From Nanobdellota archaeon (GTDB taxonomy: Archaea > Nanobdellota > Nanobdellia > Pacearchaeales > GW2011-AR1): a stretch of DNA of 64,000 nucleotides. Positions 1 to 64,000 of this stretch are shown piece after piece. The stretch spans positions 35,140 to 99,139 of the forward strand of contig JBBSYC010000001.1 of assembly GCA_038045445.1 (NCBI GenBank), read 5' to 3'. Positions within the stretch are counted from its first letter, which is position 1; each line of letters opens with the position of its first letter. The position numbers and the translations under genes were made by a program. The notes beneath the pieces were generated by a model that was given only the letters and a program-made list of their open reading frames with translations, was not told the DNA's origin and made no database searches.

Positions 1-26
1 TTACAGACATAAAAACATTTTGCTTC

Positions 27-230
27 TTAATTCTTTAAATCAGAGATTCCTAGAAGGATGAATAATGCTCCAATCATAGTAATGAGCCAGAATAATCCGC
101 CTTTAAAGAATTCTCCTGCTGCATCCCAAAAGTTCCATGCTCCCCAATTTTGAGAATAGTATGCAACTAATATTGCTCCAACAACTAAAATAAGACCTAC
201 GAGAAGTTCTGACCATTTATTCATTCTCAA
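27..230 (-). CDS. small hypothetical membrane protein (2 hydrophobic helices)
   Basis: ORF track; hydrophobic stretches LLVGLILVVGAILVAYY and LFWLITMIGALFILLGI. Confidence 0.3.
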   Translation of the reverse strand: MRMNKWSELLVGLILVVGAILVAYYSQNWGAWNFWDAAGEFFKGGLFWLITMIGALFILLGISDLKN

Positions 231-433
231 TTCTAATGCTTGGGGTATTTAAAGATTTTTATGATTTGGAGTATGTGTAAAAATATATAAGTTGTCTAGT
301 TGTTTTACAGTCCTGTAGAAACTCCTTGCTTTTATTCTGTTGTATCTAGAGATATTAGAATGGAATAGATTACAGGTTCAAATAGACTTGAAGTTTTGTT
401 GAGATTTAAATAGGAGCATATTTTACATATTTC

Positions 434-994
434 ATGAATAACAGTTCAATAGTAATAGACTTGGATAATCCTAAAACCAATCTGGTTGCCGAAGCTTTGT
501 CAAACAAGACATGCATAAAGATACTTAGCTTGCTCGCTGAGAATGAACTTACTGCTACAGATGTATCTGGCAGGCTTAACATTCCATTAAACACTACTGG
601 TTATAATTTAGACAAATTAATTTCTTCAGGACTTGTAGAAAAGTCTTCAAACTTCTTTTGGAGTGTTAAGGGAAAGAAAACTCCTGTGTATAAAGTTGCA
701 AATAAAAGGATAATAATCTCTCCAAAAAGACAGATTAGAAGTGTTATTCCCGTTGTTATTATTTCTGGAATTTTTGCTTTAGTTTTAAAGACAGTTTTTG
801 TTGAATCTCCCACTTATGTTGCAAATAAGTTTGCTTCTGATTCTGGAGCTTCTGCTTTAGTTGCAGAGAGTGTTACTTTGGGTAGCACTGGTTTGTTAAG
901 TGCTGGATGGATATGGTTCTTTGTAGGAGCTTTGTTTTCTTTGGCTGTTGCTATCTTATGGGATTTAGCTTTAAGCAGGAGGTCATTGAGATGA
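434..994 (+). CDS. ArsR-like winged-HTH regulator fused to C-terminal transmembrane segments
   Basis: N-terminal region (LVAEALSNKTCIKILSLLAENELTATDVSGRLNIPLNTTGYNLDKLISSGLV) resembles ArsR/SmtB HTH. C-terminal half has two hydrophobic helices. Stop TGA overlaps the ATG of the next gene (ATGA at 991-994). Confidence 0.5.
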   Translation: MNNSSIVIDLDNPKTNLVAEALSNKTCIKILSLLAENELTATDVSGRLNIPLNTTGYNLDKLISSGLVEKSSNFFWSVKGKKTPVYKVANKRIIISPKRQIRSVIPVVIISGIFALVLKTVFVESPTYVANKFASDSGASALVAESVTLGSTGLLSAGWIWFFVGALFSLAVAILWDLALSRRSLR

Positions 995-3237
995 AAAGTA
1001 AGTTAATTTTAATTTTGGGAACTCTTTTGATTGTATCTATTGTTTTAGGGCTGTATTTCAATGAAAGTATCTCTATTGGTTCTAAGGATTTGAAGAGATT
1101 TAGTTCTTACGATGAATTAGCTTCTTATGTTAATGAATCTAACAAGGAGAATTATGGATTTAGGACAGATTCAGAAGAATCTGTTTTTACTCCCGAATCT
1201 GCTTCTGTAACAAGCACTTCTGGTGCAAAATCTGATTCTGTTGCTTTTGCTAATGATTATTCTGCAACAAATATTCAAGTTATAGGAGTTGACGAACCAG
1301 ATACTGTTAAAAATGATGGCAAATATATTTACAAGGTTAATGGGAACAAAGTTTATATAATTCAGGCTTATCCGGCAGATTCTGCTAAGATTATTTCGGA
1401 ACTAAAGTTTGATAATTATGTTAATGGCATCTTTGTTGATAAAAATAGATTAGTAGTCATTGAATCTTCTTACGGTTATTATGGTGGGTATACTGGTCCT
1501 GAAATAGCTGTTTCTAGTACTTATGAAAAAGCGGTTTCTCCCGAAGAAGGATTAGTTATTCCAGAACCTTCTCCGATGAATGACCCCCAGCCAGGAATTG
1601 GAAAACCTTCAGATTATGAAGAAGTTATTACTATTCCAGAGAATTATGGCTCTTCTGTAAAGATTCATGTTTATGATATAGAAGATAATCTTATTTTAAA
1701 CCCTGAACTACTCGATACATTTACTGTTGAAGGAAATTATTATACTGCAAGGCTTATTGAAGGGAATGTTTATGTTGTTTCTAATAAATATATAGGAAAC
1801 TCTGAACCTGTTGTTCCGTTTTTTGGAGTCGGAGAGGATGTTGAAATAGCTGATGCAAGCAGAATTTACTATCCTGGATATTATCAATCTGACTTGATGT
1901 TTACTTCTGTAATGGCAATAGATATTTCTTCTCTCAAATATGAGGGAGACGTTTTTCTTACAGGAACAAGCAATTCAATATACTTTTCTAAAGATTCTAT
2001 ATTTTTAACAAGTGCTAAACCTTATGATTATTCAAAGATTAATATTCAAGGAGAATTGGAGATTTATTCAAAAATTTTATCTGGAAGTGCTAAATCCGAA
2101 GCTGAAGAGATTCTTGATTCTGACACAGACTACTATTCTAAATCTCAGAAATTGAGCCTTGTTGTTCAAGAATACTTCAATGGACTTGATGATTACGAAA
2201 AGAAAGATTTTGAGGATTCTTATTCTGATGCTTCAAAAAGCTATTACTCTGAAATATCTAAAGAATATGAGAAGACTTTAATTCATAAAATAAGAATAGA
2301 TGGTCTTGATGTAGATTATGATGGTGTTGGAGAAGTTCCTGGCTATGTTTTAAACCAGTTTTCTATGGATGAATATGAGGGCAATTTTAGAATTGCAACA
2401 ACTACTGGAAATATATTTGGAAGCTTTCAGAACTCTTTGAATCACGTTTATATTCTTGATGATGGTCTTGAAATTGTTGGAAGTGTAGAGAATCTTGCTT
2501 CAGGAGAAAGAATTTATTCGGCTAGATTTTTAGGAGATAAAGCATATATGGTTACATTTAGACAGATTGATCCATTGTATGTTATTGATTTGTCTAATCC
2601 AAAATCTCCAGAAGTTCTTGGATATCTAAAGGTCACTGGATTTTCAAATTATCTTCATCCTATTGGAGATAATTTACTTATGGGGATCGGACGCGAGGTT
2701 ACATTAGATGGAAAACAGAAGGGCTTGAAGATTTCTATTTTTGATGTTTCTGATTTTGAGAATCCTAAAGAAATTGATAATTATGTTGTAGAATCAGATT
2801 CTTCATATTCAGAAGCCGAATATGAACATAAAGCTGTTTTGTTTGATGATGAGAAAGATTTGCTTGTAATTCCTGTTTCTTATAATAATAACATTAATGG
2901 AAGAGATTGGGAATATTGGCAAGGAGCATTTGTTTTCACAGTTACTGATGAAGATGTTTCTTTGAAAGGGAAGATAGACCATACTATTGAAGTAAACAAA
3001 GGCGATGGTGTTTTGGGAGCTGATGTTGAACCATCTTATTATGGAGTTACTCAAGGATATGTTTCAAGGTCATTGTTTATAGAGGATGTTCTTTATACTA
3101 TTTCAGATTATTTGATTAAGGCTAATAGCTTATTGGATTTGAAAGAAATAAAAAGTGTGAAGCTTGATTTTACAGAACCAATCTATACAATTTATGGGAC
3201 TGGAACTTCTGTTTCTTCTGTAGGGCTGTTGGATTGA
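991..3237 (+). CDS. large secreted protein with N-terminal signal/TM anchor, possibly beta-propeller-like (COG4880-like)
   Basis: Start moved to ATG 991, 8 nt after the SD-like AGGAGG at 977-982 (the track's 907 start overlaps the upstream gene). N-terminus MKSKLILILGTLLIVSIVLGLY is hydrophobic. 748 aa, no catalytic motif recognised. Confidence 0.45.
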   Translation: MKSKLILILGTLLIVSIVLGLYFNESISIGSKDLKRFSSYDELASYVNESNKENYGFRTDSEESVFTPESASVTSTSGAKSDSVAFANDYSATNIQVIGVDEPDTVKNDGKYIYKVNGNKVYIIQAYPADSAKIISELKFDNYVNGIFVDKNRLVVIESSYGYYGGYTGPEIAVSSTYEKAVSPEEGLVIPEPSPMNDPQPGIGKPSDYEEVITIPENYGSSVKIHVYDIEDNLILNPELLDTFTVEGNYYTARLIEGNVYVVSNKYIGNSEPVVPFFGVGEDVEIADASRIYYPGYYQSDLMFTSVMAIDISSLKYEGDVFLTGTSNSIYFSKDSIFLTSAKPYDYSKINIQGELEIYSKILSGSAKSEAEEILDSDTDYYSKSQKLSLVVQEYFNGLDDYEKKDFEDSYSDASKSYYSEISKEYEKTLIHKIRIDGLDVDYDGVGEVPGYVLNQFSMDEYEGNFRIATTTGNIFGSFQNSLNHVYILDDGLEIVGSVENLASGERIYSARFLGDKAYMVTFRQIDPLYVIDLSNPKSPEVLGYLKVTGFSNYLHPIGDNLLMGIGREVTLDGKQKGLKISIFDVSDFENPKEIDNYVVESDSSYSEAEYEHKAVLFDDEKDLLVIPVSYNNNINGRDWEYWQGAFVFTVTDEDVSLKGKIDHTIEVNKGDGVLGADVEPSYYGVTQGYVSRSLFIEDVLYTISDYLIKANSLLDLKEIKSVKLDFTEPIYTIYGTGTSVSSVGLLD

Positions 3238-3302
3238 GTTGGATTTTTATGCAATGAATAATTAAAACTAAACTTCTAAACTATTAAAAACCCTTAATTG
3301 TC

Positions 3303-4355
3303 TTGTTCATTAACATGCTTACTAAAAAACAACTTTCTGAAATACGCGAGCATCTTGAAATGGCACAGAATCCAATATTCCTTTATGATAATGATGTAGA
3401 TGGGCTTTGCAGTTATGTTCTATTGAGAAGATTTATTGGTCGTGGAAAAGGCATTGCAGTAAAATCGCACCCAAATGTAGATATTAATTATGTTAAGAGA
3501 GTTCAAGAGTTGAATGGCGATTGTATATTTGTTCTTGATAGGCACAGTCTTGGAAGAGAATTTGTTTCTGAAATTTCTATGCTTCAATTACCTATAGTTT
3601 GGATAGATCATCATGATGTTTCCGAGGAAAGACATGATTATCGTCTTCTTTACAGATTTAATCCCTCAAAAAATAAAAGAAAGAGCTATGAGTCTACAAC
3701 ATATCTTTGTTATAAGGCTACAAAACGTGCTGAGGATGTATGGCTTGTTTTAATGGGGTGCATAGCAGACCATTATATGCCCGATGTTGTTGAAGATTTT
3801 GTTAAAAATTATGCTCCTTTTTGGGGAAAGAATATAACTGAACCATTTCAGGCATTATATTCAACTGGAATAGGTCGTTTGGCAAGAGCACTTAGTTTTG
3901 GGTTGAAGGATTCTATTACCCATGTTGTTGAATTGCAGAATTTTTTAATTAATTGTAAAGACCCTTATGAATTGGAACATGAACTTGAAAGAGAAAGCGC
4001 TTTTGGAATAAAGTATAAAGAAATAATGAAAAAATATTCTTCTCTACTTAATGATGCTTCGAAGAGTGTTCCGGGAAAGTTACTTTTTTATAATTATGGA
4101 GGACAGATGAGCATAAGCGCAGACCTTTCTAATGAACTTTCTTATATTTTTCCTAAATCTTATATTTGTGTAGCTTATAGCGCTGGACCAATAACTAATA
4201 TTTCGTTGAGGGGAGATAATGTAAAAAAAATAATTTCTGAAATATTACCCTTATTTGATGGGGCTACTGGCGGAGGCCATAAGGATGCAGTGGGTTCTAG
4301 AATAAGGACTGAAGATATAGATAAATTTAGGATGGAGCTTGAGAAGAGAATTTAA
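3303..4355 (+). CDS. DHH/DHHA1 family phosphoesterase (NrnA/RecJ-like)
   Basis: DHH motifs DNDVDGLCS and WIDHHD; DHHA1 GGGH motif (ATGGGHKDAVG) near the C-terminus. Confidence 0.75.
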   Translation: MFINMLTKKQLSEIREHLEMAQNPIFLYDNDVDGLCSYVLLRRFIGRGKGIAVKSHPNVDINYVKRVQELNGDCIFVLDRHSLGREFVSEISMLQLPIVWIDHHDVSEERHDYRLLYRFNPSKNKRKSYESTTYLCYKATKRAEDVWLVLMGCIADHYMPDVVEDFVKNYAPFWGKNITEPFQALYSTGIGRLARALSFGLKDSITHVVELQNFLINCKDPYELEHELERESAFGIKYKEIMKKYSSLLNDASKSVPGKLLFYNYGGQMSISADLSNELSYIFPKSYICVAYSAGPITNISLRGDNVKKIISEILPLFDGATGGGHKDAVGSRIRTEDIDKFRMELEKRI

Positions 4356-4379
4356 AAACTAAATTTTTAACTCATTTGC

Positions 4380-5072
4380 ATGGCAGATAGAAAAATACCT
4401 ATTCATATTGGAATTATTCCAGATGGCAATCGTAGATGGGCTGTTTCTAAGGGTCTTGATAATCTTAAAGGGTATTCTAAAGTAGATTATAACCATTTGG
4501 AAAGTTTACTATTGGAAGCTAAAAAGTTAGGAGTTAAGTATGTTAGTTTATGGTTTTTTTCAACTGAAAATTGGAAAAGACCTAAAATAGAAGTTGATTT
4601 TCTTTTTAATCATTTTTTGAAAAATACTGATAAATTGTTGGAAGGGTGTTTGAAAAATAAAGTTAAAGTAAGGCATTTAGGCAGGAAAGATAGGTTGCCC
4701 AAAAAAGTTCTTGATGCTTTGGATAAACTTGAGTCTGAAACTTGCGGTTTTAAGGACTTTACTGTTCTTTTGTGCGTGGATTATGGGGGAAGAGATGAAA
4801 TATTGAGGGCAGTAAATAAAGTTTTAAGTTTAGGAGTCTCAAAGATTGACGAAGATAGTTTGAGGAATCTTTTGGATACGAAAGATATCCCAGACCCTGA
4901 TTTAATAATAAGGACATCTGGTGAAATGAGGCTTAGTGGATTCATGCCCTTTCAATCAGTTTATAGCGAATTTTATTTTCCAAGTATGCATTTTCCAGAT
5001 TTTAAACCTGAAAATTTGAAAGAGGCTGTTGAAGAATACTCTAAGCGTAAAAGAAATATGGGGGGGAATTGA
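4380..5072 (+). CDS. uppS: undecaprenyl/dehydrodolichyl diphosphate synthase (cis-prenyltransferase)
   Basis: IGIIPDGNRRWA signature near N-terminus, typical 230-aa length, ...RTSGE.RLSGF... C-terminal motif. Confidence 0.85.
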   Translation: MADRKIPIHIGIIPDGNRRWAVSKGLDNLKGYSKVDYNHLESLLLEAKKLGVKYVSLWFFSTENWKRPKIEVDFLFNHFLKNTDKLLEGCLKNKVKVRHLGRKDRLPKKVLDALDKLESETCGFKDFTVLLCVDYGGRDEILRAVNKVLSLGVSKIDEDSLRNLLDTKDIPDPDLIIRTSGEMRLSGFMPFQSVYSEFYFPSMHFPDFKPENLKEAVEEYSKRKRNMGGN

Positions 5073-5115
5073 TGTTCCTTAGAATAATTGTATTTTTATA
5101 GTTGGCAGTTTATTT

Positions 5116-5433
5116 TTGATTATGATTTATATTGTTAATTACGCTATTAGATGTGGTGTTTCTAATGGTCTTGGAACTAAGTTCTCCTCATCGTTAGATG
5201 AAGAATTGAGATTTTCCTCTATTTATGATATGCCTGAAGAATTAGTTGGTCATGCGAAAAATGAAATTAGACGCAGTATTTTATTGAGGGGTTATTTGAC
5301 TGATCCAGAGGATTCTTGTGTTACTGCAAGACTTGTTTCATTAAGAAGAGATGATGGGGTTAGAGTTCCATTTGAAGATGGAACAAATGTTAGAGTAAGC
5401 CAGGTAGAACTTTTACTTGCTCTCCTTGATTAA
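5116..5433 (+). CDS. hypothetical protein
   Basis: ORF track only; no recognisable motif. Confidence 0.25.
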   Translation: MIMIYIVNYAIRCGVSNGLGTKFSSSLDEELRFSSIYDMPEELVGHAKNEIRRSILLRGYLTDPEDSCVTARLVSLRRDDGVRVPFEDGTNVRVSQVELLLALLD

Positions 5434-5544
5434 TTTGATTTCTTGTTTTGTTTCTAAAGGAATATTGATTGGGAAATTTGACTGTATGATTGTATAAATC
5501 AATTATTCAATTAACTTAATATATCCCTGTTTTTTATTTGATAT

Positions 5545-6912
5545 ATGGGCAAACTAAAATGCGGACTTGAGATACATGCTTATCTTGTGACTGCTGAAAA
5601 GCTTTTCTGTCGTTGTAAGGCTTCTCGGGAAAGAGGGCTTGAGCCAAATACTTTAATTTGTCCGATATGCACCGGACAACCTGGAGCTAAACCAATGGCT
5701 CCAAATTCTAATGCTATAGAAAAGGCAGTGCAAATAGCTTTGCTTCTTGGATGCAAGGTTAATACAAATATTCCATGGATGCGTAAACATTATGATTGGC
5801 CAGACTTGCCTAAAGGATATCAGACTACTATGAGTGGACCCCATGCTACTCCCTTGGGGGTTTCTGGAAACTTTGAAGGGATTAGTATAGATAGTATGCA
5901 TGTTGAAGAAGATCCTGCATCTTGGGATCCAAAAAATGGAGCTGTAGATTATAACAGAAGCGGGTTACCCTTAGTAGAGATTGTAACTGCTCCAGATTTT
6001 AAGAATGCGGATGAAGTTTATGTTTGGGTCAATAAACTTGTTCATGCTTTGAATTATTTGAAGGCTATAGATACAAATGCTGGAATAAAGGCAGATGTAA
6101 ATGTCTCTCTTGTTGATGAAACTGGAAAGCAAAAGACAGAACGTGTTGAAATTAAAAATATTACATCTATCGAGGCTATGAAATCCGCTATTTTATTTGA
6201 GCATCAACGCCAAATTAATGAAGGAAGTGTTAGAGAGACTAGAAGATTTGATGAAGCTAAGGGAATTACTATGAGAATGAGGGGAAAAGAAGTTGCTGAT
6301 GATTATAGATTCATAGTTGACCCTGATTTGCAAATGGTTGTCTTACCTAGAAGTTTTGTAGAGAAACAAAAGAAACTTATTCCAGAGCTCCCTTCTGTAA
6401 AACTTGATAAGTTGATTAAGAAATATAAAATAGATGAAAAGAATGCTACTGTTCTTTCTAAAGATATTGATATAGTTTTATTTTTTGAAGATGTTTCAAA
6501 GCATATTGAGGGGAAATTTGCTTTGTCTTGGGTTACTGTTGAGCTCTTGAGAGTTTTAAATTATAACAATAAAAGATTAGGTGAAGTTTCTATTTCAGTT
6601 GAGCATTTTGTTAAATTACTTAAGATGGTTAGGGACAAGAAGATTACAGAATTGCAAGCTAAGCAGATATTGAATAAGTTTGTGCCTACGAGTTTTGACC
6701 CTTCTAATGTTGAAGGAAGAATAAGTGGTGAGAAGGAGCTTGAGCCAATTGTGAAGAAAGTAATTAATGATAACTCAAAAGCTGTGCTTGAATTTAGAAA
6801 TGGAGATATAAAAGCTTTTAATTTTTTGATTGGAGAGGTAATGAGAGCTACAAATAGAAGGGCTGATTCTGTTGCCGTTAGAAAATTGATTGATAAAATT
6901 ATTGGTAAATGA
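5545..6912 (+). CDS. gatB: aspartyl/glutamyl-tRNA amidotransferase subunit B
   Basis: GLEIHAYL plus KLFCRC...CPICTGQPGAKP zinc-Cys cluster typical of GatB; 455 aa. Confidence 0.85.
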   Translation: MGKLKCGLEIHAYLVTAEKLFCRCKASRERGLEPNTLICPICTGQPGAKPMAPNSNAIEKAVQIALLLGCKVNTNIPWMRKHYDWPDLPKGYQTTMSGPHATPLGVSGNFEGISIDSMHVEEDPASWDPKNGAVDYNRSGLPLVEIVTAPDFKNADEVYVWVNKLVHALNYLKAIDTNAGIKADVNVSLVDETGKQKTERVEIKNITSIEAMKSAILFEHQRQINEGSVRETRRFDEAKGITMRMRGKEVADDYRFIVDPDLQMVVLPRSFVEKQKKLIPELPSVKLDKLIKKYKIDEKNATVLSKDIDIVLFFEDVSKHIEGKFALSWVTVELLRVLNYNNKRLGEVSISVEHFVKLLKMVRDKKITELQAKQILNKFVPTSFDPSNVEGRISGEKELEPIVKKVINDNSKAVLEFRNGDIKAFNFLIGEVMRATNRRADSVAVRKLIDKIIGK

Positions 6913-6984
6913 CTCTCTTTTCTAACTCTGGCAGATTCATTAAATGGGTAGATTTAAAATACTCATTTTTACTTGGTTTAGTAA

Positions 6985-7056
6985 GGCCCTATAAGTTAAC
7001 GGATAGACTCTCCGGCTTCGGACCGGAAAACCGAGGTTCGATTCCTCGTGGGGCCG
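6985..7056 (+). tRNA. tRNA-Arg (anticodon TCG)
   Basis: Hand-folded cloverleaf. Acceptor stem GGCCCTA/TGGGGCC (7 bp, one G-U). D stem AGTT/GACT. Anticodon stem TCCGG/CCGGA with loop CTTCGGA (U33, anticodon UCG at 7018-7020). T stem CGAGG/CCTCG with TTCGATT loop. Discriminator G. No encoded CCA. Region is GC-richer than its surroundings. Confidence 0.85.
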
Positions 7057-7112
7057 TTATTTAATTTGAGGTTGGTACATACATTTTTATATTATTTAAT
7101 CTTAGAAATTGT

Positions 7113-7313
7113 ATGAAAAATAAAAAAGATGTTTGTTGCAAGAGTGGAAGTGGTGCTTGTGGTGGAGCAGTTTATGGATTAGGATTTATTGGTGCAGTTA
7201 TTTACTTTGTATCTGGGGCTGTTGGATTTTGGGCCGGAGTTCTTGGAGTTCTTAAGGCGCTTGTTTGGCCTGCTTTCTTAGTTTATGAGATATTGAAATT
7301 TTTAGGGATTTGA
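7113..7313 (+). CDS. small Cys-rich membrane protein
   Basis: CCKSGSGACGG N-terminus followed by two hydrophobic helices. Confidence 0.35.
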   Translation: MKNKKDVCCKSGSGACGGAVYGLGFIGAVIYFVSGAVGFWAGVLGVLKALVWPAFLVYEILKFLGI

Positions 7314-7387
7314 AATTAGTAGCTTTGTCGAATATAAAAATTAAAAAAATATCGATAGGTTTTTAAGCTAAATTTCTAGCTATTTTT

Positions 7388-7793
7388 ATGAAGAAAGGAA
7401 GACTAGTTGCTCAAGAAGAGGGTATGGGATGCGGATTGGCTTGTGTAGCTTCTGAATTAGGGATAAGTTATCAGGATGCAAGACAATTATCTGGAAAACC
7501 TCAAAATTCTAGTGGGACAGGTTATTCTTGTAAATGTTTAGTTGAAGTTTTAAATCGCAAAGGAAGAAACTATGTTTTTAGAAAAGCTGAAGATAGAAGT
7601 GAAAGGGAACTTGAAAAAGTTGGAACAATATTTTGTTAGGGATGGAAAAGATGACTCATGGGGGCATTATCTACTAAGAACTTCAAAAGGTTGGATGAAT
7701 CCTTGGATAAATTGGCCTTCAATTAATCCTGCAAGAGCAGGTTATGAAAAAGAATTTATTGGTGAAATTGAATGGATTATTTATGAAAAATAA
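7388..7793 (+). pseudogene. papain-like (C39-like) cysteine peptidase, apparently split by a frameshift into ORFs 7388-7639 and 7572-7793
   Basis: N-terminal GCGLACVASELG (Cys motif) and downstream SWGHYLL (His motif) lie in different frames. The two frames could be joined at the T4 run near 7631-7634. Confidence 0.35.
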
Positions 7794-7798
7794 ATAAT

Positions 7799-10303
7799 CT
7801 AATAATCTTTAAGAAACTCTTTGTTTTTTTCTATAAACTTTATGTTTTGTTCTGCTATTTCAAAAGCGTTTGCTTGCACAATTTTATAAGGGATCTTATT
7901 TTTTTCTAGAAAATCTTTTACTTCTTTTTTTCCAGACTCTGTTGTCTGCGATATTACTAAAGTATCTATGAAATCTCTCATTAAATATTTGTTATCTTTA
8001 TGTTTTTTCATGTTTTCCCAGTTTTTTTCAAACCAACTCATTATTATTTTTTGACATAAGGGATTAACGAATATGTTTCTGAATACAAATAATAGATCTT
8101 GAGGTCTTACTTTTTCAGTTAGTGCATAATCAAGTGCTCTAATTATAATTTTTTCTTGACTGAAATAGTATAATCCAGACAAGAGTTTTATTTTAGACTC
8201 TTGATTTGATTCTTTTTCATATTTCGAAATCATGTCTTTAAATGTATTTTCATTTCCGTTTTTGGAAACTATGCAATATATTGAGCCAGCTATGTCTAGT
8301 TCGAAGTTTCCTTTTAGGTATCTGCTTTTGGCCTCTGTTATTGTTTCTTCGTCATTAGCAAAGCCACAGAAATGTATACAGAGATTTCTCATCAATCTTT
8401 CATCTGAAGAATCTTCTTTTTTATTATCCCAACCAAGTTTTTTAAGAATCGATTTATAGGATGGAAGGAGTAATCTTATTATTTTTTCCTTTGTTTTGGG
8501 CCACCATTTTTCATTGCCAAACAATCTGTCCAATTTTTTTATGTTTGAAGATATTTCTGCTAAAGTGAAATAATTTGCTTCATCTAAATAATTGTTTAAG
8601 AAACGAAGATATTCTTCAAGACTTTCTTCACCTATGTTTGAGAGAGCCCATAAGTCGTTGTGTACCCCCCATCTGTCTTGTTCATTTAGCCTTTTTTCTT
8701 TTATCATTATCCCAAGGTTTTTCAACAGTTCTTTTGAATATTTTGTCCTGTAAAATCCTAGTTGTTCGTGATTTGATTTTAGATATTGTTCCTTAATTGG
8801 ATAAATTTCTTCTTTTTTCTCAAAAAGCTTGTAGTGGCATGTATCTTCTGTGCATATTGATAAAGGAATTGGCCATACTTGGTTTGTTGTTTTGTTGCAT
8901 CTTTTTTGAGAGATTTTTAATCCATATTTATTTTTTTCTATTGAAATTAAAGGGTATCCCGGCTCTGAAACCCAATATTTCATCATCTCTTTTATTTTCT
9001 TGCCTTTTGAGACTTCATTTAGGGACTCCCAGAGGTCGGTGGCTTTTGCGTTACTATAAGAATGTTTTTTTAGGTAATTTGAGACTCCTATTCTAAATGC
9101 TTCTTCTCCTATGTAAGATTCAAGCATTCTTAAGACGCTTCCTCCCTTTTGGTAACTTATTTCATCAAAAACTTCTTCTATTTCTTCAGGGCTTTTGACT
9201 TCAACTTCAATAGGGTGCGTTCCCTTTAAAGAATCCTTGAATAGTCCTAATGACAAATCGTTTGAAAGATAATCATTCCAGACATTCCATTCAGGATTGT
9301 AGTGGTCAACTGCCTTGAAAGCCATATAATTTGCAAAGCTTTCATTAAGCCACAAGTCATTCCACCATTTCATTGTAACTAGGTCTCCAGACCATTGGTG
9401 CCATAATTCATGAGAGATTACTTCCGCGGACACCTTTTTTCTTGCCATAGAGGTTTTTTCTTCGTTTACCAATAAGACTAGTTCTCTAAAAGTAATTGCT
9501 CCCCAGTTTTCCATACCAGATATTATAAAATCAGGGATGGCTATCAAGTCAAGTTTTTCTAGTGGGTATGGAATTTCTGAATAATTTTCAAAGTATTCTA
9601 AGTATTTTTTAGTCTGCTCTAAGGCAAAATCTGCATCTTTAGTTTTACCAGGAGTTGTTACAACTCTTAATTTAACAGATTTATAATTATCTTCTTTGAA
9701 TTCAAAGTTTCCTATTCCCAGATAAAATAAATAGGTTGACATTTTTGGAGTTCTTTTAAACTTAACTATTTTTTTGTTTTTTTCTATATTCTCTGATTGG
9801 ATTTGCATGTTGCTTATTGCTTCAAGGTCCTTGTTTATTATTGTGGTTACGTCAAATGTTGCTTTTTTATCTGGCTCATCAAAACACGGAAAGATTTTTC
9901 TTGCATGGGACGCTTCACATTGAGTCGTTATTAGATAGTAAGTTTTACTGTTATGCTCGTATTTGCTTCGGTATATTCCTGCTAAATCCTCCGTTATCTT
10001 CCCCGTGAATTCTATGTGGACTTCAATATCTCCAGCGATTTCTTTTTGAACTTCTAGAGAGATTGTTTCAGATTCTTTGTTTTCTTTTAATTTTGGTAAC
10101 AAACACTGGCTTCCAATGCATATTGTAGCTGTCTTAATCTGAGAGTTCTTTGAATGAAGAATTATTTCTTTTGAGGGTTTTGTTATTTCTGCTTTAATTG
10201 TTACCTTACCTTCATATGTTGACATATCTGTTGAAGGCTCTATTGAGATTTGATAGTTTGAAGGAGTTATGTGCTCTGATAGTCTTAAGATTTCTTTTTT
10301 CAT
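7799..10303 (-). CDS. M1-family zinc aminopeptidase (aminopeptidase N / tricorn-interacting factor-like)
   Basis: GMEN exopeptidase motif (ISGMENWG), HELWHQWSGDLVT...WLNESFANY zincin HExxH-x18-E, 834 aa. Confidence 0.85.
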   Translation of the reverse strand: MKKEILRLSEHITPSNYQISIEPSTDMSTYEGKVTIKAEITKPSKEIILHSKNSQIKTATICIGSQCLLPKLKENKESETISLEVQKEIAGDIEVHIEFTGKITEDLAGIYRSKYEHNSKTYYLITTQCEASHARKIFPCFDEPDKKATFDVTTIINKDLEAISNMQIQSENIEKNKKIVKFKRTPKMSTYLFYLGIGNFEFKEDNYKSVKLRVVTTPGKTKDADFALEQTKKYLEYFENYSEIPYPLEKLDLIAIPDFIISGMENWGAITFRELVLLVNEEKTSMARKKVSAEVISHELWHQWSGDLVTMKWWNDLWLNESFANYMAFKAVDHYNPEWNVWNDYLSNDLSLGLFKDSLKGTHPIEVEVKSPEEIEEVFDEISYQKGGSVLRMLESYIGEEAFRIGVSNYLKKHSYSNAKATDLWESLNEVSKGKKIKEMMKYWVSEPGYPLISIEKNKYGLKISQKRCNKTTNQVWPIPLSICTEDTCHYKLFEKKEEIYPIKEQYLKSNHEQLGFYRTKYSKELLKNLGIMIKEKRLNEQDRWGVHNDLWALSNIGEESLEEYLRFLNNYLDEANYFTLAEISSNIKKLDRLFGNEKWWPKTKEKIIRLLLPSYKSILKKLGWDNKKEDSSDERLMRNLCIHFCGFANDEETITEAKSRYLKGNFELDIAGSIYCIVSKNGNENTFKDMISKYEKESNQESKIKLLSGLYYFSQEKIIIRALDYALTEKVRPQDLLFVFRNIFVNPLCQKIIMSWFEKNWENMKKHKDNKYLMRDFIDTLVISQTTESGKKEVKDFLEKNKIPYKIVQANAFEIAEQNIKFIEKNKEFLKDY

Positions 10304-10332
10304 TGTCTGTTATTGAAGACAAGATTTAATAA

Positions 10333-11772
10333 GTGTTTTCATTCAATGGGATTATGGCTGATTCGAAAGGTTTGAGTGTTAAAAAGAATGAGAACTTTTC
10401 AGAATGGTATACTGAATTAATTCAAAAGGCAGAATTGGCAGATTATGCTCCTACTAGGGGTTTTATGATTGTTAGGCCGAGAGCTTATGCTTTGTGGGAA
10501 GCTATTCAGAAAGAATTTAATATGGTTTTAAAACAAAAAGGAGTGCAAAATGCTTATTTTCCTTTGCTGATTCCCGATTCTTTCTTTAAAAAAGAGGCAG
10601 AACATGCACAGGGGTTTGCTCCCGAATTAGCTTATATTGAACAAAAAGATGAAGGTGTTCGTTTAGCAATAAGACCTACTTCAGAGACAATTATGTATGA
10701 CTCCTATTCTAAATGGATTAGATCTCATAGAGATTTGCCTCTAAAATTGAATCAATGGTGTAATGTTTTGAGATGGGAAGTTAAACAGACTAAACCCTTT
10801 GTTAGAACTCGTGAATTTTTATGGCAAGAGGGCCATTGCGCCTTTGTAACCGATATTGAAGCTGAAGATAATATGAAAGAAATGATGTCTTCTTATCAAG
10901 AGCTTGTTGAAGGAATGCTTGCTATTCCAGTTATTGTTGGTAAAAAATCTAAAATGGAAAGATTTGCAGGCGCAGTTACTACTTTAACTATTGAAGCATT
11001 AATGCCTGATGGTAAGGCTTTGCAAATGGGAACTTCCCATAACTTGGGGCAAAATTTTGCTAAATCATTTAATATTATGTTTAAAGATAAAAATGAAAAG
11101 GATCAGTATGTCTGGCAGACTTCTTGGGGATTTTCTACTCGTTTAATAGGGGCTATTGCAATGGTTCATGGAGATGATAAGGGTTTAGTTATTCCTCCTA
11201 AAATTGCTTTGAATAAAGCTGTTATTGTGCCAATTTTATTTGAAGATTCTAAAGAAAATGTTTTAGTTCACTCTCGTAGTTTAGTTACTAAACTTTCAGA
11301 ATTTGGAGCTATTTTAGATGACCGAGAAGGTTACTCTGCTGGTTGGAAATTTAGTGAGTGGGAAATGAAGGGAATCCCATTAAGAATTGAAGTTGGACCA
11401 AAAGATTTAGATAAAAAGCAAGTTGTAATTGTTCGCCGAGATAATAACCATAAGGAAGTAGTTGCTGAGAAAGATATTGTAAAAAAAATTCAAATAATTT
11501 TAGAGGATATTCAAAAAGAACTATATCTAAATGCTCGTAAATTTTTAGACGGTAGAATTGATAACGCTAGAGATATAAAACAGTTAAATAAAAAACTTGA
11601 TGAGGGAAAAATGGTCAAGGTTTTTATGGTTGATGATAAAAAAATAGAGGAAAAATTGAAGGAAGAAACAGGCGCTAATTCAAGAATTGTTGAAGAAGAA
11701 AGTGCCGAAGGTGAATGTATTATCAGTGGTCAGAAAACAAAAACTGTAGCTTATGTGGCTAGGAATTATTAG
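10333..11772 (+). CDS. proS: prolyl-tRNA synthetase (archaeal/eukaryal type)
   Basis: Class II motifs and typical ProRS N-terminus (FSEWYTELIQKAELADYAPTRGFMIVRP). True start may be the internal ATG near 10354. Confidence 0.9.
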   Translation: MFSFNGIMADSKGLSVKKNENFSEWYTELIQKAELADYAPTRGFMIVRPRAYALWEAIQKEFNMVLKQKGVQNAYFPLLIPDSFFKKEAEHAQGFAPELAYIEQKDEGVRLAIRPTSETIMYDSYSKWIRSHRDLPLKLNQWCNVLRWEVKQTKPFVRTREFLWQEGHCAFVTDIEAEDNMKEMMSSYQELVEGMLAIPVIVGKKSKMERFAGAVTTLTIEALMPDGKALQMGTSHNLGQNFAKSFNIMFKDKNEKDQYVWQTSWGFSTRLIGAIAMVHGDDKGLVIPPKIALNKAVIVPILFEDSKENVLVHSRSLVTKLSEFGAILDDREGYSAGWKFSEWEMKGIPLRIEVGPKDLDKKQVVIVRRDNNHKEVVAEKDIVKKIQIILEDIQKELYLNARKFLDGRIDNARDIKQLNKKLDEGKMVKVFMVDDKKIEEKLKEETGANSRIVEEESAEGECIISGQKTKTVAYVARNY

Positions 11773-11808
11773 TGAGATTATAGTTATTATTAAATAGGCT
11801 TATTTTAT

Positions 11809-12411
11809 TTGAATTTTATGGATGATAAAGTTGCTTTGTTTGATATGGATGGGACTATTGCTGATTATACATTACAAATGCGTAGAGACTTAGCTAGATT
11901 GGGTTCTGAGCAAATTCCTGAAAGATTGCACGGGGAAGAAATTCCTGATTGGTTAGAAGCTAGAAAAAATATTGTCAGCTCTCAAATTGGATGGTGGAGG
12001 AATTTACCCGTTATTTCTAGTGGTATTGAAATTTTAACTCTTTGTAAAGAGATTGGATTTGGGATTCATATTCTGACACAAGGTCCAAGAAGTAAGCCAT
12101 CTGCATGGGGAGAAAAACTTCAATGGTGTGAAGATAAAGTTCTTCCAATTGACCCCAATTATGGAATAACTGTGACTAGAAATGGGAAAGGTTTACATTA
12201 TGGAAGAGTTTTAGTTGATGATTGGCCCCCATTTATGGAAGCCTGGCTTAAACACCGTCCTCGCGGTTTAGGGTTAATGCCTGTTAGTCCTGAAAACGAA
12301 GGTTTTTCTCACCATCAAGTTATTCGTTATAATCCTGAAAATTGGAGAACTTCACAATTAGAACATAGTTTAATGAGAGTCTATAATCGTAATCCAAGAG
12401 AATCTGTTTAA
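11809..12411 (+). CDS. HAD-superfamily 5'(3')-deoxyribonucleotidase-like protein
   Basis: FDMDGTIADY HAD motif I; size and layout resemble the NT5C family. Confidence 0.5.
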   Translation: MNFMDDKVALFDMDGTIADYTLQMRRDLARLGSEQIPERLHGEEIPDWLEARKNIVSSQIGWWRNLPVISSGIEILTLCKEIGFGIHILTQGPRSKPSAWGEKLQWCEDKVLPIDPNYGITVTRNGKGLHYGRVLVDDWPPFMEAWLKHRPRGLGLMPVSPENEGFSHHQVIRYNPENWRTSQLEHSLMRVYNRNPRESV

Positions 12412-12447
12412 TGATAGTTTTTTATATCTTATTTTATCTAGATAAAT

Positions 12448-13719
12448 ATGGCTGAATTGGATTTCAATTATGGAGATAGAGTAAAGATTAGACTTGCAAG
12501 AAATGAAATTGAAGGAATTGTTCTTGAAAGTTATGATAAAGATGTTATCCTTTTGAAGCTGGCTTCTGGATATAATATTGGAATACCTAAGGAAAATATT
12601 CTTGATTTTCTGGTTATTGAAAAATTTAAGGAGAATACTAAAAAAGATGAGATTGTTTTCAAGAATAAGGATAAACCTTCGATTGGACTTGTGATAACTG
12701 GAGGAACTATTGCCGCTAAACTTGATTCACGCACTGGAGGAGTATCTTGGTTGACTAATGTTAATGAATTTTCTAGATTTTATCCAAATATTTTTGAGAA
12801 AGCAAATGTAAAAAAAATATCTGTTCCTTTTATGACTTCTTCTGAAAATATGAATCATGAACATTGGATAACTATTGCTGAACATGTTAAACAGATGCTT
12901 GATGATCCTGAAATTAAAGGAGTTATAGTTACTCACGGGACAGATACTTTGCATTATACTTCTTCTGCTCTTAGTTTTTTTCTCAAGGATTTGAAAAAGC
13001 CTGTTGTTCTCACTTTTTCTCAAAGAAGTATTGACAGGGCTTCTTCTGACGCTGAACTTAATTTGGATTGTGCGGTTCAGATGGCTTTATCTAATTGTGC
13101 AGAAGTTATGATAGTGGGGCATGCTACTCAAAATGATGATTATTGCTTTGCCTTGCGTGGAACAAAGGTGCGCAAATTTCACACATCTAGAAGAGACACT
13201 TTTAAATCAGTTAATTGTGAACCAATTGCCAAAGTCTGGCCGAATAAAATAGAGTTTTTATCAAGTTATAATGCTCGTTCAGATGGATTGAGTAAGTTAG
13301 ATTCAGAATTCTCTGAAAAAGTTGGATTGGTATATTATTATCCAGGGCAGGACCCTTCAATTTTAGATTATTATTTAGTTCAAGGTTATAAAGGAATTGT
13401 TATTGTCGCCACTGGTTTTGGGCATGTTGCTACGGGAGATGTTGAGCATTCTTGGATTCCGACTTTAAAGAGGCTGATAAAACAAGGAGTTGCGGTTTGT
13501 TTTGCTCCTCAGACAATTTATGGGAGGCTGAATCCCAAGGTTTATTCTCCTGGAAGAGAACTTGAGAGTCTTGGAGTGATTTATTTGGAAGATATTCTGC
13601 CAGAGACTGCTTTCGTGAAACTTGGATATGTTTTAGGCCATAAACAGTGGAAGGGTCTTGTTCGTGAGAAGATGCTTGAGAATATTGCCGGAGAGTTTAA
13701 TCCTCTGCTGACAGAGTAG
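12448..13719 (+). CDS. gatD: Glu-tRNA(Gln) amidotransferase subunit D (asparaginase-like)
   Basis: N-terminal GatD-specific domain followed by an asparaginase fold (GLVITGGTIAAK, THGTDTLHYTSSALSF). Confidence 0.85.
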   Translation: MAELDFNYGDRVKIRLARNEIEGIVLESYDKDVILLKLASGYNIGIPKENILDFLVIEKFKENTKKDEIVFKNKDKPSIGLVITGGTIAAKLDSRTGGVSWLTNVNEFSRFYPNIFEKANVKKISVPFMTSSENMNHEHWITIAEHVKQMLDDPEIKGVIVTHGTDTLHYTSSALSFFLKDLKKPVVLTFSQRSIDRASSDAELNLDCAVQMALSNCAEVMIVGHATQNDDYCFALRGTKVRKFHTSRRDTFKSVNCEPIAKVWPNKIEFLSSYNARSDGLSKLDSEFSEKVGLVYYYPGQDPSILDYYLVQGYKGIVIVATGFGHVATGDVEHSWIPTLKRLIKQGVAVCFAPQTIYGRLNPKVYSPGRELESLGVIYLEDILPETAFVKLGYVLGHKQWKGLVREKMLENIAGEFNPLLTE

Positions 13720-13780
13720 TTGTAACTATAGGATGGTTACAGATAGAAAGGTTTAAAAGGGTAGTTTATGCATTTTTATT

Positions 13781-14692
13781 ATGGATGAACCACAAAAGAA
13801 GAAGGAACGTGCTGTAAAATGTGATGGTAGATTTGGATCTATTAGAGAGTTTCTTCATAGCGAAGCAGTTCCAATAGTATTAGAAGATAAACCTATGTTT
13901 TCTTGGAGAGATTTGCAAGATTTATGGAGTCTTATTTATCCAGAAATTTTGGCATATGAAGACTTTAGGGATCCGTACTTTGAGAATAGTAGAGATCCTT
14001 TACGCAGAACTCCTCCTGAATCTGGCTTAGCACTACTTCCTCTTTTTGATATAGCTATACGTCCTGATTTAGATGTAATGATTCGTTACGGGAATGCAAT
14101 GGGTTGTGATCCCAGGGTCTCAGGAAGACTATTTTACATGGGTATGAGATTGTCTAATGTTTTCAACGATTTATTCGGTAGAGGCTCTAAAGATATAAAA
14201 TTACCTAGTGGTGCGGATCTTAGGGGGTATAGTGTAGCCTCTAATTTTGGTATTGGTTCAATATCTCATGGAGGTACTAAAGGTGGAGGTGTTAGATCAG
14301 ATTCTCCTTTTCTTTTAGAAGTATATCAAGATTCTAGAGAAGGAGATACTCGTGGTGAAAGAAATCTAGCGGGAGTCATAGGTTTCTGGCCACAGGATAA
14401 TAATCTGCTGGTCTCTCAAATGCAGTCTTGTAGGAATGCTCAATATCCCGAGGGGGAAAAATTTGGAGTAGTCTCTCTTCGTATTGCAGAAGCATTTGCC
14501 AAACTTGCCGGATTTGATAATGTTTTGGCTTATTCTGCAAGAAACCATCCTCAATTTTTAGCTCACCCTGACAGTTTAGGGCAATTAGAGCAAACATTCA
14601 AATGTATGTGGGACTCCTCTGCACACAAATTAGATTATACAGGATCTAGCACTCAAAATTATTCAAAAAATGTTAAAAATGGAAGCAAGTAA
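13781..14692 (+). CDS. hypothetical protein inserted between gatD and gatE
   Basis: 303-aa ORF with no recognisable motifs. Locally GC-richer than neighbours by eye. Confidence 0.4.
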   Translation: MDEPQKKKERAVKCDGRFGSIREFLHSEAVPIVLEDKPMFSWRDLQDLWSLIYPEILAYEDFRDPYFENSRDPLRRTPPESGLALLPLFDIAIRPDLDVMIRYGNAMGCDPRVSGRLFYMGMRLSNVFNDLFGRGSKDIKLPSGADLRGYSVASNFGIGSISHGGTKGGGVRSDSPFLLEVYQDSREGDTRGERNLAGVIGFWPQDNNLLVSQMQSCRNAQYPEGEKFGVVSLRIAEAFAKLAGFDNVLAYSARNHPQFLAHPDSLGQLEQTFKCMWDSSAHKLDYTGSSTQNYSKNVKNGSK

Positions 14693-14723
14693 TCTTTAAT
14701 AACACCTTTAATTTTCTTTAGAT

Positions 14724-16172
14724 ATGCATGATTGCGCTAAGATTGGCTTCAAGGCTGGACTTGAAATACACCAACAAATTGATTCTCCTAAACTGTTTTC
14801 TGGAGCTCCATCTTTTTTGAGAAGCGACGAACCAGATTATACTATTTCTCGCAAGCTTCATGCTGTTGCAGGAGAAAGCGGGAAGATTGATACTGCAGTA
14901 GGTTATGAATCTGGTTTGGATAAAACATTTTTTTACGAGGGTTACAAAGATACTGTTTCACTTGTGGAGTTAGATGAAGAACCTGCTCATGCTGTCAATG
15001 ACGAAGCACTTAATACCGCTTTGACTGTTGCATTGCTTCTTAATTGCGAGATTTATCCAGTGACTCAAGTTATGCGTAAGACTGTAATTGATGGTTCAAA
15101 TACTTCTGGATTTCAAAGAACTGTTTTAATTGCTCATGATGGGAATATTGAAACTTCTTATGGCAATGTGAGTGTTGCTTCTGTTTGTCTTGAGGAAGAT
15201 TCTGCTCGCGTTATAACTCGCGATAAAAATAAAACTGTTTATCGCCTTGATAGATTGGGAATACCTCTTGTTGAAATTGCTACTTATCCTGATTTACACA
15301 ATTCGGAACAAGTTAAAGAATGTGCTCTTAAGATTGGAGAGATTTTGAGAGCTTGTAAAGTTAAAAGGGGAATTGGAACAATTAGACAAGATGTTAATAT
15401 CTCCATCTCTGGACACGATAGGGTTGAAATAAAAGGATTTCAAGATCCGAAGATGATGATTAAGACCATTGATGTTGAAATAGATAGACAACTGGAAAAT
15501 ATTAAGAATAAAAAATCTATTGGAGATGTTAGAAATGCTTTACCAGATGGTAAAAGTGAATTTCTAAGGCCAATGCCTGGAGCAGATAGGATGTATCCTG
15601 AGACTGACTTGGCTTTATTACGCATTGGAAGAGCTAGAATAGATTTTTTAAAGAAGAACTTGCCCAAACTAAAAACAGAATTGCGTGATGAATTGCGCAA
15701 GAAAGGAGTTAGTGAAGATTTAATTGAGTTAGTTCTTGATTCACAAGATACTTTTGGAGAGTTTGAAACCTTGACAAGAGTTTATCCTGCAGATGCGAAT
15801 CTTGTTGCTAAAATGATTACTTTATGGAGGCAAGAGTTTGCTTCTAAGAATAAAGTAGATTTTGAAAGAGTTAGAAGTGTTTTGAATGAAAGAGTTTATG
15901 AAAAAGTTTTAAGTGCGATTGCAGACTCTAAGCTAGCAATTTCTGATGTAAAATCTGTTCTTGCCAAGGTTATTAGTGGAATTGGTATAGGGGAAGCGCT
16001 TATATTTGATAAAGTGAGTGATGATGATATTGAAAAAGAAATTAGAGATTTAATAAAAGAAAAACCTGGAATGAGAGCTAATGCTTATATGGGAATGTTG
16101 ATGGCTAAGTTTAAGGGAAAGTTAGATGCCAAGAAGGCAATGGAGTTGATTGAGAGAGTTTTGAGAGATTAG
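14724..16172 (+). CDS. gatE: Glu-tRNA(Gln) amidotransferase subunit E
   Basis: GatB/E-family N-terminus GLEIHQQI, LVELDEEPAH, GIPLVEIATYPD, GTIRQDVNISI. Lacks the GatB Cys cluster. Adjacent to gatD. Shorter (482 aa) than typical GatE. Confidence 0.75.
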   Translation: MHDCAKIGFKAGLEIHQQIDSPKLFSGAPSFLRSDEPDYTISRKLHAVAGESGKIDTAVGYESGLDKTFFYEGYKDTVSLVELDEEPAHAVNDEALNTALTVALLLNCEIYPVTQVMRKTVIDGSNTSGFQRTVLIAHDGNIETSYGNVSVASVCLEEDSARVITRDKNKTVYRLDRLGIPLVEIATYPDLHNSEQVKECALKIGEILRACKVKRGIGTIRQDVNISISGHDRVEIKGFQDPKMMIKTIDVEIDRQLENIKNKKSIGDVRNALPDGKSEFLRPMPGADRMYPETDLALLRIGRARIDFLKKNLPKLKTELRDELRKKGVSEDLIELVLDSQDTFGEFETLTRVYPADANLVAKMITLWRQEFASKNKVDFERVRSVLNERVYEKVLSAIADSKLAISDVKSVLAKVISGIGIGEALIFDKVSDDDIEKEIRDLIKEKPGMRANAYMGMLMAKFKGKLDAKKAMELIERVLRD

Positions 16173-16261
16173 GTTTAGGTATTGGAATAATATCCTCTTT
16201 AGGGATGCTTGATTAATTTATTATAGATTAATTTTTAAAGAGGGTTTTAGTTGGTTTTAAT

Positions 16262-17317
16262 ATGGGCTCCATTATACAATCTGTAGGCACTTATTCTCCT
16301 GAAAGAATTTTGACTAATCAAGATTTAGAGAGAATTCTTGCTCTTAGTGGACAGGAAACAAGTGATTCTTGGATTATTGAAAGAACTGGAATTCATAGAA
16401 GAAGAGTAGCTTCTATTAGCGAAACTGTTGAAACAATGGCTCTAAGTGCTAGTTTAGATGCTGTTAAAAGACTTAGACAAAGTTCTCTCCCTATTCAACA
16501 CATTATTGTTGCTACAAATACTCATGAAAATAATTTCCCTAATGTTGCTGGTTATGTTGCAGAGGGTATAGTTGACTCTTATCCTCATTTAATTGAGAGA
16601 AGTGCTTCTGGAACTGATTTAAGTGCTGGTTGTGGGGGAGTTAATTTTGCTTTAATGTATGCAGATTCTTTGATAAAATCAAGAAAATTTGATAGTGTTT
16701 TAGTTTTAGGGACAGAGCATCTTTCAGATGTTACAGATTATAGAGATAGGACTACTTGTGTTTTATTTGGAGATGGAGCTTCAGCTTATGTTTTATGTCG
16801 TGGAGAAACATCTGGATTTTTAGGTGATTTTCCTAAAGGAGAAAGTTCTGGGCGTAGTCTTATTTATTGTGAGAATGATCAGGAAAAAGTTACTCTACAA
16901 GAGGCTTTATCTGCTTTAAAAGATGGGAGAAAACCATCTATTTCAAGAGGAAAAGTATTGAGGATGAATGGTAAAAAGGTTTTTAGATATGTGACTGAAT
17001 GTTGGAGGGATTTGCTTGAACATTTTTATGAACCGAGACTAAATCCTGATGGAATTGATTTTGGAGATGTTGGATGGATTGCCCCCCACTTGGCTAATCT
17101 TAGATGTCTCGAAAACGCGGGAAATGATATTCCTGGATTTTTGGATAAATGTGGTTTGATAGGAGAAGATTTGCTTGAATTTTGTAATACTTCTACTGCA
17201 TCTCAGGGGAGAAGAGTCAAACAATTTTTTGAAAACGCAAAACAAGGGGAGTATTTATTAATGCATGGTTATGGGGCAGGGCTTCAATCTTGCGCTAACT
17301 TATATCAGCAACCTTAA
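16262..17317 (+). CDS. 3-oxoacyl-ACP synthase III (FabH/KAS III)-like condensing enzyme
   Basis: TYSPERILTNQDLERI, WIIERTGIHRR, active-site Cys in DLSAGCGGVNFAL, FGDGASAYVL, APHLANLR (His) and CNTSTAS (Asn). Cys-His-Asn triad of FabH-type enzymes is intact. Confidence 0.75.
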   Translation: MGSIIQSVGTYSPERILTNQDLERILALSGQETSDSWIIERTGIHRRRVASISETVETMALSASLDAVKRLRQSSLPIQHIIVATNTHENNFPNVAGYVAEGIVDSYPHLIERSASGTDLSAGCGGVNFALMYADSLIKSRKFDSVLVLGTEHLSDVTDYRDRTTCVLFGDGASAYVLCRGETSGFLGDFPKGESSGRSLIYCENDQEKVTLQEALSALKDGRKPSISRGKVLRMNGKKVFRYVTECWRDLLEHFYEPRLNPDGIDFGDVGWIAPHLANLRCLENAGNDIPGFLDKCGLIGEDLLEFCNTSTASQGRRVKQFFENAKQGEYLLMHGYGAGLQSCANLYQQP

Positions 17318-17347
17318 GTCCATAATGCTTAAAAAAGGGGTTTCTTA

Positions 17348-18670
17348 ATGTTTGATATGGATTATTGGAAACTGCTTTCTGAAAGAAAGATGATTAATAC
17401 ACTAGAATCTAAAGAATCTAAGAATGTTGTTATTGCTGGATGGGTTTATGATCAGCGTGACTTGGGAAAGATTAGATTTCTTGTTTTGAGAGATTTTTCT
17501 GGAGAGATACAAGTAATTGCTCATAAAGATAAAGCTCCTAAGGAAGTTTTTGACTTAATGCAGAAAGCTTCTCGTGAAAGTGTGGTTCTTATTTCAGGGA
17601 AAATTCAAAAGAGTGAAAAAGCTTCTGGTGGAAGAGAGCTTGTTGCTGAACATTTTGAAATTCTTTCCGAGGCTGAACATCCCTTACCTATTGATGTATC
17701 TGACTTTTCAAAAACAGAATTGCCTAAGAGGCTTGATTATAGGTATGTTGATTTTCATAGAAGGAGAACACAAGCAATCTTCAAGATACAGAGCACCATT
17801 TCTACAGCATTCAAGGATTTTTTTGTTTCTAAGAGCTTTATCGAAATGCAACCTCCTTGTTTGATAGGTGTTGCTTCTGAAGGTGGAGCAGATGTTTTCA
17901 AAGTAAAATATTTTGAAAAGGAAGCTTGTCTTGCTCAAAGCCCCCAATTGTATAAGGAAATGGTTGCTTGTTCCATGGAAAAAACTTTTATGATTACACC
18001 TGTTTGGAGAGCTGAAAAACATAATACGGTCAGACATATAAATGAGATTCGCCAGATGGATATTGAATGTTCTTTCATGAGTCAGATGGATGTCATGAAG
18101 TTAGAAGAAGAATGTGTTAAGCATGTTGTTTCTGAAGTTATAAAGAAAAATAAAGCTGAAGTTGAACTTTTGGGTTTGAAATTAAAAGTGCCTACTGCTA
18201 AATATATTTCTTATGATGAAACTATTTCATTGTTAAAGAAGAATGGAATCAAAATTTCTATTGGAGATGATTTGAATCCTGAAGCTGAAAAGAAACTTGG
18301 GGAGTTATTTCCAGATACTTTGGTTTTTGTTCATTCGTGGCCTTCTTCGCTTAAACCATTTTATATTATGCCTAAAGGAGGGGATGCGAATTCTGATTAT
18401 TCGGAAGGTTTTGATTGTATATATAATGGTCTTGAGATAACATCTGGAGGGCAGAGAATTCATACGCCTGATTTGTTATTGAAAAGAATAAAACATAAAG
18501 GTATGAAAATAGATGGTTTAATGGATTACGTTAATTCCTTTAGATATGGTGCTGCTCCACACTCTGGATGGTCTATAGGTCTTGAAAGATTAACTATGCT
18601 TTTGTGTGAACTTGATAATGTCAGGGAAGCAACGATGTTCCCCAGAGATAGAGATAGACTTACGCCTTAA
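17348..18670 (+). CDS. aspS: aspartyl-tRNA synthetase (archaeal type, probably non-discriminating)
   Basis: OB-fold N-terminus, class II motifs (FRAE..HNTVRH, GGQRIH, GLERL). Confidence 0.9.
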   Translation: MFDMDYWKLLSERKMINTLESKESKNVVIAGWVYDQRDLGKIRFLVLRDFSGEIQVIAHKDKAPKEVFDLMQKASRESVVLISGKIQKSEKASGGRELVAEHFEILSEAEHPLPIDVSDFSKTELPKRLDYRYVDFHRRRTQAIFKIQSTISTAFKDFFVSKSFIEMQPPCLIGVASEGGADVFKVKYFEKEACLAQSPQLYKEMVACSMEKTFMITPVWRAEKHNTVRHINEIRQMDIECSFMSQMDVMKLEEECVKHVVSEVIKKNKAEVELLGLKLKVPTAKYISYDETISLLKKNGIKISIGDDLNPEAEKKLGELFPDTLVFVHSWPSSLKPFYIMPKGGDANSDYSEGFDCIYNGLEITSGGQRIHTPDLLLKRIKHKGMKIDGLMDYVNSFRYGAAPHSGWSIGLERLTMLLCELDNVREATMFPRDRDRLTP

Positions 18671-18700
18671 ATTTATAAACTGTTTTTAACTCTTGATATT

Positions 18701-19201
18701 ATGAGTCGACAGTTTTTTTCAAAAAACTTTTTTGTTTATTCTGCTTTGGCTTTATTAGGTATCATGTTTTTTGCAGGATATCTTAACTTTTCGTTTAAGG
18801 AAGATTTGTTTTTTGAACCTCCAATATATGAAGATTCTGTTTTAGACTGCAATGGATGTGTTTATGGAGTCAAATCTGAATCGGAGGTTTTTGATGGAAT
18901 TGGTTCTGAAGTCAAGGCAAAGGCGGATGCATTAATTAAATGTGAAATTGCAAAGTTATCTGTCAAGTCTTCGGATGGTTGCGAAAGATTAGATGGCACT
19001 ATTTCTGAACCTTGCATGTTAGATTATTGTATAAATTATGCTGAAGCAGATTCTTATGGTTTTGCAGATGTTTGCGTTGATAGGTATGGTCAAGATGGAA
19101 ATTATGTTAAAACTTTATGCAGAAAAGATAGAGATGTTAGTATATCTCCAGGATGGCGTTGTTATGCTGGTAATGTAATTGCTAGTCAAGATTCTTGTTG
19201 A
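18701..19201 (+). CDS. secreted/membrane-anchored Cys-rich hypothetical protein
   Basis: N-terminal hydrophobic helix followed by a 130-aa region with 12 Cys. Confidence 0.35.
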   Translation: MSRQFFSKNFFVYSALALLGIMFFAGYLNFSFKEDLFFEPPIYEDSVLDCNGCVYGVKSESEVFDGIGSEVKAKADALIKCEIAKLSVKSSDGCERLDGTISEPCMLDYCINYAEADSYGFADVCVDRYGQDGNYVKTLCRKDRDVSISPGWRCYAGNVIASQDSC

Positions 19202-19224
19202 TCAATGCATATTTTACATACATA

Positions 19225-19272
19225 GTCCACTCGAGAGATGAATTGTCCACTCAAAATAGGGTTTTGTCCACT
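19225..19272 (+). repeat. three direct GTCCACT iterons spaced 20-21 bp apart (left boundary of island)
   Basis: GTCCACT at 19225-19231, 19245-19251 and 19266-19272. Confidence 0.7.
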
Positions 19273-19314
19273 GAGTACATAAATGTTTAAGTAAACAAAA
19301 TTTGTCTCAGTTTT

Positions 19315-19644
19315 ATGGTAGACAATATGTTAAACATCGGAAGTCCAATAAAAGAGTTTATAGAACAAACTAAGAATCAAGCTTTAGCTGGACTCGGAGA
19401 CTGGGAGTTTAAAGCTCCTATTGAATTAGAACTCAATGCTATTGTTTCTGGAAAAGTTGGCGGAGGAATTGACATCAAAGTCATTAATTTTGGAGCTAAA
19501 GTTGAGGCCGAACAACAGCAGAAAATTAAGATATCTATAGGTCCAAAAGACGAAGCAGAACAAGAAGAAAAGAAAGCAAGAGTGGCAGTAGCAAAGAAGA
19601 TACAATGGAATCCTAGCCACGGAATACCTAACGCTAATAAGTAA
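19315..19644 (+). CDS. hypothetical protein (island cargo)
   Basis: ORF track; Lys/Glu-rich C-terminus; no motif recognised. Confidence 0.3.
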   Translation: MVDNMLNIGSPIKEFIEQTKNQALAGLGDWEFKAPIELELNAIVSGKVGGGIDIKVINFGAKVEAEQQQKIKISIGPKDEAEQEEKKARVAVAKKIQWNPSHGIPNANK

Positions 19645-19714
19645 AATTCTATTTATGTGCAAAGCCTGTTGTCTTAAAAGAAAGAATTTTAAACACCAAT
19701 ATTCTCGATTTTAG

Positions 19715-20023
19715 ATGGAAAGACCATTAACAGCTCAAGAAAAAAGAATGACTCAGAATGTAGGTGGAGCTATTTTCATATTTGCAGGAATTTATCTTTT
19801 CATCAAAGGTCAAATGGACGGATTATCCTTAGGAGTTCTTTTGATAATGGGTTTTGGAATCAGCCAAGATGCTAGAAATATTGGCTTATTTGCTTTGAAG
19901 TATATTTTTGCAAAAGTTACAAGGTCCCAAGTTCCAACTTATGACTTGTCAAAAGGTAAGATAACTCAGACATCTGGAAGAGATTCTATAGTTAATCATG
20001 GAACTATAATATATCATAAATAA
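19715..20023 (+). CDS. small membrane protein (2 TM)
   Basis: Hydrophobic helices AIFIFAGIYLFI and LSLGVLLIMGFGI. Confidence 0.3.
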   Translation: MERPLTAQEKRMTQNVGGAIFIFAGIYLFIKGQMDGLSLGVLLIMGFGISQDARNIGLFALKYIFAKVTRSQVPTYDLSKGKITQTSGRDSIVNHGTIIYHK

Positions 20024-20183
20024 TTATTATTAAGTTCAATAATGTTTATAAACAAGAGATGTATAATTATATCATGATGAGTGTTGATTTTAATTCTAGT
20101 TGTTTTCGTCGCTTATATGATAATTCTTCTCTATGGTTAGGTTTAAAAACTGAAAGGTTGCTGTCATTATAGGATTAAGACAC

Positions 20184-20342
20184 ATGACCAACAAAAAACC
20201 GAATAAAATACAAAAATTAAGAAATAAGCTTAGAGAGCAAGGCAAAGTTATAGAAATGCTCTCTAACAAGAAAGCTGTAAAAGGCCTAATTTCAGCATTG
20301 GATGATGTTAAGAATGGTGACTACATTATTCTAACAAACTAA
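20184..20342 (+). CDS. small hypothetical protein (52 aa), possibly antitoxin-like
   Basis: Hand-translated MTNKKPNKIQKLRNKLREQGKVIEMLSNKKAVKGLISALDDVKNGDYIILTN. Not in the track (under 60 aa). Converges on the RelE-like gene. Confidence 0.25.
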   Translation: MTNKKPNKIQKLRNKLREQGKVIEMLSNKKAVKGLISALDDVKNGDYIILTN

Positions 20343-20346
20343 ATTT

Positions 20347-20688
20347 TTAAATTTTATCTTTAAATTCTTCTTTTATTTTTTCAAGTCTCTCAAATAACTT
20401 TTTGTATTCTTTTGATTTAGTATAATTTTCATCATGATCTAAAACTGGACCCAAGACGAATGCTACAACTAAAGAGTTTTCTATTCTAATACAATACACT
20501 CTATACTTTGAACCTACTTTTATTTCACAAAATCCACCATGTTGATAAGACATTGGTTTTGCTATATCTTGGTTGGTAATCAAGCTATTTACTTTCTTTT
20601 CAACGGCGATACGCCAAGTATTTCCAAGATCGTTTAAACTATCCAAATAAGTCTTAGTCTGATATATTTTGATTTTTTTGTTTGTCAT
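20347..20688 (-). CDS. RelE/ParE-family toxin
   Basis: C-terminal GFCEIKVGSKYRVYCIRIENSLVVAFVLGPVLDHDENY fits the RelE/ParE pattern. 4-bp overlap with the upstream RHH gene. Confidence 0.6.
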   Translation of the reverse strand: MTNKKIKIYQTKTYLDSLNDLGNTWRIAVEKKVNSLITNQDIAKPMSYQHGGFCEIKVGSKYRVYCIRIENSLVVAFVLGPVLDHDENYTKSKEYKKLFERLEKIKEEFKDKI

Positions 20689-21230
20689 TTTATCTCCTTT
20701 TTTAAATAAGAAATAAATAAAAGAATTCTATCGTCTTCTGCACCTTCTAATGCGACAGCTTTTACTTTTATCAGCTCAGATTTAATAGTTCCAACAATAT
20801 TTTTCATAATTTCACTAATTTTGCTAATATCTGTTTTTTTCATTGCAAAATGAATATAAATTCCATTTACAGCGGTACGATCTAAATTGTTAATTCTATT
20901 CTCTATATTTTCTAGACTTTCTTCAAACATAAAGGTCTCATTCTTATCAATTACATTAATAATATCGCGATAAACATAACTTGGAGCATTCCCTAAATAT
21001 TTCTTTATTGTTTCTAGATGAATCTTAAGAGAGGGCATATGTTCTATAACTTTTTCTAAATCTTTAAACTCCCATTCATGAAGATCAATAAACTGTTCAA
21101 TAGCCATGTTTGTCAAGGCAGTAATAGTTTTACTCTTTTTCTCTGCGAGTGTTGAAAGACGAGTATGTAAATCTTTTTTCAAACGAATTACTACGGATTC
21201 TTCATCAGTCTTTTTTAAGTCTTCTATCAT
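20685..21230 (-). CDS. ribbon-helix-helix (CopG-like) antitoxin with a long uncharacterised C-terminal extension
   Basis: N-terminal VVIRLKKDLHTRLSTLAEKKSKTITALTNMAIEQFI is a classic RHH. 181 aa total. ATGA overlap with the toxin. Confidence 0.5.
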   Translation of the reverse strand: MIEDLKKTDEESVVIRLKKDLHTRLSTLAEKKSKTITALTNMAIEQFIDLHEWEFKDLEKVIEHMPSLKIHLETIKKYLGNAPSYVYRDIINVIDKNETFMFEESLENIENRINNLDRTAVNGIYIHFAMKKTDISKISEIMKNIVGTIKSELIKVKAVALEGAEDDRILLFISYLKKEIK

Positions 21231-21284
21231 GTTAGTAACACGTTGTATACAACTTGATACTACTTATAAATCTTTTGATTTTCG

Positions 21285-22214
21285 TTATGATTTTCCAATA
21301 ATCACTAAGTTGTGAATTAAAGCTTTCAACATCAACTCATTATCTCTTGCAACATCATTTCTAGTTCTCAGCCAGTTCATTGAACGCCTTTTTATTGTAG
21401 ATATTACTCCTTCTACTCCCCATCTGTATCTATAAGCATCTCTAAATCTTTCATGATTCTTTTTGTATAAGTTGAAAGCAGTGTTCCAAGCCTTACTTCC
21501 ACCTCCAAATTTGCTGTTTGATCTAAAGTTGATGAAAGCATTTTGAATTCCTAATTCCTCAGTTAATTCATAATGCCTTTTGCTTAGATAACCTGCGTCT
21601 GCTAATACTGTGTTCAAATCAAATCCATTGAATTTAACTGCAGTTACAATCTCCTCAAAGAATTTAGCATCATGTTCCGTTCCTTGAGAAGTTCTAGCAT
21701 AGGCTATTACCTTACTATCTCTAATTATTCCAATATGTAATTTTCTAGTCTTTCTAAGTGATGGAATCCCACTATGTCTTTTGCTTGCAGGTTTGTTAGT
21801 AAAACCTCCAACATACATTTTCAAGCCCATCCAAGTGCTATCTAAAATAAGAGTTTGATTGCTTCTGATAAATTGCCTTGCAGATTCTTGAATGAGTAAC
21901 CCTAGAAGTTTGTAAGTCTCTATACTATTCATATATTTACAGACAGCACTTCTTTTTATCGGGTGAGAGATAATACCTTGTCTTTGTGCAAATAGCATTT
22001 CACTATACCCTTTTCTGTAAGAATTACTTGGATAAGCCATTAATAACAAACATTTCAAAGCATTTTTGTAATGTGGTCTTATTTGTTCATCAGAAAATTT
22101 ATCAAAGAAATTTGCAAGAGTTGATGAATAATTGTATTTTTCTAATTCAAGAGCTTCATCTTTTATTATAGGAACTATGATTTTTCTTTCTAGCAATGGA
22201 GTTTGTTGTATCAT
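21285..22214 (-). mobile_element. DDE transposase (IS4/IS5-superfamily-like) of an insertion sequence
   Basis: Candidate DDE residues in LDSTW, VLADAGY and YRYRWGVEGVISTIKRR; 309 aa. Terminal inverted repeats not confidently identified. Confidence 0.6.
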
Positions 22215-22215
22215 G

Positions 22216-22575
22216 TTAATACCTCAACTCTCTAAACTCAACTTTTCCTTCTTCTACCATTTTCTTAATTCTTTCTTGTTTTGGAGACAGTTTTGAGCCC
22301 CCAGTTTTTATTTCAATAAACTTGATAGTATCTTCATCAAAACAAAGTCCATCTATAGGCATTCCTAAATGTATGAATGTTTCTTTAGAACCCGGAAAGT
22401 CTTTTGTAAATGGTGCAAAATGTTCAAAGGTCTTTCCGAACTTTACATATGCAGAACGTAAATCGTGTTTGCATTTATCTAATTCTGTTTGGATAGTCTT
22501 ATTTTGTCTTACAGTTCTAGAGATAAAATAGACTGCTATGCCTATGATTGTTAAAGCCGTTATTTCGGTTATCAT
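22216..22575 (-). CDS. membrane-anchored PD-(D/E)xK-like nuclease-fold protein
   Basis: N-terminal TM (ITALTIIGIAVYFI), then GMPIDGLCFDEDTIKFIEIKTG matching a D...E.K restriction-endonuclease-like core. Abuts the transposase start. Confidence 0.4.
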   Translation of the reverse strand: MITEITALTIIGIAVYFISRTVRQNKTIQTELDKCKHDLRSAYVKFGKTFEHFAPFTKDFPGSKETFIHLGMPIDGLCFDEDTIKFIEIKTGGSKLSPKQERIKKMVEEGKVEFRELRY

Positions 22576-22702
22576 TTTTGTTCATATCATAACCTCTTAC
22601 ACTTTAATAGTGTATTATTACCTAAATAACAGTTGTAATAGGCCTATTTAAATATTTCCCGTCAAATTAATACTTAATCAGAGTAATAACACACTAGTTA
22701 GT

Positions 22703-22712
22703 TTTATATATA
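22703..22712 (+). promoter_or_regulatory. TATA-box-like element about 24 bp upstream of the AbrB-like gene start (possible leaderless transcript)
   Basis: TTTTATATAT in the divergent intergenic region. Confidence 0.25.
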
Positions 22713-22730
22713 TGTAAAATTTATAATTTT

Positions 22731-22940
22731 ATGGAACGTGGAGACTTCGTAGAAACAATAGAAAAAGAAGTTACATTACAATACTCAAAACCTAAAAATA
22801 GAACTCAAGGTCATTTTTTTATGCAAATACCAAAAGAAATAGCTAGAAATTTGAATTTAAAAAAAGGAGATAAAGTAATAATGCGAAGTCCTATAAAAAA
22901 TAAATCTGAATACTCCATCAGATTCAAAAAACTACCATGA
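22731..22940 (+). CDS. AbrB/MazE (SpoVT-AbrB) fold small DNA-binding protein
   Basis: HFFMQIPKEIARNLNLKKGDKV resembles the swapped-hairpin motif. ATGA overlap with the next gene. Confidence 0.45.
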   Translation: MERGDFVETIEKEVTLQYSKPKNRTQGHFFMQIPKEIARNLNLKKGDKVIMRSPIKNKSEYSIRFKKLP

Positions 22941-23170
22941 CATTCTACAAAAAAAAGAAAAGGTTTCACCCTTATGATGAAGCAATCCTTCAAGTTTTTG
23001 CTAATACAGACAAGATTGTGACTCCGGGGGAAGTTGCGGATTATCTGGGAATACCCCCTGCAACTGTTAAAAGAAGAATTCTAAAATTGATGAGAAAAAG
23101 ATATATTAGTTGTAAATTAGAAGGAAAAAGATTGTATTGTCAAAAAGGTTCTAAAGAAATTGAGATCTAA
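22937..23170 (+). CDS. winged-HTH transcriptional regulator
   Basis: TPGEVADYLGIPPATVKRRILKLMRKRYI HTH region. Confidence 0.5.
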   Translation: MTFYKKKKRFHPYDEAILQVFANTDKIVTPGEVADYLGIPPATVKRRILKLMRKRYISCKLEGKRLYCQKGSKEIEI

Positions 23171-24157
23171 TCATGCTAAGTCGATTATGATTGCACTAAT
23201 ATTTTGAAATTGAAGAGGTATTTGACCAAACTGCCAACCTCTAGCAGTCATTTCAATATAATAATATTTTTTACCATTGTTTTCAAAGTAAGGAGCATTA
23301 ACATTTTCACCTAATACCCCTATAGCCATATGTCCTGGAAATAATAACAATTTGACATCAAAACCTAATTTATTTAGTAGTGCTGCTGCTAAAATTGAGA
23401 CATCTTCACAATCACCAGTTCCATCACTGAATGTTTGCATTGGATATTTAGTGTAATCGTTATAACCAACTAAAATATCACTAGTATAATGTAGGCTTTG
23501 TACAAATGTTGCAACAAACATAACCTTATCATAATAATCCCAATTTAATTGTGTAGAATTGTCCATAGTAATCTTTAATGTTTGTGCAAATCTATTAACT
23601 CCTAAGTCTTCTGAATTAATAAATGATGGATAATATATTTCATCATCTATTCTATTTGGCCTGACAATTTTCTCATAATATGAAATCACATCAGATGGAA
23701 TTGTTACATCTCCACTCCACGTTCTGCTATCAAACACCCATTCAATGTGTTTTACGATATTTCTATCTCCACCAATGGGATGATCATCGTACTTGTCTGG
23801 GACTCCATCTCTATCAGTATCCGAATCTAAATCTGAAGTGCCTAAACTATTTTCTTGTCTTAAAGTCAATCCATCACGATCTTTATCTGAATTTAAGTTT
23901 GCTTCTTGTTGTTTTTGTGCTTCAATAGCATTCCTTTGTGAGTCTGCAACATCCTGTGCTATTTTTCTTTGGAGTTCCTCTTCAGTTAAAGCACTCTGTA
24001 GATTATTATTTTCTTGCTGTTGTTGTAATAAATCATTTTCTGTTTGATTTATTCTTTCATTCATTAAATAGAACTGATAAACTCCATAAAATAATAAAAA
24101 AAGAAAGACAAACATCGTTAAACTCTTTGAAAGTCGTCTGAAAACACTATCTTTCAT
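23171..24157 (-). CDS. membrane-anchored transglutaminase-like cysteine protease-fold protein with TSP3-like Ca-binding Asp repeats
   Basis: N-terminal TM, Gln-rich coiled coil, DKDRDGL / DSDTDRDGVPDKYDDHP Asp-rich repeats, and GDCEDVSILAAALLNKLGF...PGHMAIGV (Cys/His core of the transglutaminase-like superfamily). Confidence 0.55.
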   Translation of the reverse strand: MKDSVFRRLSKSLTMFVFLFLLFYGVYQFYLMNERINQTENDLLQQQQENNNLQSALTEEELQRKIAQDVADSQRNAIEAQKQQEANLNSDKDRDGLTLRQENSLGTSDLDSDTDRDGVPDKYDDHPIGGDRNIVKHIEWVFDSRTWSGDVTIPSDVISYYEKIVRPNRIDDEIYYPSFINSEDLGVNRFAQTLKITMDNSTQLNWDYYDKVMFVATFVQSLHYTSDILVGYNDYTKYPMQTFSDGTGDCEDVSILAAALLNKLGFDVKLLLFPGHMAIGVLGENVNAPYFENNGKKYYYIEMTARGWQFGQIPLQFQNISAIIIDLA

Positions 24158-24213
24158 GTATGTGTGCGTGAAAACCCATTAATAAAGATTATGTTATAGG
24201 TGGTGGAGGCATA

Positions 24214-24370
24214 CATGAGAGTCAGATATGTTAATATTTCTATTCCAGAAGAATTAGTAAAAGAGGTAGATGAATTTATTAAAAAATCAAAAAGTGGTTA
24301 CAGATCAAGAGCAGAGTTTTTGTCAGAGGCAATTAGATTTAGGTTAGGGTTGTTGGAACCTAAAAAATAA
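24214..24370 (+). pseudogene. ribbon-helix-helix (CopG/NikR-like) gene interrupted by a +1 frameshift
   Basis: SD GGAGGC 6 nt upstream. Frame 1 gives MRVRYVNISIPEELVKEVDEFIKKSKSGY then stops at 24334. The +1 frame continues RSRAEFLSEAIRFRLGLLEPKK (classic GY-RSRAE..AIR helix 2). An extra C at the TAC-CAG junction (about 24300-24301) separates them. Confidence 0.5.
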
Positions 24371-24378
24371 GAGTTCTC

Positions 24379-24427
24379 AGTGGACACTTGGTGGACAGTC
24401 AGTGGACAAAAGATGGTACAGTGGACT
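24379..24427 (+). repeat. tandem AGTGGACA iterons (4-5 copies, 11-bp spacing), inverted relative to the left-hand GTCCACT array
   Basis: AGTGGACA at 24379-24386, 24390-24397 (GGTGGACA), 24401-24408, a degenerate copy near 24412-24419, and AGTGGACT at 24420-24427. Confidence 0.7.
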
Positions 24428-24476
24428 GTGTATATTTTACAATAATGTTTAAATAGACTCTTTATTAATTTTTTTT

Positions 24477-24887
24477 ATGGTAAAAATAGGAAATGTTGGC
24501 ATAGGATTATTAGCATCAGTTCTTTCTTCTTGTCAGGTTCCCAAGGTTGAAAAACCTAGTTATGATGACTTTGGTTTAAGGGTGAGGGCTTTGGTTTTAG
24601 GGGAAGGAGTTCTTTCACCGAGAGGTTATCTTGAAGGGTATGGGGGAATGCCTTCTTATTTTTTATGGGTTCGCCCAGAGGGTCAGGATTCTATTTACGG
24701 AGTTGTAATCTCTGAAGGTTCAAAATCCATAGAAGCGCTCGACAAGTCTATTTCTCCTGGAGATTTTATTCATTTTGATGCCGAAACATTTCGGAATAAT
24801 ACTGGTTCTAATAATTTGGTAAGACTAACAAGCTCGGATGTTTTTCCTGTTGAAAGGATACATATTCCTATACATATTCCTAAGTGA
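24477..24887 (+). CDS. secreted or lipoprotein-like hypothetical protein
   Basis: N-terminal GIGLLASVLSSC signal/lipobox-like segment. Confidence 0.3.
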   Translation: MVKIGNVGIGLLASVLSSCQVPKVEKPSYDDFGLRVRALVLGEGVLSPRGYLEGYGGMPSYFLWVRPEGQDSIYGVVISEGSKSIEALDKSISPGDFIHFDAETFRNNTGSNNLVRLTSSDVFPVERIHIPIHIPK

Positions 24888-25158
24888 GGCTAATACAGAT
24901 ATTTTTATTAAGCTGAATTATTGTTTTGTTTTATGGATAATGAAGAAATAAAAAAAGAAGCAAGAGAATTACTTGACAAATTTGGAAAAGATTTGACTGG
25001 TTTTAAGATTGAATCTAAGCTTAATTTTAAAGGTGGGGAATTACGTAAGGAAAAACCTGGAGAGGATTGTGATATTGATTTTAAGACAATAATGTTTAAA
25101 AATGCTCCTCGCAAAAATGAGGAGTGCCTTATTTTAGAAAAAGCACATTGGAATTAAG

Positions 25159-25764
25159 ATGCAACAAAACACAAACAGTACTATTAATTTTGGAACTTTG
25201 GTTGGAAAGAGAGCTCCTGACTTTGTGACTCACTCTTTTCACCAGAATAAGTTTAAAGACATAAATCTTAGCTCTCTGAAGGGGAAGTGGGTTGTGCTGG
25301 TATTTTATCCTGGAGACTTTACTTTTGTTTGTCCTACTGAACTTTCTCGTTTTGCTGATTTATATTCTGATTTTAAAAAGTCCAATGCTGAAATCTTAAG
25401 TGTAAGTACCGATAGTGAACATGTGCACAAGGCTTGGTGGGATCAGTCTGAATCTATAAAGAAAATACAATATCCTATGCTTGCAGATAGTTCTGGGAAG
25501 ATTTCTAAGTTATACGGCGTTTATATTGAACAGGGAATTGATGAAGGGAGGGCTTTGCGTGCTACCTTCATAATTGACCCTGATGGAATTGTTCGCAGTG
25601 CAGATATTCATGATAATTCAATTGGAAGAAGTGTTAAAGAGGTTCTGCGCAAATTGCAGGCTGCCAAATATGTTAGAGAACATGGCGGAGAAGTTTGCCC
25701 TGTTGAGTGGGAAGCAGGGAGCAAGACTTTGAGACCTGGAATTGGATTAGTTGGGAAGATTTAA
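25159..25764 (+). CDS. peroxiredoxin (AhpC/TSA family, typical 2-Cys)
   Basis: FTFVCPTEL peroxidatic Cys motif and resolving EVCP Cys near the C-terminus. Confidence 0.85.
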   Translation: MQQNTNSTINFGTLVGKRAPDFVTHSFHQNKFKDINLSSLKGKWVVLVFYPGDFTFVCPTELSRFADLYSDFKKSNAEILSVSTDSEHVHKAWWDQSESIKKIQYPMLADSSGKISKLYGVYIEQGIDEGRALRATFIIDPDGIVRSADIHDNSIGRSVKEVLRKLQAAKYVREHGGEVCPVEWEAGSKTLRPGIGLVGKI

Positions 25765-25770
25765 TTTAGA

Positions 25771-26520
25771 ATGAAAAGAGTTTTAATTACAGGATTAACT
25801 GGTAGGATTGGAAAAAGTTTTCTTTATGAATACGATGAGAAATACAAAGATAAATATAATTTGACTGTTGGAATAAATAGAACTCCACTTTCTGGATATA
25901 AAACTGTTAAAATAGATTTGACTAATTTAGACTATTTGACTAAAGTCTTCTCTGATTTTGATGTTGTGATTAATTTGGCTGGAAATTCTGACCCTATTGC
26001 TTCATTTGATAGTTTGATTGAGCCTAATTTAATTGGAACCTACAATGTTCTAGAGGCTGCTAAGCGTGCAGGGATAAAACGCGTAGTTCTTGCGAGCAGT
26101 GTTCATGCTGTTAGAGGATATACTCTTGGAGAAAGTTTTGAGATGAACTTAATGGTAAAACCTCTTAATTATTATGGAGCTACTAAGGCATTCGTTGAAG
26201 CAATGTGTCACGTTTATGCTTATTCTTATGGTGTGAGCTGTTTTGCCATTAGAATTGGCGCTTATATCTCCGATGAAGCTCTAAAGGTTGCTTGTCCTAC
26301 TCGCAGTAACTTTGATTATATAATATCTCAAAGAGATTTTGCACAATTAATTTATAGATGTATTGTTGCTCCAGACAGCGTTAAATTTGGAATTTTAGCT
26401 GGAACTTCTAATAATAAGAATCTGTATATGGATTTAGAGGAAACTAAAAAACTTGTTGGATACGAGCCTATTGATGATGGTTATGAAATGTGTAAGCTCC
26501 ATATTGTTGGCAAGATTTAA
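25771..26520 (+). CDS. NAD(P)-binding epimerase/dehydratase-family protein (short-chain Rossmann fold)
   Basis: ITGLTGRIG glycine-rich N-terminus; 249 aa. Confidence 0.55.
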   Translation: MKRVLITGLTGRIGKSFLYEYDEKYKDKYNLTVGINRTPLSGYKTVKIDLTNLDYLTKVFSDFDVVINLAGNSDPIASFDSLIEPNLIGTYNVLEAAKRAGIKRVVLASSVHAVRGYTLGESFEMNLMVKPLNYYGATKAFVEAMCHVYAYSYGVSCFAIRIGAYISDEALKVACPTRSNFDYIISQRDFAQLIYRCIVAPDSVKFGILAGTSNNKNLYMDLEETKKLVGYEPIDDGYEMCKLHIVGKI

Positions 26521-26544
26521 ATACTAGTTATACAATGTATAACT

Positions 26545-26775
26545 ATGGCTTCAATACAAGTAAAAGTAAGAAAATGGGGGAATTCATTAGGAGTTATTTT
26601 GCCTAGTGATACTGTCGAAAATGAAAAAATAAAAGAGAGCGATAACATCAATGTAATAATTGTCAAGGACTCGAGGAAAGCTTTTAGAGAAACTTTTGGG
26701 ATGCTTAAAGGAAAACTTAAGGGAACTGCACAAGAGTTTAAGGATGAGACAAGAAGGGAACTCTATAATCGTTGA
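26545..26775 (+). CDS. vapB: VapB-like antitoxin (SpoVT/AbrB domain)
   Basis: VRKWGNSLGVILPSD swapped-hairpin motif; overlaps the downstream PIN gene. Confidence 0.6.
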   Translation: MASIQVKVRKWGNSLGVILPSDTVENEKIKESDNINVIIVKDSRKAFRETFGMLKGKLKGTAQEFKDETRRELYNR

Positions 26776-27151
26776 TGAATCTGAGCAGGAAGAATTCTTT
26801 TTTGATTCCTACGCTATCTTTGAAATTCTTAATGGAAATGTTAATTATAAAAGATATGAATATTCTAAAATTATAATTACACAGTTAAATCTTTTTGAGG
26901 TTTATTTAAAAGTACTTAGAGATTCTAGTGAAAAAAATGCAGATGAAGTAATAGCTAAGTATTGCATATTTAGCATAGATTTTGATGAAGAAGTTATAAA
27001 AGAAGCAGCAAAACTTAAAATTTTATTAAATAAAAGAGATATCTCCATGACTGATTGTATTGGATACTGTTTGGCTAAACAATTAGATATAAAATTCTTA
27101 ACAGGAGATAATGCTTTTGAAAAACTTGACAATGTTGAGTTTGTTAAGTAA
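26744..27151 (+). CDS. vapC: VapC PIN-domain toxin
   Basis: PIN acidic residues in FFFDSYAIFEIL, SMTDCIGYCLA and FLTGDNAF. Start placed at ATG 26744, overlapping vapB by 32 nt (the track's 26660 start is in another frame of vapB). Confidence 0.65.
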   Translation: MRQEGNSIIVDESEQEEFFFDSYAIFEILNGNVNYKRYEYSKIIITQLNLFEVYLKVLRDSSEKNADEVIAKYCIFSIDFDEEVIKEAAKLKILLNKRDISMTDCIGYCLAKQLDIKFLTGDNAFEKLDNVEFVK

Positions 27152-27182
27152 GATTTAAAAACAACTTTTTGTTTTTGTTTTT

Positions 27183-27452
27183 ATGAATATTGTAAAACAA
27201 TCTAAACCATTGACATCTGTTAAAAAAGGAGATTTTATAACGGTTAATGGCAAGAAACTTGAGGTTGATGCGCATTATGTTTTTGAAGATTATAAGACTA
27301 CTAAGGAGATGTTAATTGAGCTTTTTGATTCAAAGACAGATAAAGATTATCAGATAAGGTATTTTGATGACCAAGTTAATGAGACGCTGAAGTTTTATGA
27401 ACTTAAAGAGATAGTTTATGAAGAAGTTGATATCGAGAAGATTGAGTGGTGA
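27183..27452 (+). CDS. hypothetical protein
   Basis: ORF track only. Confidence 0.25.
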   Translation: MNIVKQSKPLTSVKKGDFITVNGKKLEVDAHYVFEDYKTTKEMLIELFDSKTDKDYQIRYFDDQVNETLKFYELKEIVYEEVDIEKIEW

Positions 27453-27453
27453 G

Positions 27454-28086
27454 TTAGAATCTATCTGATTTTCTTCTTTCTTCCTGTAATTCTTTTAAGA
27501 TCTCATCTGATTTTACTTTAGTTTTTTGATCATATTTTTTATTTTTGAAGCAATCTTCGCTATGGTCGTTGACTAAACCAGATGCTTGCATAAATGCATA
27601 ACATATTGTTGAGCCTACGAATTTGAAGCCTTTTTCTTTGAGGGCTTTTGACATTGAATCTGACTCGGGGCTTTTTGATTGATAGTCTTTTATTGTTTTT
27701 ATTTTATTTTTTATAGTTTTATGATTTACAAATTGCCAAATGTAATTGCTAAATGTTTGTGTTTCTTTTAATTTTAGAAATGCTTTAGCGTTAATTATTG
27801 TGCTATCTATTTTTAGTCTGTTTCTTATTATTCCTGCATCTTGCATTAATCTTTGTTTATCTTCTTCTGTGTAATTTGATATAATCTTTGGGTTAAAATT
27901 ATCAAATGCTTTTCTAAAATTTTCTCTTTTGTTTATTATTGTATTCCAACTTAATCCTGCTTGAAAGGCATCTAGTACAAGGTATTCAAATAGTTTCTGG
28001 TCGTCTTTTAGAGGAGTTCCCCATTCTTTATCATGATATTCAATCATTAAAGGGTTCTCATTTACCCAAGGACATCTTTTTAGCAT
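27454..28086 (-). CDS. tag: DNA-3-methyladenine glycosylase I
   Basis: EYHDKEWGTPLKDDQKLFEYLVLDAFQAGLSWNTII matches the Tag signature. Confidence 0.85.
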   Translation of the reverse strand: MLKRCPWVNENPLMIEYHDKEWGTPLKDDQKLFEYLVLDAFQAGLSWNTIINKRENFRKAFDNFNPKIISNYTEEDKQRLMQDAGIIRNRLKIDSTIINAKAFLKLKETQTFSNYIWQFVNHKTIKNKIKTIKDYQSKSPESDSMSKALKEKGFKFVGSTICYAFMQASGLVNDHSEDCFKNKKYDQKTKVKSDEILKELQEERRKSDRF

Positions 28087-28155
28087 TTTAATAAGAAATT
28101 TCTTTTGATTTAAATCCTTCGGAAAGTATTTAACCTGTTTTTTTAATTAATTGGA

Positions 28156-29463
28156 ATGGGTATTGTGGAAGATAAGGTGAAGGTTTACTTATCTAGGATA
28201 AAAGAATATAATAAATTGGTTAATGCTTTTATTGAATTGAGTAATGAAAATGAAATTCTTTCTGAAGCTAGAATGCTTGACTCTAAAACTAAGAAAGGAA
28301 GACTTTATGGTTATGTTATCGGAGTAAAGAGCAATATTTGCGTAAAGGGGTTACATGCTTCTTGCGCTTCTAAAACTCTTGAGGATTATAAAGCACCTTA
28401 TGATGCTACTGCAGTTAAAAGAATTAAAGAAGAGGATGGCCTCATTATAGGAATGCTTAATTGTGATGAATTTGCATGTGGTTGGACTGGAGAAACAAGC
28501 GCTTTTGGAAAATCTCATAACCCTGCGGTTCCAGACCATATATCAGGAGGGTCTTCTTCTGGTGCGGCGGTTGCTGTTGCTGCAGGTTTTTGTGATGTTG
28601 CTTTGGGAAGCGATACTGGGGGGAGCATAAGAGTTCCTTCTTCATTTTGCGGTGTTGTTGGTGTAAAGCCCAGCTATGGTTGCGTTTCCAGATATGGGTT
28701 GATTGATTTGTCAATGTCTCTTGATCAAATAGGACCTATTTCTAAGAATGTTTCTGATTCTGTTTTGTTGTTAGATGTAATAAAAGGTTTGGATGAAAGA
28801 GACACTACTACTTTTAATTCTAAACCTATTAAGATTGAGAAAATTAGCAAAATCAAATATGGAATTGTTAGAGTTTCAGAAGTTGATTCAAGAATATTAG
28901 ATTTGATTGACTCTTTTTTGGCAAAAATCTCAAGTAAATTAAAATGGTCTGAGAAAAAGGTTAATTTGAAATATATTAATTTTGGGATTCAGACTTATCA
29001 TCCTTTGGTATGGACAGAGTTCTTTTCTGCTACTCGCAGAATGGATGGAAGACGATTTGGTAAAAAAATAGAAGAATCCGCAGGTCCTGAAGTTTTAAGG
29101 AGAATTTTAGGGGGAAGCGAAATTTCAAGAGCGGAATTTAAGGGCCAATATTATCAGAAGGCACTTGCCGCCAAGGATTTAATCAAGAGAGAGTTTGATA
29201 ATGTCTTTAAGGAAGTTGATTGCTTAATAATGCCTACTGTTCCGATGTTGCCTTGGAAGTTTGGTACAGAGGTTTCTATGAACAAGTTATATGCTATAGA
29301 TGCTTTAACTATTCCCGGAAACCTTGCGGGTGTTTGTGCTATTTCTATCCCTATTGGAAAAATAGAGAGTAAACCTGTTGGATTGCAGGTTGTTTGTGCT
29401 AAAGGGGATGAGAGCAGGATGTTTAGTATTGCTAAGGAGATAGAAAACATTGTGAAAGAGTAA
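28156..29463 (+). CDS. gatA: aspartyl/glutamyl-tRNA amidotransferase subunit A (amidase)
   Basis: Amidase signature GGSSSGAAVAVAAGF...GSDTGGSIRVPS. Confidence 0.8.
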   Translation: MGIVEDKVKVYLSRIKEYNKLVNAFIELSNENEILSEARMLDSKTKKGRLYGYVIGVKSNICVKGLHASCASKTLEDYKAPYDATAVKRIKEEDGLIIGMLNCDEFACGWTGETSAFGKSHNPAVPDHISGGSSSGAAVAVAAGFCDVALGSDTGGSIRVPSSFCGVVGVKPSYGCVSRYGLIDLSMSLDQIGPISKNVSDSVLLLDVIKGLDERDTTTFNSKPIKIEKISKIKYGIVRVSEVDSRILDLIDSFLAKISSKLKWSEKKVNLKYINFGIQTYHPLVWTEFFSATRRMDGRRFGKKIEESAGPEVLRRILGGSEISRAEFKGQYYQKALAAKDLIKREFDNVFKEVDCLIMPTVPMLPWKFGTEVSMNKLYAIDALTIPGNLAGVCAISIPIGKIESKPVGLQVVCAKGDESRMFSIAKEIENIVKE

Positions 29464-29499
29464 CGGCTATTTTAAAAAGTTTTTATTCTTTAGAACGTC

Positions 29500-30165
29500 A
29501 TGAAATTTGGAGATTTGGATATAGAATTTTTAGGACATTCAGGTTTTCTTTTGAGATTTAAGAACAAAAATATTTTTGTTGACCCTTATAGAGTTTCTGA
29601 TTCTCTTCTTAAAGCCGATGTAATTTTGATTACTCATAGCCATAGCGACCATTGTAGCATAAGAGACATACAAAAAATTTCGGATAAGAAGACGGTGGTT
29701 TTGTGTCCTGTTGATTGTCATAGCACTTTGATGAAGGTCAAGAATGTTGAGGTGCATATTGTAGAAGGGGAAGATATCTTAGACTTTAGAACATTTAAGA
29801 TAGAATGTGTTCCTGCATACACCTTCAATAAACATCATCCTCAAAATGAGGGGTGGTTGGGATATGTTTTGAAATTTGGAAATAGTATAGTCTATTTTGC
29901 GGGAGATACAGATTTGACTCCTGAATTAAAGAATCTTAGCGGTTATGGAAAAAAAAGTAATAATTTTATTGTTGCTCTCCCAATTTCAGGCAATGTTGTT
30001 ATGAATTACATAACTGCTGTAAATGCAGCTTCTTTATTAAATCCAAATTTAGCAATCCCCCATGGGTATGGGGCGGGGGTTTATGGAACTACTGAAGATG
30101 CAAGGAAATTTGTCGAGCTTTGTTCACTTAAGGGTATAAGGGCAGAGATTTTGAATAAAAAGTAA
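29500..30165 (+). CDS. MBL-fold metallo-hydrolase
   Basis: HSHSDH (HxHxDH) motif. Confidence 0.65.
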   Translation: MKFGDLDIEFLGHSGFLLRFKNKNIFVDPYRVSDSLLKADVILITHSHSDHCSIRDIQKISDKKTVVLCPVDCHSTLMKVKNVEVHIVEGEDILDFRTFKIECVPAYTFNKHHPQNEGWLGYVLKFGNSIVYFAGDTDLTPELKNLSGYGKKSNNFIVALPISGNVVMNYITAVNAASLLNPNLAIPHGYGAGVYGTTEDARKFVELCSLKGIRAEILNKK

Positions 30166-30191
30166 TTAGATAATCTTAAAAAGGATTTTAT

Positions 30192-31187
30192 TTGATTTTT
30201 AATATGGATAATGAAAAGGTTGCACGTGAGAATCTGCTTCGGAGTAGCGAGGAGTTTTTTGGTGAAAGTGTTGAAGGATACAATTTTGACTACGGAGTCG
30301 ATTATAATAAATTAATTTCTTTTTTTGGTTCTAGTGGATTTCAGGCGACTAACTTGTCAAGAGCTATTGAAATAACAAATAATATGATTCGTGATAATTC
30401 TTTTGTTTTTCTGGGATATACTTCTAACATGGTATCTTCAGGGCTTAGAGGTATTATTCGTTTTCTTGTTGAGCATAAAAAAGTAAATGTTCTCGTGACT
30501 ACCTGCGGGGGAATAGAAGAGGATATAATAAAATGTCTCGGGGACTTTAAAATTGGACGGTTTAATGCTGATGGTACTTTGCTTCGCAAAAAAGGAATTA
30601 ATAGAATAGGCAATATTTTTGTTCCAAATTCAAGGTATGTTGCATTTGAGAAGTTTGTTCAGCCGATTCTTGAGGAAATTTATCAAGAAAGCAAGAAGAC
30701 TGGAAAACCTGTTTGCGGAAATGAATTGATATGGAAACTTGGAGAAAAAATTGATGACAAGAATAGTATTTATTATTGGGCTTATAAAAATAAAATTCCT
30801 GTTTATTGCCCTGCTCTTCTTGACGGAGCACTAGGAGATAATATTTATTTCTTTAAATTTAAAAGACCTGATTTTATTATTGATTGCACAGGGGATGTTG
30901 TTTGGTTTAATAATGCTACAATTGGTTTGAAGAAATCTGGAGCAATAATTCTTGGAGCTGGAGTTATCAAACATGCTATTCTTAATGCGAATATGTTGCG
31001 CAATGGTCTTGACTATTGTGTTTACATTAATACCTCTCAAGAATATGATGGTTCTGATGCGGGAGCTATGCCTGATGAAGCTGTTTCATGGGGAAAGATA
31101 TTGCCTAATGCTCAAAGTGTGAAGGTTTTTGCTGATGCCACTATTGTTTTTCCTTTAATTGTTGCTGGGAGTTTTGCCAAAATCTAG
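30192..31187 (+). CDS. dys: deoxyhypusine synthase
   Basis: LGYTSNMVSSGLRGIIRFLVEHKKVNVLVTTCGGIEEDIIKC and overall DHS-like layout, 331 aa. Confidence 0.85.
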   Translation: MIFNMDNEKVARENLLRSSEEFFGESVEGYNFDYGVDYNKLISFFGSSGFQATNLSRAIEITNNMIRDNSFVFLGYTSNMVSSGLRGIIRFLVEHKKVNVLVTTCGGIEEDIIKCLGDFKIGRFNADGTLLRKKGINRIGNIFVPNSRYVAFEKFVQPILEEIYQESKKTGKPVCGNELIWKLGEKIDDKNSIYYWAYKNKIPVYCPALLDGALGDNIYFFKFKRPDFIIDCTGDVVWFNNATIGLKKSGAIILGAGVIKHAILNANMLRNGLDYCVYINTSQEYDGSDAGAMPDEAVSWGKILPNAQSVKVFADATIVFPLIVAGSFAKI

Positions 31188-31268
31188 TATTTTATGTATT
31201 TAAGATAATCAAAATTGATTATTATGTGGTATGAAAATATTTAAATACTACTAATCTTTTTATTATAT

Positions 31269-31970
31269 ATGAAAAAAATAGAATTGTTAAGAGTACTTGA
31301 GAAATATCCATTGTTTACATTTAACGAGTTTGTTAAAATTACTGGAAAGAGCATTAAATATTCTAGGACTTACATATATAGATTAAAAAAAGATAAACTA
31401 ATATTTGAAATTGAGAAGGGTAAATATACTCTTAAAGATAACCCTCTGATATTTGCCTCTTTTATAACTGCTCCTTCTTATATTAGTTTTTGGACTGCTT
31501 TGAGATTTTATAATGTTACTGATCAGCTTCCAAATGAGATAATGGTAGCTTCTAAAAGATCTAAAAAAGAGATAACTTTTCTGAATGCTAAAATAAAATT
31601 CTATAAAGTGAAATATTTATGGGGATATCGAAAAATTAGATACAATAATTTTGATATATTCATTGCAGAATTAGAGAAGAGCATTATTGATTCTGTTGCA
31701 TCTGGTCTGGTTCCTTTGAGCGAGATTGTAGATGTATTGATAAATGAAGAGATTAATACTCTAAAACTTAAGGAATTTGCGATTAAAACTGGAAGTAAAT
31801 CATTAATAAAAAGAATTGGATTCTTACTGGATAAAATCAAAGTTGATGCTGATGAAATGCTTAAGTATATTGACTATAATTATATAATATTAGATATTAA
31901 TAATAAAAGTAAAGGTGATAAAAATAAAAAATGGAGGATAATTGATAATTTGAGCTATGATTTCACTTGA
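31269..31970 (+). CDS. AbiEi-like antitoxin/transcriptional regulator (type IV TA / abortive infection)
   Basis: N-terminal wHTH (LEKYPLFTFNEFVKITGKSIKYSRTYIYRLKKDKLIFEIEKGKYTL). Overlaps the downstream nucleotidyltransferase gene by 14 nt. Confidence 0.55.
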   Translation: MKKIELLRVLEKYPLFTFNEFVKITGKSIKYSRTYIYRLKKDKLIFEIEKGKYTLKDNPLIFASFITAPSYISFWTALRFYNVTDQLPNEIMVASKRSKKEITFLNAKIKFYKVKYLWGYRKIRYNNFDIFIAELEKSIIDSVASGLVPLSEIVDVLINEEINTLKLKEFAIKTGSKSLIKRIGFLLDKIKVDADEMLKYIDYNYIILDINNKSKGDKNKKWRIIDNLSYDFT

Positions 31971-32727
31971 AGATTTAAGGAATATTGCTAGAGTAAAAAG
32001 CATTAGTAATATTGGGTATGCTGAGAAGGATTATTTGCTTGATTTGATACTTTTTTCAATCTCTAAGAATACAAAAGATGAACTTGTTTTCAAAGGAGGT
32101 ACTTGTCTTTACAAAATTTATAAAATTAACCGGTTTAGCGAAGATATAGATTTTAGTGCTGTTAAAGAGATTGATTTTAGAAGTTTAATTAACAAGATAA
32201 TTATTGATTTGCGTTTGTTTGGTATTGAGGCAACTACTAAAGAGAAAAAAGAGAGATATAATACTACCCTAATAGCTTTGCATGCTAAAGGTCCGCTTTA
32301 TAATGGAAATTCAAATTCTTTGTGCAATATAAGAATAGATATAAACACTAAGTCGGAGGTTAATTTTAAACCTGTTTTGCATAGATATAACTCTTTATAT
32401 TCAGAAATCTCTGAATATTCTCTTCTTGTTATGTCTAAAGAGGAGATTTTAGCTGAAAAGATAAGAGCAATTATTAACAGAGATAAAGCAAGAGATGTTT
32501 ATGATTTATGGTTTTTACTTGAAAATGGAGTAAAGATTGATAAGTCTCTGATTGAAAAGAAACTGGAATATTATGAAAAGATGTTTGATTATAGTGAGTT
32601 TATAAAAAGAATTAAAGATAAGAAAAAATTGTGGGGTGTTGAGATTGGACGGTTGATAATGGGACAAGTTCCTGATTTTAAGGTTGTAGAAGAAACTATT
32701 ATTAAGAAGACTATGGGATTGAAGTAA
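31957..32727 (+). CDS. AbiEii/AbiGii-family nucleotidyltransferase toxin (DUF1814)
   Basis: VFKGGTCLYKIY...RFSEDIDFS motif characteristic of AbiEii nucleotidyltransferases. Confidence 0.65.
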   Translation: MISLEDLRNIARVKSISNIGYAEKDYLLDLILFSISKNTKDELVFKGGTCLYKIYKINRFSEDIDFSAVKEIDFRSLINKIIIDLRLFGIEATTKEKKERYNTTLIALHAKGPLYNGNSNSLCNIRIDINTKSEVNFKPVLHRYNSLYSEISEYSLLVMSKEEILAEKIRAIINRDKARDVYDLWFLLENGVKIDKSLIEKKLEYYEKMFDYSEFIKRIKDKKKLWGVEIGRLIMGQVPDFKVVEETIIKKTMGLK

Positions 32728-32940
32728 TTTGAATACTAGTTGAAATCTCAGATCTTTAAGTTTGATTTACAGTTTGCTGAGATTCTCAACGGTAATCACA
32801 AAACACAAACAAACTAGGGCAGAGTTTTGTGATCTTTTCTGTCAGATAAGTATATCTTTTTGTATACTTGACTGGATAAAAGGTTTAATCTTTGAATGTT
32901 TTTGCTGATTTTTGTTGGTTGTGTGGTGTAGGGAGTTTTG

Positions 32941-33354
32941 CTAAGAACCAATATTCTTTAGAATAATATTCTTCATTTCTTCCATTTTTTCCTTAGGCTG
33001 TGCTTGCCTTTCTGGAACATCTTCTTGATCTGCAATTAACTTCCTTAGGTTTGATTTTGTCGGAACTATGTGTAAATGAAAATGTTCTTGACTTTTATGC
33101 TTTCCAGTATTGATATGAAATATTGGATCTTGATTTGATGATCTCTTTACTGCTTCTTTTAATTTTTCTACTAATTGAAAAAAGTTTTTGAGTTCTTTTC
33201 CAGATAATTCACTTATTTTTTCGACGTGTCTTTTAGGTAAAATCATTATATGACCTAACTTTAACGGGGATGTTGGAATAATACTAAATGTATCTTCATT
33301 TTCTTCAATGATCCTATAATTTTCTTGTTGTGCTTCACATAATCCACATTGCAT
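32941..33354 (-). CDS. HIT-family (histidine triad) hydrolase
   Basis: HFHLHIVP histidine-triad motif. Confidence 0.8.
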   Translation of the reverse strand: MQCGLCEAQQENYRIIEENEDTFSIIPTSPLKLGHIMILPKRHVEKISELSGKELKNFFQLVEKLKEAVKRSSNQDPIFHINTGKHKSQEHFHLHIVPTKSNLRKLIADQEDVPERQAQPKEKMEEMKNIILKNIGS

Positions 33355-33458
33355 CTTTCTTTTTTAATTGCTTACTTTATATTAGTTATTGTTTCCATTT
33401 TAGAACATAATAAAAATTAATACTAAGATTTAAATACTATCAAGTAGTATTAAGTAGT

Positions 33459-33686
33459 ATGGAAAACATTAGTTTGAAATTGGAGATTGGATTTCTTCAT
33501 GCAATAGAGAAAGTAATGAAGAGGCATAATTATACGACTAAGACTGAATTTATTCGCGAGTCTATTCGCGATAAAATACGCAGACTTGAGGAAAAGGAAA
33601 TACTAGAAGATAAGGATATGATGTCTCAAATTAGAAGAAGTGAAAGAAATAGGAAAAAAGGCAAGACTTGGGAATCTAAGTATTAA
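33459..33686 (+). CDS. ribbon-helix-helix (CopG-like) small regulator
   Basis: FLHAIEKVMKRHNYTTKTEFIRESIRDKI RHH pattern. C-terminus EILEDKDMMSQIRRSERNRKKG is shared with a remnant at 34441. Confidence 0.5.
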   Translation: MENISLKLEIGFLHAIEKVMKRHNYTTKTEFIRESIRDKIRRLEEKEILEDKDMMSQIRRSERNRKKGKTWESKY

Positions 33687-34036
33687 TGCGAAAGAATCAT
33701 ACTCTTATTATAAGGAGAGATTATGCTAGTATTAATTTGATTTTGCACTCCTGATGCTGAAACTTCAAATGTTATTTGAGCCCAATTTCTTCCATATTGG
33801 ACACTAAAATTTCCCTTTAGCATCTTTGGTTTTTTAATTTCTTTTAGAAAGGGAAAGTATTCTGAAGCATTAAAAAACTCAAGACCAACTACAGAACCAT
33901 CAAAGCCATAATCTATGACTACATCTCCTTTTGGAAGCTCTAGATCAAAGCTAAATTTTGATTTATTGCCTTCGCTATGTAATGAGATAATGTCCTCATC
34001 TGAATCATAGCTTACTTTGAAAGATTTTTTCTCCAT
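33683..34036 (-). CDS. DUF2283-family small protein (putative antitoxin partner of DUF4258)
   Basis: SYDSDEDIISLHSEG...VVIDYGFDGSVVGLEFFNASE matches the DUF2283 pattern. Confidence 0.55.
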   Translation of the reverse strand: MEKKSFKVSYDSDEDIISLHSEGNKSKFSFDLELPKGDVVIDYGFDGSVVGLEFFNASEYFPFLKEIKKPKMLKGNFSVQYGRNWAQITFEVSASGVQNQINTSIISPYNKSMILSH

Positions 34037-34365
34037 AGTTTTTCAGCCTTTTTACTTGTTTTAATTACGTTGATTATGTTTAAATCCTTTTCTGCGTAAG
34101 ATATTACTATAATTATTGAATATTTTGAACTTATCTTGTAAATTAACTTATAGCGAGTTTCTTCTTTTCCCTTTAATATAACTTTTTGTTTTTGTGCATA
34201 ATATGGTTGTTTTGTAAGAATTAAATCAATTACTAAATCTTGGTTTACTCCTCTATCTTCCATCTTTTCAAGAGAATAATCCGTAAAATTTAATCTATCT
34301 TTAAAATATTGCTGATTTGTTTCAGTTACTGTTTTGATTAATTCTAATAAGTCTTTATTTTCCAC
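34012..34365 (-). CDS. DUF4258-family protein (putative RNase-type toxin)
   Basis: FTDYSLEKMEDRGVNQDLVIDLI pattern. Overlaps the downstream DUF2283 gene. Confidence 0.5.
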   Translation of the reverse strand: MENKDLLELIKTVTETNQQYFKDRLNFTDYSLEKMEDRGVNQDLVIDLILTKQPYYAQKQKVILKGKEETRYKLIYKISSKYSIIIVISYAEKDLNIINVIKTSKKAEKLWRKNLSK

Positions 34366-34440
34366 AATATTAATTTGCTTTTTAGTATATATTTTTTACT
34401 AATTGCAAAAATTATTAAACTCTTAATTATTACTTGATTA

Positions 34441-34554
34441 ATGAAGAAAATGACTGAGGAAGAAGAGATACTTGCAGATAAGGATATGATGGAACAACTC
34501 AAAGAAAGCGAGAAAAATAGAAAAAAAGGTATTTCTTATAAGTTTGATTACTAA
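34441..34554 (+). pseudogene. C-terminal remnant of an RHH-gene paralogue
   Basis: 37-aa ORF MKKMTEEEEILADKDMMEQLKESEKNRKKGISYKFDY. It matches the tail of the 33459-33686 protein, shares a 16-nt identical core AGATAAGGATATGATG, and has no RHH N-terminal half. Confidence 0.3.
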
Positions 34555-34676
34555 TTTTTGTTTTTTGTTGCTTCTATTTCATTACTAAAACCTACTTTTT
34601 TATTACACACAATTATTTAAACTCAAACGAACTTTTCGTTTCAATTATTTGAAAGGAGGTATGAAAAAAAGAAAAA

Positions 34677-35765
34677 ATGGTTCTTGATTTTGCAAAAGAA
34701 GCAATTGCAAATGCTTCCACACACAGCATCAATTTTGATGAACTTCGTGCTGGAAAGGCTAACATAAAGGTTTTTGGGGCTGGAGGTGCTGGTTGCAACA
34801 CTATTACCTGGTTATTTAACAAAGGAATTAATGGGGCAAATATTTACGGCATTAACACAGACGCTCTGCATTTAAGCATCACAAAGGCTGATGAGAAAAT
34901 TTTGATAGGAAAAGAAATAACTCGAGGTCTTGGTTGCGGGGGATATCCTCAAAAGGGTAGAGAGGCTGCTAAAGAATCTGTCTCTGAGCTAAAGAAATCT
35001 GTCAGCGCTGCCGATATGGTTTTTATTTGTGCAGGGATGGGTGGTGGAACTGGTACTGGTGCTGCTCCTGTTGTTGGTCAACTTGCAAAGGAAGCTGGTG
35101 CGGTAGTTATTGCAGTTGTTACAATGCCATTCGAGTGTGAAAAGGCTAGAATTGATAAAGCAGAATTTGGATTACAGGAGCTAAGAGAGGTTGTGGATAC
35201 AGTTATAGTTATTGATAATAATAGACTTGTCGATATCGCAGGTAACTTGCCAATGGAACAAGCTTTCGCAGTTGCAAACGAGCTAGTAAGTACAATGATA
35301 AAAGGTATAGTGGAGACTATTACTTTGCCTTCATTGATTAACTTAGACTATGCTGACGTTTCAGCAATTATGAAAGGCGGTGATGTTGCAGTTATCGGGG
35401 TTGGCGAGTCTGATAGTTCTATGAGAGTCGAAGAAGCTGTTAGACAGGCTTTAACACATCCTTTATTGGATGTAGATTATCGTGGAGCTACTGGAGCTTT
35501 AATCCATATTACATGCGGTCCTGATTTCAAGCTTGATGAGTTCTCTGGCGTGGGAAACCTAGTCACTGAAAACTTAAGCGCTGAAGCTCAAGTTATTATT
35601 GGAGCTAGAATAAACAAAGAGTTTGGTTCTAAAGTCAGAGTTATAACTATAATGACTGGTGTCAAATCTCCTTATGTACTTGGAAAGGAATTGTCTTCAT
35701 CTGTAAACAACAATAGAAGTGGAAAATCTGAAATGTCTGATTTAGGCATAGAGATATTCCGCTGA
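34677..35765 (+). CDS. ftsZ: cell division GTPase FtsZ
   Basis: GAGGAGCN and GGGTGTGAAP tubulin signature motifs; AGGAGG upstream. Confidence 0.9.
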   Translation: MVLDFAKEAIANASTHSINFDELRAGKANIKVFGAGGAGCNTITWLFNKGINGANIYGINTDALHLSITKADEKILIGKEITRGLGCGGYPQKGREAAKESVSELKKSVSAADMVFICAGMGGGTGTGAAPVVGQLAKEAGAVVIAVVTMPFECEKARIDKAEFGLQELREVVDTVIVIDNNRLVDIAGNLPMEQAFAVANELVSTMIKGIVETITLPSLINLDYADVSAIMKGGDVAVIGVGESDSSMRVEEAVRQALTHPLLDVDYRGATGALIHITCGPDFKLDEFSGVGNLVTENLSAEAQVIIGARINKEFGSKVRVITIMTGVKSPYVLGKELSSSVNNNRSGKSEMSDLGIEIFR

Positions 35766-35798
35766 TTGAAAAAGATTTTATTTTTATTTTTTAATTTT

Positions 35799-36374
35799 TT
35801 ATTTATAGTCGAAAGTTGATGGATCTTGATGAGGATATTTTCTTGGTTTAGTTTTTTCATCCCATTTTTCCCAAAAGATTTTATTTTCTATGGCTATTTT
35901 TCTTTTCTTTGTTGTTTTTTCTTTTGAGTAACCTATAGGAATTATTGCTTCTATACTCCAGTCTTCTGGAATTTTGAACTTTGATTTTATTTCTTCTTCT
36001 GCAAACGCTCCAACCCAGCAGGCTCCTAATCCTTGGTCTGTTAGGCTAAGCAAGATATTCTCGATTGCTGCTCCTGCTTGTTGTCTTGAATATATTATGC
36101 CTTTGTCCTGATAAAGATTTTCAAGTTTATCTGTTTCAGAACATACAATAATTATCCATTGAGAATCTGATATCCAGTATTGTTGTGAAAATTCAGATAC
36201 TAGTGCTTTATTCTCTTTCTTTTCTATTATCAAGAATTTTAAGTTATTTATGTTTCCTGCAAAGGGAGCATGGTTTGCAGATTCTATTGCTTCAAGTACT
36301 ATGTCTATTTTGACTGGTTTATTTGAGAACTTTCTCACAGATATTCTTTTCTTTATTGCTTCTTCTGTTTTCAT
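35799..36374 (-). CDS. nitroreductase-family flavoprotein
   Basis: N-terminal AIKKRISVRKF and overall nitroreductase fold pattern. Confidence 0.7.
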   Translation of the reverse strand: MKTEEAIKKRISVRKFSNKPVKIDIVLEAIESANHAPFAGNINNLKFLIIEKKENKALVSEFSQQYWISDSQWIIIVCSETDKLENLYQDKGIIYSRQQAGAAIENILLSLTDQGLGACWVGAFAEEEIKSKFKIPEDWSIEAIIPIGYSKEKTTKKRKIAIENKIFWEKWDEKTKPRKYPHQDPSTFDYK

Positions 36375-36402
36375 GGTTTTTTTAGTTAATTGATAGTTAA
36401 AA

Positions 36403-36771
36403 ATGTGTCGTTACAATATTTATATAATCCTTAATCTAAGAATGATTATGAGTAGAGATATCTATCACCTTATTAATAGACTGAGAACTTTTAATATTGA
36501 AAGAAATTGGGATAAGGATCATAATCCTAAAGACCTTATTTTGGCTTTGGTAGGAGAAGTTGGAGAACTTGCCGAGTGTTATCAATGGATGAATAATTCT
36601 CAAATTGATTTATTAAATAAGGATTCATATAAAAAGAAAAAGATTGAAGATGAAATTGCCGATGTTATAATTTATTTAATGATTCTTGCATATAAGAGCG
36701 ATATTGATTTATTAAAAGTTGTGGAAGAAAAGATTGAAAAAAATGAGAAAAGGTTTCCTGTTGAGAAATAA
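36403..36771 (+). CDS. MazG-like nucleoside triphosphate pyrophosphohydrolase (dCTPase-like)
   Basis: LALVGEVGELAE and EDEIADVIIYLMILA EExxE/D motifs. Likely start at internal MSRDIYHL. Confidence 0.65.
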   Translation: MCRYNIYIILNLRMIMSRDIYHLINRLRTFNIERNWDKDHNPKDLILALVGEVGELAECYQWMNNSQIDLLNKDSYKKKKIEDEIADVIIYLMILAYKSDIDLLKVVEEKIEKNEKRFPVEK

Positions 36772-36807
36772 ATATATCATATAACAACTTTTTGAAGTAA
36801 TTTAAGG

Positions 36808-37878
36808 TTAATCACTAATCTCTCCGCCACCCAACATGATTCTTGATTTTGAGTAAAATACTGCTGACTGACCAAGAGCTATGCCTTCAATTGGTTGATT
36901 TAAATGTATTTTATTGCCTTTCATTGACGCTTTATGTAATTTCCCTAAGTGCCTTATTCTTACTAAAATGTTTTCTGACTTTGGCTTGCCTGAAATCCAA
37001 TTGATATTTTTTATTCTGAATTCCTTTATTTTTAATAATGGATTGTTTTTTGGGGCTACAATTAGTTCATTTTTTTTAATGTCTTTTTTTGCAATGTACA
37101 ATTTTGATTTTATTTTATTTCTATAATCTTTATCTATTTCCATATCTTCATTTTCTCTTAAACGCTCTCCAATTGTGTAAAACATTATTCCATTATGTTT
37201 TCCAACTATTTCACCTTCAGGGTTTCTTATTATTCCTTGTTTGTTTTTTATTTTCTGCTTTAGAAAGGATTTCATATCTATATTTCCTACAAAACATAAT
37301 CCTCTTGTTCCATGTTTGTTCCAATTTTGAAAATTGTTTATTCTCGCTATTCTTCGGACTTCTGATTTTGTGTAATCTCCAATCGGAAAAAGTGTACGAC
37401 TTAAATCTTTTTGAGTTAATTGATATAAAAAGTAAGATTGGTCTTTATTTTTATCTTTTGGAATCTTTAAGGTGTAGACATTTTTGTTTTTTAATTTAGT
37501 TATGTAATGCCCTGTTGCTATGAAATTACATTTATTTTTTGTTGCTTCTTTCCATAAATATGGGAATTTTATTGTCTTGTTACATAGGGAATCAGGATTT
37601 GGAGTTATTCCCTTTGAATAGGATTTAAACATTGGTTTGATTACTTTGTTTTTGTATTCCTTTTCATAGTCTAATTCTATTAATGGAAGATTTAATTTAG
37701 ATGCTATTTTTTGGGCTTCTTTTTTATCTTCTAAATAGCTACACTGACCTTTTATTTTTGAATCTGAAAAACATTTTAGAAAAGCGCAGATTACCTCATA
37801 TCCTTGTTTTTTTAATAACCATGCCGTGACTGCTGAATCTACTCCCCCAGATAGTCCAAGCATTACTCTTTGTTTCAT
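36808..37878 (-). CDS. mnmA: tRNA-specific 2-thiouridylase (MnmA/TrmU-like)
   Basis: PP-loop LGLSGGVDSAV, ITPNPDSLCNKTIKF motif, catalytic Cys region CFVG. Confidence 0.75.
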   Translation of the reverse strand: MKQRVMLGLSGGVDSAVTAWLLKKQGYEVICAFLKCFSDSKIKGQCSYLEDKKEAQKIASKLNLPLIELDYEKEYKNKVIKPMFKSYSKGITPNPDSLCNKTIKFPYLWKEATKNKCNFIATGHYITKLKNKNVYTLKIPKDKNKDQSYFLYQLTQKDLSRTLFPIGDYTKSEVRRIARINNFQNWNKHGTRGLCFVGNIDMKSFLKQKIKNKQGIIRNPEGEIVGKHNGIMFYTIGERLRENEDMEIDKDYRNKIKSKLYIAKKDIKKNELIVAPKNNPLLKIKEFRIKNINWISGKPKSENILVRIRHLGKLHKASMKGNKIHLNQPIEGIALGQSAVFYSKSRIMLGGGEISD

Positions 37879-37930
37879 TAGACTATTTTAATGACAAACT
37901 TTATAAATAAATTGAGTATTAGGTATTGCT

Positions 37931-40105
37931 ATGAAAAGAGGATTTTTTTTAGTTGTATCTGTTGCTTTTGCTATTTTAGCTCTTTTTGTTTTATATCTTG
38001 ATGTTGCCAGAGATTGCGGTTCTCTTAGGTGTGTTGCGCGTTATGTTTCTACCGGAGAGAGTTTATCAGACTCTCAATTCCCTCCTAAAAAAATTCAGTT
38101 TTTTGACTCCAGTTCAGATTCTAATATTCTTAGTTTTGCTTTGAAGAAGACTATTTCTAAGATTATTTATCCTTTTGTGGAACATGAAGAGGTTTTGCTT
38201 CAGGCAGGTCTTGAGCCACCGGTTATAACTGGAATAGCTCCTCCTTCCTTTTCTAGTTCTTCCGATACAGATGTTTCAGTAATAGGACAGAATTTTGACC
38301 TTGATGCTTTGCTTTTAATCGGAGGAGATGTTATTGAGAGCTCTAGGCTGACTATAACCCCAACAGAAATATTATTTAGTTATATTGCCAATGAACTTCC
38401 TGCAGGAACTCATCAGGTCTCTGTTACAAACCCTTCTTCAGGACTTGTTTCGAATTCCTTTGGATTAACATTGACTACTAGCCCAGTTATAACTTCTCTA
38501 AGTCCACAAACTATAGTAAATAATGATAGTTATATTGTAAATATAAATGGAAACGACTTTAATCCTTTTGCAGTAGTTTTTGAAGGAATTATATTAGATA
38601 GTTCTTCTGGATTGTGGCAATATGTAAGCCCTAATTTGATTAGACTAAATATTCCTTCCGGTTTATCTGCGGGAGATTTTGATATTCAGATATATAATTT
38701 GGATGGTGCTCTGTCTAATATTATGGTTCTTAGGTCCAATTATCCATTTGTTTATTTCTTGAGTTCTTCTCCTTCTCCTGGAGATGTTTTGCCAGGTAGC
38801 TCTTTTGTTTTGGATGTTTCAATAAATAGTGTTGTTTTCACAGAACATGAAGAAGTTGTTTTAAGTTTGCAGACTCCTTTAGGAATTACTTCTAGTTTTG
38901 TTGGTTCAGACAGGTGTATTCCTAATATTCCTTCTACTGTCGTTCAAGGTATTGCTTATTGTAACCTTGCTGTTAATTTTGATGTTGGTTCTATTCCAAG
39001 TGGAAACTATAATCTCTCTATTAATTCGGTTTCTGCTTTGAATTCCGTGAAGGGTCAGATTAACTTTTCTTTGAATGTTATTCCTTTAGGTCAACCTGAT
39101 GGGGATTTGGATGAAGTCCCAGATTCTATTGATTTGTGTCCTAACACTCCTGCAAATGTAAAGACGACTTACGGAATTAATGTATTCAATGGATGTCCTA
39201 TTCCTAATATTTATCCAATGACTGCTTCGCTCACAACTGACTTCTCAAATGTTCCTAATCTATTTGCTGTCGAGAATTTGAGAATGGGCATTGCTGGAAA
39301 CTCTAGCGTTACTTTTAGGGCTCCCATTAGCATGTTATGGGTGAATACTACTGCAGTTCCTTCTCATCATTTGCCTATAGGTCTTGGAGAATGGGCAATT
39401 AACTTATCAGAGAATTATGTTTTCATTAATTCTACAAAGAGACCTATCTTTAATGTTTCTGCTGAAGTAACTTTCTTTGATACTGGACTTACTAATCCTG
39501 TTTTGTATAGAGATGGAGTTATTTGTGATTCAAGTAAATGTCATATTCTTTCTTTCGATACAATATCTGGAGATGTTGTAGCAAATGTTTCTGGGTTCTC
39601 TAGCTACTCTGTCTCTCAAGGTTCTTGTGGAGACTCTATGTGTTCTATTGCAGAGACTTGCTCTAGCTGTTCTGCTGATTGTGGTTCATGTCTAAATAAC
39701 GGTCCCCCTCCTAGTGGTTCTTCTGGTGGCGGTGGAGGCGGTGGGGGATCTAAGGGTAGTAAGGGTTCTTCTTCGATAGTTTATCGTGCAACTCCTCAGT
39801 GTAGCGATGGAGTGGATAATGATTTAGACTCTTTAGTTGACTATCCTAACGATTTAGGTTGTCTTAATACTAGTGATGATACTGAAGTGGATTCTAGTCC
39901 TCTTGTTGGAGATTCAGAGGGACAAGGAGAATCTTTAGATTCGTCTTCTTCTATAAAAGACAAAGATTATAGTATGGGGGTTGTATTTTGGATAGTCCTT
40001 GTTGTGCTTCTAGGAGGCATAACTCTTGTAATAGTAAGGATATTAAAGTATTCTCGTAATCGCAAAAAGTTTTCAGATCTTGCCGAGATGACTTCTAAAT
40101 CATAA
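37931..40105 (+). CDS. giant surface protein 1 (724 aa)
   Basis: N-terminal TM/signal, IPT/TIG-like domains, the shared cassette, then the C-terminal module described in the summary. Tail KYSRNRKK. Many N-x-S/T sequons. Confidence 0.7.
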   Translation: MKRGFFLVVSVAFAILALFVLYLDVARDCGSLRCVARYVSTGESLSDSQFPPKKIQFFDSSSDSNILSFALKKTISKIIYPFVEHEEVLLQAGLEPPVITGIAPPSFSSSSDTDVSVIGQNFDLDALLLIGGDVIESSRLTITPTEILFSYIANELPAGTHQVSVTNPSSGLVSNSFGLTLTTSPVITSLSPQTIVNNDSYIVNINGNDFNPFAVVFEGIILDSSSGLWQYVSPNLIRLNIPSGLSAGDFDIQIYNLDGALSNIMVLRSNYPFVYFLSSSPSPGDVLPGSSFVLDVSINSVVFTEHEEVVLSLQTPLGITSSFVGSDRCIPNIPSTVVQGIAYCNLAVNFDVGSIPSGNYNLSINSVSALNSVKGQINFSLNVIPLGQPDGDLDEVPDSIDLCPNTPANVKTTYGINVFNGCPIPNIYPMTASLTTDFSNVPNLFAVENLRMGIAGNSSVTFRAPISMLWVNTTAVPSHHLPIGLGEWAINLSENYVFINSTKRPIFNVSAEVTFFDTGLTNPVLYRDGVICDSSKCHILSFDTISGDVVANVSGFSSYSVSQGSCGDSMCSIAETCSSCSADCGSCLNNGPPPSGSSGGGGGGGGSKGSKGSSSIVYRATPQCSDGVDNDLDSLVDYPNDLGCLNTSDDTEVDSSPLVGDSEGQGESLDSSSSIKDKDYSMGVVFWIVLVVLLGGITLVIVRILKYSRNRKKFSDLAEMTSKS
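39121..39681 (+). repeat. copy A of a 561-bp near-identical cassette shared by giant genes 1 and 2
   Basis: Read directly; about 3 mismatches over 561 bp against 46345-46905. Encodes DSIDLCPNTPANV...SADCGSC. Confidence 0.85.
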
Positions 40106-40123
40106 ATCTTTATAAAGTCCTCT

Positions 40124-43100
40124 TTGCATTTTAGGACGATGAAAAGAGGTTTTTCTATTTTTGTTTTATTTGTTTCTCTCATTCTAATTCTTTCATTTTA
40201 TTTTGGAAATTTTTATGATTCTAATGAGACTATTAGCTCTGATTATTCTTGGCCTGCTTCAGTTTATCTGTTTCATGATTTAAATTTATTAAAATCTCCT
40301 AATATGGAGACTTTTTCTGGTTCCTCTTGCACCATTCTAGGTCTTTCTTGGGATAGGCAGAAGGCTAGGGCAGGAGATGATGTTAAATTACTTGTAAATA
40401 GCAAAGGTTGTGATGAGGGAACACATGTTCTTCTAACAATATCTGATTCTGATTTATTATCTGATGACACTCTTTCGTCTTATCGTTTACCTTTAGTTTA
40501 TGATGTTACTTCTGCAATATGGACAGTTCCTTCTTTTCCAGATGCATTTTCTGAATTTATGGAAGGAAAAGACATTGAGTTATATATTTCTGCAACTTTG
40601 GATACAGAGGATGTTTTTTCTACACTTGTTTATTCTCCTTCTAATTCATTAGATGTTAATGACCTTAATTTAGAAGATTATTCAATTCCTCTTCTTATTC
40701 CTCTTCAGGAATCTGATGGTATAGGAGATCCTATAACTGGAGATTTGTTGTCTCCAATTCTTTCTGTATCTGCTTCTGATTTAGAGGAAGACCCTCAAGT
40801 TCAATTGTCTGCAGTTTCTCTTGGGGAAAATCAAGTTTTCATAAAAAATGAAAATGTTTTTGCTGTGACTAATCATTTAGCTAGTGTTCCTATTTCTTTT
40901 CAACCTTGTGAATATTTTGATGGAGATAATAACATAAGGCTTAGAGATACTACGACCAATAATATTCTTACTACTCAAATTCAGTCTACGGGATATCATC
41001 AGAAAGATAGTGCCTCATGCACTAAAGGTTCTGTGATGTTTGCAGTTGCACATGTTAAAGTTAGTCTTGCTCCAGGAGAGGAAAGAATTTATGATATTAT
41101 TGAGTCTACTCAAGCAAACTCTCCGTTTGTTTATGCTCCAGAAGTTGATGATTTTGTTATAAGAGGAGCCATTCGGTCTGTTTCAACAGATATTTATGGA
41201 AGAGATTACGTTGCAGATATACCCTTTGCTGGTTTAGAGTGGGTCGTTAATGGAGATGTTGTTCGTATAGGAAAGTACACAAAAATGCATAGAATTGCGA
41301 ACCCTTCTTCATGCAACACTAATCAGCCTTGTTTGAGCTATTTGTTCTCTGTTGTTACTTATTTGACTTTTGTTAGCAATGAACCCATTGTTAGAACACA
41401 GGTTCTTGTTGTAAATGCGATGAACTTTGATGAACTTCAAACTCCGGACTGCTCTCAAACTCCTTGCGTTTATAGAAGGCTTGATAACAATCAACCTGAA
41501 TGGCAGAATGGAAATTTGAAGTATGGTTCTCTGCGATTTAATATAGATGGTTTTGCTAATCCGTTTTCATTTTATTTTCCAGATATGGATATAAGACAAC
41601 CTACTACAATATCCCAAGTAGATAATACTCATGCTACTGTTTGGACAATGCCTTCTGATGGGCAGTATACTTTAGGATGTATCTTAGGAAATACTGGAGG
41701 TTATTGTCCTCCAGAATTTGATAGAGAGAATAAGAATTATCTTGGAGAGGGTCAGAGTTTGCTTGTGGATGGAATTGTTAAGTTTGGGAGTTATAATACC
41801 CCTACATATACGACGCATAATTATTTTGCAGAGAATAAAATAGGTTCTGGACAATCACTTAAAAGATGGACTAAAGTAGACAGATTATTTGAATCTATGA
41901 TTCCAGATACTTCTAAATTAGGTGATTTGAGTAGATGGATATCTCCTGCAGATGCACAGAGCGAGTATGATTCTATTAGACCTTCTGCTTCAAATCAGAG
42001 GACTCATTTTGGGAATGCTCCTATTTATCAAACTAGGCTTACTGAAGCGAGCGAGAGTTTTCCGAGAGACTTTAGAGTGGATATGTATAGTAACCTTTGG
42101 GTAAAATATTTACTATCTTGTGCGGATAGATGTAATCCCAAATATCTTTATGCTCTTAGTTTTAAAAATAAACAGAGCACAATGTTTGTTGGACATCTTG
42201 TAGGTTATGAGCCTTGGGAACATCCCCTTGCTAACCCTTTAATTGATGATGGTACTGGGGGGATACCATTTAGTAGTTCTGCTGGTGCTGAAAGACTTTG
42301 TTATTCACAAAACCCATTTAGAACGACTTACAGAGATACTCTTGGTTTTTGTAATGTTCAGACTCCAAATGCTCACTTATATGATTATGGTGATTTGGGA
42401 ATTGGAGAGGGAAGAGCCCCCCATCATGAATGGAGTGCTTATGGAAGAACTCATTGGGGAACTAGCGAAGCAGAATATGTTTATGCTTCAGGAGACTTGA
42501 TGTTAAGAGATGTTTTCATGAGCACTGCAAAACTTCATGCTAATGTAATTCATCACTCTCCTGACTTGACTCTTACGAAACCAGCAAGTGGTCCTGCAAG
42601 GGGTATTGGGAGAGTTGCTGTCGGCGTTGAAAAAGCTGCGTTCATGACTAATCCATTGATTCAAAGTTATTATTCAGATTCTCTCAAGAGATGGCTTTCG
42701 AGAATTGATGAGAGATTAAATAAGCAGAATCCTGGAGATAGAGGATATAATCCTGTGACTGGAGATCCTTATGCGGTGGGACATTTGGGAATTGATGCTT
42801 GTAATGATGTCGTTTTCGGAAATGGAGAGCTTTGCGGAGAGCAGGTTTGGATGGAGGCTCTTGCTGCTCAAGGTTTAATGGAGATAAGACAGAATATTCT
42901 TGAAACAGGGACACAATATATTCAACTTATGGATACTATACTCTTTCATTTATCAAGATATCTTTTTGATTTCGGATATAAAGATCCTTCACAAGTCAAA
43001 AATAATTTTGTTATTTCCCATCCTATTACCGGACAGTCAATAACTGTTAATGAGGGTCTTGGATATCTGGCTTATTGGACTGCTCATGGGCCATCTCCAG

Positions 43101-46100
43101 GAGTGTCCGTTGTTACAACATATCCTCGATATAATTATGGCCCTGAAACTACAGACCATTGGCACATACCTAATGCTCTTTGTTTGCTTGCCAAGTTCTA
43201 TTCTCCAGATACTACGCGCCAGAACATAGCATTGAAATCTTTTGAGGCTTCATTTGGGTATAGAGGTTATACTTTGAAAGCTGAAAGCGGATCTCATAGG
43301 CTTAAGGATATTTTGCCTCCATCTCTTTCAGTAATCTCTGCGGACTTTTTATGCTCTTTGACACAGTTAAAAAATATTCCGACACCTAATGTAGTTAATC
43401 CTCCTGCGTGTCCTGACGCTGATGCTGACGGATATTCTACTTGTTTAGGAGATTGCAATGATGCAAATCCAAATATTCATCCTAATGTTCTTGAGAGTAG
43501 TGGTCTTTGCAGTGATTCAGTGGATAATAATTGCAATGGTCTACGAGATTGTGAGGATACGGGATGTTTTCTTTGTGGAGATAATACTGCTTGTTATTCT
43601 TCTCTTTATTGTAACTCTAATTCTATAGCTTATTGTGGAAATCTTGTAGTTAATAATCCAAATGCTGTTGGTCTTCAGGAAACTTGCGATGTCAATCCTG
43701 CTCCGCCTCAACTTATCTCTGTAAGAGGTAGTGGACAGAATTCTCTTGGTGACGGAAGATGTATCCCTCCAGGAACTTTACCTGCGCATGGACAAGCTTG
43801 TACTTATGCAATTGCGGCTACATGCGGAGATAATATGGTAAATCGACAATCAGAAGAATGTGATGGAACAGCTGTTGGGATATGCGGGCCTGCAACGTCA
43901 TGTTCTGCATCTTGTTTATGTAATGGTCCTGTATTGAATAGTATTTCTCCGAATAGTATAACTAACCCTACTCAAAATGTAGTTGTTACTGCTAGCGGAA
44001 GAGGTTTTGTTGCTACTCCCACTGTAAAGATTAATAATATTCCCCAGAGCAGTGTTCCTGTTTCTTTTGTTAATCAAAATTCTATTTCCTTGACTTTTAC
44101 GCCCGATTTTTTACAGATTCTTGGTTCTGGAACTCATCAATTAAGTCTTGTAAATCCAAATACTCAAGAGACAAGGAGTCTTTCTTTGACTACTACTATG
44201 AGCGGAGGATTATGTACTAACGCTTTGATGGTTGGTTCAGGAAAACCTTATGCTAAGCCAAGTGATGCTTTGGCAGTTGCTCAAGATGGAGATACAATAC
44301 TTATATTCCCTGGAACTTATCTTGATTATGCAACAATTACTCAAGATAATTTAATTATTAGAGGAGTAAGAGATGCCTCTGGAAACAGACCTAAAATTAC
44401 ATGGAATGGAAATGTGCCTAATGGAAAGGCTCTTTTTGTTTTAAGATCTCCACACATAGTTATAGATAATTTAGAGATGTATGGCGCCGAATCTTCAAGT
44501 GCTAACGGTGCTGCTTTGCGTGTTGAAAGTCCTGTTACTCAATTAACTGTAAGAAATAGTTATTTCCATGATAGTCAGATGCAAATTCTCCAAGATGAAG
44601 GAAACTTAGCATTTACGGCGCTTTTAGAGTATAATGAGTTCGATCATCAAGGAAGTTGTACTAATAATGATTTGAATCTTTGTTCACATTTGGTTTATAT
44701 TAATGGAGGAGCATCCGTGACTGTTCAGAATAATTATTTCCATCATGCGCGGAGAATGCATCATTTTAAGAGCAGAGCTGCACAAAACTTTGTTTTGTAT
44801 AATAGATTTACAGATGAAGAGACGGGACAATCTAATTACCATATAGACTTTCCACAAGGGGGAGATAATTATGTAATTGGAAACTTATTTCATCAAAACA
44901 TAAACACGAGAAATTCTAATATAATTGTAGTTAATACAGAGATTAATGATCCTTTGAAACCAGCACATACACTTCAGAACTTATATGTTGTCGCAAATAC
45001 TTTTGTAGATGATTTTGCAGGAGTTATGGTTTCTTCAGATTATAATACAAACATACGCACTCTAAATAACTTCGTTATAAGAAATAATATATTTATTACT
45101 TCTGCTTTGCAACAAAATGCTTTTGGAGGAAATCCTACTTTCGATTCAAACCTTTTGAGTACCATTGGTTCATTTACGTGGTTTAGAAATGTTTTAGGTT
45201 ATGATTATTCTCTTACAGGGGGTTTGTTAAACACCGGTTCTCCTTATGGTTCTAGTGTTACTGGTTATTCTTTGACTCCTTCTTATCAATATGTTCATAA
45301 TGCCAAACGTGAGACAAGGTCTGCTTCTGGGGCTCCAGATGTTGGAGCTTATGAGTTTTCAGGGGGAGGAGGAAATACTTGCTTCTCTTCTACTGAATTA
45401 TGCGACGGAATAGATAATAATTGTAATAGTCAGATTGATGAAGGAATAGTATGTACTTCTTGCAGTGGCGGACCTTCTGGACCAAGTATTGTTTCAGTTC
45501 AGCCTTATAACTTTTCTATAGCAAACAATACCTTAGTTGTAGTTACGGGGCAAAACTTTGCAAGTAACTCTGATATAAGAATAAATGGTCTTCCAGTTAG
45601 CACTATTAGAACATCTCTGACAGAATTACGTTGGAATTACATTGCTAATTCTTTGTTGGCTGGATTGAATACTTTAACAGTTTATAATCCTCCTACTGGT
45701 TTATCTTCAGGACCATTTTATCTGAATCTCACTTCTCCTCCTAATGCTCCTTCTAACTTTGTTGCAATTCCTCAGTCTTCTACAGTTATTTTGTTAACAT
45801 GGATAGATAATGCAAACAATGAAGATTATTTTGAAATGGAAAGAAGACCTCTTCCTTCAGGTACTTTTGCTATAATGCCTGGAGCTAGTCGTTTGAATCC
45901 AAATAGCAGAACTTATAACAACACTGGCCTTTCCGTTGGAGCAAGTTATGAATATCATGTTCGTGCAGTTAACTCTGCAGGAACTTCGGCTTGGTCTAAT
46001 TTGGCAAATGCGACAACTGCATCTAATCTTGTCCTTACTTCGTTGAATCCCAACTCAACAGTTAATGGTGCCTCTACAAATGTTCAGATGATAGGGACTG

Positions 46101-47356
46101 GATTCTCGACTATTAATTGTGGTATAGAGATTAACAGAATTCTTGCTAATTCTTCTCTTTATGGAATTAATTGTGTAAGTTCTACCAGAACGGACTTTGT
46201 TGTTCCCCCTGGATTATCTTTAGGGAATTATAGCTTGGTTGAAGTTACCTTGAATAATCTCGGAGGAGTTATTGCACGAAGCAATTCTTTAAACCTTACA
46301 GTAGTTAGTGGAAATGTTCCTGATGGAGATGGAGATGGAGTTCCAGATTCTATTGATTTGTGTCCTAATACTCCTGCAAATGTAAGGACGACTTATGGAA
46401 TTAATGTATTCAATGGATGTCCTATTCCTAATATTTATCCAATGACTGCTTCGCTCACAACTGACTTCTCAAATGTTCCTAATCTATTTGCTGTCGAGAA
46501 TTTGAGAATGGGCATTGCTGGAAACTCTAGCGTTACTTTTAGGGCTCCCATTAGCATGTTATGGGTGAATACTACTGCAGTTCCTTCTCATCATTTGCCT
46601 ATAGGTCTTGGAGAATGGGCAATTAACTTATCAGAGAATTATGTTTTCATTAATTCTACAAAGAGACCTATCTTTAATGTTTCTGCTGAAGTAACTTTCT
46701 TTGATACTGGACTTACTAATCCTGTTTTGTATAGAGATGGAGTTATTTGTGATTCAAGTAAATGTCATATTCTTTCTTTCGATACAATATCTGGAGATGT
46801 TGTAGCAAATGTTTCTGGGTTCTCTAGCTACTCTGTCTCTCAAGGTTCTTGTGGAGACTCTATGTGTTCTATTGCAGAGACTTGCTCTAGCTGTTCTGCT
46901 GATTGCGGCTCTTGTGGAGGAAGTAGTGGGGGTGGTTCTTCTGGAGGAGGTTCCGGTGGAGGTGGAGGAGGCGGAGGTTCTAGTGGTGGAGGTGGAAGAA
47001 CAAGTTCTGGACCAGTTATTAATCGTGTTGTTACTCAATGTAGTGATGGTCTTGACAATGATGGAGATGAATTAATAGATTATCCTAGAGATAGAGGGTG
47101 TTTGAATAACGAAGATGATGTTGAACTTGACTCAAGCAATCTTGTTACCGACTCTGAAGATAAAGAAAGGTTAGGAAATTCCGAAGAGAGTTTGGATAAA
47201 AATATAAGATTGGTGTTTTGGATTGTTCTTGCTACTCTTTTGATTGGAATCTCTATTGTTTTGATATTGATATTAAAATATTCGAGAAATCATAAAAGGA
47301 TTAATGCTCTTGCAAAAATGGTGTCTGCTAATGCTTTTGATTTAAAACATAGTTGA
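40124..47356 (+). CDS. giant surface protein 2 (2410 aa)
   Basis: N-terminal TM/signal. Cys-rich MopE/TSP3-like CxDxDxDG motifs (CPDADADGYSTCLGDCNDANP..., CDGIDNNCNSQIDEG). IPT domains. Right-handed beta-helix repeats (NSYFHDS..., VQNNYFHH...). An FN3-like domain. The shared cassette. Gly linker, QCSDGLDNDGDELIDYPRDRGC, TM, KYSRNHKR. Confidence 0.7.
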   Translation: MHFRTMKRGFSIFVLFVSLILILSFYFGNFYDSNETISSDYSWPASVYLFHDLNLLKSPNMETFSGSSCTILGLSWDRQKARAGDDVKLLVNSKGCDEGTHVLLTISDSDLLSDDTLSSYRLPLVYDVTSAIWTVPSFPDAFSEFMEGKDIELYISATLDTEDVFSTLVYSPSNSLDVNDLNLEDYSIPLLIPLQESDGIGDPITGDLLSPILSVSASDLEEDPQVQLSAVSLGENQVFIKNENVFAVTNHLASVPISFQPCEYFDGDNNIRLRDTTTNNILTTQIQSTGYHQKDSASCTKGSVMFAVAHVKVSLAPGEERIYDIIESTQANSPFVYAPEVDDFVIRGAIRSVSTDIYGRDYVADIPFAGLEWVVNGDVVRIGKYTKMHRIANPSSCNTNQPCLSYLFSVVTYLTFVSNEPIVRTQVLVVNAMNFDELQTPDCSQTPCVYRRLDNNQPEWQNGNLKYGSLRFNIDGFANPFSFYFPDMDIRQPTTISQVDNTHATVWTMPSDGQYTLGCILGNTGGYCPPEFDRENKNYLGEGQSLLVDGIVKFGSYNTPTYTTHNYFAENKIGSGQSLKRWTKVDRLFESMIPDTSKLGDLSRWISPADAQSEYDSIRPSASNQRTHFGNAPIYQTRLTEASESFPRDFRVDMYSNLWVKYLLSCADRCNPKYLYALSFKNKQSTMFVGHLVGYEPWEHPLANPLIDDGTGGIPFSSSAGAERLCYSQNPFRTTYRDTLGFCNVQTPNAHLYDYGDLGIGEGRAPHHEWSAYGRTHWGTSEAEYVYASGDLMLRDVFMSTAKLHANVIHHSPDLTLTKPASGPARGIGRVAVGVEKAAFMTNPLIQSYYSDSLKRWLSRIDERLNKQNPGDRGYNPVTGDPYAVGHLGIDACNDVVFGNGELCGEQVWMEALAAQGLMEIRQNILETGTQYIQLMDTILFHLSRYLFDFGYKDPSQVKNNFVISHPITGQSITVNEGLGYLAYWTAHGPSPGVSVVTTYPRYNYGPETTDHWHIPNALCLLAKFYSPDTTRQNIALKSFEASFGYRGYTLKAESGSHRLKDILPPSLSVISADFLCSLTQLKNIPTPNVVNPPACPDADADGYSTCLGDCNDANPNIHPNVLESSGLCSDSVDNNCNGLRDCEDTGCFLCGDNTACYSSLYCNSNSIAYCGNLVVNNPNAVGLQETCDVNPAPPQLISVRGSGQNSLGDGRCIPPGTLPAHGQACTYAIAATCGDNMVNRQSEECDGTAVGICGPATSCSASCLCNGPVLNSISPNSITNPTQNVVVTASGRGFVATPTVKINNIPQSSVPVSFVNQNSISLTFTPDFLQILGSGTHQLSLVNPNTQETRSLSLTTTMSGGLCTNALMVGSGKPYAKPSDALAVAQDGDTILIFPGTYLDYATITQDNLIIRGVRDASGNRPKITWNGNVPNGKALFVLRSPHIVIDNLEMYGAESSSANGAALRVESPVTQLTVRNSYFHDSQMQILQDEGNLAFTALLEYNEFDHQGSCTNNDLNLCSHLVYINGGASVTVQNNYFHHARRMHHFKSRAAQNFVLYNRFTDEETGQSNYHIDFPQGGDNYVIGNLFHQNINTRNSNIIVVNTEINDPLKPAHTLQNLYVVANTFVDDFAGVMVSSDYNTNIRTLNNFVIRNNIFITSALQQNAFGGNPTFDSNLLSTIGSFTWFRNVLGYDYSLTGGLLNTGSPYGSSVTGYSLTPSYQYVHNAKRETRSASGAPDVGAYEFSGGGGNTCFSSTELCDGIDNNCNSQIDEGIVCTSCSGGPSGPSIVSVQPYNFSIANNTLVVVTGQNFASNSDIRINGLPVSTIRTSLTELRWNYIANSLLAGLNTLTVYNPPTGLSSGPFYLNLTSPPNAPSNFVAIPQSSTVILLTWIDNANNEDYFEMERRPLPSGTFAIMPGASRLNPNSRTYNNTGLSVGASYEYHVRAVNSAGTSAWSNLANATTASNLVLTSLNPNSTVNGASTNVQMIGTGFSTINCGIEINRILANSSLYGINCVSSTRTDFVVPPGLSLGNYSLVEVTLNNLGGVIARSNSLNLTVVSGNVPDGDGDGVPDSIDLCPNTPANVRTTYGINVFNGCPIPNIYPMTASLTTDFSNVPNLFAVENLRMGIAGNSSVTFRAPISMLWVNTTAVPSHHLPIGLGEWAINLSENYVFINSTKRPIFNVSAEVTFFDTGLTNPVLYRDGVICDSSKCHILSFDTISGDVVANVSGFSSYSVSQGSCGDSMCSIAETCSSCSADCGSCGGSSGGGSSGGGSGGGGGGGGSSGGGGRTSSGPVINRVVTQCSDGLDNDGDELIDYPRDRGCLNNEDDVELDSSNLVTDSEDKERLGNSEESLDKNIRLVFWIVLATLLIGISIVLILILKYSRNHKRINALAKMVSANAFDLKHS
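46345..46905 (+). repeat. copy B of the 561-bp cassette (direct repeat, offset 7224 bp)
   Basis: Read directly; see copy A. Confidence 0.85.
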
Positions 47357-47380
47357 GGGATAATTTATATATCTTAAAGC

Positions 47381-50300
47381 TTGTTTTTGTTTATGAGAGT
47401 TAATTATTTTTGGTATTTGTTTTTTGTTTTAATTTTATCAATTATATTAATTACTTATTTTGTTAAGGTTAATAATCTTGAAGGCTCTTTTTCTACTCCT
47501 AGAGACGACGGAATCCTTGGATCTCTTGAAGATTCTGAAGGTCAGCTTTCTCCTCTTGGAGGTGATGAATCCTTTATAATCGAGAATACCTTAGCTCCTG
47601 CAGGTGCTTCTTTAGAGGGGACTAATGCTGTGGGTTTTGATTCTTCTAAAGGAGTTTACTATTTTGAATTTAGGGATTTTAATGATATTCTTTTAGATAG
47701 ATATGAAATAAATATTAGTAACTCCGAAGTTCAAAAAGGGATTTTAAAAATTAGGGAATCTCGAAGAAATTTCTTTCCAGTGGTTGATGGGGGGACTCTT
47801 TATAGGACCCCTTCAGGACAAATACTTCAACCAATTGATCTCGCATTAAAATCCCAGATTAACTCTTTTAATCATCAACAGACTTCTTTAAATAGTGTTC
47901 AATTTCAATATGATGAAACTGTTAGTTCTGAGACCGAAACCGTTTTACTTACAAAGCAGTATACGTTTTCCATTAAAGGGGGAACACTCATTATAGAGGT
48001 TAAACAAATTGATTCTCCTCTTACTCCTACATCGAATTATGCAGGATTTACTTTTGGTCAGGCGAATAATGTTGAGAATCCTCGAAATATATCAATACCT
48101 TATATGGAAATAGCACCCATAACTGTTGTAAATAACAGCTTCTTTTCTTCAACATATATTGATTGGTCTTTAAGCAATTCAAATTATTATCCTCAATTAG
48201 TTTGGTCTAATTCTAATTCTCCTGGAAATTTTAAAAATTCTTACTCTTCAAAATATGTTGCTCGTCAAAGTAATACATACAATAATATTGAAGAAACGGG
48301 ATATGTTTCAGTTAGTAATAATGTTGAGGATCTTATGATGGTTCCTCACAGACAGCCATCCCCTTATCGCAATCAATTGGACTCGAGACCAGTAATTTCT
48401 GTTTGGAATCTTTGGGGAAATTTTCAAACTTCGGAAGGAGTTCTTTCCTATTTTCATGATTCTCTAGGTATTGATAATCTGACTGTGATTTACAATAGAT
48501 GGAGTCAGAATTTCTGTGCTCCTCCCCATGATCTTCCTGCAGCAATGAATCTCGGCGGAAATGAGGCACTACTTAGGTTAGTAAATAAAGCTAAATCTTA
48601 TGGTTATTTATTTGCACTTTATGAAGTTTATTCAGATTTAAATCCTAGTAGTCCATTTTGGGAAAAAAATCAAGATAAAATCTCGCTTAATTCAAGTGGT
48701 GCGAGGCGTTTAGGGTGGTTTGCAGAAAGTTGCCCTTTTCCCCAAAACTATGATCTTTCGAGTGATAAGAGTTTGTTCTTTGCTCAAAATATTTCTCCTC
48801 AAATTAAAGAAACTTTTAATCCTAATGCGGTTTATACAGATGTAATTCCAAAACAATATATGACTAATGGTGGAATAGATTATTCTGCAACTAATTTAAA
48901 TTCTAGTTCTATTGGTGCTACTATGCAAAATGCTATGCATTTGTTTGATTTTCTTCATTCTAATTATAACTCTCCTCTTTTTGGAGAGGGTGGTCAAGTT
49001 CCAATTTCTCCAAGAGTAATGTATGGAGGTTTGGTTGATTCAATTGGAGGTGAAATTGTTGGTAGGGAATTTGCCCCCATATTACCAGATTATGAACTTA
49101 AAATTATAAAACCTTTAATGGCAAATCAGGGAATGGGTATGCCTCAAAGATGGGTTGGAGATGGGACAATACACCATGTCGGAGATTTGGACATAGCTAA
49201 TTTAGATTTGGATAAGTATAATTCAATGGCTATCTCTTATGGTCATACTGGGTATATAGACGAATTGTTGAGTCAAACAAATCCCCTTTATTATCTGTCC
49301 AAATATTATGTAACTGAATATTATTTATTTAGGGAAATTCAAGAGAGATATCTTTCTTCTCCAGTAATATCAGTTTTATATGAAAATTCTTCTGGAAATA
49401 TGATTGATCTTAATGAAGCTTTGCGCCAGAATCTAGATTTTAGTAAGACTAAATTAAGAACTTCTTATTCTAATGGTCTCGTGGTATATGTTAATCACGG
49501 TTCTTCTATTTGGGTAGTTACCCAAAGTGGGAAAACTTATTATCTACCATTAAATGGTTGGTTGGCTATTGCCCCAGATTTTATAGAGTATTCTGCTTTA
49601 GTAGACCAAAATGGTAATCCTTCGATTAGTGGACATAGGGCAGATTATATTTATTCCCCCAATTATCTTTTCGTGAATGGCCGCGGAGTTGAAACCTCGT
49701 TTGGAAATGATTATTTCAATAATCCTATAATTGCAACTAATATTTTAGTAATTAAACCTACTGGTTGGATAGTTCTTGAAACTTTAGACCCTAATATAGG
49801 GGGACAATTTGTTCCTTCGGTTTTTCATTTAGTTCCATCAATAAATAGGATAAATCCAGATAATGTTATTAATAATAAGGATAATTTAATTAGAGTTCAA
49901 GGACTTAATTTTACGTTTACTAATTTTTTAATGCTTAATGATATTCTCTTAGATGATAGCATTTATCAAGTTAATATTGTTAATTCTACAGATATAACTT
50001 TTGTTCTTCCATCTGGATTTTCGACCGGAGATTATAATTTAACTGTTATTCATCCAATTGGTCAAACTGGTAGTCTGACTAGTAATTCCTTAATTTTAAG
50101 GGTTGAATCTCCAAGTGGTACTGGCGGAAGCTCATCCGGTGGTGGTTCTTCCGGTGGTGGAGGCGGAGGAGGCTCTGGAGGTCCTGCAGTCGGAGGAGGT
50201 TTAATAACTCAATGTAACGATGGAGTCGATAACGACGGAGATTTGTTAATAGATTATCCAAATGATTTGGGGTGCAGTAGTTCTAATGACAATAGTGAAA

Positions 50301-50527
50301 TTGATTCTGAATTGATAATAGGATCTACTTCTGGTTCAAATTATACCTCTGGCAACTCAGGGGCTGTCGGAGGAAGGGATTCTGGAGAGAATATGAGCTT
50401 AATCTTTTGGGTTCTTCTTGTATCTCTTTCAATTGCTATAATTATTGTATTTGTTTTAATTATAAGACATTATAGGGCGCGTAAAAGAATAGATTCACTA
50501 ACAAGATTTTCTAATTACTCTAAGTAA
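47381..50527 (+). CDS. giant surface protein 3 (1048 aa)
   Basis: N-terminal TM, large uncharacterised ectodomain, IPT-like domain, the same C-terminal module. Tail RHYRARKR. Confidence 0.65.
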   Translation: MFLFMRVNYFWYLFFVLILSIILITYFVKVNNLEGSFSTPRDDGILGSLEDSEGQLSPLGGDESFIIENTLAPAGASLEGTNAVGFDSSKGVYYFEFRDFNDILLDRYEINISNSEVQKGILKIRESRRNFFPVVDGGTLYRTPSGQILQPIDLALKSQINSFNHQQTSLNSVQFQYDETVSSETETVLLTKQYTFSIKGGTLIIEVKQIDSPLTPTSNYAGFTFGQANNVENPRNISIPYMEIAPITVVNNSFFSSTYIDWSLSNSNYYPQLVWSNSNSPGNFKNSYSSKYVARQSNTYNNIEETGYVSVSNNVEDLMMVPHRQPSPYRNQLDSRPVISVWNLWGNFQTSEGVLSYFHDSLGIDNLTVIYNRWSQNFCAPPHDLPAAMNLGGNEALLRLVNKAKSYGYLFALYEVYSDLNPSSPFWEKNQDKISLNSSGARRLGWFAESCPFPQNYDLSSDKSLFFAQNISPQIKETFNPNAVYTDVIPKQYMTNGGIDYSATNLNSSSIGATMQNAMHLFDFLHSNYNSPLFGEGGQVPISPRVMYGGLVDSIGGEIVGREFAPILPDYELKIIKPLMANQGMGMPQRWVGDGTIHHVGDLDIANLDLDKYNSMAISYGHTGYIDELLSQTNPLYYLSKYYVTEYYLFREIQERYLSSPVISVLYENSSGNMIDLNEALRQNLDFSKTKLRTSYSNGLVVYVNHGSSIWVVTQSGKTYYLPLNGWLAIAPDFIEYSALVDQNGNPSISGHRADYIYSPNYLFVNGRGVETSFGNDYFNNPIIATNILVIKPTGWIVLETLDPNIGGQFVPSVFHLVPSINRINPDNVINNKDNLIRVQGLNFTFTNFLMLNDILLDDSIYQVNIVNSTDITFVLPSGFSTGDYNLTVIHPIGQTGSLTSNSLILRVESPSGTGGSSSGGGSSGGGGGGGSGGPAVGGGLITQCNDGVDNDGDLLIDYPNDLGCSSSNDNSEIDSELIIGSTSGSNYTSGNSGAVGGRDSGENMSLIFWVLLVSLSIAIIIVFVLIIRHYRARKRIDSLTRFSNYSK

Positions 50528-50540
50528 TAATGTAATATAT

Positions 50541-51635
50541 TTATTCTATTTGAAATCTTAATATTGCCCCTGCGCCCTTTGTGATATTGTAGAATTGTTC
50601 GCCTTCTTGCGTTTCATCTGAAATCATTATAACTTCAGAACCCATATCTATTGCCAATCTTTCTAGTTCTGCTACTTGCTTCTTCTCTAATTTTTCAGAT
50701 ATTAACAATTTGTGGACTGCTCCCCTTTCTAAAGCTACTTTTGTTTTTTCAATACCATATGCTGCTTTTTCAGGATATTTTCCCAAGGTCATGAAAAACT
50801 CTTCTATTATCTTTTTTTCCTTTATTATTTCTTGCTCTGCAATATCGCTTTGTGAGGCTTCTACTAAAAGTTTTAGTCCATGTTCATCTACATATCCTAT
50901 GTCTTTAACTGCTATGACTTTCTCTTTTAATTTTGTTACTAATTGACCTTCTTCTAAGAACTCTTCTTTTGTAGGTATTGGTCCACCTACAAGAATTCCT
51001 TTTAATCTAGGTAATTCAAAGAATAATTCTTTCATTGCTTCTGCAGTTCTTCTGAAAAATTCTTTTGCCAAACCTTCTGTTATTCTGTGAAAACGCTGAG
51101 AACTTTGACCTCCTGCCCTCACTTTGCTTGGAACTCCCGAAGTTAAATGTCTTAGAACTTTGATTTGTTTTCCTTCTAATAATCCTAGAGTTGCTTCCTG
51201 TCTATCTATTACTACAAGAGCATACACTTCGTCTGTTTGAAGCATGTCTTTTAATGGTTCCGTTACAAAAACTTGATCGCACCTATACATTCTGACTCTT
51301 AGGGGTTTTGGAGGTTCTATTGCCCATAATTTTATATCAGATACTCCTTCTTTTTCAGATATATTTCCAGCATATAAAGCAAGACCATTTTTTGGAGTTG
51401 CCTTCGTATTCTTTAGCGTTCTGATTATCATATCTATTGCATCGGTAACTGCACTTCTTGTTGCTTTAGATTTAATGTTATCTGCTGTTGAACGCTCTGA
51501 CTCTAATTGTTTTGTTACACTGTGAATATTGAAATCTACTGGAATGAGCACTGTGACTAATTCAGTATGTCTTCCTCTGACACTTTCCAATTCTTCAATT
51601 TGTTCTTCTAGTTGAAGTTTTTGTTTGTCGTTCAT
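50541..51635 (-). CDS. prf1: peptide chain release factor aRF1
   Basis: NIKS motif (TADNIKSK) and GGQ motif (RAGGQSSQRF). Confidence 0.9.
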   Translation of the reverse strand: MNDKQKLQLEEQIEELESVRGRHTELVTVLIPVDFNIHSVTKQLESERSTADNIKSKATRSAVTDAIDMIIRTLKNTKATPKNGLALYAGNISEKEGVSDIKLWAIEPPKPLRVRMYRCDQVFVTEPLKDMLQTDEVYALVVIDRQEATLGLLEGKQIKVLRHLTSGVPSKVRAGGQSSQRFHRITEGLAKEFFRRTAEAMKELFFELPRLKGILVGGPIPTKEEFLEEGQLVTKLKEKVIAVKDIGYVDEHGLKLLVEASQSDIAEQEIIKEKKIIEEFFMTLGKYPEKAAYGIEKTKVALERGAVHKLLISEKLEKKQVAELERLAIDMGSEVIMISDETQEGEQFYNITKGAGAILRFQIE

Positions 51636-52027
51636 GATGGTTTTATTCTCCTATACTTTCCTAGTTCGAGGATAGTTATAGAATTTATTAGATTATCTGG
51701 TTCTATTTCGTCTATAAGGCTTTTTAAGGTATTTGTTATTTGGATTCCAGTAAAAGAGTAAGGAAGCCTTATAATTATTAGACCATAATGGCTACTCTTG
51801 GAGTATCTTAATGGGTTGCCAAAATTCTTATCTTTTGTTATTAGTATAGCTTTTTTATTTTTAGCATATTCTGCAATCTTGCCATCTTCCTCTCCTTGTA
51901 ACTCTGTTAAACTAATATGTTCTACTTCAAAACCTTTGCTTTTTAGCATTTCTACCGAGGATTTAGGAACATTTTCATCTAAAACAAATTTACATTTATT
52001 TTTGTAGTTCTCTAACTTCTTCACCAT
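51632..52027 (-). CDS. DUF5615-family PIN-like putative toxin
   Basis: N-terminal KFVLDENVP...GFEV and KAILITKDKNFG match the DUF5615 pattern. Stop overlaps the aRF1 start (ATGA). Confidence 0.65.
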   Translation of the reverse strand: MVKKLENYKNKCKFVLDENVPKSSVEMLKSKGFEVEHISLTELQGEEDGKIAEYAKNKKAILITKDKNFGNPLRYSKSSHYGLIIIRLPYSFTGIQITNTLKSLIDEIEPDNLINSITILELGKYRRIKPS

Positions 52028-52214
52028 GTATTAAAGAAGCAATATATCTCAATACTATAAGAATATCTTCTTTTCTTAAATTATATTCTTTTTCTATTTC
52101 TTCATAAGTCATTCCTGAAGTAAGCATTCCAAGAACCTCTTCAACAGATATTCTTGTTCCTTCTATTATAGGTATTCCATGTCTTACTCTTTGATCTATT
52201 ATTATTTTTCTCAT
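51996..52214 (-). CDS. DUF433-family putative antitoxin
   Basis: GIPIIEGTRISVEEVLGMLTSGMTYEEIEKEY...EDILIVLRYIA matches DUF433. 32-nt overlap with DUF5615. Confidence 0.65.
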   Translation of the reverse strand: MRKIIIDQRVRHGIPIIEGTRISVEEVLGMLTSGMTYEEIEKEYNLRKEDILIVLRYIASLIHGEEVRELQK

Positions 52215-52264
52215 ATATCTTAATGAATTGAAGAGTTAATAAAAGTTGGGTTTCTTTAATTGCG

Positions 52265-52400
52265 TTTTAAACCTTATGAATTGATGTCGAAGTGTTTGGA
52301 AACCACTTACTTTAGTGCGTGGAACACTTCGAGCATCCAAAAATCGAGCACCATTCAAATCGTATGCTAAAGCATGCGGTGGTGCATCGATTTTTTGATA
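52265..52400 (+). ncRNA. candidate structured small RNA (two long nested hairpins ending in a T6 run); identity unknown, strand uncertain
   Basis: Two long imperfect hairpins ending in TTTTTT at 52391-52396 (details in the ncRNA finding). GC-richer than flanks. The overlapping minus-strand 67-aa ORF has no recognisable features. Confidence 0.25.
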
Positions 52401-52676
52401 TTCATAGGCCTTCGCTTGTAGAGGACAAGCTTCAGACATTGCTAATTGAGATTAGAAGGCTTAAAATTATAATCTGAGATAATTTTAAGGGTTGCGGGTT
52501 AAAAAACTAATCTAATTGACCTATTGCTCTGTCTTTTTCTCTAACAAACGGTCCAATCCCCTTAAATATCCCAAAGTAGCTTTTTATCTTCTTATTTTTT
52601 GTTTTTTTATTATATTTTATTTTCATCTTAACCAAAGTATTATAATAAAACACCATTGGAAACTATTAAATGTTTT

Positions 52677-55046
52677 CTATTGCAAATTGTGACAAGCTAC
52701 TAAATCTTTCTCAAAATTCTTTAGTGATGTTGGGATTCTTATGTTTTTTATTGCTTCTTTCAAGGAAATTCCATTTTCCTTTTTTTGTTTCCATACTTCG
52801 CCGTTGAACTGCATGATACTTTCTATTATTTTTTCTGCTTCTTTGTTTTCTTTTCCCTTTGGAAATGTCGTTTTATGTAAGATTATATCTAGCCCATTAC
52901 CTATTACAGAAGTTACTTGGGGGAGTATAGGGTATAGTAGAGTTATCATTCTTTCTAATAGATAGTATAGGGTATACTTTGCTGATTCGCTTTCTTCCTT
53001 GCTGAAATTATTTGATTCGTTGTATGCTCTGCTTTTTATCATCTCAATGTAATGTGAAGCAAAAATGTCCCAGAGAAATTTTCTTAATGTTTCTGCTGGG
53101 GTATGAAAGTCATAGTGTTCGTAAGATATATCTATTCTTGATGTTTGTGTGTCAATATAACTTATGAATAATTTATCTAACTCTGTTAACTTTGATTTTT
53201 TTGGTTTTTTGAACTGGCAAACAAACCTTGATACATTAACTAGCTTGTTTATGGTTTTTGTTTCTGCGCCTATTCTATCCATTGAACATTTTAGGTCCTG
53301 TTCTGCTAAATTTCCTTCTAATGCTGCCCAAAATCTAAATGCTTCTGCTCCATGTGTTTTTAGTATGTCTTGTGGGTCGATTCCATTTCCCAAAGACTTT
53401 GACATTTTTCTTCCTTGGCTGTCCACTATATGCTGATGTATCCAGACATCTTTGAACGGTGGTTCTCCCATCTCTAAATATCCTCTAAGCATTGTGTAAT
53501 ATAACCATGTTCTAACTATTTCCTTGCCTTGAGGTCTTAATGAAATAGGGTATGCTTTTTTTGCAAATTCTGAGGGATATTTAATCATATTCAACTCTGA
53601 AATAGAGGAGTCAAACCATGTATCAAATACTTTTTCTTCACCAACCCATGTTTTTTCTTTAAAGTCAGATATTTTTCCTACTTTTTTTCCATTTTCAAAT
53701 ATTATTGATTCTTTTGGAGCATTTTCTTTTGTTGGTTCATAATATTTTCCTTTAGGAGGCACTGCAATAAGATTTTCAGAACGCCATAAAGGAATAGGAG
53801 TTGCATAAAATCTTCTTCTTGATATTGGCCAGTCTATTGAAATAGAATCTAACCATCTAATTAAGATTTCTTTTGATTCCTTTGGATAAAACTCTATTTT
53901 TTCCATAACTTTTTTTAATTTTGGAATAAATTCTAACTGTTTAAGATAATATTCTGGCATCTGTATAAATTCTATTTCTGCTCCGGATCTTTCCGATGTT
54001 GGGGTTCTATGAACTATACTTTCTTGTTTTATGATTAGATTTTGTTTTTGCAAATCTTCTATTATTTTTTCTCTTGCTTCTTTTACTTTTAATCCTTGAT
54101 ATGATTTTGCTATTTCATTCATTCTACCTTCTTTTGTTATCGCTATTTTTGGTTTTAGATTCATTTCCCTGAAGAACTGAATATCTGTAACATCTCCTGC
54201 TGAACACATCATCATTAATCCTGTTCCTTTGTCAATTTGCGCAAATGGATGCTCTTGTATTGGAACTTCATAATTGAAGATAGGGACAATTGCTTTTTTT
54301 CCTTTTAGGTGTTTGTATCTCTTATCTTCTGGATTATATACAACCATTGCACAAGTACATAATAGCTCAGGTCTTGTTGTTGCTATAACTATTTTTTCTT
54401 TAGAATCTTTTATTTTCCATTCAATATGGTTGAATTTTGATGGAATTTCTTTATATTCTATTTCAGAATCTGCAACTGTTGTTCTTAGTTTGGTATCCCA
54501 GTTATTTATTCTGTTATCTTCGTAAACCAGATTTTTATGAAACAAGTCAATAAATGTATCTTGAGTTATTTTTCTGTATTCTGGAGAATCTGTGTGATAG
54601 ATATCTCCTATTTTATTCCCTTTTTTATATGAAGAATATGAGTGACCTAGTCTTGCAAATGAGTCAACTGATTCTTCAGATGCAGATTCTAATAATTTTT
54701 TACAATGCTCTATAAATTGTTCTCTACCTACTTTAAAGGGAGATATGTTAAACTTCTTCTCTGTTGCTAATTCTATAGGGAGACCGTTTCTATCTAGACC
54801 TAAAGGAAATAAGACTTCGAAGCCTTTCATTCTTTTGTATCTTGCAAAGAAGTCCATGTAAGTGTATGTTGTTGCATGGCCCATATGTATGGGGGTGTTA
54901 ACATAAGGAGGGGGAGTATCAATAGAGTAAATTTCCTTTTTTGTATTTGGATTAAATGGGAAAAGGTTGTTTTCTTTCCAGAAGGTTGTTATCTGCTTTT
55001 CTATCTCAATATTCCAGTTTTTAATTTCTGATAGTTTTGGTTCCAT
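52677..55046 (-). CDS. valS: valyl-tRNA synthetase
   Basis: HMGH (HIGH) and KMSKS motifs. ValRS-specific TTRPELL...NPEDKRY...KGTG and DWPISRRRFYATPIPLW. 789 aa. Confidence 0.8.
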   Translation of the reverse strand: MEPKLSEIKNWNIEIEKQITTFWKENNLFPFNPNTKKEIYSIDTPPPYVNTPIHMGHATTYTYMDFFARYKRMKGFEVLFPLGLDRNGLPIELATEKKFNISPFKVGREQFIEHCKKLLESASEESVDSFARLGHSYSSYKKGNKIGDIYHTDSPEYRKITQDTFIDLFHKNLVYEDNRINNWDTKLRTTVADSEIEYKEIPSKFNHIEWKIKDSKEKIVIATTRPELLCTCAMVVYNPEDKRYKHLKGKKAIVPIFNYEVPIQEHPFAQIDKGTGLMMMCSAGDVTDIQFFREMNLKPKIAITKEGRMNEIAKSYQGLKVKEAREKIIEDLQKQNLIIKQESIVHRTPTSERSGAEIEFIQMPEYYLKQLEFIPKLKKVMEKIEFYPKESKEILIRWLDSISIDWPISRRRFYATPIPLWRSENLIAVPPKGKYYEPTKENAPKESIIFENGKKVGKISDFKEKTWVGEEKVFDTWFDSSISELNMIKYPSEFAKKAYPISLRPQGKEIVRTWLYYTMLRGYLEMGEPPFKDVWIHQHIVDSQGRKMSKSLGNGIDPQDILKTHGAEAFRFWAALEGNLAEQDLKCSMDRIGAETKTINKLVNVSRFVCQFKKPKKSKLTELDKLFISYIDTQTSRIDISYEHYDFHTPAETLRKFLWDIFASHYIEMIKSRAYNESNNFSKEESESAKYTLYYLLERMITLLYPILPQVTSVIGNGLDIILHKTTFPKGKENKEAEKIIESIMQFNGEVWKQKKENGISLKEAIKNIRIPTSLKNFEKDLVACHNLQ

Positions 55047-55095
55047 GTTTAAAGCACGTGGAAACGTATTTTAAGACTTTTCTTTTAGGATTTAT

Positions 55096-55707
55096 ATGGA
55101 TTTGAAGAAGGCCTTGAAACAACTTTCAGAACTTAAGAGGCTTGGGGGTAAGATGCGTTTAGCTGCTGAATCTTGGGGTGCTGAATGGAAGTGTCTTATT
55201 GCAACAATAATGTCTGCGCAATCTAGGGATGAGACAACTATAATTGTTGCTGAAAGGTTGTTTGATGAATATAATTCTCTTGATAAATTGGCTAATGCTT
55301 CTTATAATGATGTCTTGAAAGTCTTTAGAAGTTTGAATTATAATAAGACTAAAGCTAAAAATGTTATTTCTTGTGCTTCGGAGTTAATTGAGAGATATAA
55401 TGGTAAAATTCCTCACGACTTGGATAAATTGATTGAGCTTTCTGGAGTTGGGCGCAAAACCGCTAATGTGTTTTTATCTGAACATGGTCACGATGGTTTG
55501 GCCGTAGACACTCACGTATTTCAGATTGCTAGAAAACTTGATTGGTCTAAGGAAAAGAATCCTCATAAAGTAGAGGCTGATTTGAAGAAATTGTTTCCCT
55601 CTAAGTATTGGGCTTCTGTGAATCCAGTTCTTGTTAGGTTTGGAAAGAGATATACTTCTCGTAAAAAGAAGAATGAGTTGCTTGAGGGGGTAAGTAGGAT
55701 TAAATAA
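55096..55707 (+). CDS. endonuclease III-like HhH-GPD DNA glycosylase
   Basis: HhH-GPD motif LIELSGVGRKTANVFL...D. Confidence 0.7.
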   Translation: MDLKKALKQLSELKRLGGKMRLAAESWGAEWKCLIATIMSAQSRDETTIIVAERLFDEYNSLDKLANASYNDVLKVFRSLNYNKTKAKNVISCASELIERYNGKIPHDLDKLIELSGVGRKTANVFLSEHGHDGLAVDTHVFQIARKLDWSKEKNPHKVEADLKKLFPSKYWASVNPVLVRFGKRYTSRKKKNELLEGVSRIK

Positions 55708-55727
55708 CTCTTCTTTATTCTTGTTTT

Positions 55728-56369
55728 ATGATAAAAGGAATTATTTTTGATAAAGATGGCGTTATATTTGACTCTGAGCCAGTTTACGCTATGGCAACTA
55801 TAAAAACTCTTGAGAAATTTGGGCATTTTTTAACAGAAAAAGATTATTTTGAATATTGGACAAGAAAAGGTTGGGGAATTAAGGAGTTTTTGGAGCATAA
55901 GAAAATTAAGATTGATCTTGAGGAATTCAAAAGGATGAGGCATGAAATAATTGATTTTGAAATTAAAAGAAAACTTCCCTTAATTGATGGTGCTGAAAAA
56001 GTTTTATCTTCTTTTAAGGGCATTTATCCTCTTGCTCTTGTTACTTCTTCTGATACAAGGGTGACTAATTTGAAACTTGAGATTTCTGGGTTTTACAGGT
56101 TTTTTGATTTTGTTATAACTAAAGAAGATGTTACAAATCACAAACCTCACCCCGAAGGGTTTTTGCTCGCTGCTGATAAACTTAATATTAATCCAGAGAA
56201 TATTGTTGTGATAGAAGATGCCGAAAAAGGAGTAATTGCTGCTCACAATGCAGGAATGAAATGCATTGCGATACCAAATAAATATACTAAATTTAATGAT
56301 TTTTCCTTGGCGGATGTTGTTCTTAGAGATATAGGGGAGATTACTCCTGAACTGATTAAGACCTTGTAA
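55728..56369 (+). CDS. HAD-superfamily hydrolase (beta-phosphoglucomutase-like subfamily)
   Basis: IIFDKDGVIFDSE motif I, VTSS motif II, IEDAEKGVIAAHNAGM motif IV. Confidence 0.7.
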   Translation: MIKGIIFDKDGVIFDSEPVYAMATIKTLEKFGHFLTEKDYFEYWTRKGWGIKEFLEHKKIKIDLEEFKRMRHEIIDFEIKRKLPLIDGAEKVLSSFKGIYPLALVTSSDTRVTNLKLEISGFYRFFDFVITKEDVTNHKPHPEGFLLAADKLNINPENIVVIEDAEKGVIAAHNAGMKCIAIPNKYTKFNDFSLADVVLRDIGEITPELIKTL

Positions 56370-56401
56370 AGATTTTTATACTAACCTTTATTGTGTCTTT
56401 C

Positions 56402-56572
56402 ATGGCTCACCAACAACAATCTCTTCAGATGCCTGGTGCATTTGGTGGAATTATGCGTTATGATTCAGAGTATCAAAGCAAGGTTATGCTTTCTCCAAAG
56501 GCAGTTGTTGCGTTTTTGGTTGCGGTTATAGCCTTTGTTATTGTTTTGAAAGTTTTCTGGCCTGTTGTTTAA
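56402..56572 (+). CDS. preprotein translocase subunit Sec61-beta (SecG), 56 aa
   Basis: Hand-translated MAHQQQSLQMPGAFGGIMRYDSEYQSKVMLSPKAVVAFLVAVIAFVIVLKVFWPVV. G-[GL]-MRY motif plus a single C-terminal TM is the archaeal Sec-beta signature. Below the track's 60-aa cutoff. Confidence 0.65.
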   Translation: MAHQQQSLQMPGAFGGIMRYDSEYQSKVMLSPKAVVAFLVAVIAFVIVLKVFWPVV

Positions 56573-56641
56573 TTGTTCAAATTGAGTTTATTCATAGTTT
56601 TGAATAAAGTTTAAATAGAATAAAATTATTTTGTCATACTG

Positions 56642-56854
56642 GTGATTGAAATGTCAAGCAATAGAGACTTAAGAGATCAGATGAATAGTGATTCTGTTGC
56701 CGAGGCTTTTGGTTTTCTTTTATCTGGAAAGAAGGGATATAAAACAGTTATTGAAAGAAAGGTTGAGCCACTTCGTTGTTCTGGGTGTAATGTTGTTTTG
56801 CAAGATGGTGTTAAGTTTTGTTCTGAGTGTGGGACTAGAGTTGTTAAGAAATAG
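56642..56854 (+). CDS. zinc-ribbon small protein
   Basis: CSGC...CSEC double CxxC near the C-terminus. Confidence 0.45.
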   Translation: MIEMSSNRDLRDQMNSDSVAEAFGFLLSGKKGYKTVIERKVEPLRCSGCNVVLQDGVKFCSECGTRVVKK

Positions 56855-57060
56855 GCTTACCTTCTTTAATAAATTCTAACTTTGTTATCTTGTTGTCTTT
56901 GATTTCTAGAATGGTGTTTACATGAGAGCCAAAGCCTGCGTTTACTATTGTTGTTTGATTTATTGTGTCTTTTTCTAAGTTCTATTCTTAGTAAAATGGT
57001 TATAATAAAATTAATTCTTTCTTTAATTAAACTTAAATAATCTGGCTTCGTTTAAAAAAA

Positions 57061-57843
57061 ATGGAGACAAAAGAGATAAGAAAAATCCTAAAATCTAGTT
57101 TCGAGAGTTGTTCTTTTTATAACCATATTAAGGGGGTGACAATTGTTGGATCATTCTCTGAAGATAGATCTTTGTATTGCAATGACGAGGCTGATATTTT
57201 ATTGGTTGTAGATACTATTGATGTAGTCTTATTAAAAAAAATTCATGATTGGGCAAAAGATATATATAAAAAAAATACAAATAAAAGGAAATGGAAGTAC
57301 ACATTTAAAAATGGACCCTACAAAGAGGTAGCTTACAAACCAAATTTATTACTTCAAATTTTGTTGGACCCCTTAAGTGAGTTAGGGAATTATCCCCCAA
57401 CTTTCCTAAAATCTTTTGAAAAAAAACATAAAGTTCTATTGGGAAAATTTCTTTACCCTAAGGTTAAACAACCCACACTTAAGAGTATCTGTTATCAAAA
57501 AAGGAATCTCATTTGGTGGATTGATAAGATAAAAAATAATAAAACCTTTTATTTTGAATGGATTCAGGCAGGGAATAAGGTAAAATTAGATTTCAAAATT
57601 ATTAAAATTCCATTAGAACAAACATGTGAAATGGCTCTTTCAGTGTTAAAGAAGGAATTTAATAATCTGATTTTGGCAGGGTACAAACCAACCAAAGAGA
57701 TTAGTAAAGAAGTTGAAGGGTTATTGATTTATGACAGTACAATCAAATCATGTAAAAAATTTAAAAAGACAAAAGAAATAATTAACAAAATAGTTTCTTT
57801 ATTCAAAAGATTACATAAAAACTCGCTAAAACAGTGTGAATAA
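57061..57843 (+). CDS. hypothetical protein with possible Pol-beta-type nucleotidyltransferase core
   Basis: VGSFSEDRSLYCNDEADILLVVD loosely fits the NTase fold pattern GS-x(9-13)-[DE]h[DE]h. Weak. Confidence 0.3.
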   Translation: METKEIRKILKSSFESCSFYNHIKGVTIVGSFSEDRSLYCNDEADILLVVDTIDVVLLKKIHDWAKDIYKKNTNKRKWKYTFKNGPYKEVAYKPNLLLQILLDPLSELGNYPPTFLKSFEKKHKVLLGKFLYPKVKQPTLKSICYQKRNLIWWIDKIKNNKTFYFEWIQAGNKVKLDFKIIKIPLEQTCEMALSVLKKEFNNLILAGYKPTKEISKEVEGLLIYDSTIKSCKKFKKTKEIINKIVSLFKRLHKNSLKQCE

Positions 57844-57948
57844 TTTTGAGTATGAGCTAATTCTTGGGGCTATGATTGCATCAAAATCATTACTATAAAT
57901 CTCTGGCTTGTTTTCATGAAGGTCTCCTATTATTAGAAATTTTGTCAT
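57826..57948 (-). pseudogene. 40-aa N-terminal remnant of a metallophosphoesterase-like gene
   Basis: Hand-translated MTKFLIIGDLHENKPEIYSNDFDAIIAPRISSYSKLFTLF, with a GDxH-type motif I. Terminates inside the 3' end of the convergent 57061-57843 ORF. Confidence 0.25.
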
Positions 57949-57986
57949 TTTAATAGAGGTTTAGAAAGCTATAAATAATCTCGTTT

Positions 57987-58334
57987 TTGATTTGTTTTAT
58001 GTTTGGAGGAATAGACCCTAAGAAGATGCAGGCAATGATGAAACAGATGGGAATCAAACAAGATGAGGTCGAGGCTGTTCGGGTTGTTATTGAAAAGGTG
58101 GATGGTGGCAAAATAGTCATAGAGGAACCTTCTGTTGTTAAGGTGACTATGCAGGGCCAGCAATCTTGGCAGATATCTGGAAACGCTCATGAGGAATCTG
58201 GAGATTCTGAAAATACTAAAGATGAAGATGTTCGTTTAATTATGGATAAGACAGGTAAGAGTTTTGAAGAATGCTCTCAAGTTCTTGAAAAGAACAATGG
58301 GGATATTGCTCAGAGTATAATGGATTTGTCGTGA
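57987..58334 (+). CDS. nac: nascent polypeptide-associated complex protein (archaeal NAC-alpha)
   Basis: NAC domain (KKMQAMMKQMGIKQDEVEAVRVVIEKVDGGKIVIEEPSVVKV) plus C-terminal UBA-like domain (FEECSQVLEKNNGDIAQSIMDL). Start probably the internal MFGG. Confidence 0.8.
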   Translation: MICFMFGGIDPKKMQAMMKQMGIKQDEVEAVRVVIEKVDGGKIVIEEPSVVKVTMQGQQSWQISGNAHEESGDSENTKDEDVRLIMDKTGKSFEECSQVLEKNNGDIAQSIMDLS

Positions 58335-58428
58335 AATTGAGTGTTTGTATATCTCTTTATAAATTTAGGCTTTTCGAAAGGTATAAAAAGAACTTTTTGT
58401 TTATTATGCTCCTTTAGGACAGGTATTT

Positions 58429-58854
58429 ATGTTAATTGATGAGATTATAAAGGAAAAGATTAGTGCAGACCATTTACTTTATGTGAGTCTGAAGTACACT
58501 AAGACTTGTGATGTTATATTAAATTTGCTTTCTCGTTGGAAGATAATGATTGATACTTCTTTTGCTTTTTTAATTAAAAAGTCTGGGAAAAGTTGGAAGC
58601 CTGTTTTTGATGCTCCAAGAGCAAGGTTTTTACAATTAAGAAAAGTCTATGCTAATGTACCTGAGGTTGCAGAGACTTTGGAGCTTTATGAATTTTTTAG
58701 AGATATCGAAGGTCTTGAGAAGGCAAGAGAAAATGAATTTAGAAAAGGAGTTAATTTAAAAGTTAATTATAAGGGAAAAGTTATCGATATAAATCTTGAA
58801 AGGCTTGCAATATATTCGCAAATTCTAGAAAGGTTTATAAGCTATCTCAAGTAA
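58429..58854 (+). CDS. hypothetical protein
   Basis: ORF track only. Confidence 0.25.
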   Translation: MLIDEIIKEKISADHLLYVSLKYTKTCDVILNLLSRWKIMIDTSFAFLIKKSGKSWKPVFDAPRARFLQLRKVYANVPEVAETLELYEFFRDIEGLEKARENEFRKGVNLKVNYKGKVIDINLERLAIYSQILERFISYLK

Positions 58855-58884
58855 TTGAATATATTGAGGCTATTTTAAATTCAC

Positions 58885-59628
58885 ATGACAGTAATAACGG
58901 TTACATCTGGAAAAGGTGGAGTTGGTAAAACTACTACTACTATTAATCTTGGCGCTGCTTTAAACTCTTTCAATAAAGAGGTTATAATTGTCGATGCTAA
59001 CTTGACTACCCCTAATGTGGGATTGCATCTTGGGGCTCCTATTGTACCTGTTAATTTGAATCATGTTATGCAAGGTAAGGCTAAAGTTGCGGATGCTATT
59101 TATGAACATGATTCAGGTACAAAGGTAATTCCTTCTTCTCTTTCAGTTAAGGAACTTAGGAGAATAAATCATGATAAACTAAAAGATGTTGCTAAGAAGT
59201 TGAGAAGTATGGCAGATTTTATTTTGTTTGACTCTGCGGCGGGGCTTGGAGATGAAGCTTGTAGTTCTATAGAGGCTGCTGATGAACTTATAATTGTGAC
59301 TAATCCTGAGATAACTGCTGTTACAGATGCCTTGAAGACGGTTAAATTGGCTCAAGAGTTGGGAAAGAAAGTTAGGGGAGTAATTATTACTCGTGTTTCA
59401 GGAAACACCCACGAGATGTCTATTTCTAATATAAAAGAAATGTTGGACTTGCCTGTTTTGGGCGTTGTTCCTGAAGACAAGAAAATTTTAGCTTCTTTAA
59501 GACATAAGGATGCTGTTATACATATGTATCCATACACAAAGTCTGCTTTAGCTTATAAGAGAATTGCTGCTAAGATTGCCGGAGTGAATTATAAAGAGCC
59601 TGGTTTTTGGAAGAAAATGATAGGTTAA
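58885..59628 (+). CDS. minD: MinD/ParA-family cell-division ATPase
   Basis: Deviant Walker A TSGKGGVGKTTT, switch regions, 247 aa. Confidence 0.85.
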   Translation: MTVITVTSGKGGVGKTTTTINLGAALNSFNKEVIIVDANLTTPNVGLHLGAPIVPVNLNHVMQGKAKVADAIYEHDSGTKVIPSSLSVKELRRINHDKLKDVAKKLRSMADFILFDSAAGLGDEACSSIEAADELIIVTNPEITAVTDALKTVKLAQELGKKVRGVIITRVSGNTHEMSISNIKEMLDLPVLGVVPEDKKILASLRHKDAVIHMYPYTKSALAYKRIAAKIAGVNYKEPGFWKKMIG

Positions 59629-59690
59629 TTTGTAACTTTTGAATAGTTATAATTAAATAGATTTATATATGATTCTTTTTTTGGTTTTTT

Positions 59691-61208
59691 ATGTCAAGTA
59701 CTCAAATAGACAAGAATTATGGAAATGATTGGGCTAAATCAAAATCTCGTGATTTAGTTAGAAGTATGATTCAAAGGAATTTAGGTTATAGAAGACCTCA
59801 AGATTTAAGAGTTTTATGTTTTCCTGGAAATGAAGCTACCGAAGTCAAGGAAGTTTATGATCTCCTTGGAATTCCAAGAGGAAATATTGTTGGGGTTGAA
59901 AGAGATCCTAAGGTTGCTGAGATGATTAAGTCTCAAGGACTTGGAATTCAAGTTGTTAATCAAACTTTGGAAGATTATGTTGCTTCGCAAGATTCTTTGG
60001 GTTTTGATGTTGTTAGTTTGGACTATACGGGTCCTTTGAATGGAGGACAGCTTGAAAGTTTGAGAACAATTTCTTTAATGAATTCTAGAGAAGATTTTAT
60101 TCTTAATCAATCTAATTTGGCTAAAAGGGACGGATCTAATAAAGATTTGTATGTTGCTGGGGCGATTGGTAGAAAGTTAAGAGATCCTTCTAATCCTCAA
60201 ATGCTTATGTCCTCGCAAATTTCTTCGGTAAATCCTTTTGGAGACGGTAGTTCTTTGGATATAGTTATTTCTGGGGAAAAACAATTTGAAGATGCAGATA
60301 TTGGGTCTGCTAGAACTTATGGTTATTCTCGTCTTTTAAGTGCCTCTTTACAATCTCCCGATGAGTCCCAACAAGAGTTTCTTAAAAAATTAGTATTTTT
60401 TCTAGGTTTAGACGAGGGGCTAATTAAAGAATTAGAGAGCAATTTTTCAGCTAAATCTCAAATTCAGATTAGTAGTTTGGCTCTTCATTCTATAAAAAAA
60501 TCTCTTCTTGCTCGCGGAATTAATGATTCTTTTAGTGCCCAAGGAATTCTTGGCGCTTTATGGCATGCTAGTCTTCCTAAATCTTACGAGCCCTGTGATG
60601 CGGAGGCATATTCTTATATCTCTGAATCTGGAGCTCCTATGATAGGAGCAGTTCATTATCTTAAATCTATCTCTCGTTCCCAACCAGAAGCGAGAGAATT
60701 ATCCCGGCTGGTAACTTTTCAGGGAAAATTTAAAGTGATTGATAGGGGCAGATTAGCCCAGGCGATATCAAGATTTGGTAGATCTTATAAAAGAGGCATG
60801 AATATTGGAAGAATTGTTGAGGGTAGAATAAAGGCGGAGAACCCTGTTTTTCTAGGCTCATCTGCCCGACCTGTTTTAACTAAGCAGAGAGCTATTGAAG
60901 AATTTAGGGCTGGTGCTTCTGTGGATGAAGTTAGAGAAAAATATAGGGGTGTGAATGGAAAGCCTCTTGCACAATGGAAAGCACATGTGACTATGGGGAC
61001 CTACAATGATTCTCTTAGAAGTGAAGAAGTGATTGTTGAAGATGTTGAGGATTCAGATGTTGAGAAAATAACAAAAGAACAGGCACTTGATTTGCTTTCT
61101 AATGGGGTTCCTCCCAAAGAAATTGCAGACGCATATCCTACTTCATTTACTCAACCTCAATTAATAGCTTTTAACTATTGGTTAGGTAAAGGCAAATATA
61201 CTGGTTAG
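59691..61208 (+). CDS. hypothetical 505-aa protein, possibly with an N-terminal Rossmann-like domain
   Basis: VLCFPGNEATEV...VGVERDP...FDVVSLDYTG weakly resembles SAM-methyltransferase motifs I/II; otherwise unknown. Confidence 0.3.
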   Translation: MSSTQIDKNYGNDWAKSKSRDLVRSMIQRNLGYRRPQDLRVLCFPGNEATEVKEVYDLLGIPRGNIVGVERDPKVAEMIKSQGLGIQVVNQTLEDYVASQDSLGFDVVSLDYTGPLNGGQLESLRTISLMNSREDFILNQSNLAKRDGSNKDLYVAGAIGRKLRDPSNPQMLMSSQISSVNPFGDGSSLDIVISGEKQFEDADIGSARTYGYSRLLSASLQSPDESQQEFLKKLVFFLGLDEGLIKELESNFSAKSQIQISSLALHSIKKSLLARGINDSFSAQGILGALWHASLPKSYEPCDAEAYSYISESGAPMIGAVHYLKSISRSQPEARELSRLVTFQGKFKVIDRGRLAQAISRFGRSYKRGMNIGRIVEGRIKAENPVFLGSSARPVLTKQRAIEEFRAGASVDEVREKYRGVNGKPLAQWKAHVTMGTYNDSLRSEEVIVEDVEDSDVEKITKEQALDLLSNGVPPKEIADAYPTSFTQPQLIAFNYWLGKGKYTG

Positions 61209-61540
61209 TGTATTTTACTTCCCGGAGATATTTGTTTTTCTGGTTTTATAAAAAAGACGTTCGTTTTTTCTTCATTGCTCGCTGCTAGAATCATTCCATT
61301 GCTTTCTACTCCTCTTAACACTACTGGTTCTAAATTTGCCACGAATATGGCTTGTTTACCTTTAAGGTCTTCATGAGTATAGTATGTTCTTAGGCCTGCT
61401 ACTATTGTTCTTGCTATTGGTTCTCCTAAATCTACTTTTAAGATGTAGAGTTTGTCTGCTTTAGGATGATTTTCAACTTCTAGAATTGTTCCGACTCTTA
61501 AGTCTATTTTTTGGAAATCTGTGAATGGGATTTTTGTCAT
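61205..61540 (-). CDS. stand-alone tRNA-binding domain protein (Trbp111/CsaA/EMAP-like)
   Basis: DLRVGTILEVENHPKADKLYILKVDLGE...IVAG and LEPVVLRGVESNGMIL are characteristic of the OB-fold tRNA-binding domain usually appended to MetRS. Confidence 0.7.
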   Translation of the reverse strand: MTKIPFTDFQKIDLRVGTILEVENHPKADKLYILKVDLGEPIARTIVAGLRTYYTHEDLKGKQAIFVANLEPVVLRGVESNGMILAASNEEKTNVFFIKPEKQISPGSKIH

Positions 61541-61577
61541 GTTAGTACCTCTTCTAATGTTAGTCCTGCATCTTTCA

Positions 61578-61755
61578 CTATGTGATGAAGAGTTCCCTTT
61601 TTAAATTAGGATGTTTTGGAACAGTCAGTTTTATTATTTTAAAAGGAGTGTTCTTTTCTAATCTAATATGCGAACCTCTTTGCCTTACAACCACAAATCC
61701 AAATCTTTGCAACCTTTTTATTAATTCAATTCCAGAGATCTGTGGAATTTTCATA
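61578..61755 (-). pseudogene. hicA: hicA toxin gene with a 1-nt insertion (frameshift) after codon 5
   Basis: Minus strand reads ATG AAA ATT CCA CAG G ATC TCT GGA... Frame 0 stops after MKIPQDLWN. The +1 frame encodes SGIELIKRLQRFGFVVVRQRGSHIRLEKNTPFKIIKLTVPKHPNLKKGTLHHI, a complete HicA body. The ATG overlaps the hicB stop (ATGA). Confidence 0.55.
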
Positions 61756-61957
61756 CAATTATTTTTTCGCTTATTCCTTTATCAAGATAAACCATTATTT
61801 CGTTTTGATCAGGTTCTAAATATAATTGTATTGCTTCCTTAATATTCTCTATAGCTTCTTCTTTTGTTTCTCCTTGAGATACACAGCCTTGTAATGATGG
61901 GACATATACGGTATATCCACCTTCTTCTTGAGGCTCAAGTATGATATATAATTCCAT
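61751..61957 (-). CDS. hicB: HicB-family antitoxin
   Basis: MELYIILEPQEEGGYTVYVPSLQGCVSQGETKEEAIENIKEAIQLYLE is the HicB/UPF0150 pattern. Confidence 0.7.
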   Translation of the reverse strand: MELYIILEPQEEGGYTVYVPSLQGCVSQGETKEEAIENIKEAIQLYLEPDQNEIMVYLDKGISEKIIV

Positions 61958-61997
61958 ATATTTTTACGTTTAGTAGAGATTATAAGTTTTTTGGTGC

Positions 61998-62696
61998 TTA
62001 TATTGTAGCTCCGCCATCTACTGCTAAGATTGTGCCCGTTGTAAAATCATTTTCTGCTAAAAAAATGGTTGCATGAGCAATTTCTTCAGGTTTTCCCGCT
62101 CTTTTCATCGGATGTCTGGTAGCACTTCTTTTAAGATTACTTAATCCCTCTTCTTTTGATGTCTCTGATTTCAACCATATAGGGGTGTCAATTACTCCAG
62201 GGTTAATACAATTAACTCTAATTTCATTTTCAATTAATTCCAATGCTAAACTCTTTGTTAAATTTATAATTGCTGCTTTTGATAAGCTATATATTGAATT
62301 TCCAGGTCTCGGAGTTATTCCACTTATTGAACCTATATTTATGATGCATCCGCCCTTGCTGATTTTATAAATTGAATATTTACACATCCAAAAAACTCCT
62401 TTAATATTTGTATCAATAACTTTATTGATTTCTTCTGTTGTTGTTTTTTCTATTGTGTCTCCTGCGAAAATTCCTGCATTATTTACTAGAATATCTATTG
62501 ACTTTACTTTGTTTATTGCTGATTTTATCTGTTCTTCTTTACTTACATCAACTTTATGGAATTCGCATTCATAATCTGGTTTGTTTTTTCCAAAGATAAT
62601 TATTTTTGCTCCTTTTTGCATAAACTCTTTTGCTATTGCTTTTCCGATGCCCGTACTTCCGCCAGTTATTAGGGAGGTTTTGTTTTTTAGATTCAT
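61998..62696 (-). CDS. short-chain dehydrogenase/reductase (FabG-like 3-oxoacyl reductase family)
   Basis: TGGSTGIGKAIA cofactor motif, NNAG, catalytic S...YSLSKAA (YxxxK). Confidence 0.8.
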   Translation of the reverse strand: MNLKNKTSLITGGSTGIGKAIAKEFMQKGAKIIIFGKNKPDYECEFHKVDVSKEEQIKSAINKVKSIDILVNNAGIFAGDTIEKTTTEEINKVIDTNIKGVFWMCKYSIYKISKGGCIINIGSISGITPRPGNSIYSLSKAAIINLTKSLALELIENEIRVNCINPGVIDTPIWLKSETSKEEGLSNLKRSATRHPMKRAGKPEEIAHATIFLAENDFTTGTILAVDGGATI

Positions 62697-62714
62697 TTTT
62701 AGATATTATAACTT

Positions 62715-62918
62715 TTAAATAAGATTTTTAACATTAATTTGAGAGAGTGATTTTAGAGGTATTCTTTTACTTACATTTAATAGTTCTATCCCTAAAATAT
62801 TTGAATCTTTATCTAAATCAATTATTGTGAAGTCATCTATTTTCTTATTTTTTGCGAATTCTCCACTACGAAACTCTATATAAATTGCATCTGCTTCTTT
62901 ATCGTAAGTTATTTCCAT
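62715..62918 (-). CDS. DUF2283-family small protein (second copy)
   Basis: TYDKEADAIYIEF...IIDLDKDSNILGIELLNVS. Confidence 0.55.
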   Translation of the reverse strand: MEITYDKEADAIYIEFRSGEFAKNKKIDDFTIIDLDKDSNILGIELLNVSKRIPLKSLSQINVKNLI

Positions 62919-63133
62919 TTTGTTATATCCAGTAAATTGTTATTACCTTTATGTGTTTCTGTTTTTTCACAACATATTTCAATTGTTCCATAGGGTAATT
63001 TTTTGCTAAAATAATATTGTTCGTGTTTCTTATCTATTTTTTCAGGATAATTAATAATATCCATTACTTCTTGTTCTGTAATTTTTCTTTTTATAATTCT
63101 TGCTTTAGCATGTTCTGTAAATATTATTTTCAT
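62909..63133 (-). CDS. DUF4258-family putative toxin (second copy)
   Basis: IIFTEHAKARIIKRKITEQEVMDII pattern. Overlaps the DUF2283 gene by 10 nt. Its stop overlaps the MetRS end region. Confidence 0.5.
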   Translation of the reverse strand: MKIIFTEHAKARIIKRKITEQEVMDIINYPEKIDKKHEQYYFSKKLPYGTIEICCEKTETHKGNNNLLDITKWK

Positions 63134-64000
63134 TGTATTTTTTGAAATAAGATTTCTGATTTAACTATTTTGCTTTCTTTTAGAGGTTTATCTAATTCGT
63201 CTAAGGATATTTTAAAATTGAACGTTTTTGATATTTTTTCTGCTGTTTCTGGCATGAATGGGAATAAGAGTATTGCAATGTTTTTTATTGCAGTTGCTAA
63301 TTCGTATAAAACTTTTCTTGAGTTCGATTCACTCTTGCTGCGAGCTTCCTCGCCTTGCTGTGGAGCTTCTCGCTGCGGTGAACAAACTTCCCAAGGTTTC
63401 TTTTCTTGAATATACTCATTAGTTTTGTCTACATAGTGAAATATAATTTCTAAAACTTTATGCAATTCATAGTTATTGAAATGTTCGTTTACTTGTTTTA
63501 ATGTTTCTTCTATTTCTAAAGTATTTTTTGTTTTTTCAATTCCATATTTTTCTGCTAGAGTTGAGACTCTGCTTACTAGATTGCCTAGTTTGTTTGCTAA
63601 TTCATTGTTGTGACGTTCTATTAGCATTTCTTGAGAGAAATCTCCATCATCCCCTAAAGGTGTTTCTCTCAATAGGAAGTATCTTGCACTGTCTACTCCT
63701 GCAATTTTTACTAAATCATTTATTTTTATTGCATTACCTGCAGATTTACCCATTTTTTTATTATTTACAGTCCACCATCCGTGAGCGAATACTGTTTTTG
63801 GCAAGGGTAGTTTTACTGCTTCTAATAATGCTGGCCAGTAAACTGTGTGAAACCATAAAATGTCTTTACCTATTAAATGAAGATCTGTTGGCCAGAATTT
63901 GTTTAGTTTCTTATTTTCTTGAGTTGCACTGTAATAGTTGAATAACGCGTCAACCCAAACGAAAGCAACGTGTTTTTTATCAAATGGAAAGGGAATTCCC
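63130..64000 (-). CDS. metG: methionyl-tRNA synthetase, C-terminal portion (gene continues beyond the window end)
   Basis: HGWWTVNNKKMGKSAGNAI (KMSKS-type), anticodon-binding region RHNNELANKLGNLVSR...EKKPW...FPFMPETAEKI. Reading frame stays open upstream of the track's 63804 start. Confidence 0.8.
   Translation of the reverse strand, partial: GIPFPFDKKHVAFVWVDALFNYYSATQENKKLNKFWPTDLHLIGKDILWFHTVYWPALLEAVKLPLPKTVFAHGWWTVNNKKMGKSAGNAIKINDLVKIAGVDSARYFLLRETPLGDDGDFSQEMLIERHNNELANKLGNLVSRVSTLAEKYGIEKTKNTLEIEETLKQVNEHFNNYELHKVLEIIFHYVDKTNEYIQEKKPWEVCSPQREAPQQGEEARSKSESNSRKVLYELATAIKNIAILLFPFMPETAEKISKTFNFKISLDELDKPLKESKIVKSEILFQKIQ

Follow-up and report, generated by a model that had tools for sequence, protein, structure and literature searches.

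We found that genes turn over at the position between gatD and gatE in a Pacearchaeota-like clade of DPANN archaea. It is somewhat probable, in our judgement, that this position is a hypervariable single-gene slot and that its occupant in the DNA studied here, the 303-aa ORF X, is a natively composed passenger. Since the codon usage of ORF X is native and the gene is swapped for others in sister loci, we read it as slot cargo, neither a subunit of GatDE nor a recent alien insertion. DPANN archaea have tiny genomes, and their gene exchange and defence are little known. A slot with promoter-bearing edges between two essential genes would be a compact and experimentally tractable case of recombination-driven cargo exchange. 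We found no description of a gatD-gatE slot in the literature.

An uncharacterised gene splits gatD and gatE

The window, by which we mean the whole 64,000-nucleotide stretch that was analysed, carries gatD (12448–13719, 423 aa), ORF X (13781–14692) and gatE (14724–16172, 482 aa), all on the forward strand and at the positions first assigned to them. gatD and gatE form the conserved left and right flanks of the slot. GatD is the glutaminase subunit of the archaeal Glu-tRNA(Gln) amidotransferase and the partner, encoded in the same window, of GatE, the kinase/transamidase subunit. It contains the GatD_N, Asparaginase and Asparaginase_C domains in Pfam and scores above the cut-offs of two GatD equivalogs in NCBIfam (450 and 433 bits; the first is NF003217, cut-off 310). 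Compared with the canonical archaeal GatDE of M. thermautotrophicus (2d6f) and P. abyssi (1zq1), GatD likewise has all three domains, but gatD and gatE are split by a cargo gene. The slot loci share the gene order M1 peptidase-ProRS-GatD-[slot]-GatE-FabH-AspRS, and in a Woesearchaeota locus (L034) the gap from gatD to gatE is 9 bp.

ORF X is natively composed and restricted to DPANN archaea

ORF X had been described as lacking any recognisable motif, and we found no match to it in Pfam, NCBIfam, PADLOC or PHROGs. Its family is rare and comes from DPANN archaeal metagenomes. We collected 41 full-length homologue clusters, and a metagenome scan of 1.84 billion proteins with the family alignment A1, which has 39 invariant columns, returned 68 representatives. 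Named homologues are nearly all Nanoarchaeota MAGs, with a single 'Liptonbacteria' label; genome loci carrying the family are labelled Pacearchaeota or Woesearchaeota, and no relatives were found on viral contigs in IMG/VR. ORF X is a real, natively composed, lineage-restricted protein. A diverged Fic protein was considered and rejected: BLASTP gave no similarity, and ORF X lacks the HxFx(D/E)GNGRxxR motif of the Fic proteins found as cargo in related loci.

The preliminary description proposed that ORF X differs from its neighbours in composition and might have been inserted horizontally. Its total GC is indeed higher (0.382, against 0.355 for gatD, 0.357 for gatE and 0.333 for the window). 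However, its GC3 of 0.227 lies inside the range of the window genes (0.17–0.31), and its synonymous codon usage is among the most typical, with a chi2/df of 0.98 that is the fifth lowest of 45 genes. Its product has an excess of G, R, P and D and a shortage of K, I, N and T. Together with the native GC3 and codon usage, this indicates that the GC excess reflects amino-acid composition and not foreign DNA. A recent gain from outside the lineage that interrupted a gatDE operon would fit the slightly raised GC and the lack of motifs, but it is highly improbable given the native GC3 and codon usage, the taxonomic labels, the blank in IMG/VR, and the presence of ORF X, with its own conserved promoter, at the same position in deep outgroups. 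What survives of the insertion idea is the turnover of genes at this position within the lineage.

The gatD-gatE position holds different genes in close relatives

The locus census covered about 30 independent, metagenome-derived loci (fetched loci are numbered L001, L003 and so on). The slot holds ORF X in the window, L007 and L013; a Fic protein in L010, L011/L035, L012 and L056; a phosphoribosyltransferase (PRTase)-domain protein in L014; a GT4 glycosyltransferase in L016; and a nucleotidyltransferase (NT)-like protein of 244–276 aa in L015, L017 and L029. In L040, Fic and ORF X are present together. These five cargo classes lie at the same boundaries between GatD and GatE that are 71–83% identical, which is the pattern of a hotspot. 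Cargo of the same class is only 22–57% identical, in contrast to those flanks, and cargo types are scattered over the GatE tree.

Synteny gave a divided answer on whether ORF X belongs at this position. In most fetched loci it immediately precedes gatE, also in lineages whose GatE is only 54–64% identical to that of the window; the outgroup loci with this arrangement are L003, L005, L008, L009, L043, L044, L046, L047 and L050. Sister genomes with the same flanks and GatE 77–83% identical, however, hold Fic, PRTase-domain, GT4 or NT-like genes in its place. ORF X is the commonest and probably the ancestral occupant of the slot. In six of the 18 metagenomic loci that carry it (L001, L039, L042, L048, L049 and L052), it adjoins no gat gene and is surrounded by ordinary housekeeping genes. 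The adjacency of ORF X and gatE has persisted over deep divergence, and a functional tie to the amidotransferase pathway would still be consistent with it.

Some of the alternative cargo resembles known conflict proteins. Fic proteins in the slot match SoFic of PADLOC (E 6.5e-17 and 5e-13). One NT-like protein has a weak PADLOC match to AbiEii (E 0.0066); the NT-like label is based solely on this match and a GG...DxD motif, and no match was found in PDB, NCBIfam or PHROGs. The GT4 cargo weakly matches the Pfam GT4-conflict model (E 0.0017, under the gathering score). Like ORF X, the PRTase-domain proteins and the GT4 cargo had no match in PADLOC. The alternative cargo (Fic, GNAT-like, NTase-like, PRTase and GT4) provides candidate translation-targeting or conflict enzymes.

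The gatD-gatE junction is occupied in 10/10 crown-clade loci, compared with 1–4 of 8–11 for other junctions. The ProRS>gatD and gatE>FabH junctions of the same cluster sometimes carry genes too, and some of the turnover may accordingly be neutral.

The slot boundaries are fixed and carry promoter-like elements

We found a palindrome, TGTAAC-N9-GTTACA, directly after the gatD stop codon (13721–13741, forward strand). The match in the window is exact, where 0.05 would be expected by chance, and the palindrome is kept in 12 of 13 aligned slot loci whatever the cargo. A relaxed form was found upstream of 19/31 ORF X or slot-cargo genes and 11/226 control genes, counts that are not independent observations because the crown-clade loci are related. 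Palindrome and promoter also accompany the ORF X genes that lie outside the slot. The palindrome varies in L005, L011 and L017 without compensatory changes, as expected of a DNA site more than of an RNA hairpin. The corresponding RNA can fold (z = -2.5); a conserved RNA structure after gatD was nevertheless rejected on the basis of these variants and the absence of an Rfam match. A general promoter feature was likewise dismissed, as there are only two intergenic instances in 64 kb. The palindrome is favoured as a candidate DNA operator for a transcription factor.

The left boundary of the variable segment is the element AGAAAGGTTTAAAAG (13745–13759, forward strand), about 25–35 nt upstream of the ORF X start, which we take to be an archaeal BRE/TATA element. 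Its conserved form, GAAAGGTTTAAA(A), precedes ORF X, Fic, PRTase, GT4 and NT-like cargo. The right boundary is TAATCTTTAATAA (14690–14702, forward strand), in which a TATA-like element, about 31 nt before the gatE ATG, shares sequence with the cargo stop codon TAA. It follows all five kinds of cargo in 13 loci and has one exact occurrence in the window. The slot boundaries are therefore precise and independent of the cargo.

We found no integrase, att site or phage context in the conserved flanks of the fetched loci, and the sequences at the two boundaries resemble promoters and are not repeats of each other. Integron-like or site-specific cassettes, which would call for an integrase and repeated att-like ends, were discarded for these reasons. 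In L014, the slot promoter is preceded by 31 codons left over from the 3' end of a second, window-like gatD. This apparent recombination scar points to homologous or illegitimate recombination instead of site-specific cassettes. The edges are fixed, with the palindrome and BRE/TATA-like promoter on the left and the gatE promoter region overlapping the cargo stop on the right, and relatives exchange the coding sequence between them; the most likely mechanism is homologous recombination through the conserved flanks.

Variable hotspots flanked by core genes occur in bacterial chromosomes. The slot can be compared with core-gene-flanked hotspots such as the defence-gene hotspots of P2/P4 elements (PMC9122126), with which it shares conserved flanks, sharp boundaries and unrelated cargo in otherwise syntenic close relatives. 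Some slot cargo belongs to classes that occur in defence or conflict systems, namely Fic (SoFic), the weakly matching AbiEii-like protein and GT4. In the same comparison, the slot differs in its host, a DPANN archaeon; in being a single gene lodged between the genes for the two subunits of an essential tRNA amidotransferase; in having no integrase, att site or phage context in the fetched flanks; and in that its cargo, whose defence role is putative, inherits one resident operator and promoter.

ORF X is predicted to contain a divergent GNAT fold

An AlphaFold (AF2) model of ORF X reached a pLDDT of 94 with a 75-sequence alignment, compared with 35 for a single-sequence run. The model has a helical N-terminal domain (about residues 19–132) and a C-terminal domain (about residues 150–297) that is predicted to be a very divergent member of the GNAT (acyl-CoA N-acyltransferase superfamily) fold, with the mixed beta-sheet and beta4-alpha3-beta5-alpha4 acyl-CoA-binding core of GNATs. 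The N-domain (about 130 residues) is without known relative, is rich in conserved Arg, Cys and Asp, and contains the invariant motifs KCxGRF..LR and DPYF..D.LR..P. Homology and structure searches with the protein gave no sequence match to a known family, and did give homologues and a modelled GNAT-fold domain. This makes ORF X a new protein family, modelled with high confidence, whose N-domain is unprecedented.

Sequence searches do not place ORF X in the GNAT clan. None of 75 family members matches a GNAT Pfam model (Acetyltransf_1 and similar) at E<=1, Pfam gives only scattered non-significant matches, and NCBIfam is blank. After the strand at 208–216, ORF X reads QSCRNA, followed by a longer loop with P223 and G229. 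Q215, P223 and G229 show little or no variation, and by eye the canonical Q/RxxGxG/A is not evident. ORF X could therefore be catalytically dead or use a donor other than acetyl-CoA. The nearest known counterparts are GNATs such as NatD/Naa40 (4u9w), the tandem-GNAT Orf14 (2wpw) and the toxins AtaT (6gtp) and TacT (7ak7, 6g96). Sequence identity to these is about 10%, and ORF X differs from them in its unclear Q/RxxGxG/A and its unique helical N-domain. Unlike the tRNA-acetylating toxins TacT and AtaT it has no antitoxin partner, and it does not show the type II GNAT toxin-antitoxin layout of a toxin of about 160–180 aa with a small adjacent antitoxin gene.

The top structural matches are generic GNATs that include the N-terminal acetyltransferases NatD, Naa80 and Ard1 as well as small-molecule acetyltransferases. 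This is what would be expected if ORF X were a housekeeping acetyltransferase of small molecules or protein N-termini, its adjacency to gatE an inherited gene order and the turnover of the slot neutral in a recombining population. The gain and loss of genes at other junctions of the cluster, and the housekeeping neighbourhood of ORF X away from gatE, agree with this. We nevertheless consider it unlikely, since the gatD-gatE junction is filled in every crown-clade locus, the cargo consists entirely of group-transfer enzymes of the sorts usual in conflict or toxin systems (Fic through SoFic, GT4 through the weak GT4-conflict match), cargo of one class is far more divergent than its flanks, and every cargo retains a dedicated palindrome and promoter.

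In the preferred reading, that of slot cargo, ORF X would be expressed from its own regulated promoter and act as an optional regulated modifier, not as a stoichiometric GatDE partner. We infer a catalytic activity in which it may move an acyl group from a donor onto an anionic, probably macromolecular target. A bolder form of this reading, tentative and on balance unlikely, is that the slot is a regulated effector cassette site of Pacearchaeota, in which one operator and promoter drive interchangeable group-transfer enzymes (ORF X, Fic, NT-like, PRTase-domain and GT4) that serve as effectors in conflict, dormancy or antiviral defence by acting on translation components, be they tRNA, aminoacyl-tRNA or translation factors. 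If so, ORF X would found a new family of tRNA- or aminoacyl-tRNA-directed acyltransferases with the helical N-domain as RNA-binding module, and the slot would be the first defence-type hotspot to be described within a pair of essential archaeal genes for aminoacyl-tRNA amidation.

GatE lacks its insertion domain throughout the lineage

GatE had been noted as short, which proved correct. The protein retains the cradle/catalytic domain (GatB_N, PF02934, 168 bits in Pfam) and scores 396 bits against NCBIfam TIGR00134, above the cut-off of 319.55. Its 441 bits against NF003107 fall slightly below the cut-off of 456 because one GatE domain is missing. It aligns to M. thermautotrophicus GatE (2d6f_C) over residues 2–276 and 398–613 (E 1.5e-92), leaving out about 120 residues (equivalent to about 277–397) that form the AspRS-like insertion (GAD) domain, and PF02938 has no match in it in Pfam. 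Compared with canonical GatE (2d6f, 1zq1), it keeps the cradle/catalytic domain and the helical and tail regions and lacks the insertion domain. The 120 closest GatE homologue clusters are all 468–508 aa long and all without PF02938, and GatE with a GAD domain is found in other DPANN loci (L008, 620 aa, and L034). Loss of the insertion domain is thus a lineage-wide trait, independent of ORF X. We found no description of a GatE without GAD domain in the literature.

The insertion domain is specific to GatE and has been proposed to dock ND-GluRS in a pocket and to exclude ND-AspRS (PMC2943598). Given its loss, one may ask how the pathways of Gln and Asn amidation are kept apart in this lineage. 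An accessory role for ORF X in the transamidosome had been suggested, and a lineage-specific GatDE factor that docks ND-GluRS or tRNA(Gln) in place of the lost domain would suit the proposed pocket and the position of ORF X upstream of gatE across GatE identities down to 54–64%. The sole PDB match of the ORF X profile, the helical anticodon-binding domain of T. maritima GluRS, includes a chain in the glutamine transamidosome entry 3al0, but at E 0.34 it is not significant. We regard such a role as quite improbable. Strict co-occurrence of ORF X with GatDE was not found in the lineage: short-GatE sisters hold other cargo in its place, it lies off the gat genes in a third of its metagenomic loci, and with 41 clusters it is much less common than short GatE (more than 120 GatE clusters reach at least 63% identity, and there are thousands in all). 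ORF X also stands beside the full-length, GAD-containing GatE of L008 and hence is no substitute for the missing domain. A detached or replacement insertion domain was excluded by the same locus and by the Fic-cargo genomes, which have short GatE and no ORF X in the slot. ORF X should not be annotated as a Gat subunit.

The absence of a Cys cluster from GatE, also noted initially, was seen as well, in that the CxC of M. thermautotrophicus (klfCpC) reads klfSgA here. The solved P. abyssi GatE equally lacks this N-terminal CxC (klfSpV), so its loss is not diagnostic, and the real loss is that of the insertion domain.

An uncharacterised ORF separates gatD from gatE

Three co-directional ORFs were confirmed on the forward strand exactly where the preliminary description had placed them: gatD (12448-13719), the 303-aa ORF that we call X (13781-14692) and gatE (14724-16172). 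The 423-aa GatD contains GatD_N, Asparaginase and Asparaginase_C domains and scored 450 and 433 bits against the NCBIfam GatD equivalogs, while the 482-aa GatE matched GatB_N at 168 bits and TIGR00134 at 396 bits (cut-off 319.55). X gave no match in Pfam, NCBIfam, PADLOC or PHROGs, in agreement with its original description as an ORF with no recognisable motif.

The gene order in the window is M1 peptidase (minus strand), ProRS, an NT5C-like 5'-nucleotidase (200 aa; 11809-12411), GatD, X, GatE, a FabH-like protein and AspRS (17348-18670), and the MAGs most closely related to the window bear Nanoarchaeota, Pacearchaeota or Woesearchaeota labels. Elsewhere in the window we found GatB (455 aa; 5545-6912), followed by a tRNA-Arg (6985-7056), and a GatA-like amidase (435 aa; 28156-29463). 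The organism thus possesses a GatCAB-type amidotransferase as well as GatDE. Several related loci have gatB upstream of gatD in divergent orientation. The window also encodes a giant ORF of 2410 aa (40124-47356) flanked by a 724-aa TIG-domain ORF (37931-40105) and a 1048-aa ORF (47381-50527), with high GC2; these are presumably giant surface proteins.

X has native composition

X had been noted as GC-richer than its neighbours, which raised the possibility of a horizontally inserted gene. The first observation holds: the total GC of X (0.382) is the maximum of the neighbourhood, compared to 0.355 for gatD, 0.357 for gatE and 0.333 for the window (33% GC). The composition is not foreign, however, as the GC3 of X (0.227) falls within the range of the window genes (0.17-0.31) and its synonymous codon usage is nearer to the pooled usage of the window than that of 40 of the 44 other genes (chi2/df 0.98). 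The GC excess lies in codon positions 1 and 2. In the protein, Gly, Arg, Pro and Asp are over-represented, and Lys, Ile, Asn and Thr are scarce. Thus the excess reflects amino-acid content and is not evidence of foreign DNA.

The gatD-gatE junction is a hypervariable single-gene slot

We surveyed the position between gatD and gatE (the slot) and the gene occupying it (the cargo) in approximately 30 independent metagenomic loci, which carry L numbers here. The closest relatives, with GatE 77-83% identical, share the order M1 peptidase-ProRS-GatD-slot-GatE-FabH-AspRS. We found that the cargo differs among them: Fic-domain proteins with the canonical HPYEDGNGRSAR motif (L010, L011/L035, L012, L056), nucleotidyltransferase-like (NT-like) proteins of 244-276 aa with a GG...DxD motif (L015, L017, L029), a 367-aa PRTase-domain protein (L014) and a 454-aa GT4 glycosyltransferase (L016). 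L040 carries Fic and X together, which have no similarity to each other, and L033 encodes a 380-aa relative of the L014 PRTase-domain protein upstream of gatE. The cargo classes are scattered across a neighbour-joining tree of GatE. Between loci whose GatD and GatE share 71-83% identity, cargo of the same class is far more divergent, with X at 56-57% (window or L007 versus L013), Fic at 24-43% and the NT-like proteins at ~22-27%.

The gatD-gatE junction was occupied in all 10 loci spanning it in the crown clade. The other junctions were occupied in 4/11 (ProRS-gatD), 4/9 (gatE-FabH) and 1/8 (FabH-AspRS) loci. ProRS and gatD abut or overlap in 7/11 close relatives, the NT5C-like gene filling this junction in the window, and the gatE-FabH junction of L010 holds an amino-acid permease. 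In a more distant clade a small membrane protein is encoded on the opposite strand at the slot position, and in L034 (Woesearchaeota) gatD and gatE abut. The junction is therefore a hypervariable single-gene slot, a variant of the known variable hotspots flanked by core genes, and X is its native cargo. The suggestion that X is a subunit of the transamidosome did not survive this comparison, since sister genomes carry unrelated cargo in its place; in those genomes X appears to be dispensable for GatDE. We found no description of the slot, the X family or the short GatE discussed below in the searchable literature.

Slot boundaries carry a palindrome and putative promoters

Alignment of the spacers revealed the same boundaries whatever the cargo. 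On the left, the gatD stop codon is followed by the palindrome TTGTAAC-N7-9-GGTTACA, then by GAAAGGTTTAAA(A) and variable sequence, with the ATG of the cargo 8-35 nt beyond. On the right, the gatE ATG is preceded at ~31 nt by a conserved (A)TAATCTTTAATAA, which the TAA stop codon of the cargo overlaps. By their sequence, the two A/T-rich elements are putative promoters of the archaeal BRE/TATA type, one serving the cargo and the other gatE.

By chance, 0.05 exact copies of the palindrome would be expected in the window. With only two intergenic instances in 64 kb, the motif does not accompany promoters in general. A relaxed version, T[TA]AC-N7-13-GT[TA]A, was present upstream of 19 of the 31 genes for X or slot cargo, X genes outside the slot among them, against only 11 of the 226 remaining genes of these loci (Fisher p ~2e-13, the loci not being independent). 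As RNA the region can fold (z -2.5), and the hairpin matched no Rfam family. Because the arm variants of L005, L011 and L017 do not compensate for one another, a DNA site bound by a protein is more likely than an RNA hairpin.

The second copy in the window (TGTAACTTTTGAATAGTTATA; 59631-59651; 1 mismatch) closely follows a MinD/ParA-like gene and stands ~40 nt ahead of a 505-aa ORF (59691-61208) with no Pfam match. The same arrangement of palindrome and promoter precedes uncharacterised genes in L003 (4412-5290, minus strand) and L009 (9335-10120). Judged from these shared upstream sequences, the palindrome-preceded genes and X may form a small regulon.

In L014 (4650-4800), 31 codons from the 3' end of a second gatD stand just before the palindrome and promoter. 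This remnant is 84% identical to the GatD C-terminus of the window and unlike the resident gatD, and is a recombination scar. We saw no integrase or repeated att-like ends at the slot. Rather than a horizontally inserted alien gene, X is native and probably the ancestral cargo: the original occupant would have been X with its putative operator and promoter, its coding sequence would have been replaced repeatedly, and exchange would have occurred among relatives via the conserved flanks.

X genes also occur outside the slot

X lies directly upstream of gatE in the window and in L003/4, L005/6, L007, L008, L009, L013, L040, L043-L047 and L050, while gatD either immediately precedes X, is set off from it by two or three genes, or is missing. 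X and gatE are separated in L036 by an ORF on the opposite strand. Six of the 18 metagenomic X loci have X away from the gat position. Among these, L001/L002 (a 517-kb contig) encodes two tandem paralogues (5059-5940 and 6001-6894), 54% identical, with no adjoining gat gene and a SET-domain gene downstream; each has its own palindrome and promoter-like upstream region. L049 (2301-4132) has X followed by archease-like and RtcB tRNA ligase-like genes, and in L048 X is near ribosomal-protein-like and HisRS-like genes, all named by eye from their translations. These two contexts are still translation-related, although genes of this kind abound in DPANN genomes generally.

X is predicted to be a divergent GNAT-fold protein

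Homologues of X formed 41 clusters among 5.8 billion proteins. Nearly all match over the full length at 40-80% identity; none is functionally named, and the named ones are almost all from Nanoarchaeota MAGs. When 1.84 billion cluster representatives were searched exhaustively with a profile, just 68 family members emerged, and nothing linked them to a larger family. The conserved blocks in the alignment are KCxGRF..LR, DPYF..D.LR..P, LVPL, YSA..HP.F, GFWxQ...LVSQMQSCRNA..PE...FG and a Gly-rich loop, GIGxxxxGGxxGGGxRSDSPF, which distant members have lost while keeping the remaining blocks.

AlphaFold gave a pLDDT of 35 for the single sequence, so we used a 75-sequence alignment, which produced a confident model (pLDDT 94.2, pTM 0.92). 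The model consists of a helical N-terminal domain (~residues 19-132) and a beta-alpha C-terminal domain (~150-297). The modelled C-terminal core is GNAT-like, and the N-terminal domain had no structural match among the matches listed. None of the 75 family members matched a GNAT Pfam model, the canonical acetyl-CoA loop is not evident, and X is not recognisable as a member of any GNAT family described so far. On the model we rate this very divergent GNAT-fold protein as a predicted new family within the fold.

The only PDB sequence match of the X family profile was the helical anticodon-binding domain of T. maritima GluRS (3akz, 3afh, 3al0), at residues ~34-128 (13880-14164); the match is not significant (E 0.34), although suggestive given the genomic context.

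X is a conserved protein with a predicted GNAT-like core, a novel N-terminal domain and a conserved putative promoter region of its own. We infer that it is an acyl-transferase with acyl-CoA as the default donor; an aminoacyl-tRNA donor, as used by the Fem or L/F transferases, is the formal alternative. For this acyl-transferase, the many conserved Arg, Lys, Cys and Asp residues of the N-terminal domain would bind an anionic, probably macromolecular substrate, and X would act as an optional, regulated modifier. By their sequences, the alternative cargoes all appear to be group-transfer enzymes with the same putative operator and promoter inside a tRNA-charging cluster: Fic would transfer AMP or phosphate, the NT-like proteins NMP, the PRTase-domain protein phosphoribosyl and GT4 a sugar, as X would an acyl group. 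These shared features hint at a common physiological role, for example to modify the translation apparatus in a regulated way during conflict or stress. Among the cargo classes, Fic alone matches a known defence model (SoFic).

Loss of the GatE insertion domain is a lineage trait independent of X

The shortness of GatE was also confirmed. In alignment with M. thermautotrophicus GatE it covers residues 2-276 and 398-613, and the gap between them indicates that the AspRS-like insertion (GAD) domain is what is absent. This domain is described as specific to GatE, and is proposed to form the pocket for ND-GluRS and to exclude ND-AspRS (PMC2943598). The 120 closest GatE homologue clusters (at least 63% identity) are all 468-508 aa with no PF02938 annotation, thus the loss is a lineage trait. 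It is independent of X, because in L008 X accompanies a 620-aa GatE that contains GAD, and the short form is found in genomes whose cargo is Fic. Nearly every locus keeps an AspRS gene one or two genes after gatE; given the loss of GAD, one may ask how the Gln and Asn pathways are held apart. The Cys cluster reported missing from GatE is indeed absent, but this is not diagnostic: M. thermautotrophicus GatE has a CxC, whereas the solved P. abyssi GatE lacks it too.

Follow-up and report, generated by a model that had tools for sequence, protein, structure and literature searches.

A candidate stand-alone KAS III (FabH)-type condensing enzyme from a divergent clade of DPANN archaea

A gene on a 145.8-kb groundwater DPANN contig encodes a protein whose likeness to FabH is far above chance level. 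Our preferred reading, held with middling confidence, is that the protein is a catalytically competent KAS III (FabH)-type enzyme of a divergent, DPANN-only clade, acting as a stand-alone accessory outside any bacterial-style fab operon. To our knowledge, bacterial condensing enzymes and ACP are thought to be absent from archaea, and DPANN archaea are considered host-dependent for lipids. A KAS III-type enzyme from this group is therefore a concrete and clonable candidate, with which one can ask directly if certain DPANN produce acyl or β-ketoacyl units of their own, with or without ACP. The surprise is not large, since FabH-like proteins form a highly diverse group and DPANN MAGs were already known to contain bacterial-type Fab genes. 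What the analysis adds lies in a defined clade and signature, in a translation-gene context shown to be non-functional and in an unusual allelic divergence.

Gene, fold and family assignment

The first-pass annotation of the window (the whole stretch of DNA that was analysed, 64 kb) had placed a FabH homologue in an open reading frame that we recovered with exactly the same ends, strand and length.

16262..17317, + strand: FabH-like (KAS III-fold) gene, ATG start, 351 aa; assigned from the ORF, family scans, PDB, structural model and clade

The NCBI record labels the product "hypothetical protein" and gives Nanoarchaeota archaeon as the source. In Pfam, the N-terminal domain ACP_syn_III (PF08545) was matched with 73 bits (E 1.9e-20), which passes the cutoff of 24, and ACP_syn_III_C (PF08541) scored 23.7 bits against a gathering score of 26.6. 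The NCBIfam FabH models NF006829 and TIGR00747 gave 212.8 and 196.2 bits (E 6e-63 and 7e-58). Both curated cutoffs (249 and 292.1, respectively) were missed, and scores below these cutoffs account for the fact that all clade members are named 'hypothetical protein' at NCBI. The two missed cutoffs and the low C-terminal Pfam score also weigh against our preferred reading.

Structural comparisons led to the same family. The top structures of the PDB sequence search were all FabH (E 3e-38 downwards). The AlphaFold model (pLDDT 96, pTM 0.94) displayed a thiolase fold with two lobes that spans the whole protein. When the model was compared with the PDB by Foldseek, hits 1-44 were FabH or priming KAS III enzymes, with E values down to 6e-34 and TM-scores of 0.75-0.81 (query-normalised) and up to 0.89 (target-normalised).

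A placement among HMG-CoA synthases or thiolases had been named beforehand as the result that would speak against FabH. The scores did not point there: 196-213 bits were obtained with the FabH models compared with 36 and 18 bits. In detail, the HMG-CoA synthase model NF003274 reached 36 bits (cutoff 244) over residues 5-153 alone and TIGR01835 reached 17.7 bits (cutoff 360), and HMG-CoA synthase was rejected. A thiolase was likewise ruled out on model scores, and the leading structural matches were all FabH. For a type III PKS or chalcone synthase, the Pfam families Chal_sti_synt (PF00195, PF02797) gave no match, and FabH structures were far closer.

Catalytic, CoA-binding and putative ACP-docking residues

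The Cys-His-Asn triad described as intact in the first pass was confirmed, with Cys124, His276 and Asn309 in register with E. coli C112, H244 and N274. The functional residues are located as follows.

16370..16384, + strand: W37...R41, aligned to E. coli W32 and R36; CoA-primer binding residues by homology
16631..16633, + strand: codon of catalytic Cys124, aligned with E. coli FabH C112; invariant in alignments A1, A2 and A3
16748-16750, + strand: codon of R163, aligned to E. coli R151; CoA-primer binding by homology
17087..17104, + strand: motif H276-L277-A278-N279-L280-R281, aligned to E. coli H244-Q245-A246-N247-L248-R249; codon of catalytic His276 at 17087-17089 (+ strand)
17186..17188, + strand: codon of catalytic Asn309, aligned with E. 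coli N274; invariant, inside the clade motif N-T-S-T-A-S-Q-G

The E. coli C112 position is the acyl-enzyme nucleophile. In the E. coli motif, H244 is catalytic, N247 contacts pantetheine and R249 serves ACP docking. Across the clade, Cys124 and Asn309 were invariant and His276 was effectively so, with Tyr in a single cluster representative (P0009). A loss of the catalytic His in this member was rejected; the near-identical sister P0380 keeps His, and the Tyr is therefore a variant or an error. N279 and R281 were invariant across all 92 sequences of alignment A3. Of the CoA-binding residues, W37 and R163 were invariant and R41 nearly so. F92, equivalent to E. coli F87 at the position closing the acyl pocket, was also conserved, which suggests a small acyl pocket.

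By homology to FabH, a thiolase-fold homodimer would take a short acyl-CoA primer, reaction, primer size and dimer all being modelled on that enzyme. W37 and R163 would grip the adenine of the CoA primer and R41 its phosphates, and the acyl group would then be moved onto Cys124. A malonyl thioester would be decarboxylated, with the enolate stabilised by His276 and Asn309. Claisen condensation would free a 3-ketoacyl thioester, in the simplest case an acetoacetyl unit. Malonyl-ACP and malonyl-CoA are both candidate extenders. The product may enter a dispersed fatty-acid route, serve as a supply of acetoacetyl-CoA, or go into a small lipid or metabolite.

These residues would also suit a canonical FabH that starts a complete but dispersed FAS II from acetyl-CoA and malonyl-ACP, with ACP, FabD, FabF, FabG, FabZ and FabI encoded elsewhere in the genome. 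We regard this reading as rather unlikely. The full conservation of the triad and of the CoA-binding residues speaks for it, as does the invariance of R281 (E. coli R249), which suits an ACP-dependent enzyme just as well and also counts against our preferred reading. Beyond R281, the equivalents of K214, K256 and K257 in the ACP-docking patch are basic in ~60% of clade members, which again favours a canonical enzyme. However, the protein studied here has R242, N288 and D289 at these positions, and the Asn and Asp in place of K256 and K257 argue against it, as do the two missed FabH cutoffs.

Clade-specific insertions and residues

Compared with bacterial FabH, the clade carries five insertions, defined as segments gapped in >80% of bacterial FabH, and 31 diagnostic residues.

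16895..16921, + strand: largest clade insertion, residues 212-220 (LQEALSALK), an extra helix (212-221) in the model
16340-16354, 16577-16597, 17015-17029 and 17162-17170, + strand: four smaller clade insertions, gapped in >80% of bacterial FabH

Judged by its alignment with E. coli residues ~190-205, the largest insertion probably lies in the flap over the FabH active-site entrance. Several changes relative to FabH adjoin the catalytic centre: Gln to Leu277, Phe to Tyr337, Ile to Gln315 and Ala to Arg318. The change at 277 is diagnostic, with Leu in 92% of the clade and Gln in 87% of bacterial FabH. Because residues beside the catalytic centre are altered, the chemistry could differ from that of FabH. 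Further clade-specific features are Cys203, Cys297 and the C-terminal motif C-A-N-L-Y.

Some FabH-fold enzymes acylate or malonylate a hydroxyl or amine acceptor. By analogy, we weighed a non-condensing acyltransferase in which Cys124 would shuttle an acyl group from CoA to a scavenged host lipid, sugar or small metabolite. The changes around the active site and the extra helix in the entrance flap are compatible with such an enzyme. The same holds for the stand-alone gene with no extender-unit machinery nearby, and for one family member situated two genes downstream of a palmitoyl-thioesterase/lipase-like hydrolase. High allelic diversity in close genomes is likewise expected if host-derived substrates vary. 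In contrast, His276 and Asn309, the residues of decarboxylation and enolate stabilisation, are retained clade-wide, and the closest relatives in sequence and fold are true FabH (E 3e-38, compared with 5e-10 for PqsD and 2e-6 for CorB). We therefore consider an acyltransferase unlikely.

Distribution and origin of the clade

The clade comprises ~40 clusters at 90% identity and is rare within 5.8 billion sequences; most DPANN thus lack the gene. At the 50% identity level, only ~11 representatives out of 1.84 billion exceeded 314 bits. Clade members were 45-64% identical to the FabH-like protein, compared with 30-37% for the closest bacterial FabH. In a neighbour-joining (NJ) tree, a clade of 51 sequences was separated from ~70 sampled bacterial FabH with 99% bootstrap. 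The bacterial fabH sequences of the tree and the control loci described below were taken from a contig profile search, in which the generic LFGDGA pattern prevailed and only bacterial loci were returned. The named members are all DPANN, and the ~40 clusters bear Nanoarchaeota or Pacearchaeota names only. An outlying branch of the family is found on a Woesearchaeota-like contig. Clade members include MEK6914974.1, MSS74381.1 and MBU0466459.1, and carriers include the Hainich contig Hain_H32_02um_R1_6 (514 kb; ENA sample ERZ1292631) and the IMG contig of P0380 (674 kb).

The first-pass annotation had left two origins open. Its archaeal FabH-like family agrees with the DPANN-only clade, its identity levels and its bootstrap value. 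Its horizontally acquired bacterial gene, if meant as a recent import, is not supported: identity to bacterial FabH is low, the composition is native and the same slot is occupied in independent assemblies from several projects. The GC content of the gene is 0.358, and both GC and codon usage agree with the neighbouring genes. On composition and identity levels, a recent horizontal transfer was rejected. Most likely, the clade goes back to an old transfer from bacteria to DPANN that was followed by long divergence.

Selection and allelic divergence

The ORF was intact in every clade member. The pair with the lowest saturation, L001 vs L003, gave a dN/dS of 0.22 at a dS of 0.39, indicating purifying selection, and values for the gene ranged from 0.22 to 0.38. 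The gene was nevertheless far more divergent than its flanking genes. This was not the result of a uniform fast clock, since L001 and L003 share 84% identity with a dS below that of the flanks; the other pairs were 53-57% identical. Allelic diversity was high among closely related genomes, and the divergence pattern was mosaic.

Divergence much faster than that of the flanks, together with the "hypothetical protein" label, might indicate a relic in decay, or a bacterial gene that was binned wrongly, without function in the archaeon. This is hardly credible and is already contradicted by the data. The reading frames are intact in all members, catalytic residues are invariant and dN/dS stays at 0.22-0.38. 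In addition, long contigs of independent assemblies carry the gene with archaeal gatE and aspS on either side, and it resembles the neighbouring genes in composition.

Gene neighbourhood

As claimed in the first pass, the gene lies between gatE and aspS.

12448-13719, strand not given: gatD, preceding gatE (Pfam scan)
14724..16172, + strand: gatE, upstream flank; GatB_N domain, 168 bits
17348..18670, + strand: aspS, downstream flank, non-discriminating; NCBIfam NF003483 equivalog, 499 bits (cutoff 353)

Among the genomes compared, the five closest to one another showed the same arrangement, with flanks 73-88% identical, and the gatE synteny was kept in L001, L003, L089, L090 and L095. More distant members adjoin EF-1alpha or LemA/polyprenyl synthase. 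The translation-gene neighbourhood, which the first pass had pointed out, is thus synteny inherited within one lineage, and a functional link to gatD, gatE or aspS was rejected.

We clustered all neighbours within 6 kb of family members and obtained no recurring partner gene. A conserved partner in the slot between gatD and gatE was also dismissed, as the slot proteins were mutually dissimilar (all pairwise blastp E > 0.1). The slot protein of the window (13781-14692) had no match in PDB, PADLOC, Pfam or NCBIfam, and its single-sequence structure prediction reached a pLDDT of 35.

Search for fatty acid synthesis partners

Genes for ACP, FabD, FabF, FabZ, FabI and PlsX were not found within 10 kb in nine family contexts. 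A Pfam scan of the 64-kb window gave the same negative result. Profiles for PlsX, FabF, FabD and ACP had no match in the window or in loci L001-L008, and the gene lists of L089-L091, of L095 and of the 8.7 kb past the right end of the window contained no ACP, FabD, FabF, FabZ, FabI or PlsX. The partner profiles had been built from 80 bacterial fabH loci, which also served as positive control. There, PlsX was detected in 54/80, FabF in 36/80, FabD in 34/80 and ACP in 29/80 loci. No DUF35 or thiolase gene was present near the FabH-like gene. An ACP and a dispersed FAS II may nevertheless be encoded outside the ~73 kb of this contig that were inspected.

The FabG-type SDR noted in the first pass does exist. 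Its assignment as FabG or as a partner could not be upheld, since it is generic and 45 kb away.

61998..62696, - strand: classical SDR, generic; kept apart from the FabH-like feature

It scored 177 bits against a profile built from the FabG neighbours of bacterial fabH. Its best NCBIfam models were a mixture of SDR oxidoreductase, glucose 1-dehydrogenase and FabG, all under their cutoffs. The SDR neighbours are HicAB, DUF4258/DUF2283 and MetRS, with toxin-antitoxin genes on its flanks.

For the canonical FabH introduced above, a FabG-like SDR within the window counts in its favour. So do published reports of FabG, FabI and FabZ in several DPANN MAGs (PMC10936187) and of bacterial fatty acid genes in some Woesearchaeota (PMC8204110). 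The missing Fab, ACP and PlsX genes within 10 kb in nine contexts and in ~73 kb of contig weigh against it, given recoveries of 29-54/80 in the controls. Furthermore, the family is rare (~40 clusters in 5.8 billion sequences), its mosaic and fast divergence is unlike that of a core lipid-synthesis gene, and archaea generally lack ACP and ACP synthase (PMC3533463; bioRxiv 10.1101/2024.07.05.601840).

In the ~73 kb inspected, we saw no carboxylase that would supply malonyl-CoA. Decarboxylative condensation requires malonyl-CoA, and this counts against our preferred reading. It also bears on an NphT7-like acetoacetyl-CoA synthase, which would join acetyl-CoA and malonyl-CoA and feed the mevalonate pathway in place of the thiolase/DUF35 step. 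Bacteria have such stand-alone, CoA-dependent KAS III enzymes. A cis-prenyltransferase at 4380-5072 in the window indicates that isoprenoid units are in use in this organism, a polyprenyl synthase is encoded three genes away from the outlying member P0043, and mevalonate pathway genes are reported for Pacearchaeota MAGs (PMC10936187). However, genes of this pathway (HMG-CoA synthase, HMG-CoA reductase or a kinase) were absent from all neighbourhoods and from the window, and the lack of a visible malonyl-CoA source adds to this. An NphT7-like role appears very unlikely.

A more speculative form of the KAS III reading, to which we give a low probability, is that the clade represents an ACP-independent KAS III that DPANN archaea adapted to a lineage-specific purpose. 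If it were true, a short β-ketoacyl-CoA could start bacterial-type acyl chains or a host-interface lipid or metabolite. Specificity for a host or a substrate would then drive diversifying selection or allele exchange, and the deep allelic lineages amid near-identical neighbourhoods would be its trace. It would be a type of condensing enzyme that is new for archaea, and it would offer a fresh approach to the way in which lipid-dependent episymbionts cross the 'lipid divide'.

Relation to known systems

Bacterial FabH (E. coli FabH; B. subtilis FabHB, 8vdb) shares with the protein a thiolase-type fold (target-normalised TM ~0.8-0.9 for the best matches), the Cys-His-Asn triad, the Trp/Arg/Arg CoA residues, the ACP-docking Arg, the pocket-closing Phe and the GxGxG oxyanion loop. 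It differs at 28-37% identity, the archaeal clade having five insertions and 31 residues of its own. Moreover, the archaeal gene stands outside any plsX-fabHDG-acpP-fabF cluster.

The fold is also common to PqsD, BioZ (3-oxopimeloyl-ACP synthase), CorB and ZhuH-type priming ketosynthases, which are often stand-alone or pathway-specific genes and use a CoA primer. These specialised enzymes matched the FabH-like protein worse (E 4e-10 to 2e-6) than housekeeping FabH did (3e-38), and as far as the alignments show none of them carries the clade insertions. Unlike them, the archaeal gene has no biosynthetic cluster around it.

Archaeal thiolase/DUF35 enzymes likewise belong to the thiolase superfamily and form the first C-C bond on CoA thioesters; with HMG-CoA synthase they lead to mevalonate, and with a reductase and a dehydratase to ACP-independent fatty acids (PMC3533463; bioRxiv 10.1101/2024.07.05.601840). 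In contrast to the KAS III-type protein described here, they are non-decarboxylative and need a DUF35 partner.

Our literature search for DPANN with FabH or KAS III gave nothing specific. FabH or KAS III was not named in the main text of PMC10936187 or PMC8204110 as far as it was searched, and two supplementary files of PMC8204110 had no FabH, 3-oxoacyl, ketoacyl or acyl-carrier term. FabG, FabI and FabZ are reported in DPANN MAGs (PMC10936187), and some Woesearchaeota carry bacterial fatty acid genes near MEP genes (PMC8204110). These Fab genes are a precedent, but the FabH-like gene described here has no link to any other Fab gene.

Putative promoter

A sigma-70 scan was uninformative, with 25 sites compared with 25.5 expected. 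In the 89-bp spacer between gatE and the FabH-like gene, 23-45 bp before the ATG, an AT-rich stretch was read from the sequence.

16217..16239, + strand: AT-rich TATA-like stretch, TTTATTATAGATTAATTTTTAAA

This stretch may be a putative archaeal promoter of the FabH-like gene's own.

Sequence and structure of the FabH-like protein

The open reading frame proposed in the first-pass annotation was recovered:

16262-17317, + strand: FabH-like (KAS III) gene, 351 aa, ATG start (ORF call)

Its claimed homology to FabH was found to lie far above chance in Pfam, NCBIfam, solved structures and a fold search. Pfam ACP_syn_III scored 73 bits and ACP_syn_III_C 23.7 bits, slightly below the gathering score of 26.6. 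The NCBIfam FabH subfamily models gave 212.8 and 196.2 bits (E 6e-63 and 7e-58), short of their curated cutoffs of 249 and 292. An HMG-CoA synthase identity was rejected, since those models gave 36 and 18 bits only. When the sequences of solved structures were searched, the strong matches were FabH throughout, with 8vdb at the top (E 3e-38), whereas the specialised FabH-fold enzymes BioZ, PqsD and CorB matched more weakly (E 4e-10 to 2e-6). An AlphaFold model was built on a 92-sequence alignment and had a mean pLDDT of 96 and a pTM of 0.94. In a Foldseek comparison with the PDB, hits 1-44 were FabH or priming KAS III enzymes (query-normalised TM 0.75-0.81).

Functional residues were mapped on an alignment of 24 archaeal relatives, four bacterial FabH proteins and E. 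coli FabH. In this alignment E. coli FabH reproduced the literature numbering C112, H244 and N274. The alignment gave these equivalents (E. coli = query):

Catalytic triad: C112, H244, N274 = Cys124, His276, Asn309
Pantetheine contact: N247 = Asn279
ACP docking: R249 = Arg281
CoA binding: W32, R36, R151 = Trp37, Arg41, Arg163
Acyl-pocket closure: F87 = Phe92

The Cys-His-Asn triad is intact, as had been noted. Cys124, Asn279, Arg281, Asn309, Trp37 and Arg163 are kept in 92 of 92 aligned sequences. The catalytic His is replaced in one relative only, P0009, by Tyr; the near-identical P0380 has His. For the other basic residues used by E. coli in ACP docking (K214, K256 and K257), the equivalent positions carry a basic residue in only some 60% of the clade, and are Arg242, Asn288 and Asp289 in the window protein.

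By structure and catalytic residues, the protein falls within the definition of KAS III. With moderate confidence, we regard it as an active KAS III-type condensing enzyme of a DPANN-specific clade. A short acyl-CoA would prime the enzyme, Cys124 would carry the acyl group, and His276 and Asn309 would serve the decarboxylative Claisen condensation; the gene would work as a stand-alone accessory. The extender would be either malonyl-ACP or malonyl-CoA, between which the roughly 73 kb covered from this genome do not discriminate. An acyltransferase that omits the condensing step is an alternative here and is considered unlikely.

A family restricted to DPANN archaea

The identical database protein is MEK6914974.1, "hypothetical protein AABW89_00335 [Nanoarchaeota archaeon]", and the window matches a 145,770-bp contig from Hainich groundwater (ENA ERZ1292616). 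Around 40 clusters (90% identity level) share 45-64% identity with the query across the full length, and all named members are hypothetical proteins from Nanoarchaeota or Candidatus Pacearchaeota. Beyond these clusters identity drops steeply, to 38% for the relative P0043 and 30-37% for bacterial FabH. A clade profile was searched against 1.84 billion representatives; about 11 at the 50% identity level scored above 314 bits. Below these came a sparse gradient (275 to 214 bits), and bacterial FabH formed a plateau at about 200 bits.

Neighbour-joining on 125 sequences and 318 columns, with 200 bootstraps, grouped the core family with the P0043 group and a small number of additional representatives. 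This 51-sequence clade has 99% bootstrap and contains an inner clade of 46 sequences (84%). The P0043 group is also DPANN. An oxidoreductase subunit encoded nearby on the same contig shows 79% identity to a protein from Candidatus Woesearchaeota. Of the two origins first proposed, bacterial import or an archaeal family, the latter is supported in the form of a DPANN-specific clade. Five insertions (residues 27-31, 106-112, 212-220, 252-256 and 301-303) set the clade apart from bacterial FabH, the third being modelled as an extra helix, and 31 positions are diagnostic. Among these, Leu277 stands where bacterial FabH has Gln directly after the catalytic His, and Tyr337 replaces Phe304; others are Gln315, Arg318, Cys203, Cys297, Asn86, Asn128 and Tyr348.

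Search for fatty acid synthesis partners

ACP and bacterial condensing enzymes are held to be absent from archaea, where the characterised route is thiolase/DUF35 (PMC3533463; bioRxiv 10.1101/2024.07.05.601840). Our literature search found no paper naming DPANN and FabH together. A canonical FabH inside a dispersed FAS II would find some support in FabG, FabI and FabZ reported from DPANN MAGs in the consulted sections of two genomics papers (PMC10936187, PMC8204110), sections in which FabH is not named. No ACP, FabD, FabF, FabZ, FabI or PlsX gene was found in the 64-kb window. As a control, the neighbours of 80 bacterial fabH loci were clustered and profiles were made from the clusters; PlsX occurred at 54 loci, FabF at 36, FabD at 34, FabG at 33 and ACP at 29. 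The PlsX, FabF, FabD and ACP profiles had no match in the window or in eight loci carrying family members (L001-L008). The sole control-profile match there was the SDR at 61998-62696. Its first-pass description as FabG-type holds in so far as it scores 177 bits against the FabG profile, but it is generic, since every NCBIfam model remains under its cutoff. It lies 45 kb from the FabH-like gene, amid toxin-antitoxin genes. The query is below curated FabH thresholds and also outside a FabH-type genomic context, and we consider the canonical reading doubtful.

The window otherwise has the gene content typical of small-genome DPANN. Translation genes encode GatB, GatD, GatE, a GatA-like amidase, ProRS, MetRS, a non-discriminating AspRS, a class I aaRS (Val/Leu/Ile type), an eRF1/Pelota-like protein, deoxyhypusine synthase, NAC and MnmA. 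Further genes encode FtsZ, repair enzymes, toxin-antitoxin pairs, a transposase, giant surface proteins and a cis-prenyltransferase, and the 8.7 kb past the window end hold MetRS, an MFS transporter, a helicase and a pyrophosphatase. The cis-prenyltransferase is:

4380-5072: undecaprenyl/dolichyl-diphosphate synthase type (TIGR00055, 191 bits, cutoff 110)

It indicates that the organism consumes isoprenoid units; no isoprenoid precursor pathway genes are visible in the window. An NphT7-like acetoacetyl-CoA synthase supplying isoprenoid synthesis appears very improbable.

Conserved gene order

The order gatD, variable gene, gatE, FabH-like gene, aspS was found in the related loci L001, L003 and L089, and its first four genes also in L090 and L095. 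In the five closest genomes (window, L001, L003, L089 and L095) collinearity extends for tens of kilobases, and identity between the flanking proteins is 73-88%. The relative P0029 keeps gatE and aspS on its two sides and P0032 the aaRS side only. More divergent members (46-48% identity) lie downstream of EF-1alpha, and the P0043 group between LemA and a methyltransferase, with a polyprenyl synthase three genes away. When the neighbours within 6 kb were all clustered, no partner gene recurred. From the collinearity of close genomes, the placement of divergent members elsewhere and this lack of a partner, we concluded that the gatE/aspS context is inherited synteny and rejected a functional operon. 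Thus the translation-gene neighbourhood pointed out earlier is real in placement but not in functional meaning. The 89-bp spacer ahead of the FabH-like gene has an AT-rich TATA-like stretch (16217-16239), compatible with a promoter of its own.

Selection and discordant divergence

The FabH-like gene is under purifying selection. Its dN/dS was 0.22 at dS 0.39 (L001 and L003) and 0.30-0.38 in pairs nearer saturation; the flanks gave 0.09-0.20. Selection, residue conservation and independent assemblies contradict a relic or misbinning artefact, which is scarcely credible. The GC content (0.358) and codon usage are in line with those of neighbouring genes and so give no sign of recent foreign origin; the suggested acquisition from bacteria is, as a recent event, not upheld.

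Divergence of the gene is discordant with its flanks. GatD and GatE are 73-85% identical across the five close genomes and 59-65% to the outgroup L090. The FabH-like proteins of L001 and L003 are 84% identical, with dS lower than in the flanks, those of the window and L095 64%, and the remaining pairs 53-57%, nearly the same divergence as to L090 (48-53%). A uniformly faster clock misfits this pattern and was rejected. It could be explained by deep allelic lineages with replacement inside conserved flanks, or by a large class of sites that saturate rapidly.

The surrounding region, too, is generally mosaic, as seen from two genes. ProRS (10333-11772) occurs in syntenic position as two deeply different types, while other genes are about 80% identical. 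One type is found in the window and L095 (81% identical), the other in L001, L003 and L089 (82-86%); they share only 40-43% identity, and L090 has a third. For the M1 peptidase (7799-10303), L095 and L001 are 86% identical and other pairs 64-66%. Such patterns suggest that alleles or xenologues are often replaced in these DPANN populations.

Other features of the window and related loci

The gatD-gatE slot always holds one gene in the six loci, and the six proteins have no detectable mutual similarity (all pairwise blastp E-values >0.1):

Window 13781-14692: 303 aa, without family match
L001 7367-8470: 367 aa, no known identity
L003 6787-7791: Fic domain, matching SoFic-type defence models
L089 7071-7895: 274 aa, no known identity
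L090 7268-8083: 271 aa, no known identity
L095 5330-6361: 343 aa, truncated class-I aaRS-like (PF01921), retaining HIGH (HLGN) and KMSKS (KMSKG) motifs

It looks like a hypervariable cargo slot within an otherwise conserved tRNA-amidation gene pair. Both routes of tRNA-dependent amidation are encoded in the window:

5545-6912, 12448-13719, 14724-16172, 17348-18670, 28156-29463: tRNA-amidation set (GatD second, GatE third and AspRS fourth in this list, together with GatB and a GatA-like amidase)

GatB is full-length with a YqeY domain and AspRS is non-discriminating; the set points to indirect formation of Gln-tRNA and Asn-tRNA. Further observations concern:

36808-37878, - strand: MnmA-type tRNA 2-thiouridylase, all three domains present
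20347-22575, - strand, and 31269-32727, + strand: mobile or defence-like patch
37931-50527: three consecutive very large predicted surface proteins (724, 2410 and 1048 aa)
59691-61208: 505-aa ORF, no Pfam or NCBIfam match

The three-domain MnmA type is typically bacterial; MnmA is also present in L091, the locus of P0032. There, a palmitoyl-thioesterase/lipase-like alpha/beta hydrolase (1018-1779) is encoded upstream of the FabH-like gene, two genes away. No other family context showed a lipid-related neighbour, and this one was seen once. In the patch, a DDE transposase (21285-22214) adjoins a Holliday-junction-resolvase-like endonuclease and two small genes whose identity is not known, and an AbiEi/AbiEii toxin-antitoxin pair follows further along. 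GC falls to about 0.30 across 20-24 kb of the window. In the surface proteins, TIG/IPT, fibronectin type III and MopE-like metal-binding motifs were recognised, and Pfam gave no match for the 1048-aa member. A role in the host attachment of an episymbiont is plausible for them. The 505-aa ORF keeps its position beside a MinD/ParA ATPase in three assemblies.

Follow-up and report, generated by a model that had tools for sequence, protein, structure and literature searches.

A DDE transposon with arrayed terminal sites and a probable preference for promoters in a DPANN archaeon

Insertion sequences of the IS5 family are single-gene elements of about 1 kb, and the IS903 group within this family makes 9-bp target duplications. 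Tn7 carries cargo genes between asymmetric multi-site ends, and inserts in one orientation at a fixed distance from a landmark while leaving the neighbouring gene unharmed. Among eukaryotic retrotransposons, Ty3 targets Pol III promoters by way of TFIIIB, a factor that includes TBP and the TFB-related protein Brf1. For bacterial elements of the IS1202 family, the landmark is the XerC site of dif/pdif, and insertion takes place 5 bp away from it (PMC10132070). We analysed a 64,000-nucleotide stretch of DNA, hereafter the window, from the genome of a DPANN archaeon ('Nanoarchaeota') of the Hainich groundwater. We propose that positions 19219-24432 are very probably a single 5,214-bp cut-and-insert DDE transposon with passenger genes, that two repeat arrays form its ends and that it belongs to a family that targets promoters.

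The window contains 11 copies of the heptamer GTCCACT, where shuffled sequence would give 3.3. Of these copies, six fall within the two arrays and the other five stand isolated outside them. The three left copies lie on the plus strand at spacings of 20 and 21 bp, as had been reported in the original prediction, and the chance expectation of same-strand triples within 48 bp is about 2e-6. The right array lies on the minus strand and consists of exact copies at 24379-24385, 24401-24407 and 24420-24426 together with a one-mismatch copy, GGTGGAC (GTCCACC on the minus strand), at 24390-24396. Thus, the predicted array of reverse-complement copies exists, but its spacing is 11, 11 and 19 bp and not a uniform 11 bp, and it has four copies, because the possible fifth (24411-24419, GATGGTAC) does not match the heptamer. 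Counted from the outermost copy, the sites have offsets of 0, 20 and 41 at the left end and 0, 19, 30 and 41 at the right end (24420, 24401, 24390 and 24379).

Two features had been overlooked. The outermost heptamers fall inside 13-bp terminal inverted repeats (TACAYAGTCCACT), and these are flanked by a 9-bp direct repeat, TATTTTACA. Both termini align as ATACAYAGTCCACT / TTGTCCACT / TGTCCACTGAG, with equal spacing at each end. The empty site that had been suggested as a check is present in DNA of the same population: contig L026 (Hain_H51_01um_R3_1170, coverage 39.5), from a sister groundwater sample, joins window positions 19164-19218 directly to 24442 onward and contains only one copy of TATTTTACA. 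Two other contigs (L006 and L021) break off exactly at 19218. A single copy of the element was seen in its genome. These results support the view that a discrete element was acquired horizontally and inserted at 19219-24432, and the earlier proposal of a 5.2-kb island between chromosomal genes therefore stands. The features of the element are listed in Table 1.

Table 1. Features of the element and of its insertion site (window coordinates).
Feature	Position	Strand	Remarks
Left 9-bp target-site duplication copy, TATTTTACA	19210..19218		direct repeat of 24433-24441; single in L026
Left transposon end, downstream of transposase gene	19219..19275	+	terminal repeat TACATAGTCCACT at 19219-19231; sites 19225, 19245, 19266
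Cargo gene, 109 aa	19315..19644	+	weak Trypco2-like match
Hydrophobic cargo gene, 102 aa	19715..20023	+	without family match
Cargo ORF, 52 aa	20184..20342	+	without family match
Probable RelE/ParE-fold toxin (cargo), 113 aa	20347..20688	-	low-confidence AF2 model
181-aa protein, ribbon-helix-helix (RHH)/RelB-like N-terminus	20685..21230	-	weak RelB/HicB-type matches
DDE transposase, 309 aa	21285..22214	-	PF01609 (DDE_Tnp_1), distantly IS5-like
Membrane-anchored PD-(D/E)xK nuclease	22216..22575	-	PF10107 family match, VRR-NUC-like fold
AbrB/SpoVT-like small DNA-binding protein	22731..22940	+	divergent from nuclease-transposase operon; conserved family partner
Winged-helix protein, 77 aa	22937..23170	+	operon with AbrB-like gene
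Membrane-anchored transglutaminase-like cargo protein, 328 aa	23171..24157	-	weak Transglut_core and LapG-like matches
RHH (CopG-type) gene, intact, 51-56 aa	24200..24370	+	recurrent accessory gene
Right transposon end, regulator-side	24379..24432	-	terminal repeat TACACAGTCCACT at 24420-24432, minus-strand reading
Right 9-bp target-site duplication copy, TATTTTACA	24433..24441		direct repeat; single in L026
Targeted host promoter (predicted)	24442..24479	+	BRE-position hexamer ATAATG 24442-24447; TATA box TTTAAATA 24448-24455

Family searches largely bore out the gene content first read from the island, namely a transposase, a nuclease, an AbrB-like and winged-helix pair, a transglutaminase-like protein and an RHH gene. 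The RHH gene had been described as frameshifted, but it is not: its homologues in three other elements are likewise 50-56 aa long. The suggested RelE/RHH toxin-antitoxin pair may hold in part. The genes of the 113-aa and 181-aa proteins overlap by 4 nt, and the AF2 model of the former (pLDDT 55) has only RelE/ParE/YoeB/HigB toxins among its top 50 PDB fold matches, which suggests that it is a probable RelE/ParE-fold toxin. Sequence families gave no significant toxin match for this protein, and the best hits, DUF4435 and Mlo, were far under the curated cut-offs. A homologue of the 181-aa protein (34% identity) is found downstream of the transposase in another element, L009. The 109-aa cargo gene has its own TATA-like box, TTTAAG, at 19286, 29 nt 5' of its ATG.

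Twenty-two complete elements from Pace-, Woese- and Nanoarchaeota contigs, including that of the window, form a family. The transposases of the 21 further elements are 38-48% identical to that of the window. In 22/22 elements an exact 9-bp duplication, differing in sequence between elements, flanks the inverted termini; the elements were collected by requiring an exact 9-mer repeat and inverted termini, so that other duplication lengths would escape. In the common layout, GTCC lies 6 nt inside the 9-bp duplication, and further GTCC sites follow in roughly 10-bp phase. All termini have the form rACwmAGTCC..AAA, and the subterminal GTCC sites have quantised offsets of 0, 11, 18-20, 28-30, 38-41 and 49-50. 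The bases that follow GTCC vary by element (ACT in the window, and TTAAA, ATAAA or GAAAA elsewhere). Every element has arrays, most have two to four exact GTCC sites per end, and asymmetric end arrays are also found in L009 and L034. Twenty-one elements are intact and span 3.3-7.8 kb, with 5-14 ORFs each and variable cargo; the other (L042) is a 1.3-kb deletion derivative with a truncated transposase. One 5,724-bp element occupies two different sites (L072 and L075).

The transposase scores 64.4 bits against PF01609 (cut-off 23, E = 1.5e-17), above the gathering score. Residues D125, D206 and E268 are intact, as is the signature Y-x2-R-x3-E-x6-K, and D125, D206, E268, Y261, R264 and K275 are invariant in a seven-sequence alignment (A2). 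The DDE triad with this signature, the length of about 300 aa, the 9-bp duplication and the short inverted termini all resemble the IS5 family, and the nearest outgroup proteins (P0036, P0040, P0050 and P0056) pass the IS5_2 cut-off (transpos_IS5_2, NF033579) at 141-151 bits. In contrast, the window family reaches 78-101 bits against this cut-off of 140. The window transposase falls under the cut-offs of the curated IS5 models (NCBIfam NF033578-81; best NF033579, 78.5 bits), its relatives P0002, P0006 and P0016 score 85-101 bits with NF033579, and the window transposase reaches none of the curated NCBIfam IS-family cut-offs. Among solved structures, none is detectably related to it by sequence. 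The architecture also departs from that of a simple insertion sequence (0.8-1.6 kb, transposase only, one short repeat per end) and from the single-gene IS5 plan: these elements of several kilobases carry cargo and regulators, their ends carry three or four phased repeated sites, they keep a fixed distance to TATA boxes when they insert, and a subset has a coupled PD-(D/E)xK nuclease.

Several of these features recall Tn7. The sites of both are arranged asymmetrically, three spaced sites against four closely packed ones, and by analogy they may be bound in a similar way. Both also carry cargo genes and insert in a specific orientation, at a set distance from a landmark, with the neighbouring gene unharmed. 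Furthermore, a nuclease of restriction-endonuclease fold is encoded beside the DDE enzyme, which may be an analogous arrangement. In the window, the stop codon of this nuclease lies 1 nt from the transposase start codon; in 13 independent loci the nuclease gene immediately precedes a DDE_Tnp_1 gene, and its catalytic E...PD...ExK residues are conserved. We infer that the nuclease probably acts in transposition, coupled to the transposase, as a second nuclease that may cleave the second strand or resolve branched intermediates. It is not essential, because most members of the GTCC family lack it. Its N-terminal membrane helix is odd for a transposition protein. The differences from Tn7 are considerable: the transposase is IS5-like and not of the TnsB/integrase (rve) type, the duplication is 9 bp and not 5 bp, the nuclease combines PF10107 with a membrane helix and gave no match to the TnsA family, and the landmark is a generic promoter element and not a single attachment site. 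No TnsB-type transposase, AAA+ TnsC/TniB or TniQ was found among the island proteins.

The position of the insertions points to promoters as targets. In archaeal promoters, a TATA-like box lies about 25-30 nt before the transcription start and is directly preceded by an A-rich BRE. On one side of the duplication, at a distance of exactly 6 nt, the sequence TTTA[AT]A begins in 16 of the 22 elements and CTTAAA in two more; with a background rate of 0.0025 per position, this gives P ~7e-31. The same spike at offset 6 recurs for single ends and in L105. Four elements depart from the exact rule (L033, offsets 7 and 8; L042, offset 8; L047; L079). In the window, the target is the predicted promoter of a 136-aa gene, whose ATG at 24477 lies 29 nt after the TATA start, and this promoter is intact in the empty-site contig. 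TATA-like boxes 29 nt before the ATG are found for 11/45 window ORFs. An ORF starts 27-32 nt after the box in 6/14 testable targets, compared with 8% of background boxes (P = 8e-4), and the TATA is followed, about 29-31 nt on, by the flanking gene's start codon or by a tRNA gene. The predicted promoter adjoins the regulator-side end in 5/5 elements of the window's clade and, in the other clade, the opposite end in 11/13 elements (Fisher P = 0.0025). Thus, the fixed position, as read from these sequences, indicates that the family inserts immediately upstream of predicted archaeal BRE/TATA promoters, with a clade-specific orientation.

The original prediction had read the island as an integrated element or the remnant of a plasmid-like element, with arrays that were origin- or partition-like iterons bound by an RHH or winged-helix protein and not transposon ends. 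The spacing of one or two helical turns, the small DNA-binding genes within the island and the end of the RHH gene, 8 nt from the right array, all fit this reading. We nevertheless consider it extremely improbable. The domain search found no Rep, Par or integrase gene among the island proteins, the two inverted arrays lie at 13-bp inverted termini directly bordered by a 9-bp target duplication, a precise empty site exists, and the identical end anatomy recurs with a DDE transposase at unrelated sites in 21 other elements. Nor is RHH the general binder of the arrays, because RHH genes are found in only 4/22 elements whereas arrays are found in all; the AbrB-like and winged-helix proteins are considered less likely binders than the transposase. 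The arrays could also belong to an archaeal replication origin, as Orc1/Cdc6 boxes of mini-ORB-like type, since CAGTGGACA resembles the CCAGTGGAAA core of such boxes and the arrays are inverted. Nothing further favours this idea, to which we give practically no credence: the arrays are 5.2 kb apart in an insertion that is missing from the empty allele, the element has no orc1/cdc6 gene, and in relatives the motif varies (GTCCGA, GTCCAT etc.) but is always 6 nt from the duplication.

Two other alternatives accept that the element is a transposon. In one of them, the transposase occupies the terminal site only, and the AbrB-like or winged-helix proteins bind the inner GTCC sites, acting as end-architecture factors or as TnsD-like selectors that read the BRE/TATA. 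In most elements a gene for an AbrB-like protein, usually paired with one for a winged-helix protein, is divergent from the transposase, AbrB-type proteins bind AT-rich, bendable DNA, and the promoter-side end is clade-specific. This arrangement is unlikely, though we take it seriously. In every element the inner sites have the same motif as the terminal one, and arrays are kept in L042 and in four elements with no detected AbrB-like gene (L035, L033, L048 and L037). The divergent slot is taken by an RHH gene in L048, and in L035 and L037 by genes for larger proteins, yet these three retain the arrays and the offset-6 target. The changing fold in this slot is better explained by a regulator that can be exchanged than by an integral part. 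The other alternative is that the offset-6 pattern reflects purifying selection, which in compact genomes would spare genes and promoters, and not target choice by the machinery. DPANN intergenic regions are indeed very short, and in the window the upstream stop codon is only 8 nt from the duplication. However, offsets of 0-5 and above 6 would be equally harmless, because the 9-bp duplication regenerates the TATA-adjacent sequence, yet 18/22 elements lie at exactly 6 (P ~1e-18 under a uniform 16-position model) and the orientation is clade-specific. We thus regard selection as a very unlikely explanation.

We therefore return to a promoter-targeting transposon and propose the following model. 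The outermost GTCCACT copy, as part of the 13-bp terminal inverted repeat, lies 6 nt from the cleavage point, and the inner copies, at offsets of one or two helical turns, would be additional binding sites of the same kind. These sites are most likely bound by the element's IS5-related transposase; we assign them to this protein by analogy, because they belong to the terminal repeat and because they do not depend on accessory genes. The arrays, one of three sites and the other of four, would probably build an asymmetric multi-subunit transpososome. The divergent AbrB-like and winged-helix genes most likely regulate transposase expression. At integration, a 9-bp staggered cut gave rise to the duplication TATTTTACA. 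This cut falls where the BRE position begins, exactly 6 nt before the predicted TATA box of the 136-aa gene, and the promoter is spared.

This mode of insertion is comparable to that of the IS1202 family in its fixed distance and orientation beside a conserved protein-binding DNA site, although IS1202 elements are bacterial, have a transposase of another family and use a recombination site, not a promoter, as their landmark. The parallel with Ty3, and with Ty1 and Dictyostelium TRE5-A, is functional only, and consists of a base-pair-defined distance from a TBP/TFB-type promoter. Those elements are eukaryotic retrotransposons with integrases, and their targeting is proven to occur via protein contacts, whereas the transposition machinery of the window family may recognise promoters through DNA sequence or shape, or through the TBP/TFB complex. 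As for Ty3, the space just upstream of a promoter may offer a 'safe haven' in a compact genome, and here too the targets would include tRNA promoters, such as the predicted tRNA-Arg promoter beside one element (L037).

The island bounded by GTCCACT repeats is real, and it corresponds to a precise insertion of 5,214 bp (window positions 19219-24432). The source genome, a 'Nanoarchaeota archaeon', was assembled from Hainich groundwater; at this site the element is present, unchanged in sequence, in about 20 contigs drawn from several samples. The original prediction called for a search for an empty site in related DNA, and one was found: in L026, a 22-kb contig from well H51 (coverage 39.5), positions 19164-19218 are joined straight to 24442 onward, with a single copy of TATTTTACA. 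An assembly k-mer is much longer than the shared repeat, so L026 represents a genuine empty allele. Two further contigs terminate precisely at 19218, as expected from branching of the assembly graph. Thus, the insertion is precise and is polymorphic in the population. GC content is 27-33% inside the element versus about 33-36% outside, and the dip in GC skew tracks gene strand; base composition alone is not diagnostic.

The repeat arrays had been read as plasmid-like iterons, not transposon ends. They are transposon ends, lying in inverted termini that abut a 9-bp duplication, and a short direct repeat around inverted termini is the signature of DDE transposition. Neither the duplication nor the inverted termini had been noticed before. 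Both arrays exist as described, except that the right-hand one has four copies rather than five and its spacing is 11, 11 and 19, not a uniform 11. A reading of the arrays as a replication origin (ORB) is ruled out by the empty site and the duplication. The 64-kb window holds 11 GTCCACT copies versus 3.3 expected from shuffles; six of the 11 make up the two arrays, and the chance expectation for a same-strand triple within 48 bp is about 2e-6. When the left end is aligned with the reverse-complemented right end, ATACAYAGTCCACT, TTGTCCACT and TGTCCACTGAG match at equal spacing, and the right end has one site more than the left.

Features of the element and its target in the window
Feature	Position	Strand	Detail
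Direct repeat (duplication)	19210-19218 and 24433-24441		TATTTTACA, 9 bp, directly outside the inverted termini
Inverted termini	19219-19231 and reverse complement of 24420-24432		TACATAGTCCACT, 13 bp
Left array	19225, 19245, 19266	+	GTCCACT
Right array	24379, 24401, 24420 (exact); 24390	-	24390 has one mismatch (GTCCACC)
Palindromes	22637-22654		perfect 12-bp AATAGGCCTATT overlapping palindromic TATTTAAATA
Target: spacer			ATAATG, between duplication and box
Target: box	24448-24455		TTTAAATA
Target: start codon	24477		ATG

The element belongs to the DDE transposons and, among these, to the IS5-related superfamily. Its 309-aa DDE_Tnp_1 transposase carries D125, D206, E268 and a Y-x2-R-x3-E-x6-K motif that are invariant among its relatives. 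The resemblance of this protein to IS5 is distant: with the best curated model it reaches 78 bits where the cut-off is 140, a threshold that more remote outgroup proteins do exceed. An exhaustive profile search returned 275 clusters at E < 1e-30, and among them about 30 clusters (50% identity) score above 200 bits. When species-representative genomes and JGI metagenomes were scanned, 68 loci emerged, from DPANN archaea in every case where the organism is named. A strict GTCC-triplet search for ends recovered only about 10 loci; a more general scan, which looked for an exactly repeated 9-mer directly outside inverted termini with at least 11 of 16 matching positions, did better, yielding 22 distinct complete elements with the window's included. 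Twenty-one of these are 3.3-7.8 kb long and one is a 1.3-kb deletion derivative. Every one of the 22 has a 9-bp duplication, each of different sequence, and a gap of 6 nt between duplication and GTCC (the core is GGAC in one element); the termini conform approximately to rACwmAGTCCrwAAAs. Two sites with different duplications (L072:316-6057 and L075:1173-6914) hold one and the same 5,724-bp element. In the deletion derivative (L042:6821-8124, 1,286 bp) the transposase is truncated and the ends are intact, and at L079:5699-5760 another left end directly follows the right-hand duplication.

Inner GTCC sites in the same orientation lie 11, 18-20, 28-30, 38-41 and 49-50 nt from the terminal site across the 22 elements. 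The window's element and those of L009 and L034 share an asymmetric layout, with sites at 0, 18/19, 29/30 and 40/41 at the regulator-side end (the right end in the window, on the side of the AbrB-like and winged-helix genes) and at 0, 19/20 and 40/41 at the other end. The bases after GTCC differ between elements (ACT in the window's, TTAAA, ATAAA or GAAAA elsewhere); thus, the sites co-vary with the element. We suggest that the transposase is the most economical candidate for binding these sites, by analogy with TnsB of Tn7 or MuA of Mu, because the terminal GTCC copy forms part of the cleaved terminus and because the arrays occur in all 22 elements whatever accessory genes are present and are kept in the deletion derivative.

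The most interesting result sits just beyond the coordinates of the original prediction, and it concerns where these elements land. In 16 of the 22 elements the sequence TTTA[AT]A starts exactly 6 nt outward of the duplication on one side; CTTAAA takes this place in two more, and in two others the box lies at 7-8 nt. TTTA[AT]A has a background frequency of 0.0025 per position across these loci (P ~7e-31). A single-end scan of all loci showed the same lone spike at offset 6, which a further locus, L105, likewise fits. The six bases between duplication and box are A-rich, which is what the BRE position would be expected to show. An ORF starts 27-32 nt past the box in 6/14 testable targets versus 8% of background boxes (P = 8e-4), and one target box has a tRNA-Arg gene 31 nt downstream. 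Judged by this sequence context, the target boxes probably behave as promoters. Within the window, 11/45 large ORFs have such a box starting exactly 29 nt ahead of their ATG, a spacing that suggests frequent leaderless transcription in this genome. Examples of this TATA-like box, [TC]TTA[AT]A, 29 nt 5' of an ATG lie at 405, 13752, 24448, 31240 and 59662. Insertion orientation is also non-random: all five members of the window's clade have the promoter beside the regulator-side end, and in the other clade 11 of 13 have it beside the opposite end (Fisher P = 0.0025).

Selection alone cannot account for the spike at offset 6 (P ~1e-18 under a uniform model), because the duplication regenerates the box-adjacent sequence, so that nearby offsets would be equally harmless. 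The promoter could be recognised via DNA sequence or shape, or via a TBP/TFB complex. A 21-nt similarity (81%) also links 19276-19296, where the first cargo gene has its promoter, to 24438-24458, at the promoter of the host gene beside the other end, and these two regions hold the only occurrences of ATGTTTAARTA in the window. We considered a long attachment core or a nested event and rejected both, since each copy lies 29 nt upstream of an ATG, as the box does in 11/45 ORFs. Most likely the two regions are promoters of the same class; the similarity may still play a role in target choice.

A second conserved component is the 119-aa nuclease, which matches PF10107 (E = 7.6e-13). Across 34 homologues, the E...PD...ExK residues and a membrane-type helix at the N-terminus are kept, and a confident structural model (pLDDT 88.5) is nearest to VRR-NUC nucleases. 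The gene stands directly 5' of a same-strand DDE_Tnp_1 gene in 13/13 independent loci examined, with transposases that include some only about 24% identical to the window's, and the pairing recurs in 5/5 contexts picked on contig size alone. Because the nuclease is more conserved than the transposases and is always upstream in the loci examined, it is a dedicated transposase partner in part of the group. We hypothesize that it would cleave the second strand, like TnsA, or resolve a branched intermediate. Published accounts treat PF10107 solely as a predicted secreted, Hjc-related endonuclease (PMC3424549). A sister group with nuclease and transposase (L100:1160-5417 and L102:1172-5556) has 9-bp duplications and different termini (..TTGCACGGAAAC); in both, the distance from the duplication out to a TATA-like CTTAWATA box is 24 nt instead of 6 nt.

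The set of genes shared with L009 consists of the AbrB-like protein (47% identity), the winged-helix protein (51-53%), the nuclease (71%), the transposase (48%) and a 181-aa RHH-type protein (34%). In most elements a small AbrB/SpoVT-type gene, with the typical motif ..I.IPK.....L.L, is divergent from the transposase gene, often with a winged-helix gene behind it or fused to it. Two large elements encode a fusion of the AbrB-like domain with a winged-helix-like region (L036:5204-6055 and L063:5657-6631), followed by a C-terminal domain that we take from its motif to be DUF488-like. An iterated winged-helix profile drifted into transposases and was left out of the counts. As a few elements have an RHH gene or a larger protein in the AbrB slot, the slot gene probably regulates transposase expression and is probably not an integral component of the machinery. 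At L010:432-495 and L036:6889-6970, GGTACC recurs three or four times at intervals of 25-30 nt between the AbrB-like and transposase genes; these copies are candidate operator sites for the regulator. In the window's element the palindromes fall where the nuclease-transposase operon and the AbrB-like gene diverge, and they may serve as operator or promoter.

The cargo of the window's element comprises 109-, 102- and 52-aa ORFs, a probable RelE-type gene, a transglutaminase-like protein and an RHH gene. The gene content first described was essentially correct, apart from two points: the RHH gene, thought to be frameshifted, is intact, and the RelE call has no sequence-family support, while the fold of a low-confidence model matches RelE/ParE-type toxins throughout. 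The 328-, 314- and 297-aa versions of the transglutaminase-like protein are gene-caller start choices, the underlying DNA being 100% identical. Paralogy of the 109-aa and 136-aa proteins was looked for and none was found. PADLOC defence models gave weak matches only (E = 1.5e-4 to 7.5e-3, 14-19 bits; 113-aa and winged-helix proteins). There was no match in PDB sequence searches with the transposase profile, the 113-aa protein and the nuclease, no Rfam match on the island, and no tRNA in L009. A scan for sigma-70 promoters and terminators, which is irrelevant to an archaeon, returned nothing. A VapBC-like toxin-antitoxin pair, made up of overlapping AbrB/MazE-type and PIN-domain genes, is found at 26545-27151, about 2 kb outside the element.

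The element differs from IS5 in falling below the curated thresholds and lacking a simple insertion-sequence architecture. Like Tn7, it has multi-site asymmetric ends, oriented insertion adjacent to a landmark, a nuclease partner and cargo; unlike Tn7, it has no Tn7 protein family. Its target rule parallels Ty3-type promoter targeting in function only. In an incomplete searchable library we found no account of the element family, its ends or its target rule. We tentatively offer a joint reading, possible but on the doubtful side, in which the element docks on promoter-bound TBP/TFB, or on the shape that this complex gives the DNA, and moves by a two-nuclease machine of an IS5-like DDE transposase and a membrane-tethered VRR-NUC-like enzyme. 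Insertion would follow docking, 6 bp upstream of TATA and in a set orientation, and the two-nuclease machine would be limited to the nuclease-bearing branch. If true, DNA transposons of archaea would have an equivalent of Ty3-type targeting steered by the pre-initiation complex, and the DDE and VRR-NUC-like pair would have arrived independently at the TnsA/TnsB principle.

DPANN archaea have genomes of roughly 1 Mb with almost no spare DNA, and to our knowledge little is known of their mobile elements. The family is one solution for compact genomes: it carries cargo and lands in the few bases upstream of a promoter that stays undamaged. With its phased multi-site ends and a dedicated nuclease partner, the family widens the known scope of IS5-type enzymes, and these features pose the question of how the second strand is cleaved or the intermediate resolved. 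The base-pair-precise BRE/TATA rule permits a direct in vitro test of how the transposase reads a promoter or pre-initiation complex in archaea, and it also marks promoters computationally in uncultured archaea that lack transcript data. Lastly, a compact, oriented inserter that lands upstream of promoters could serve archaeal genetics.
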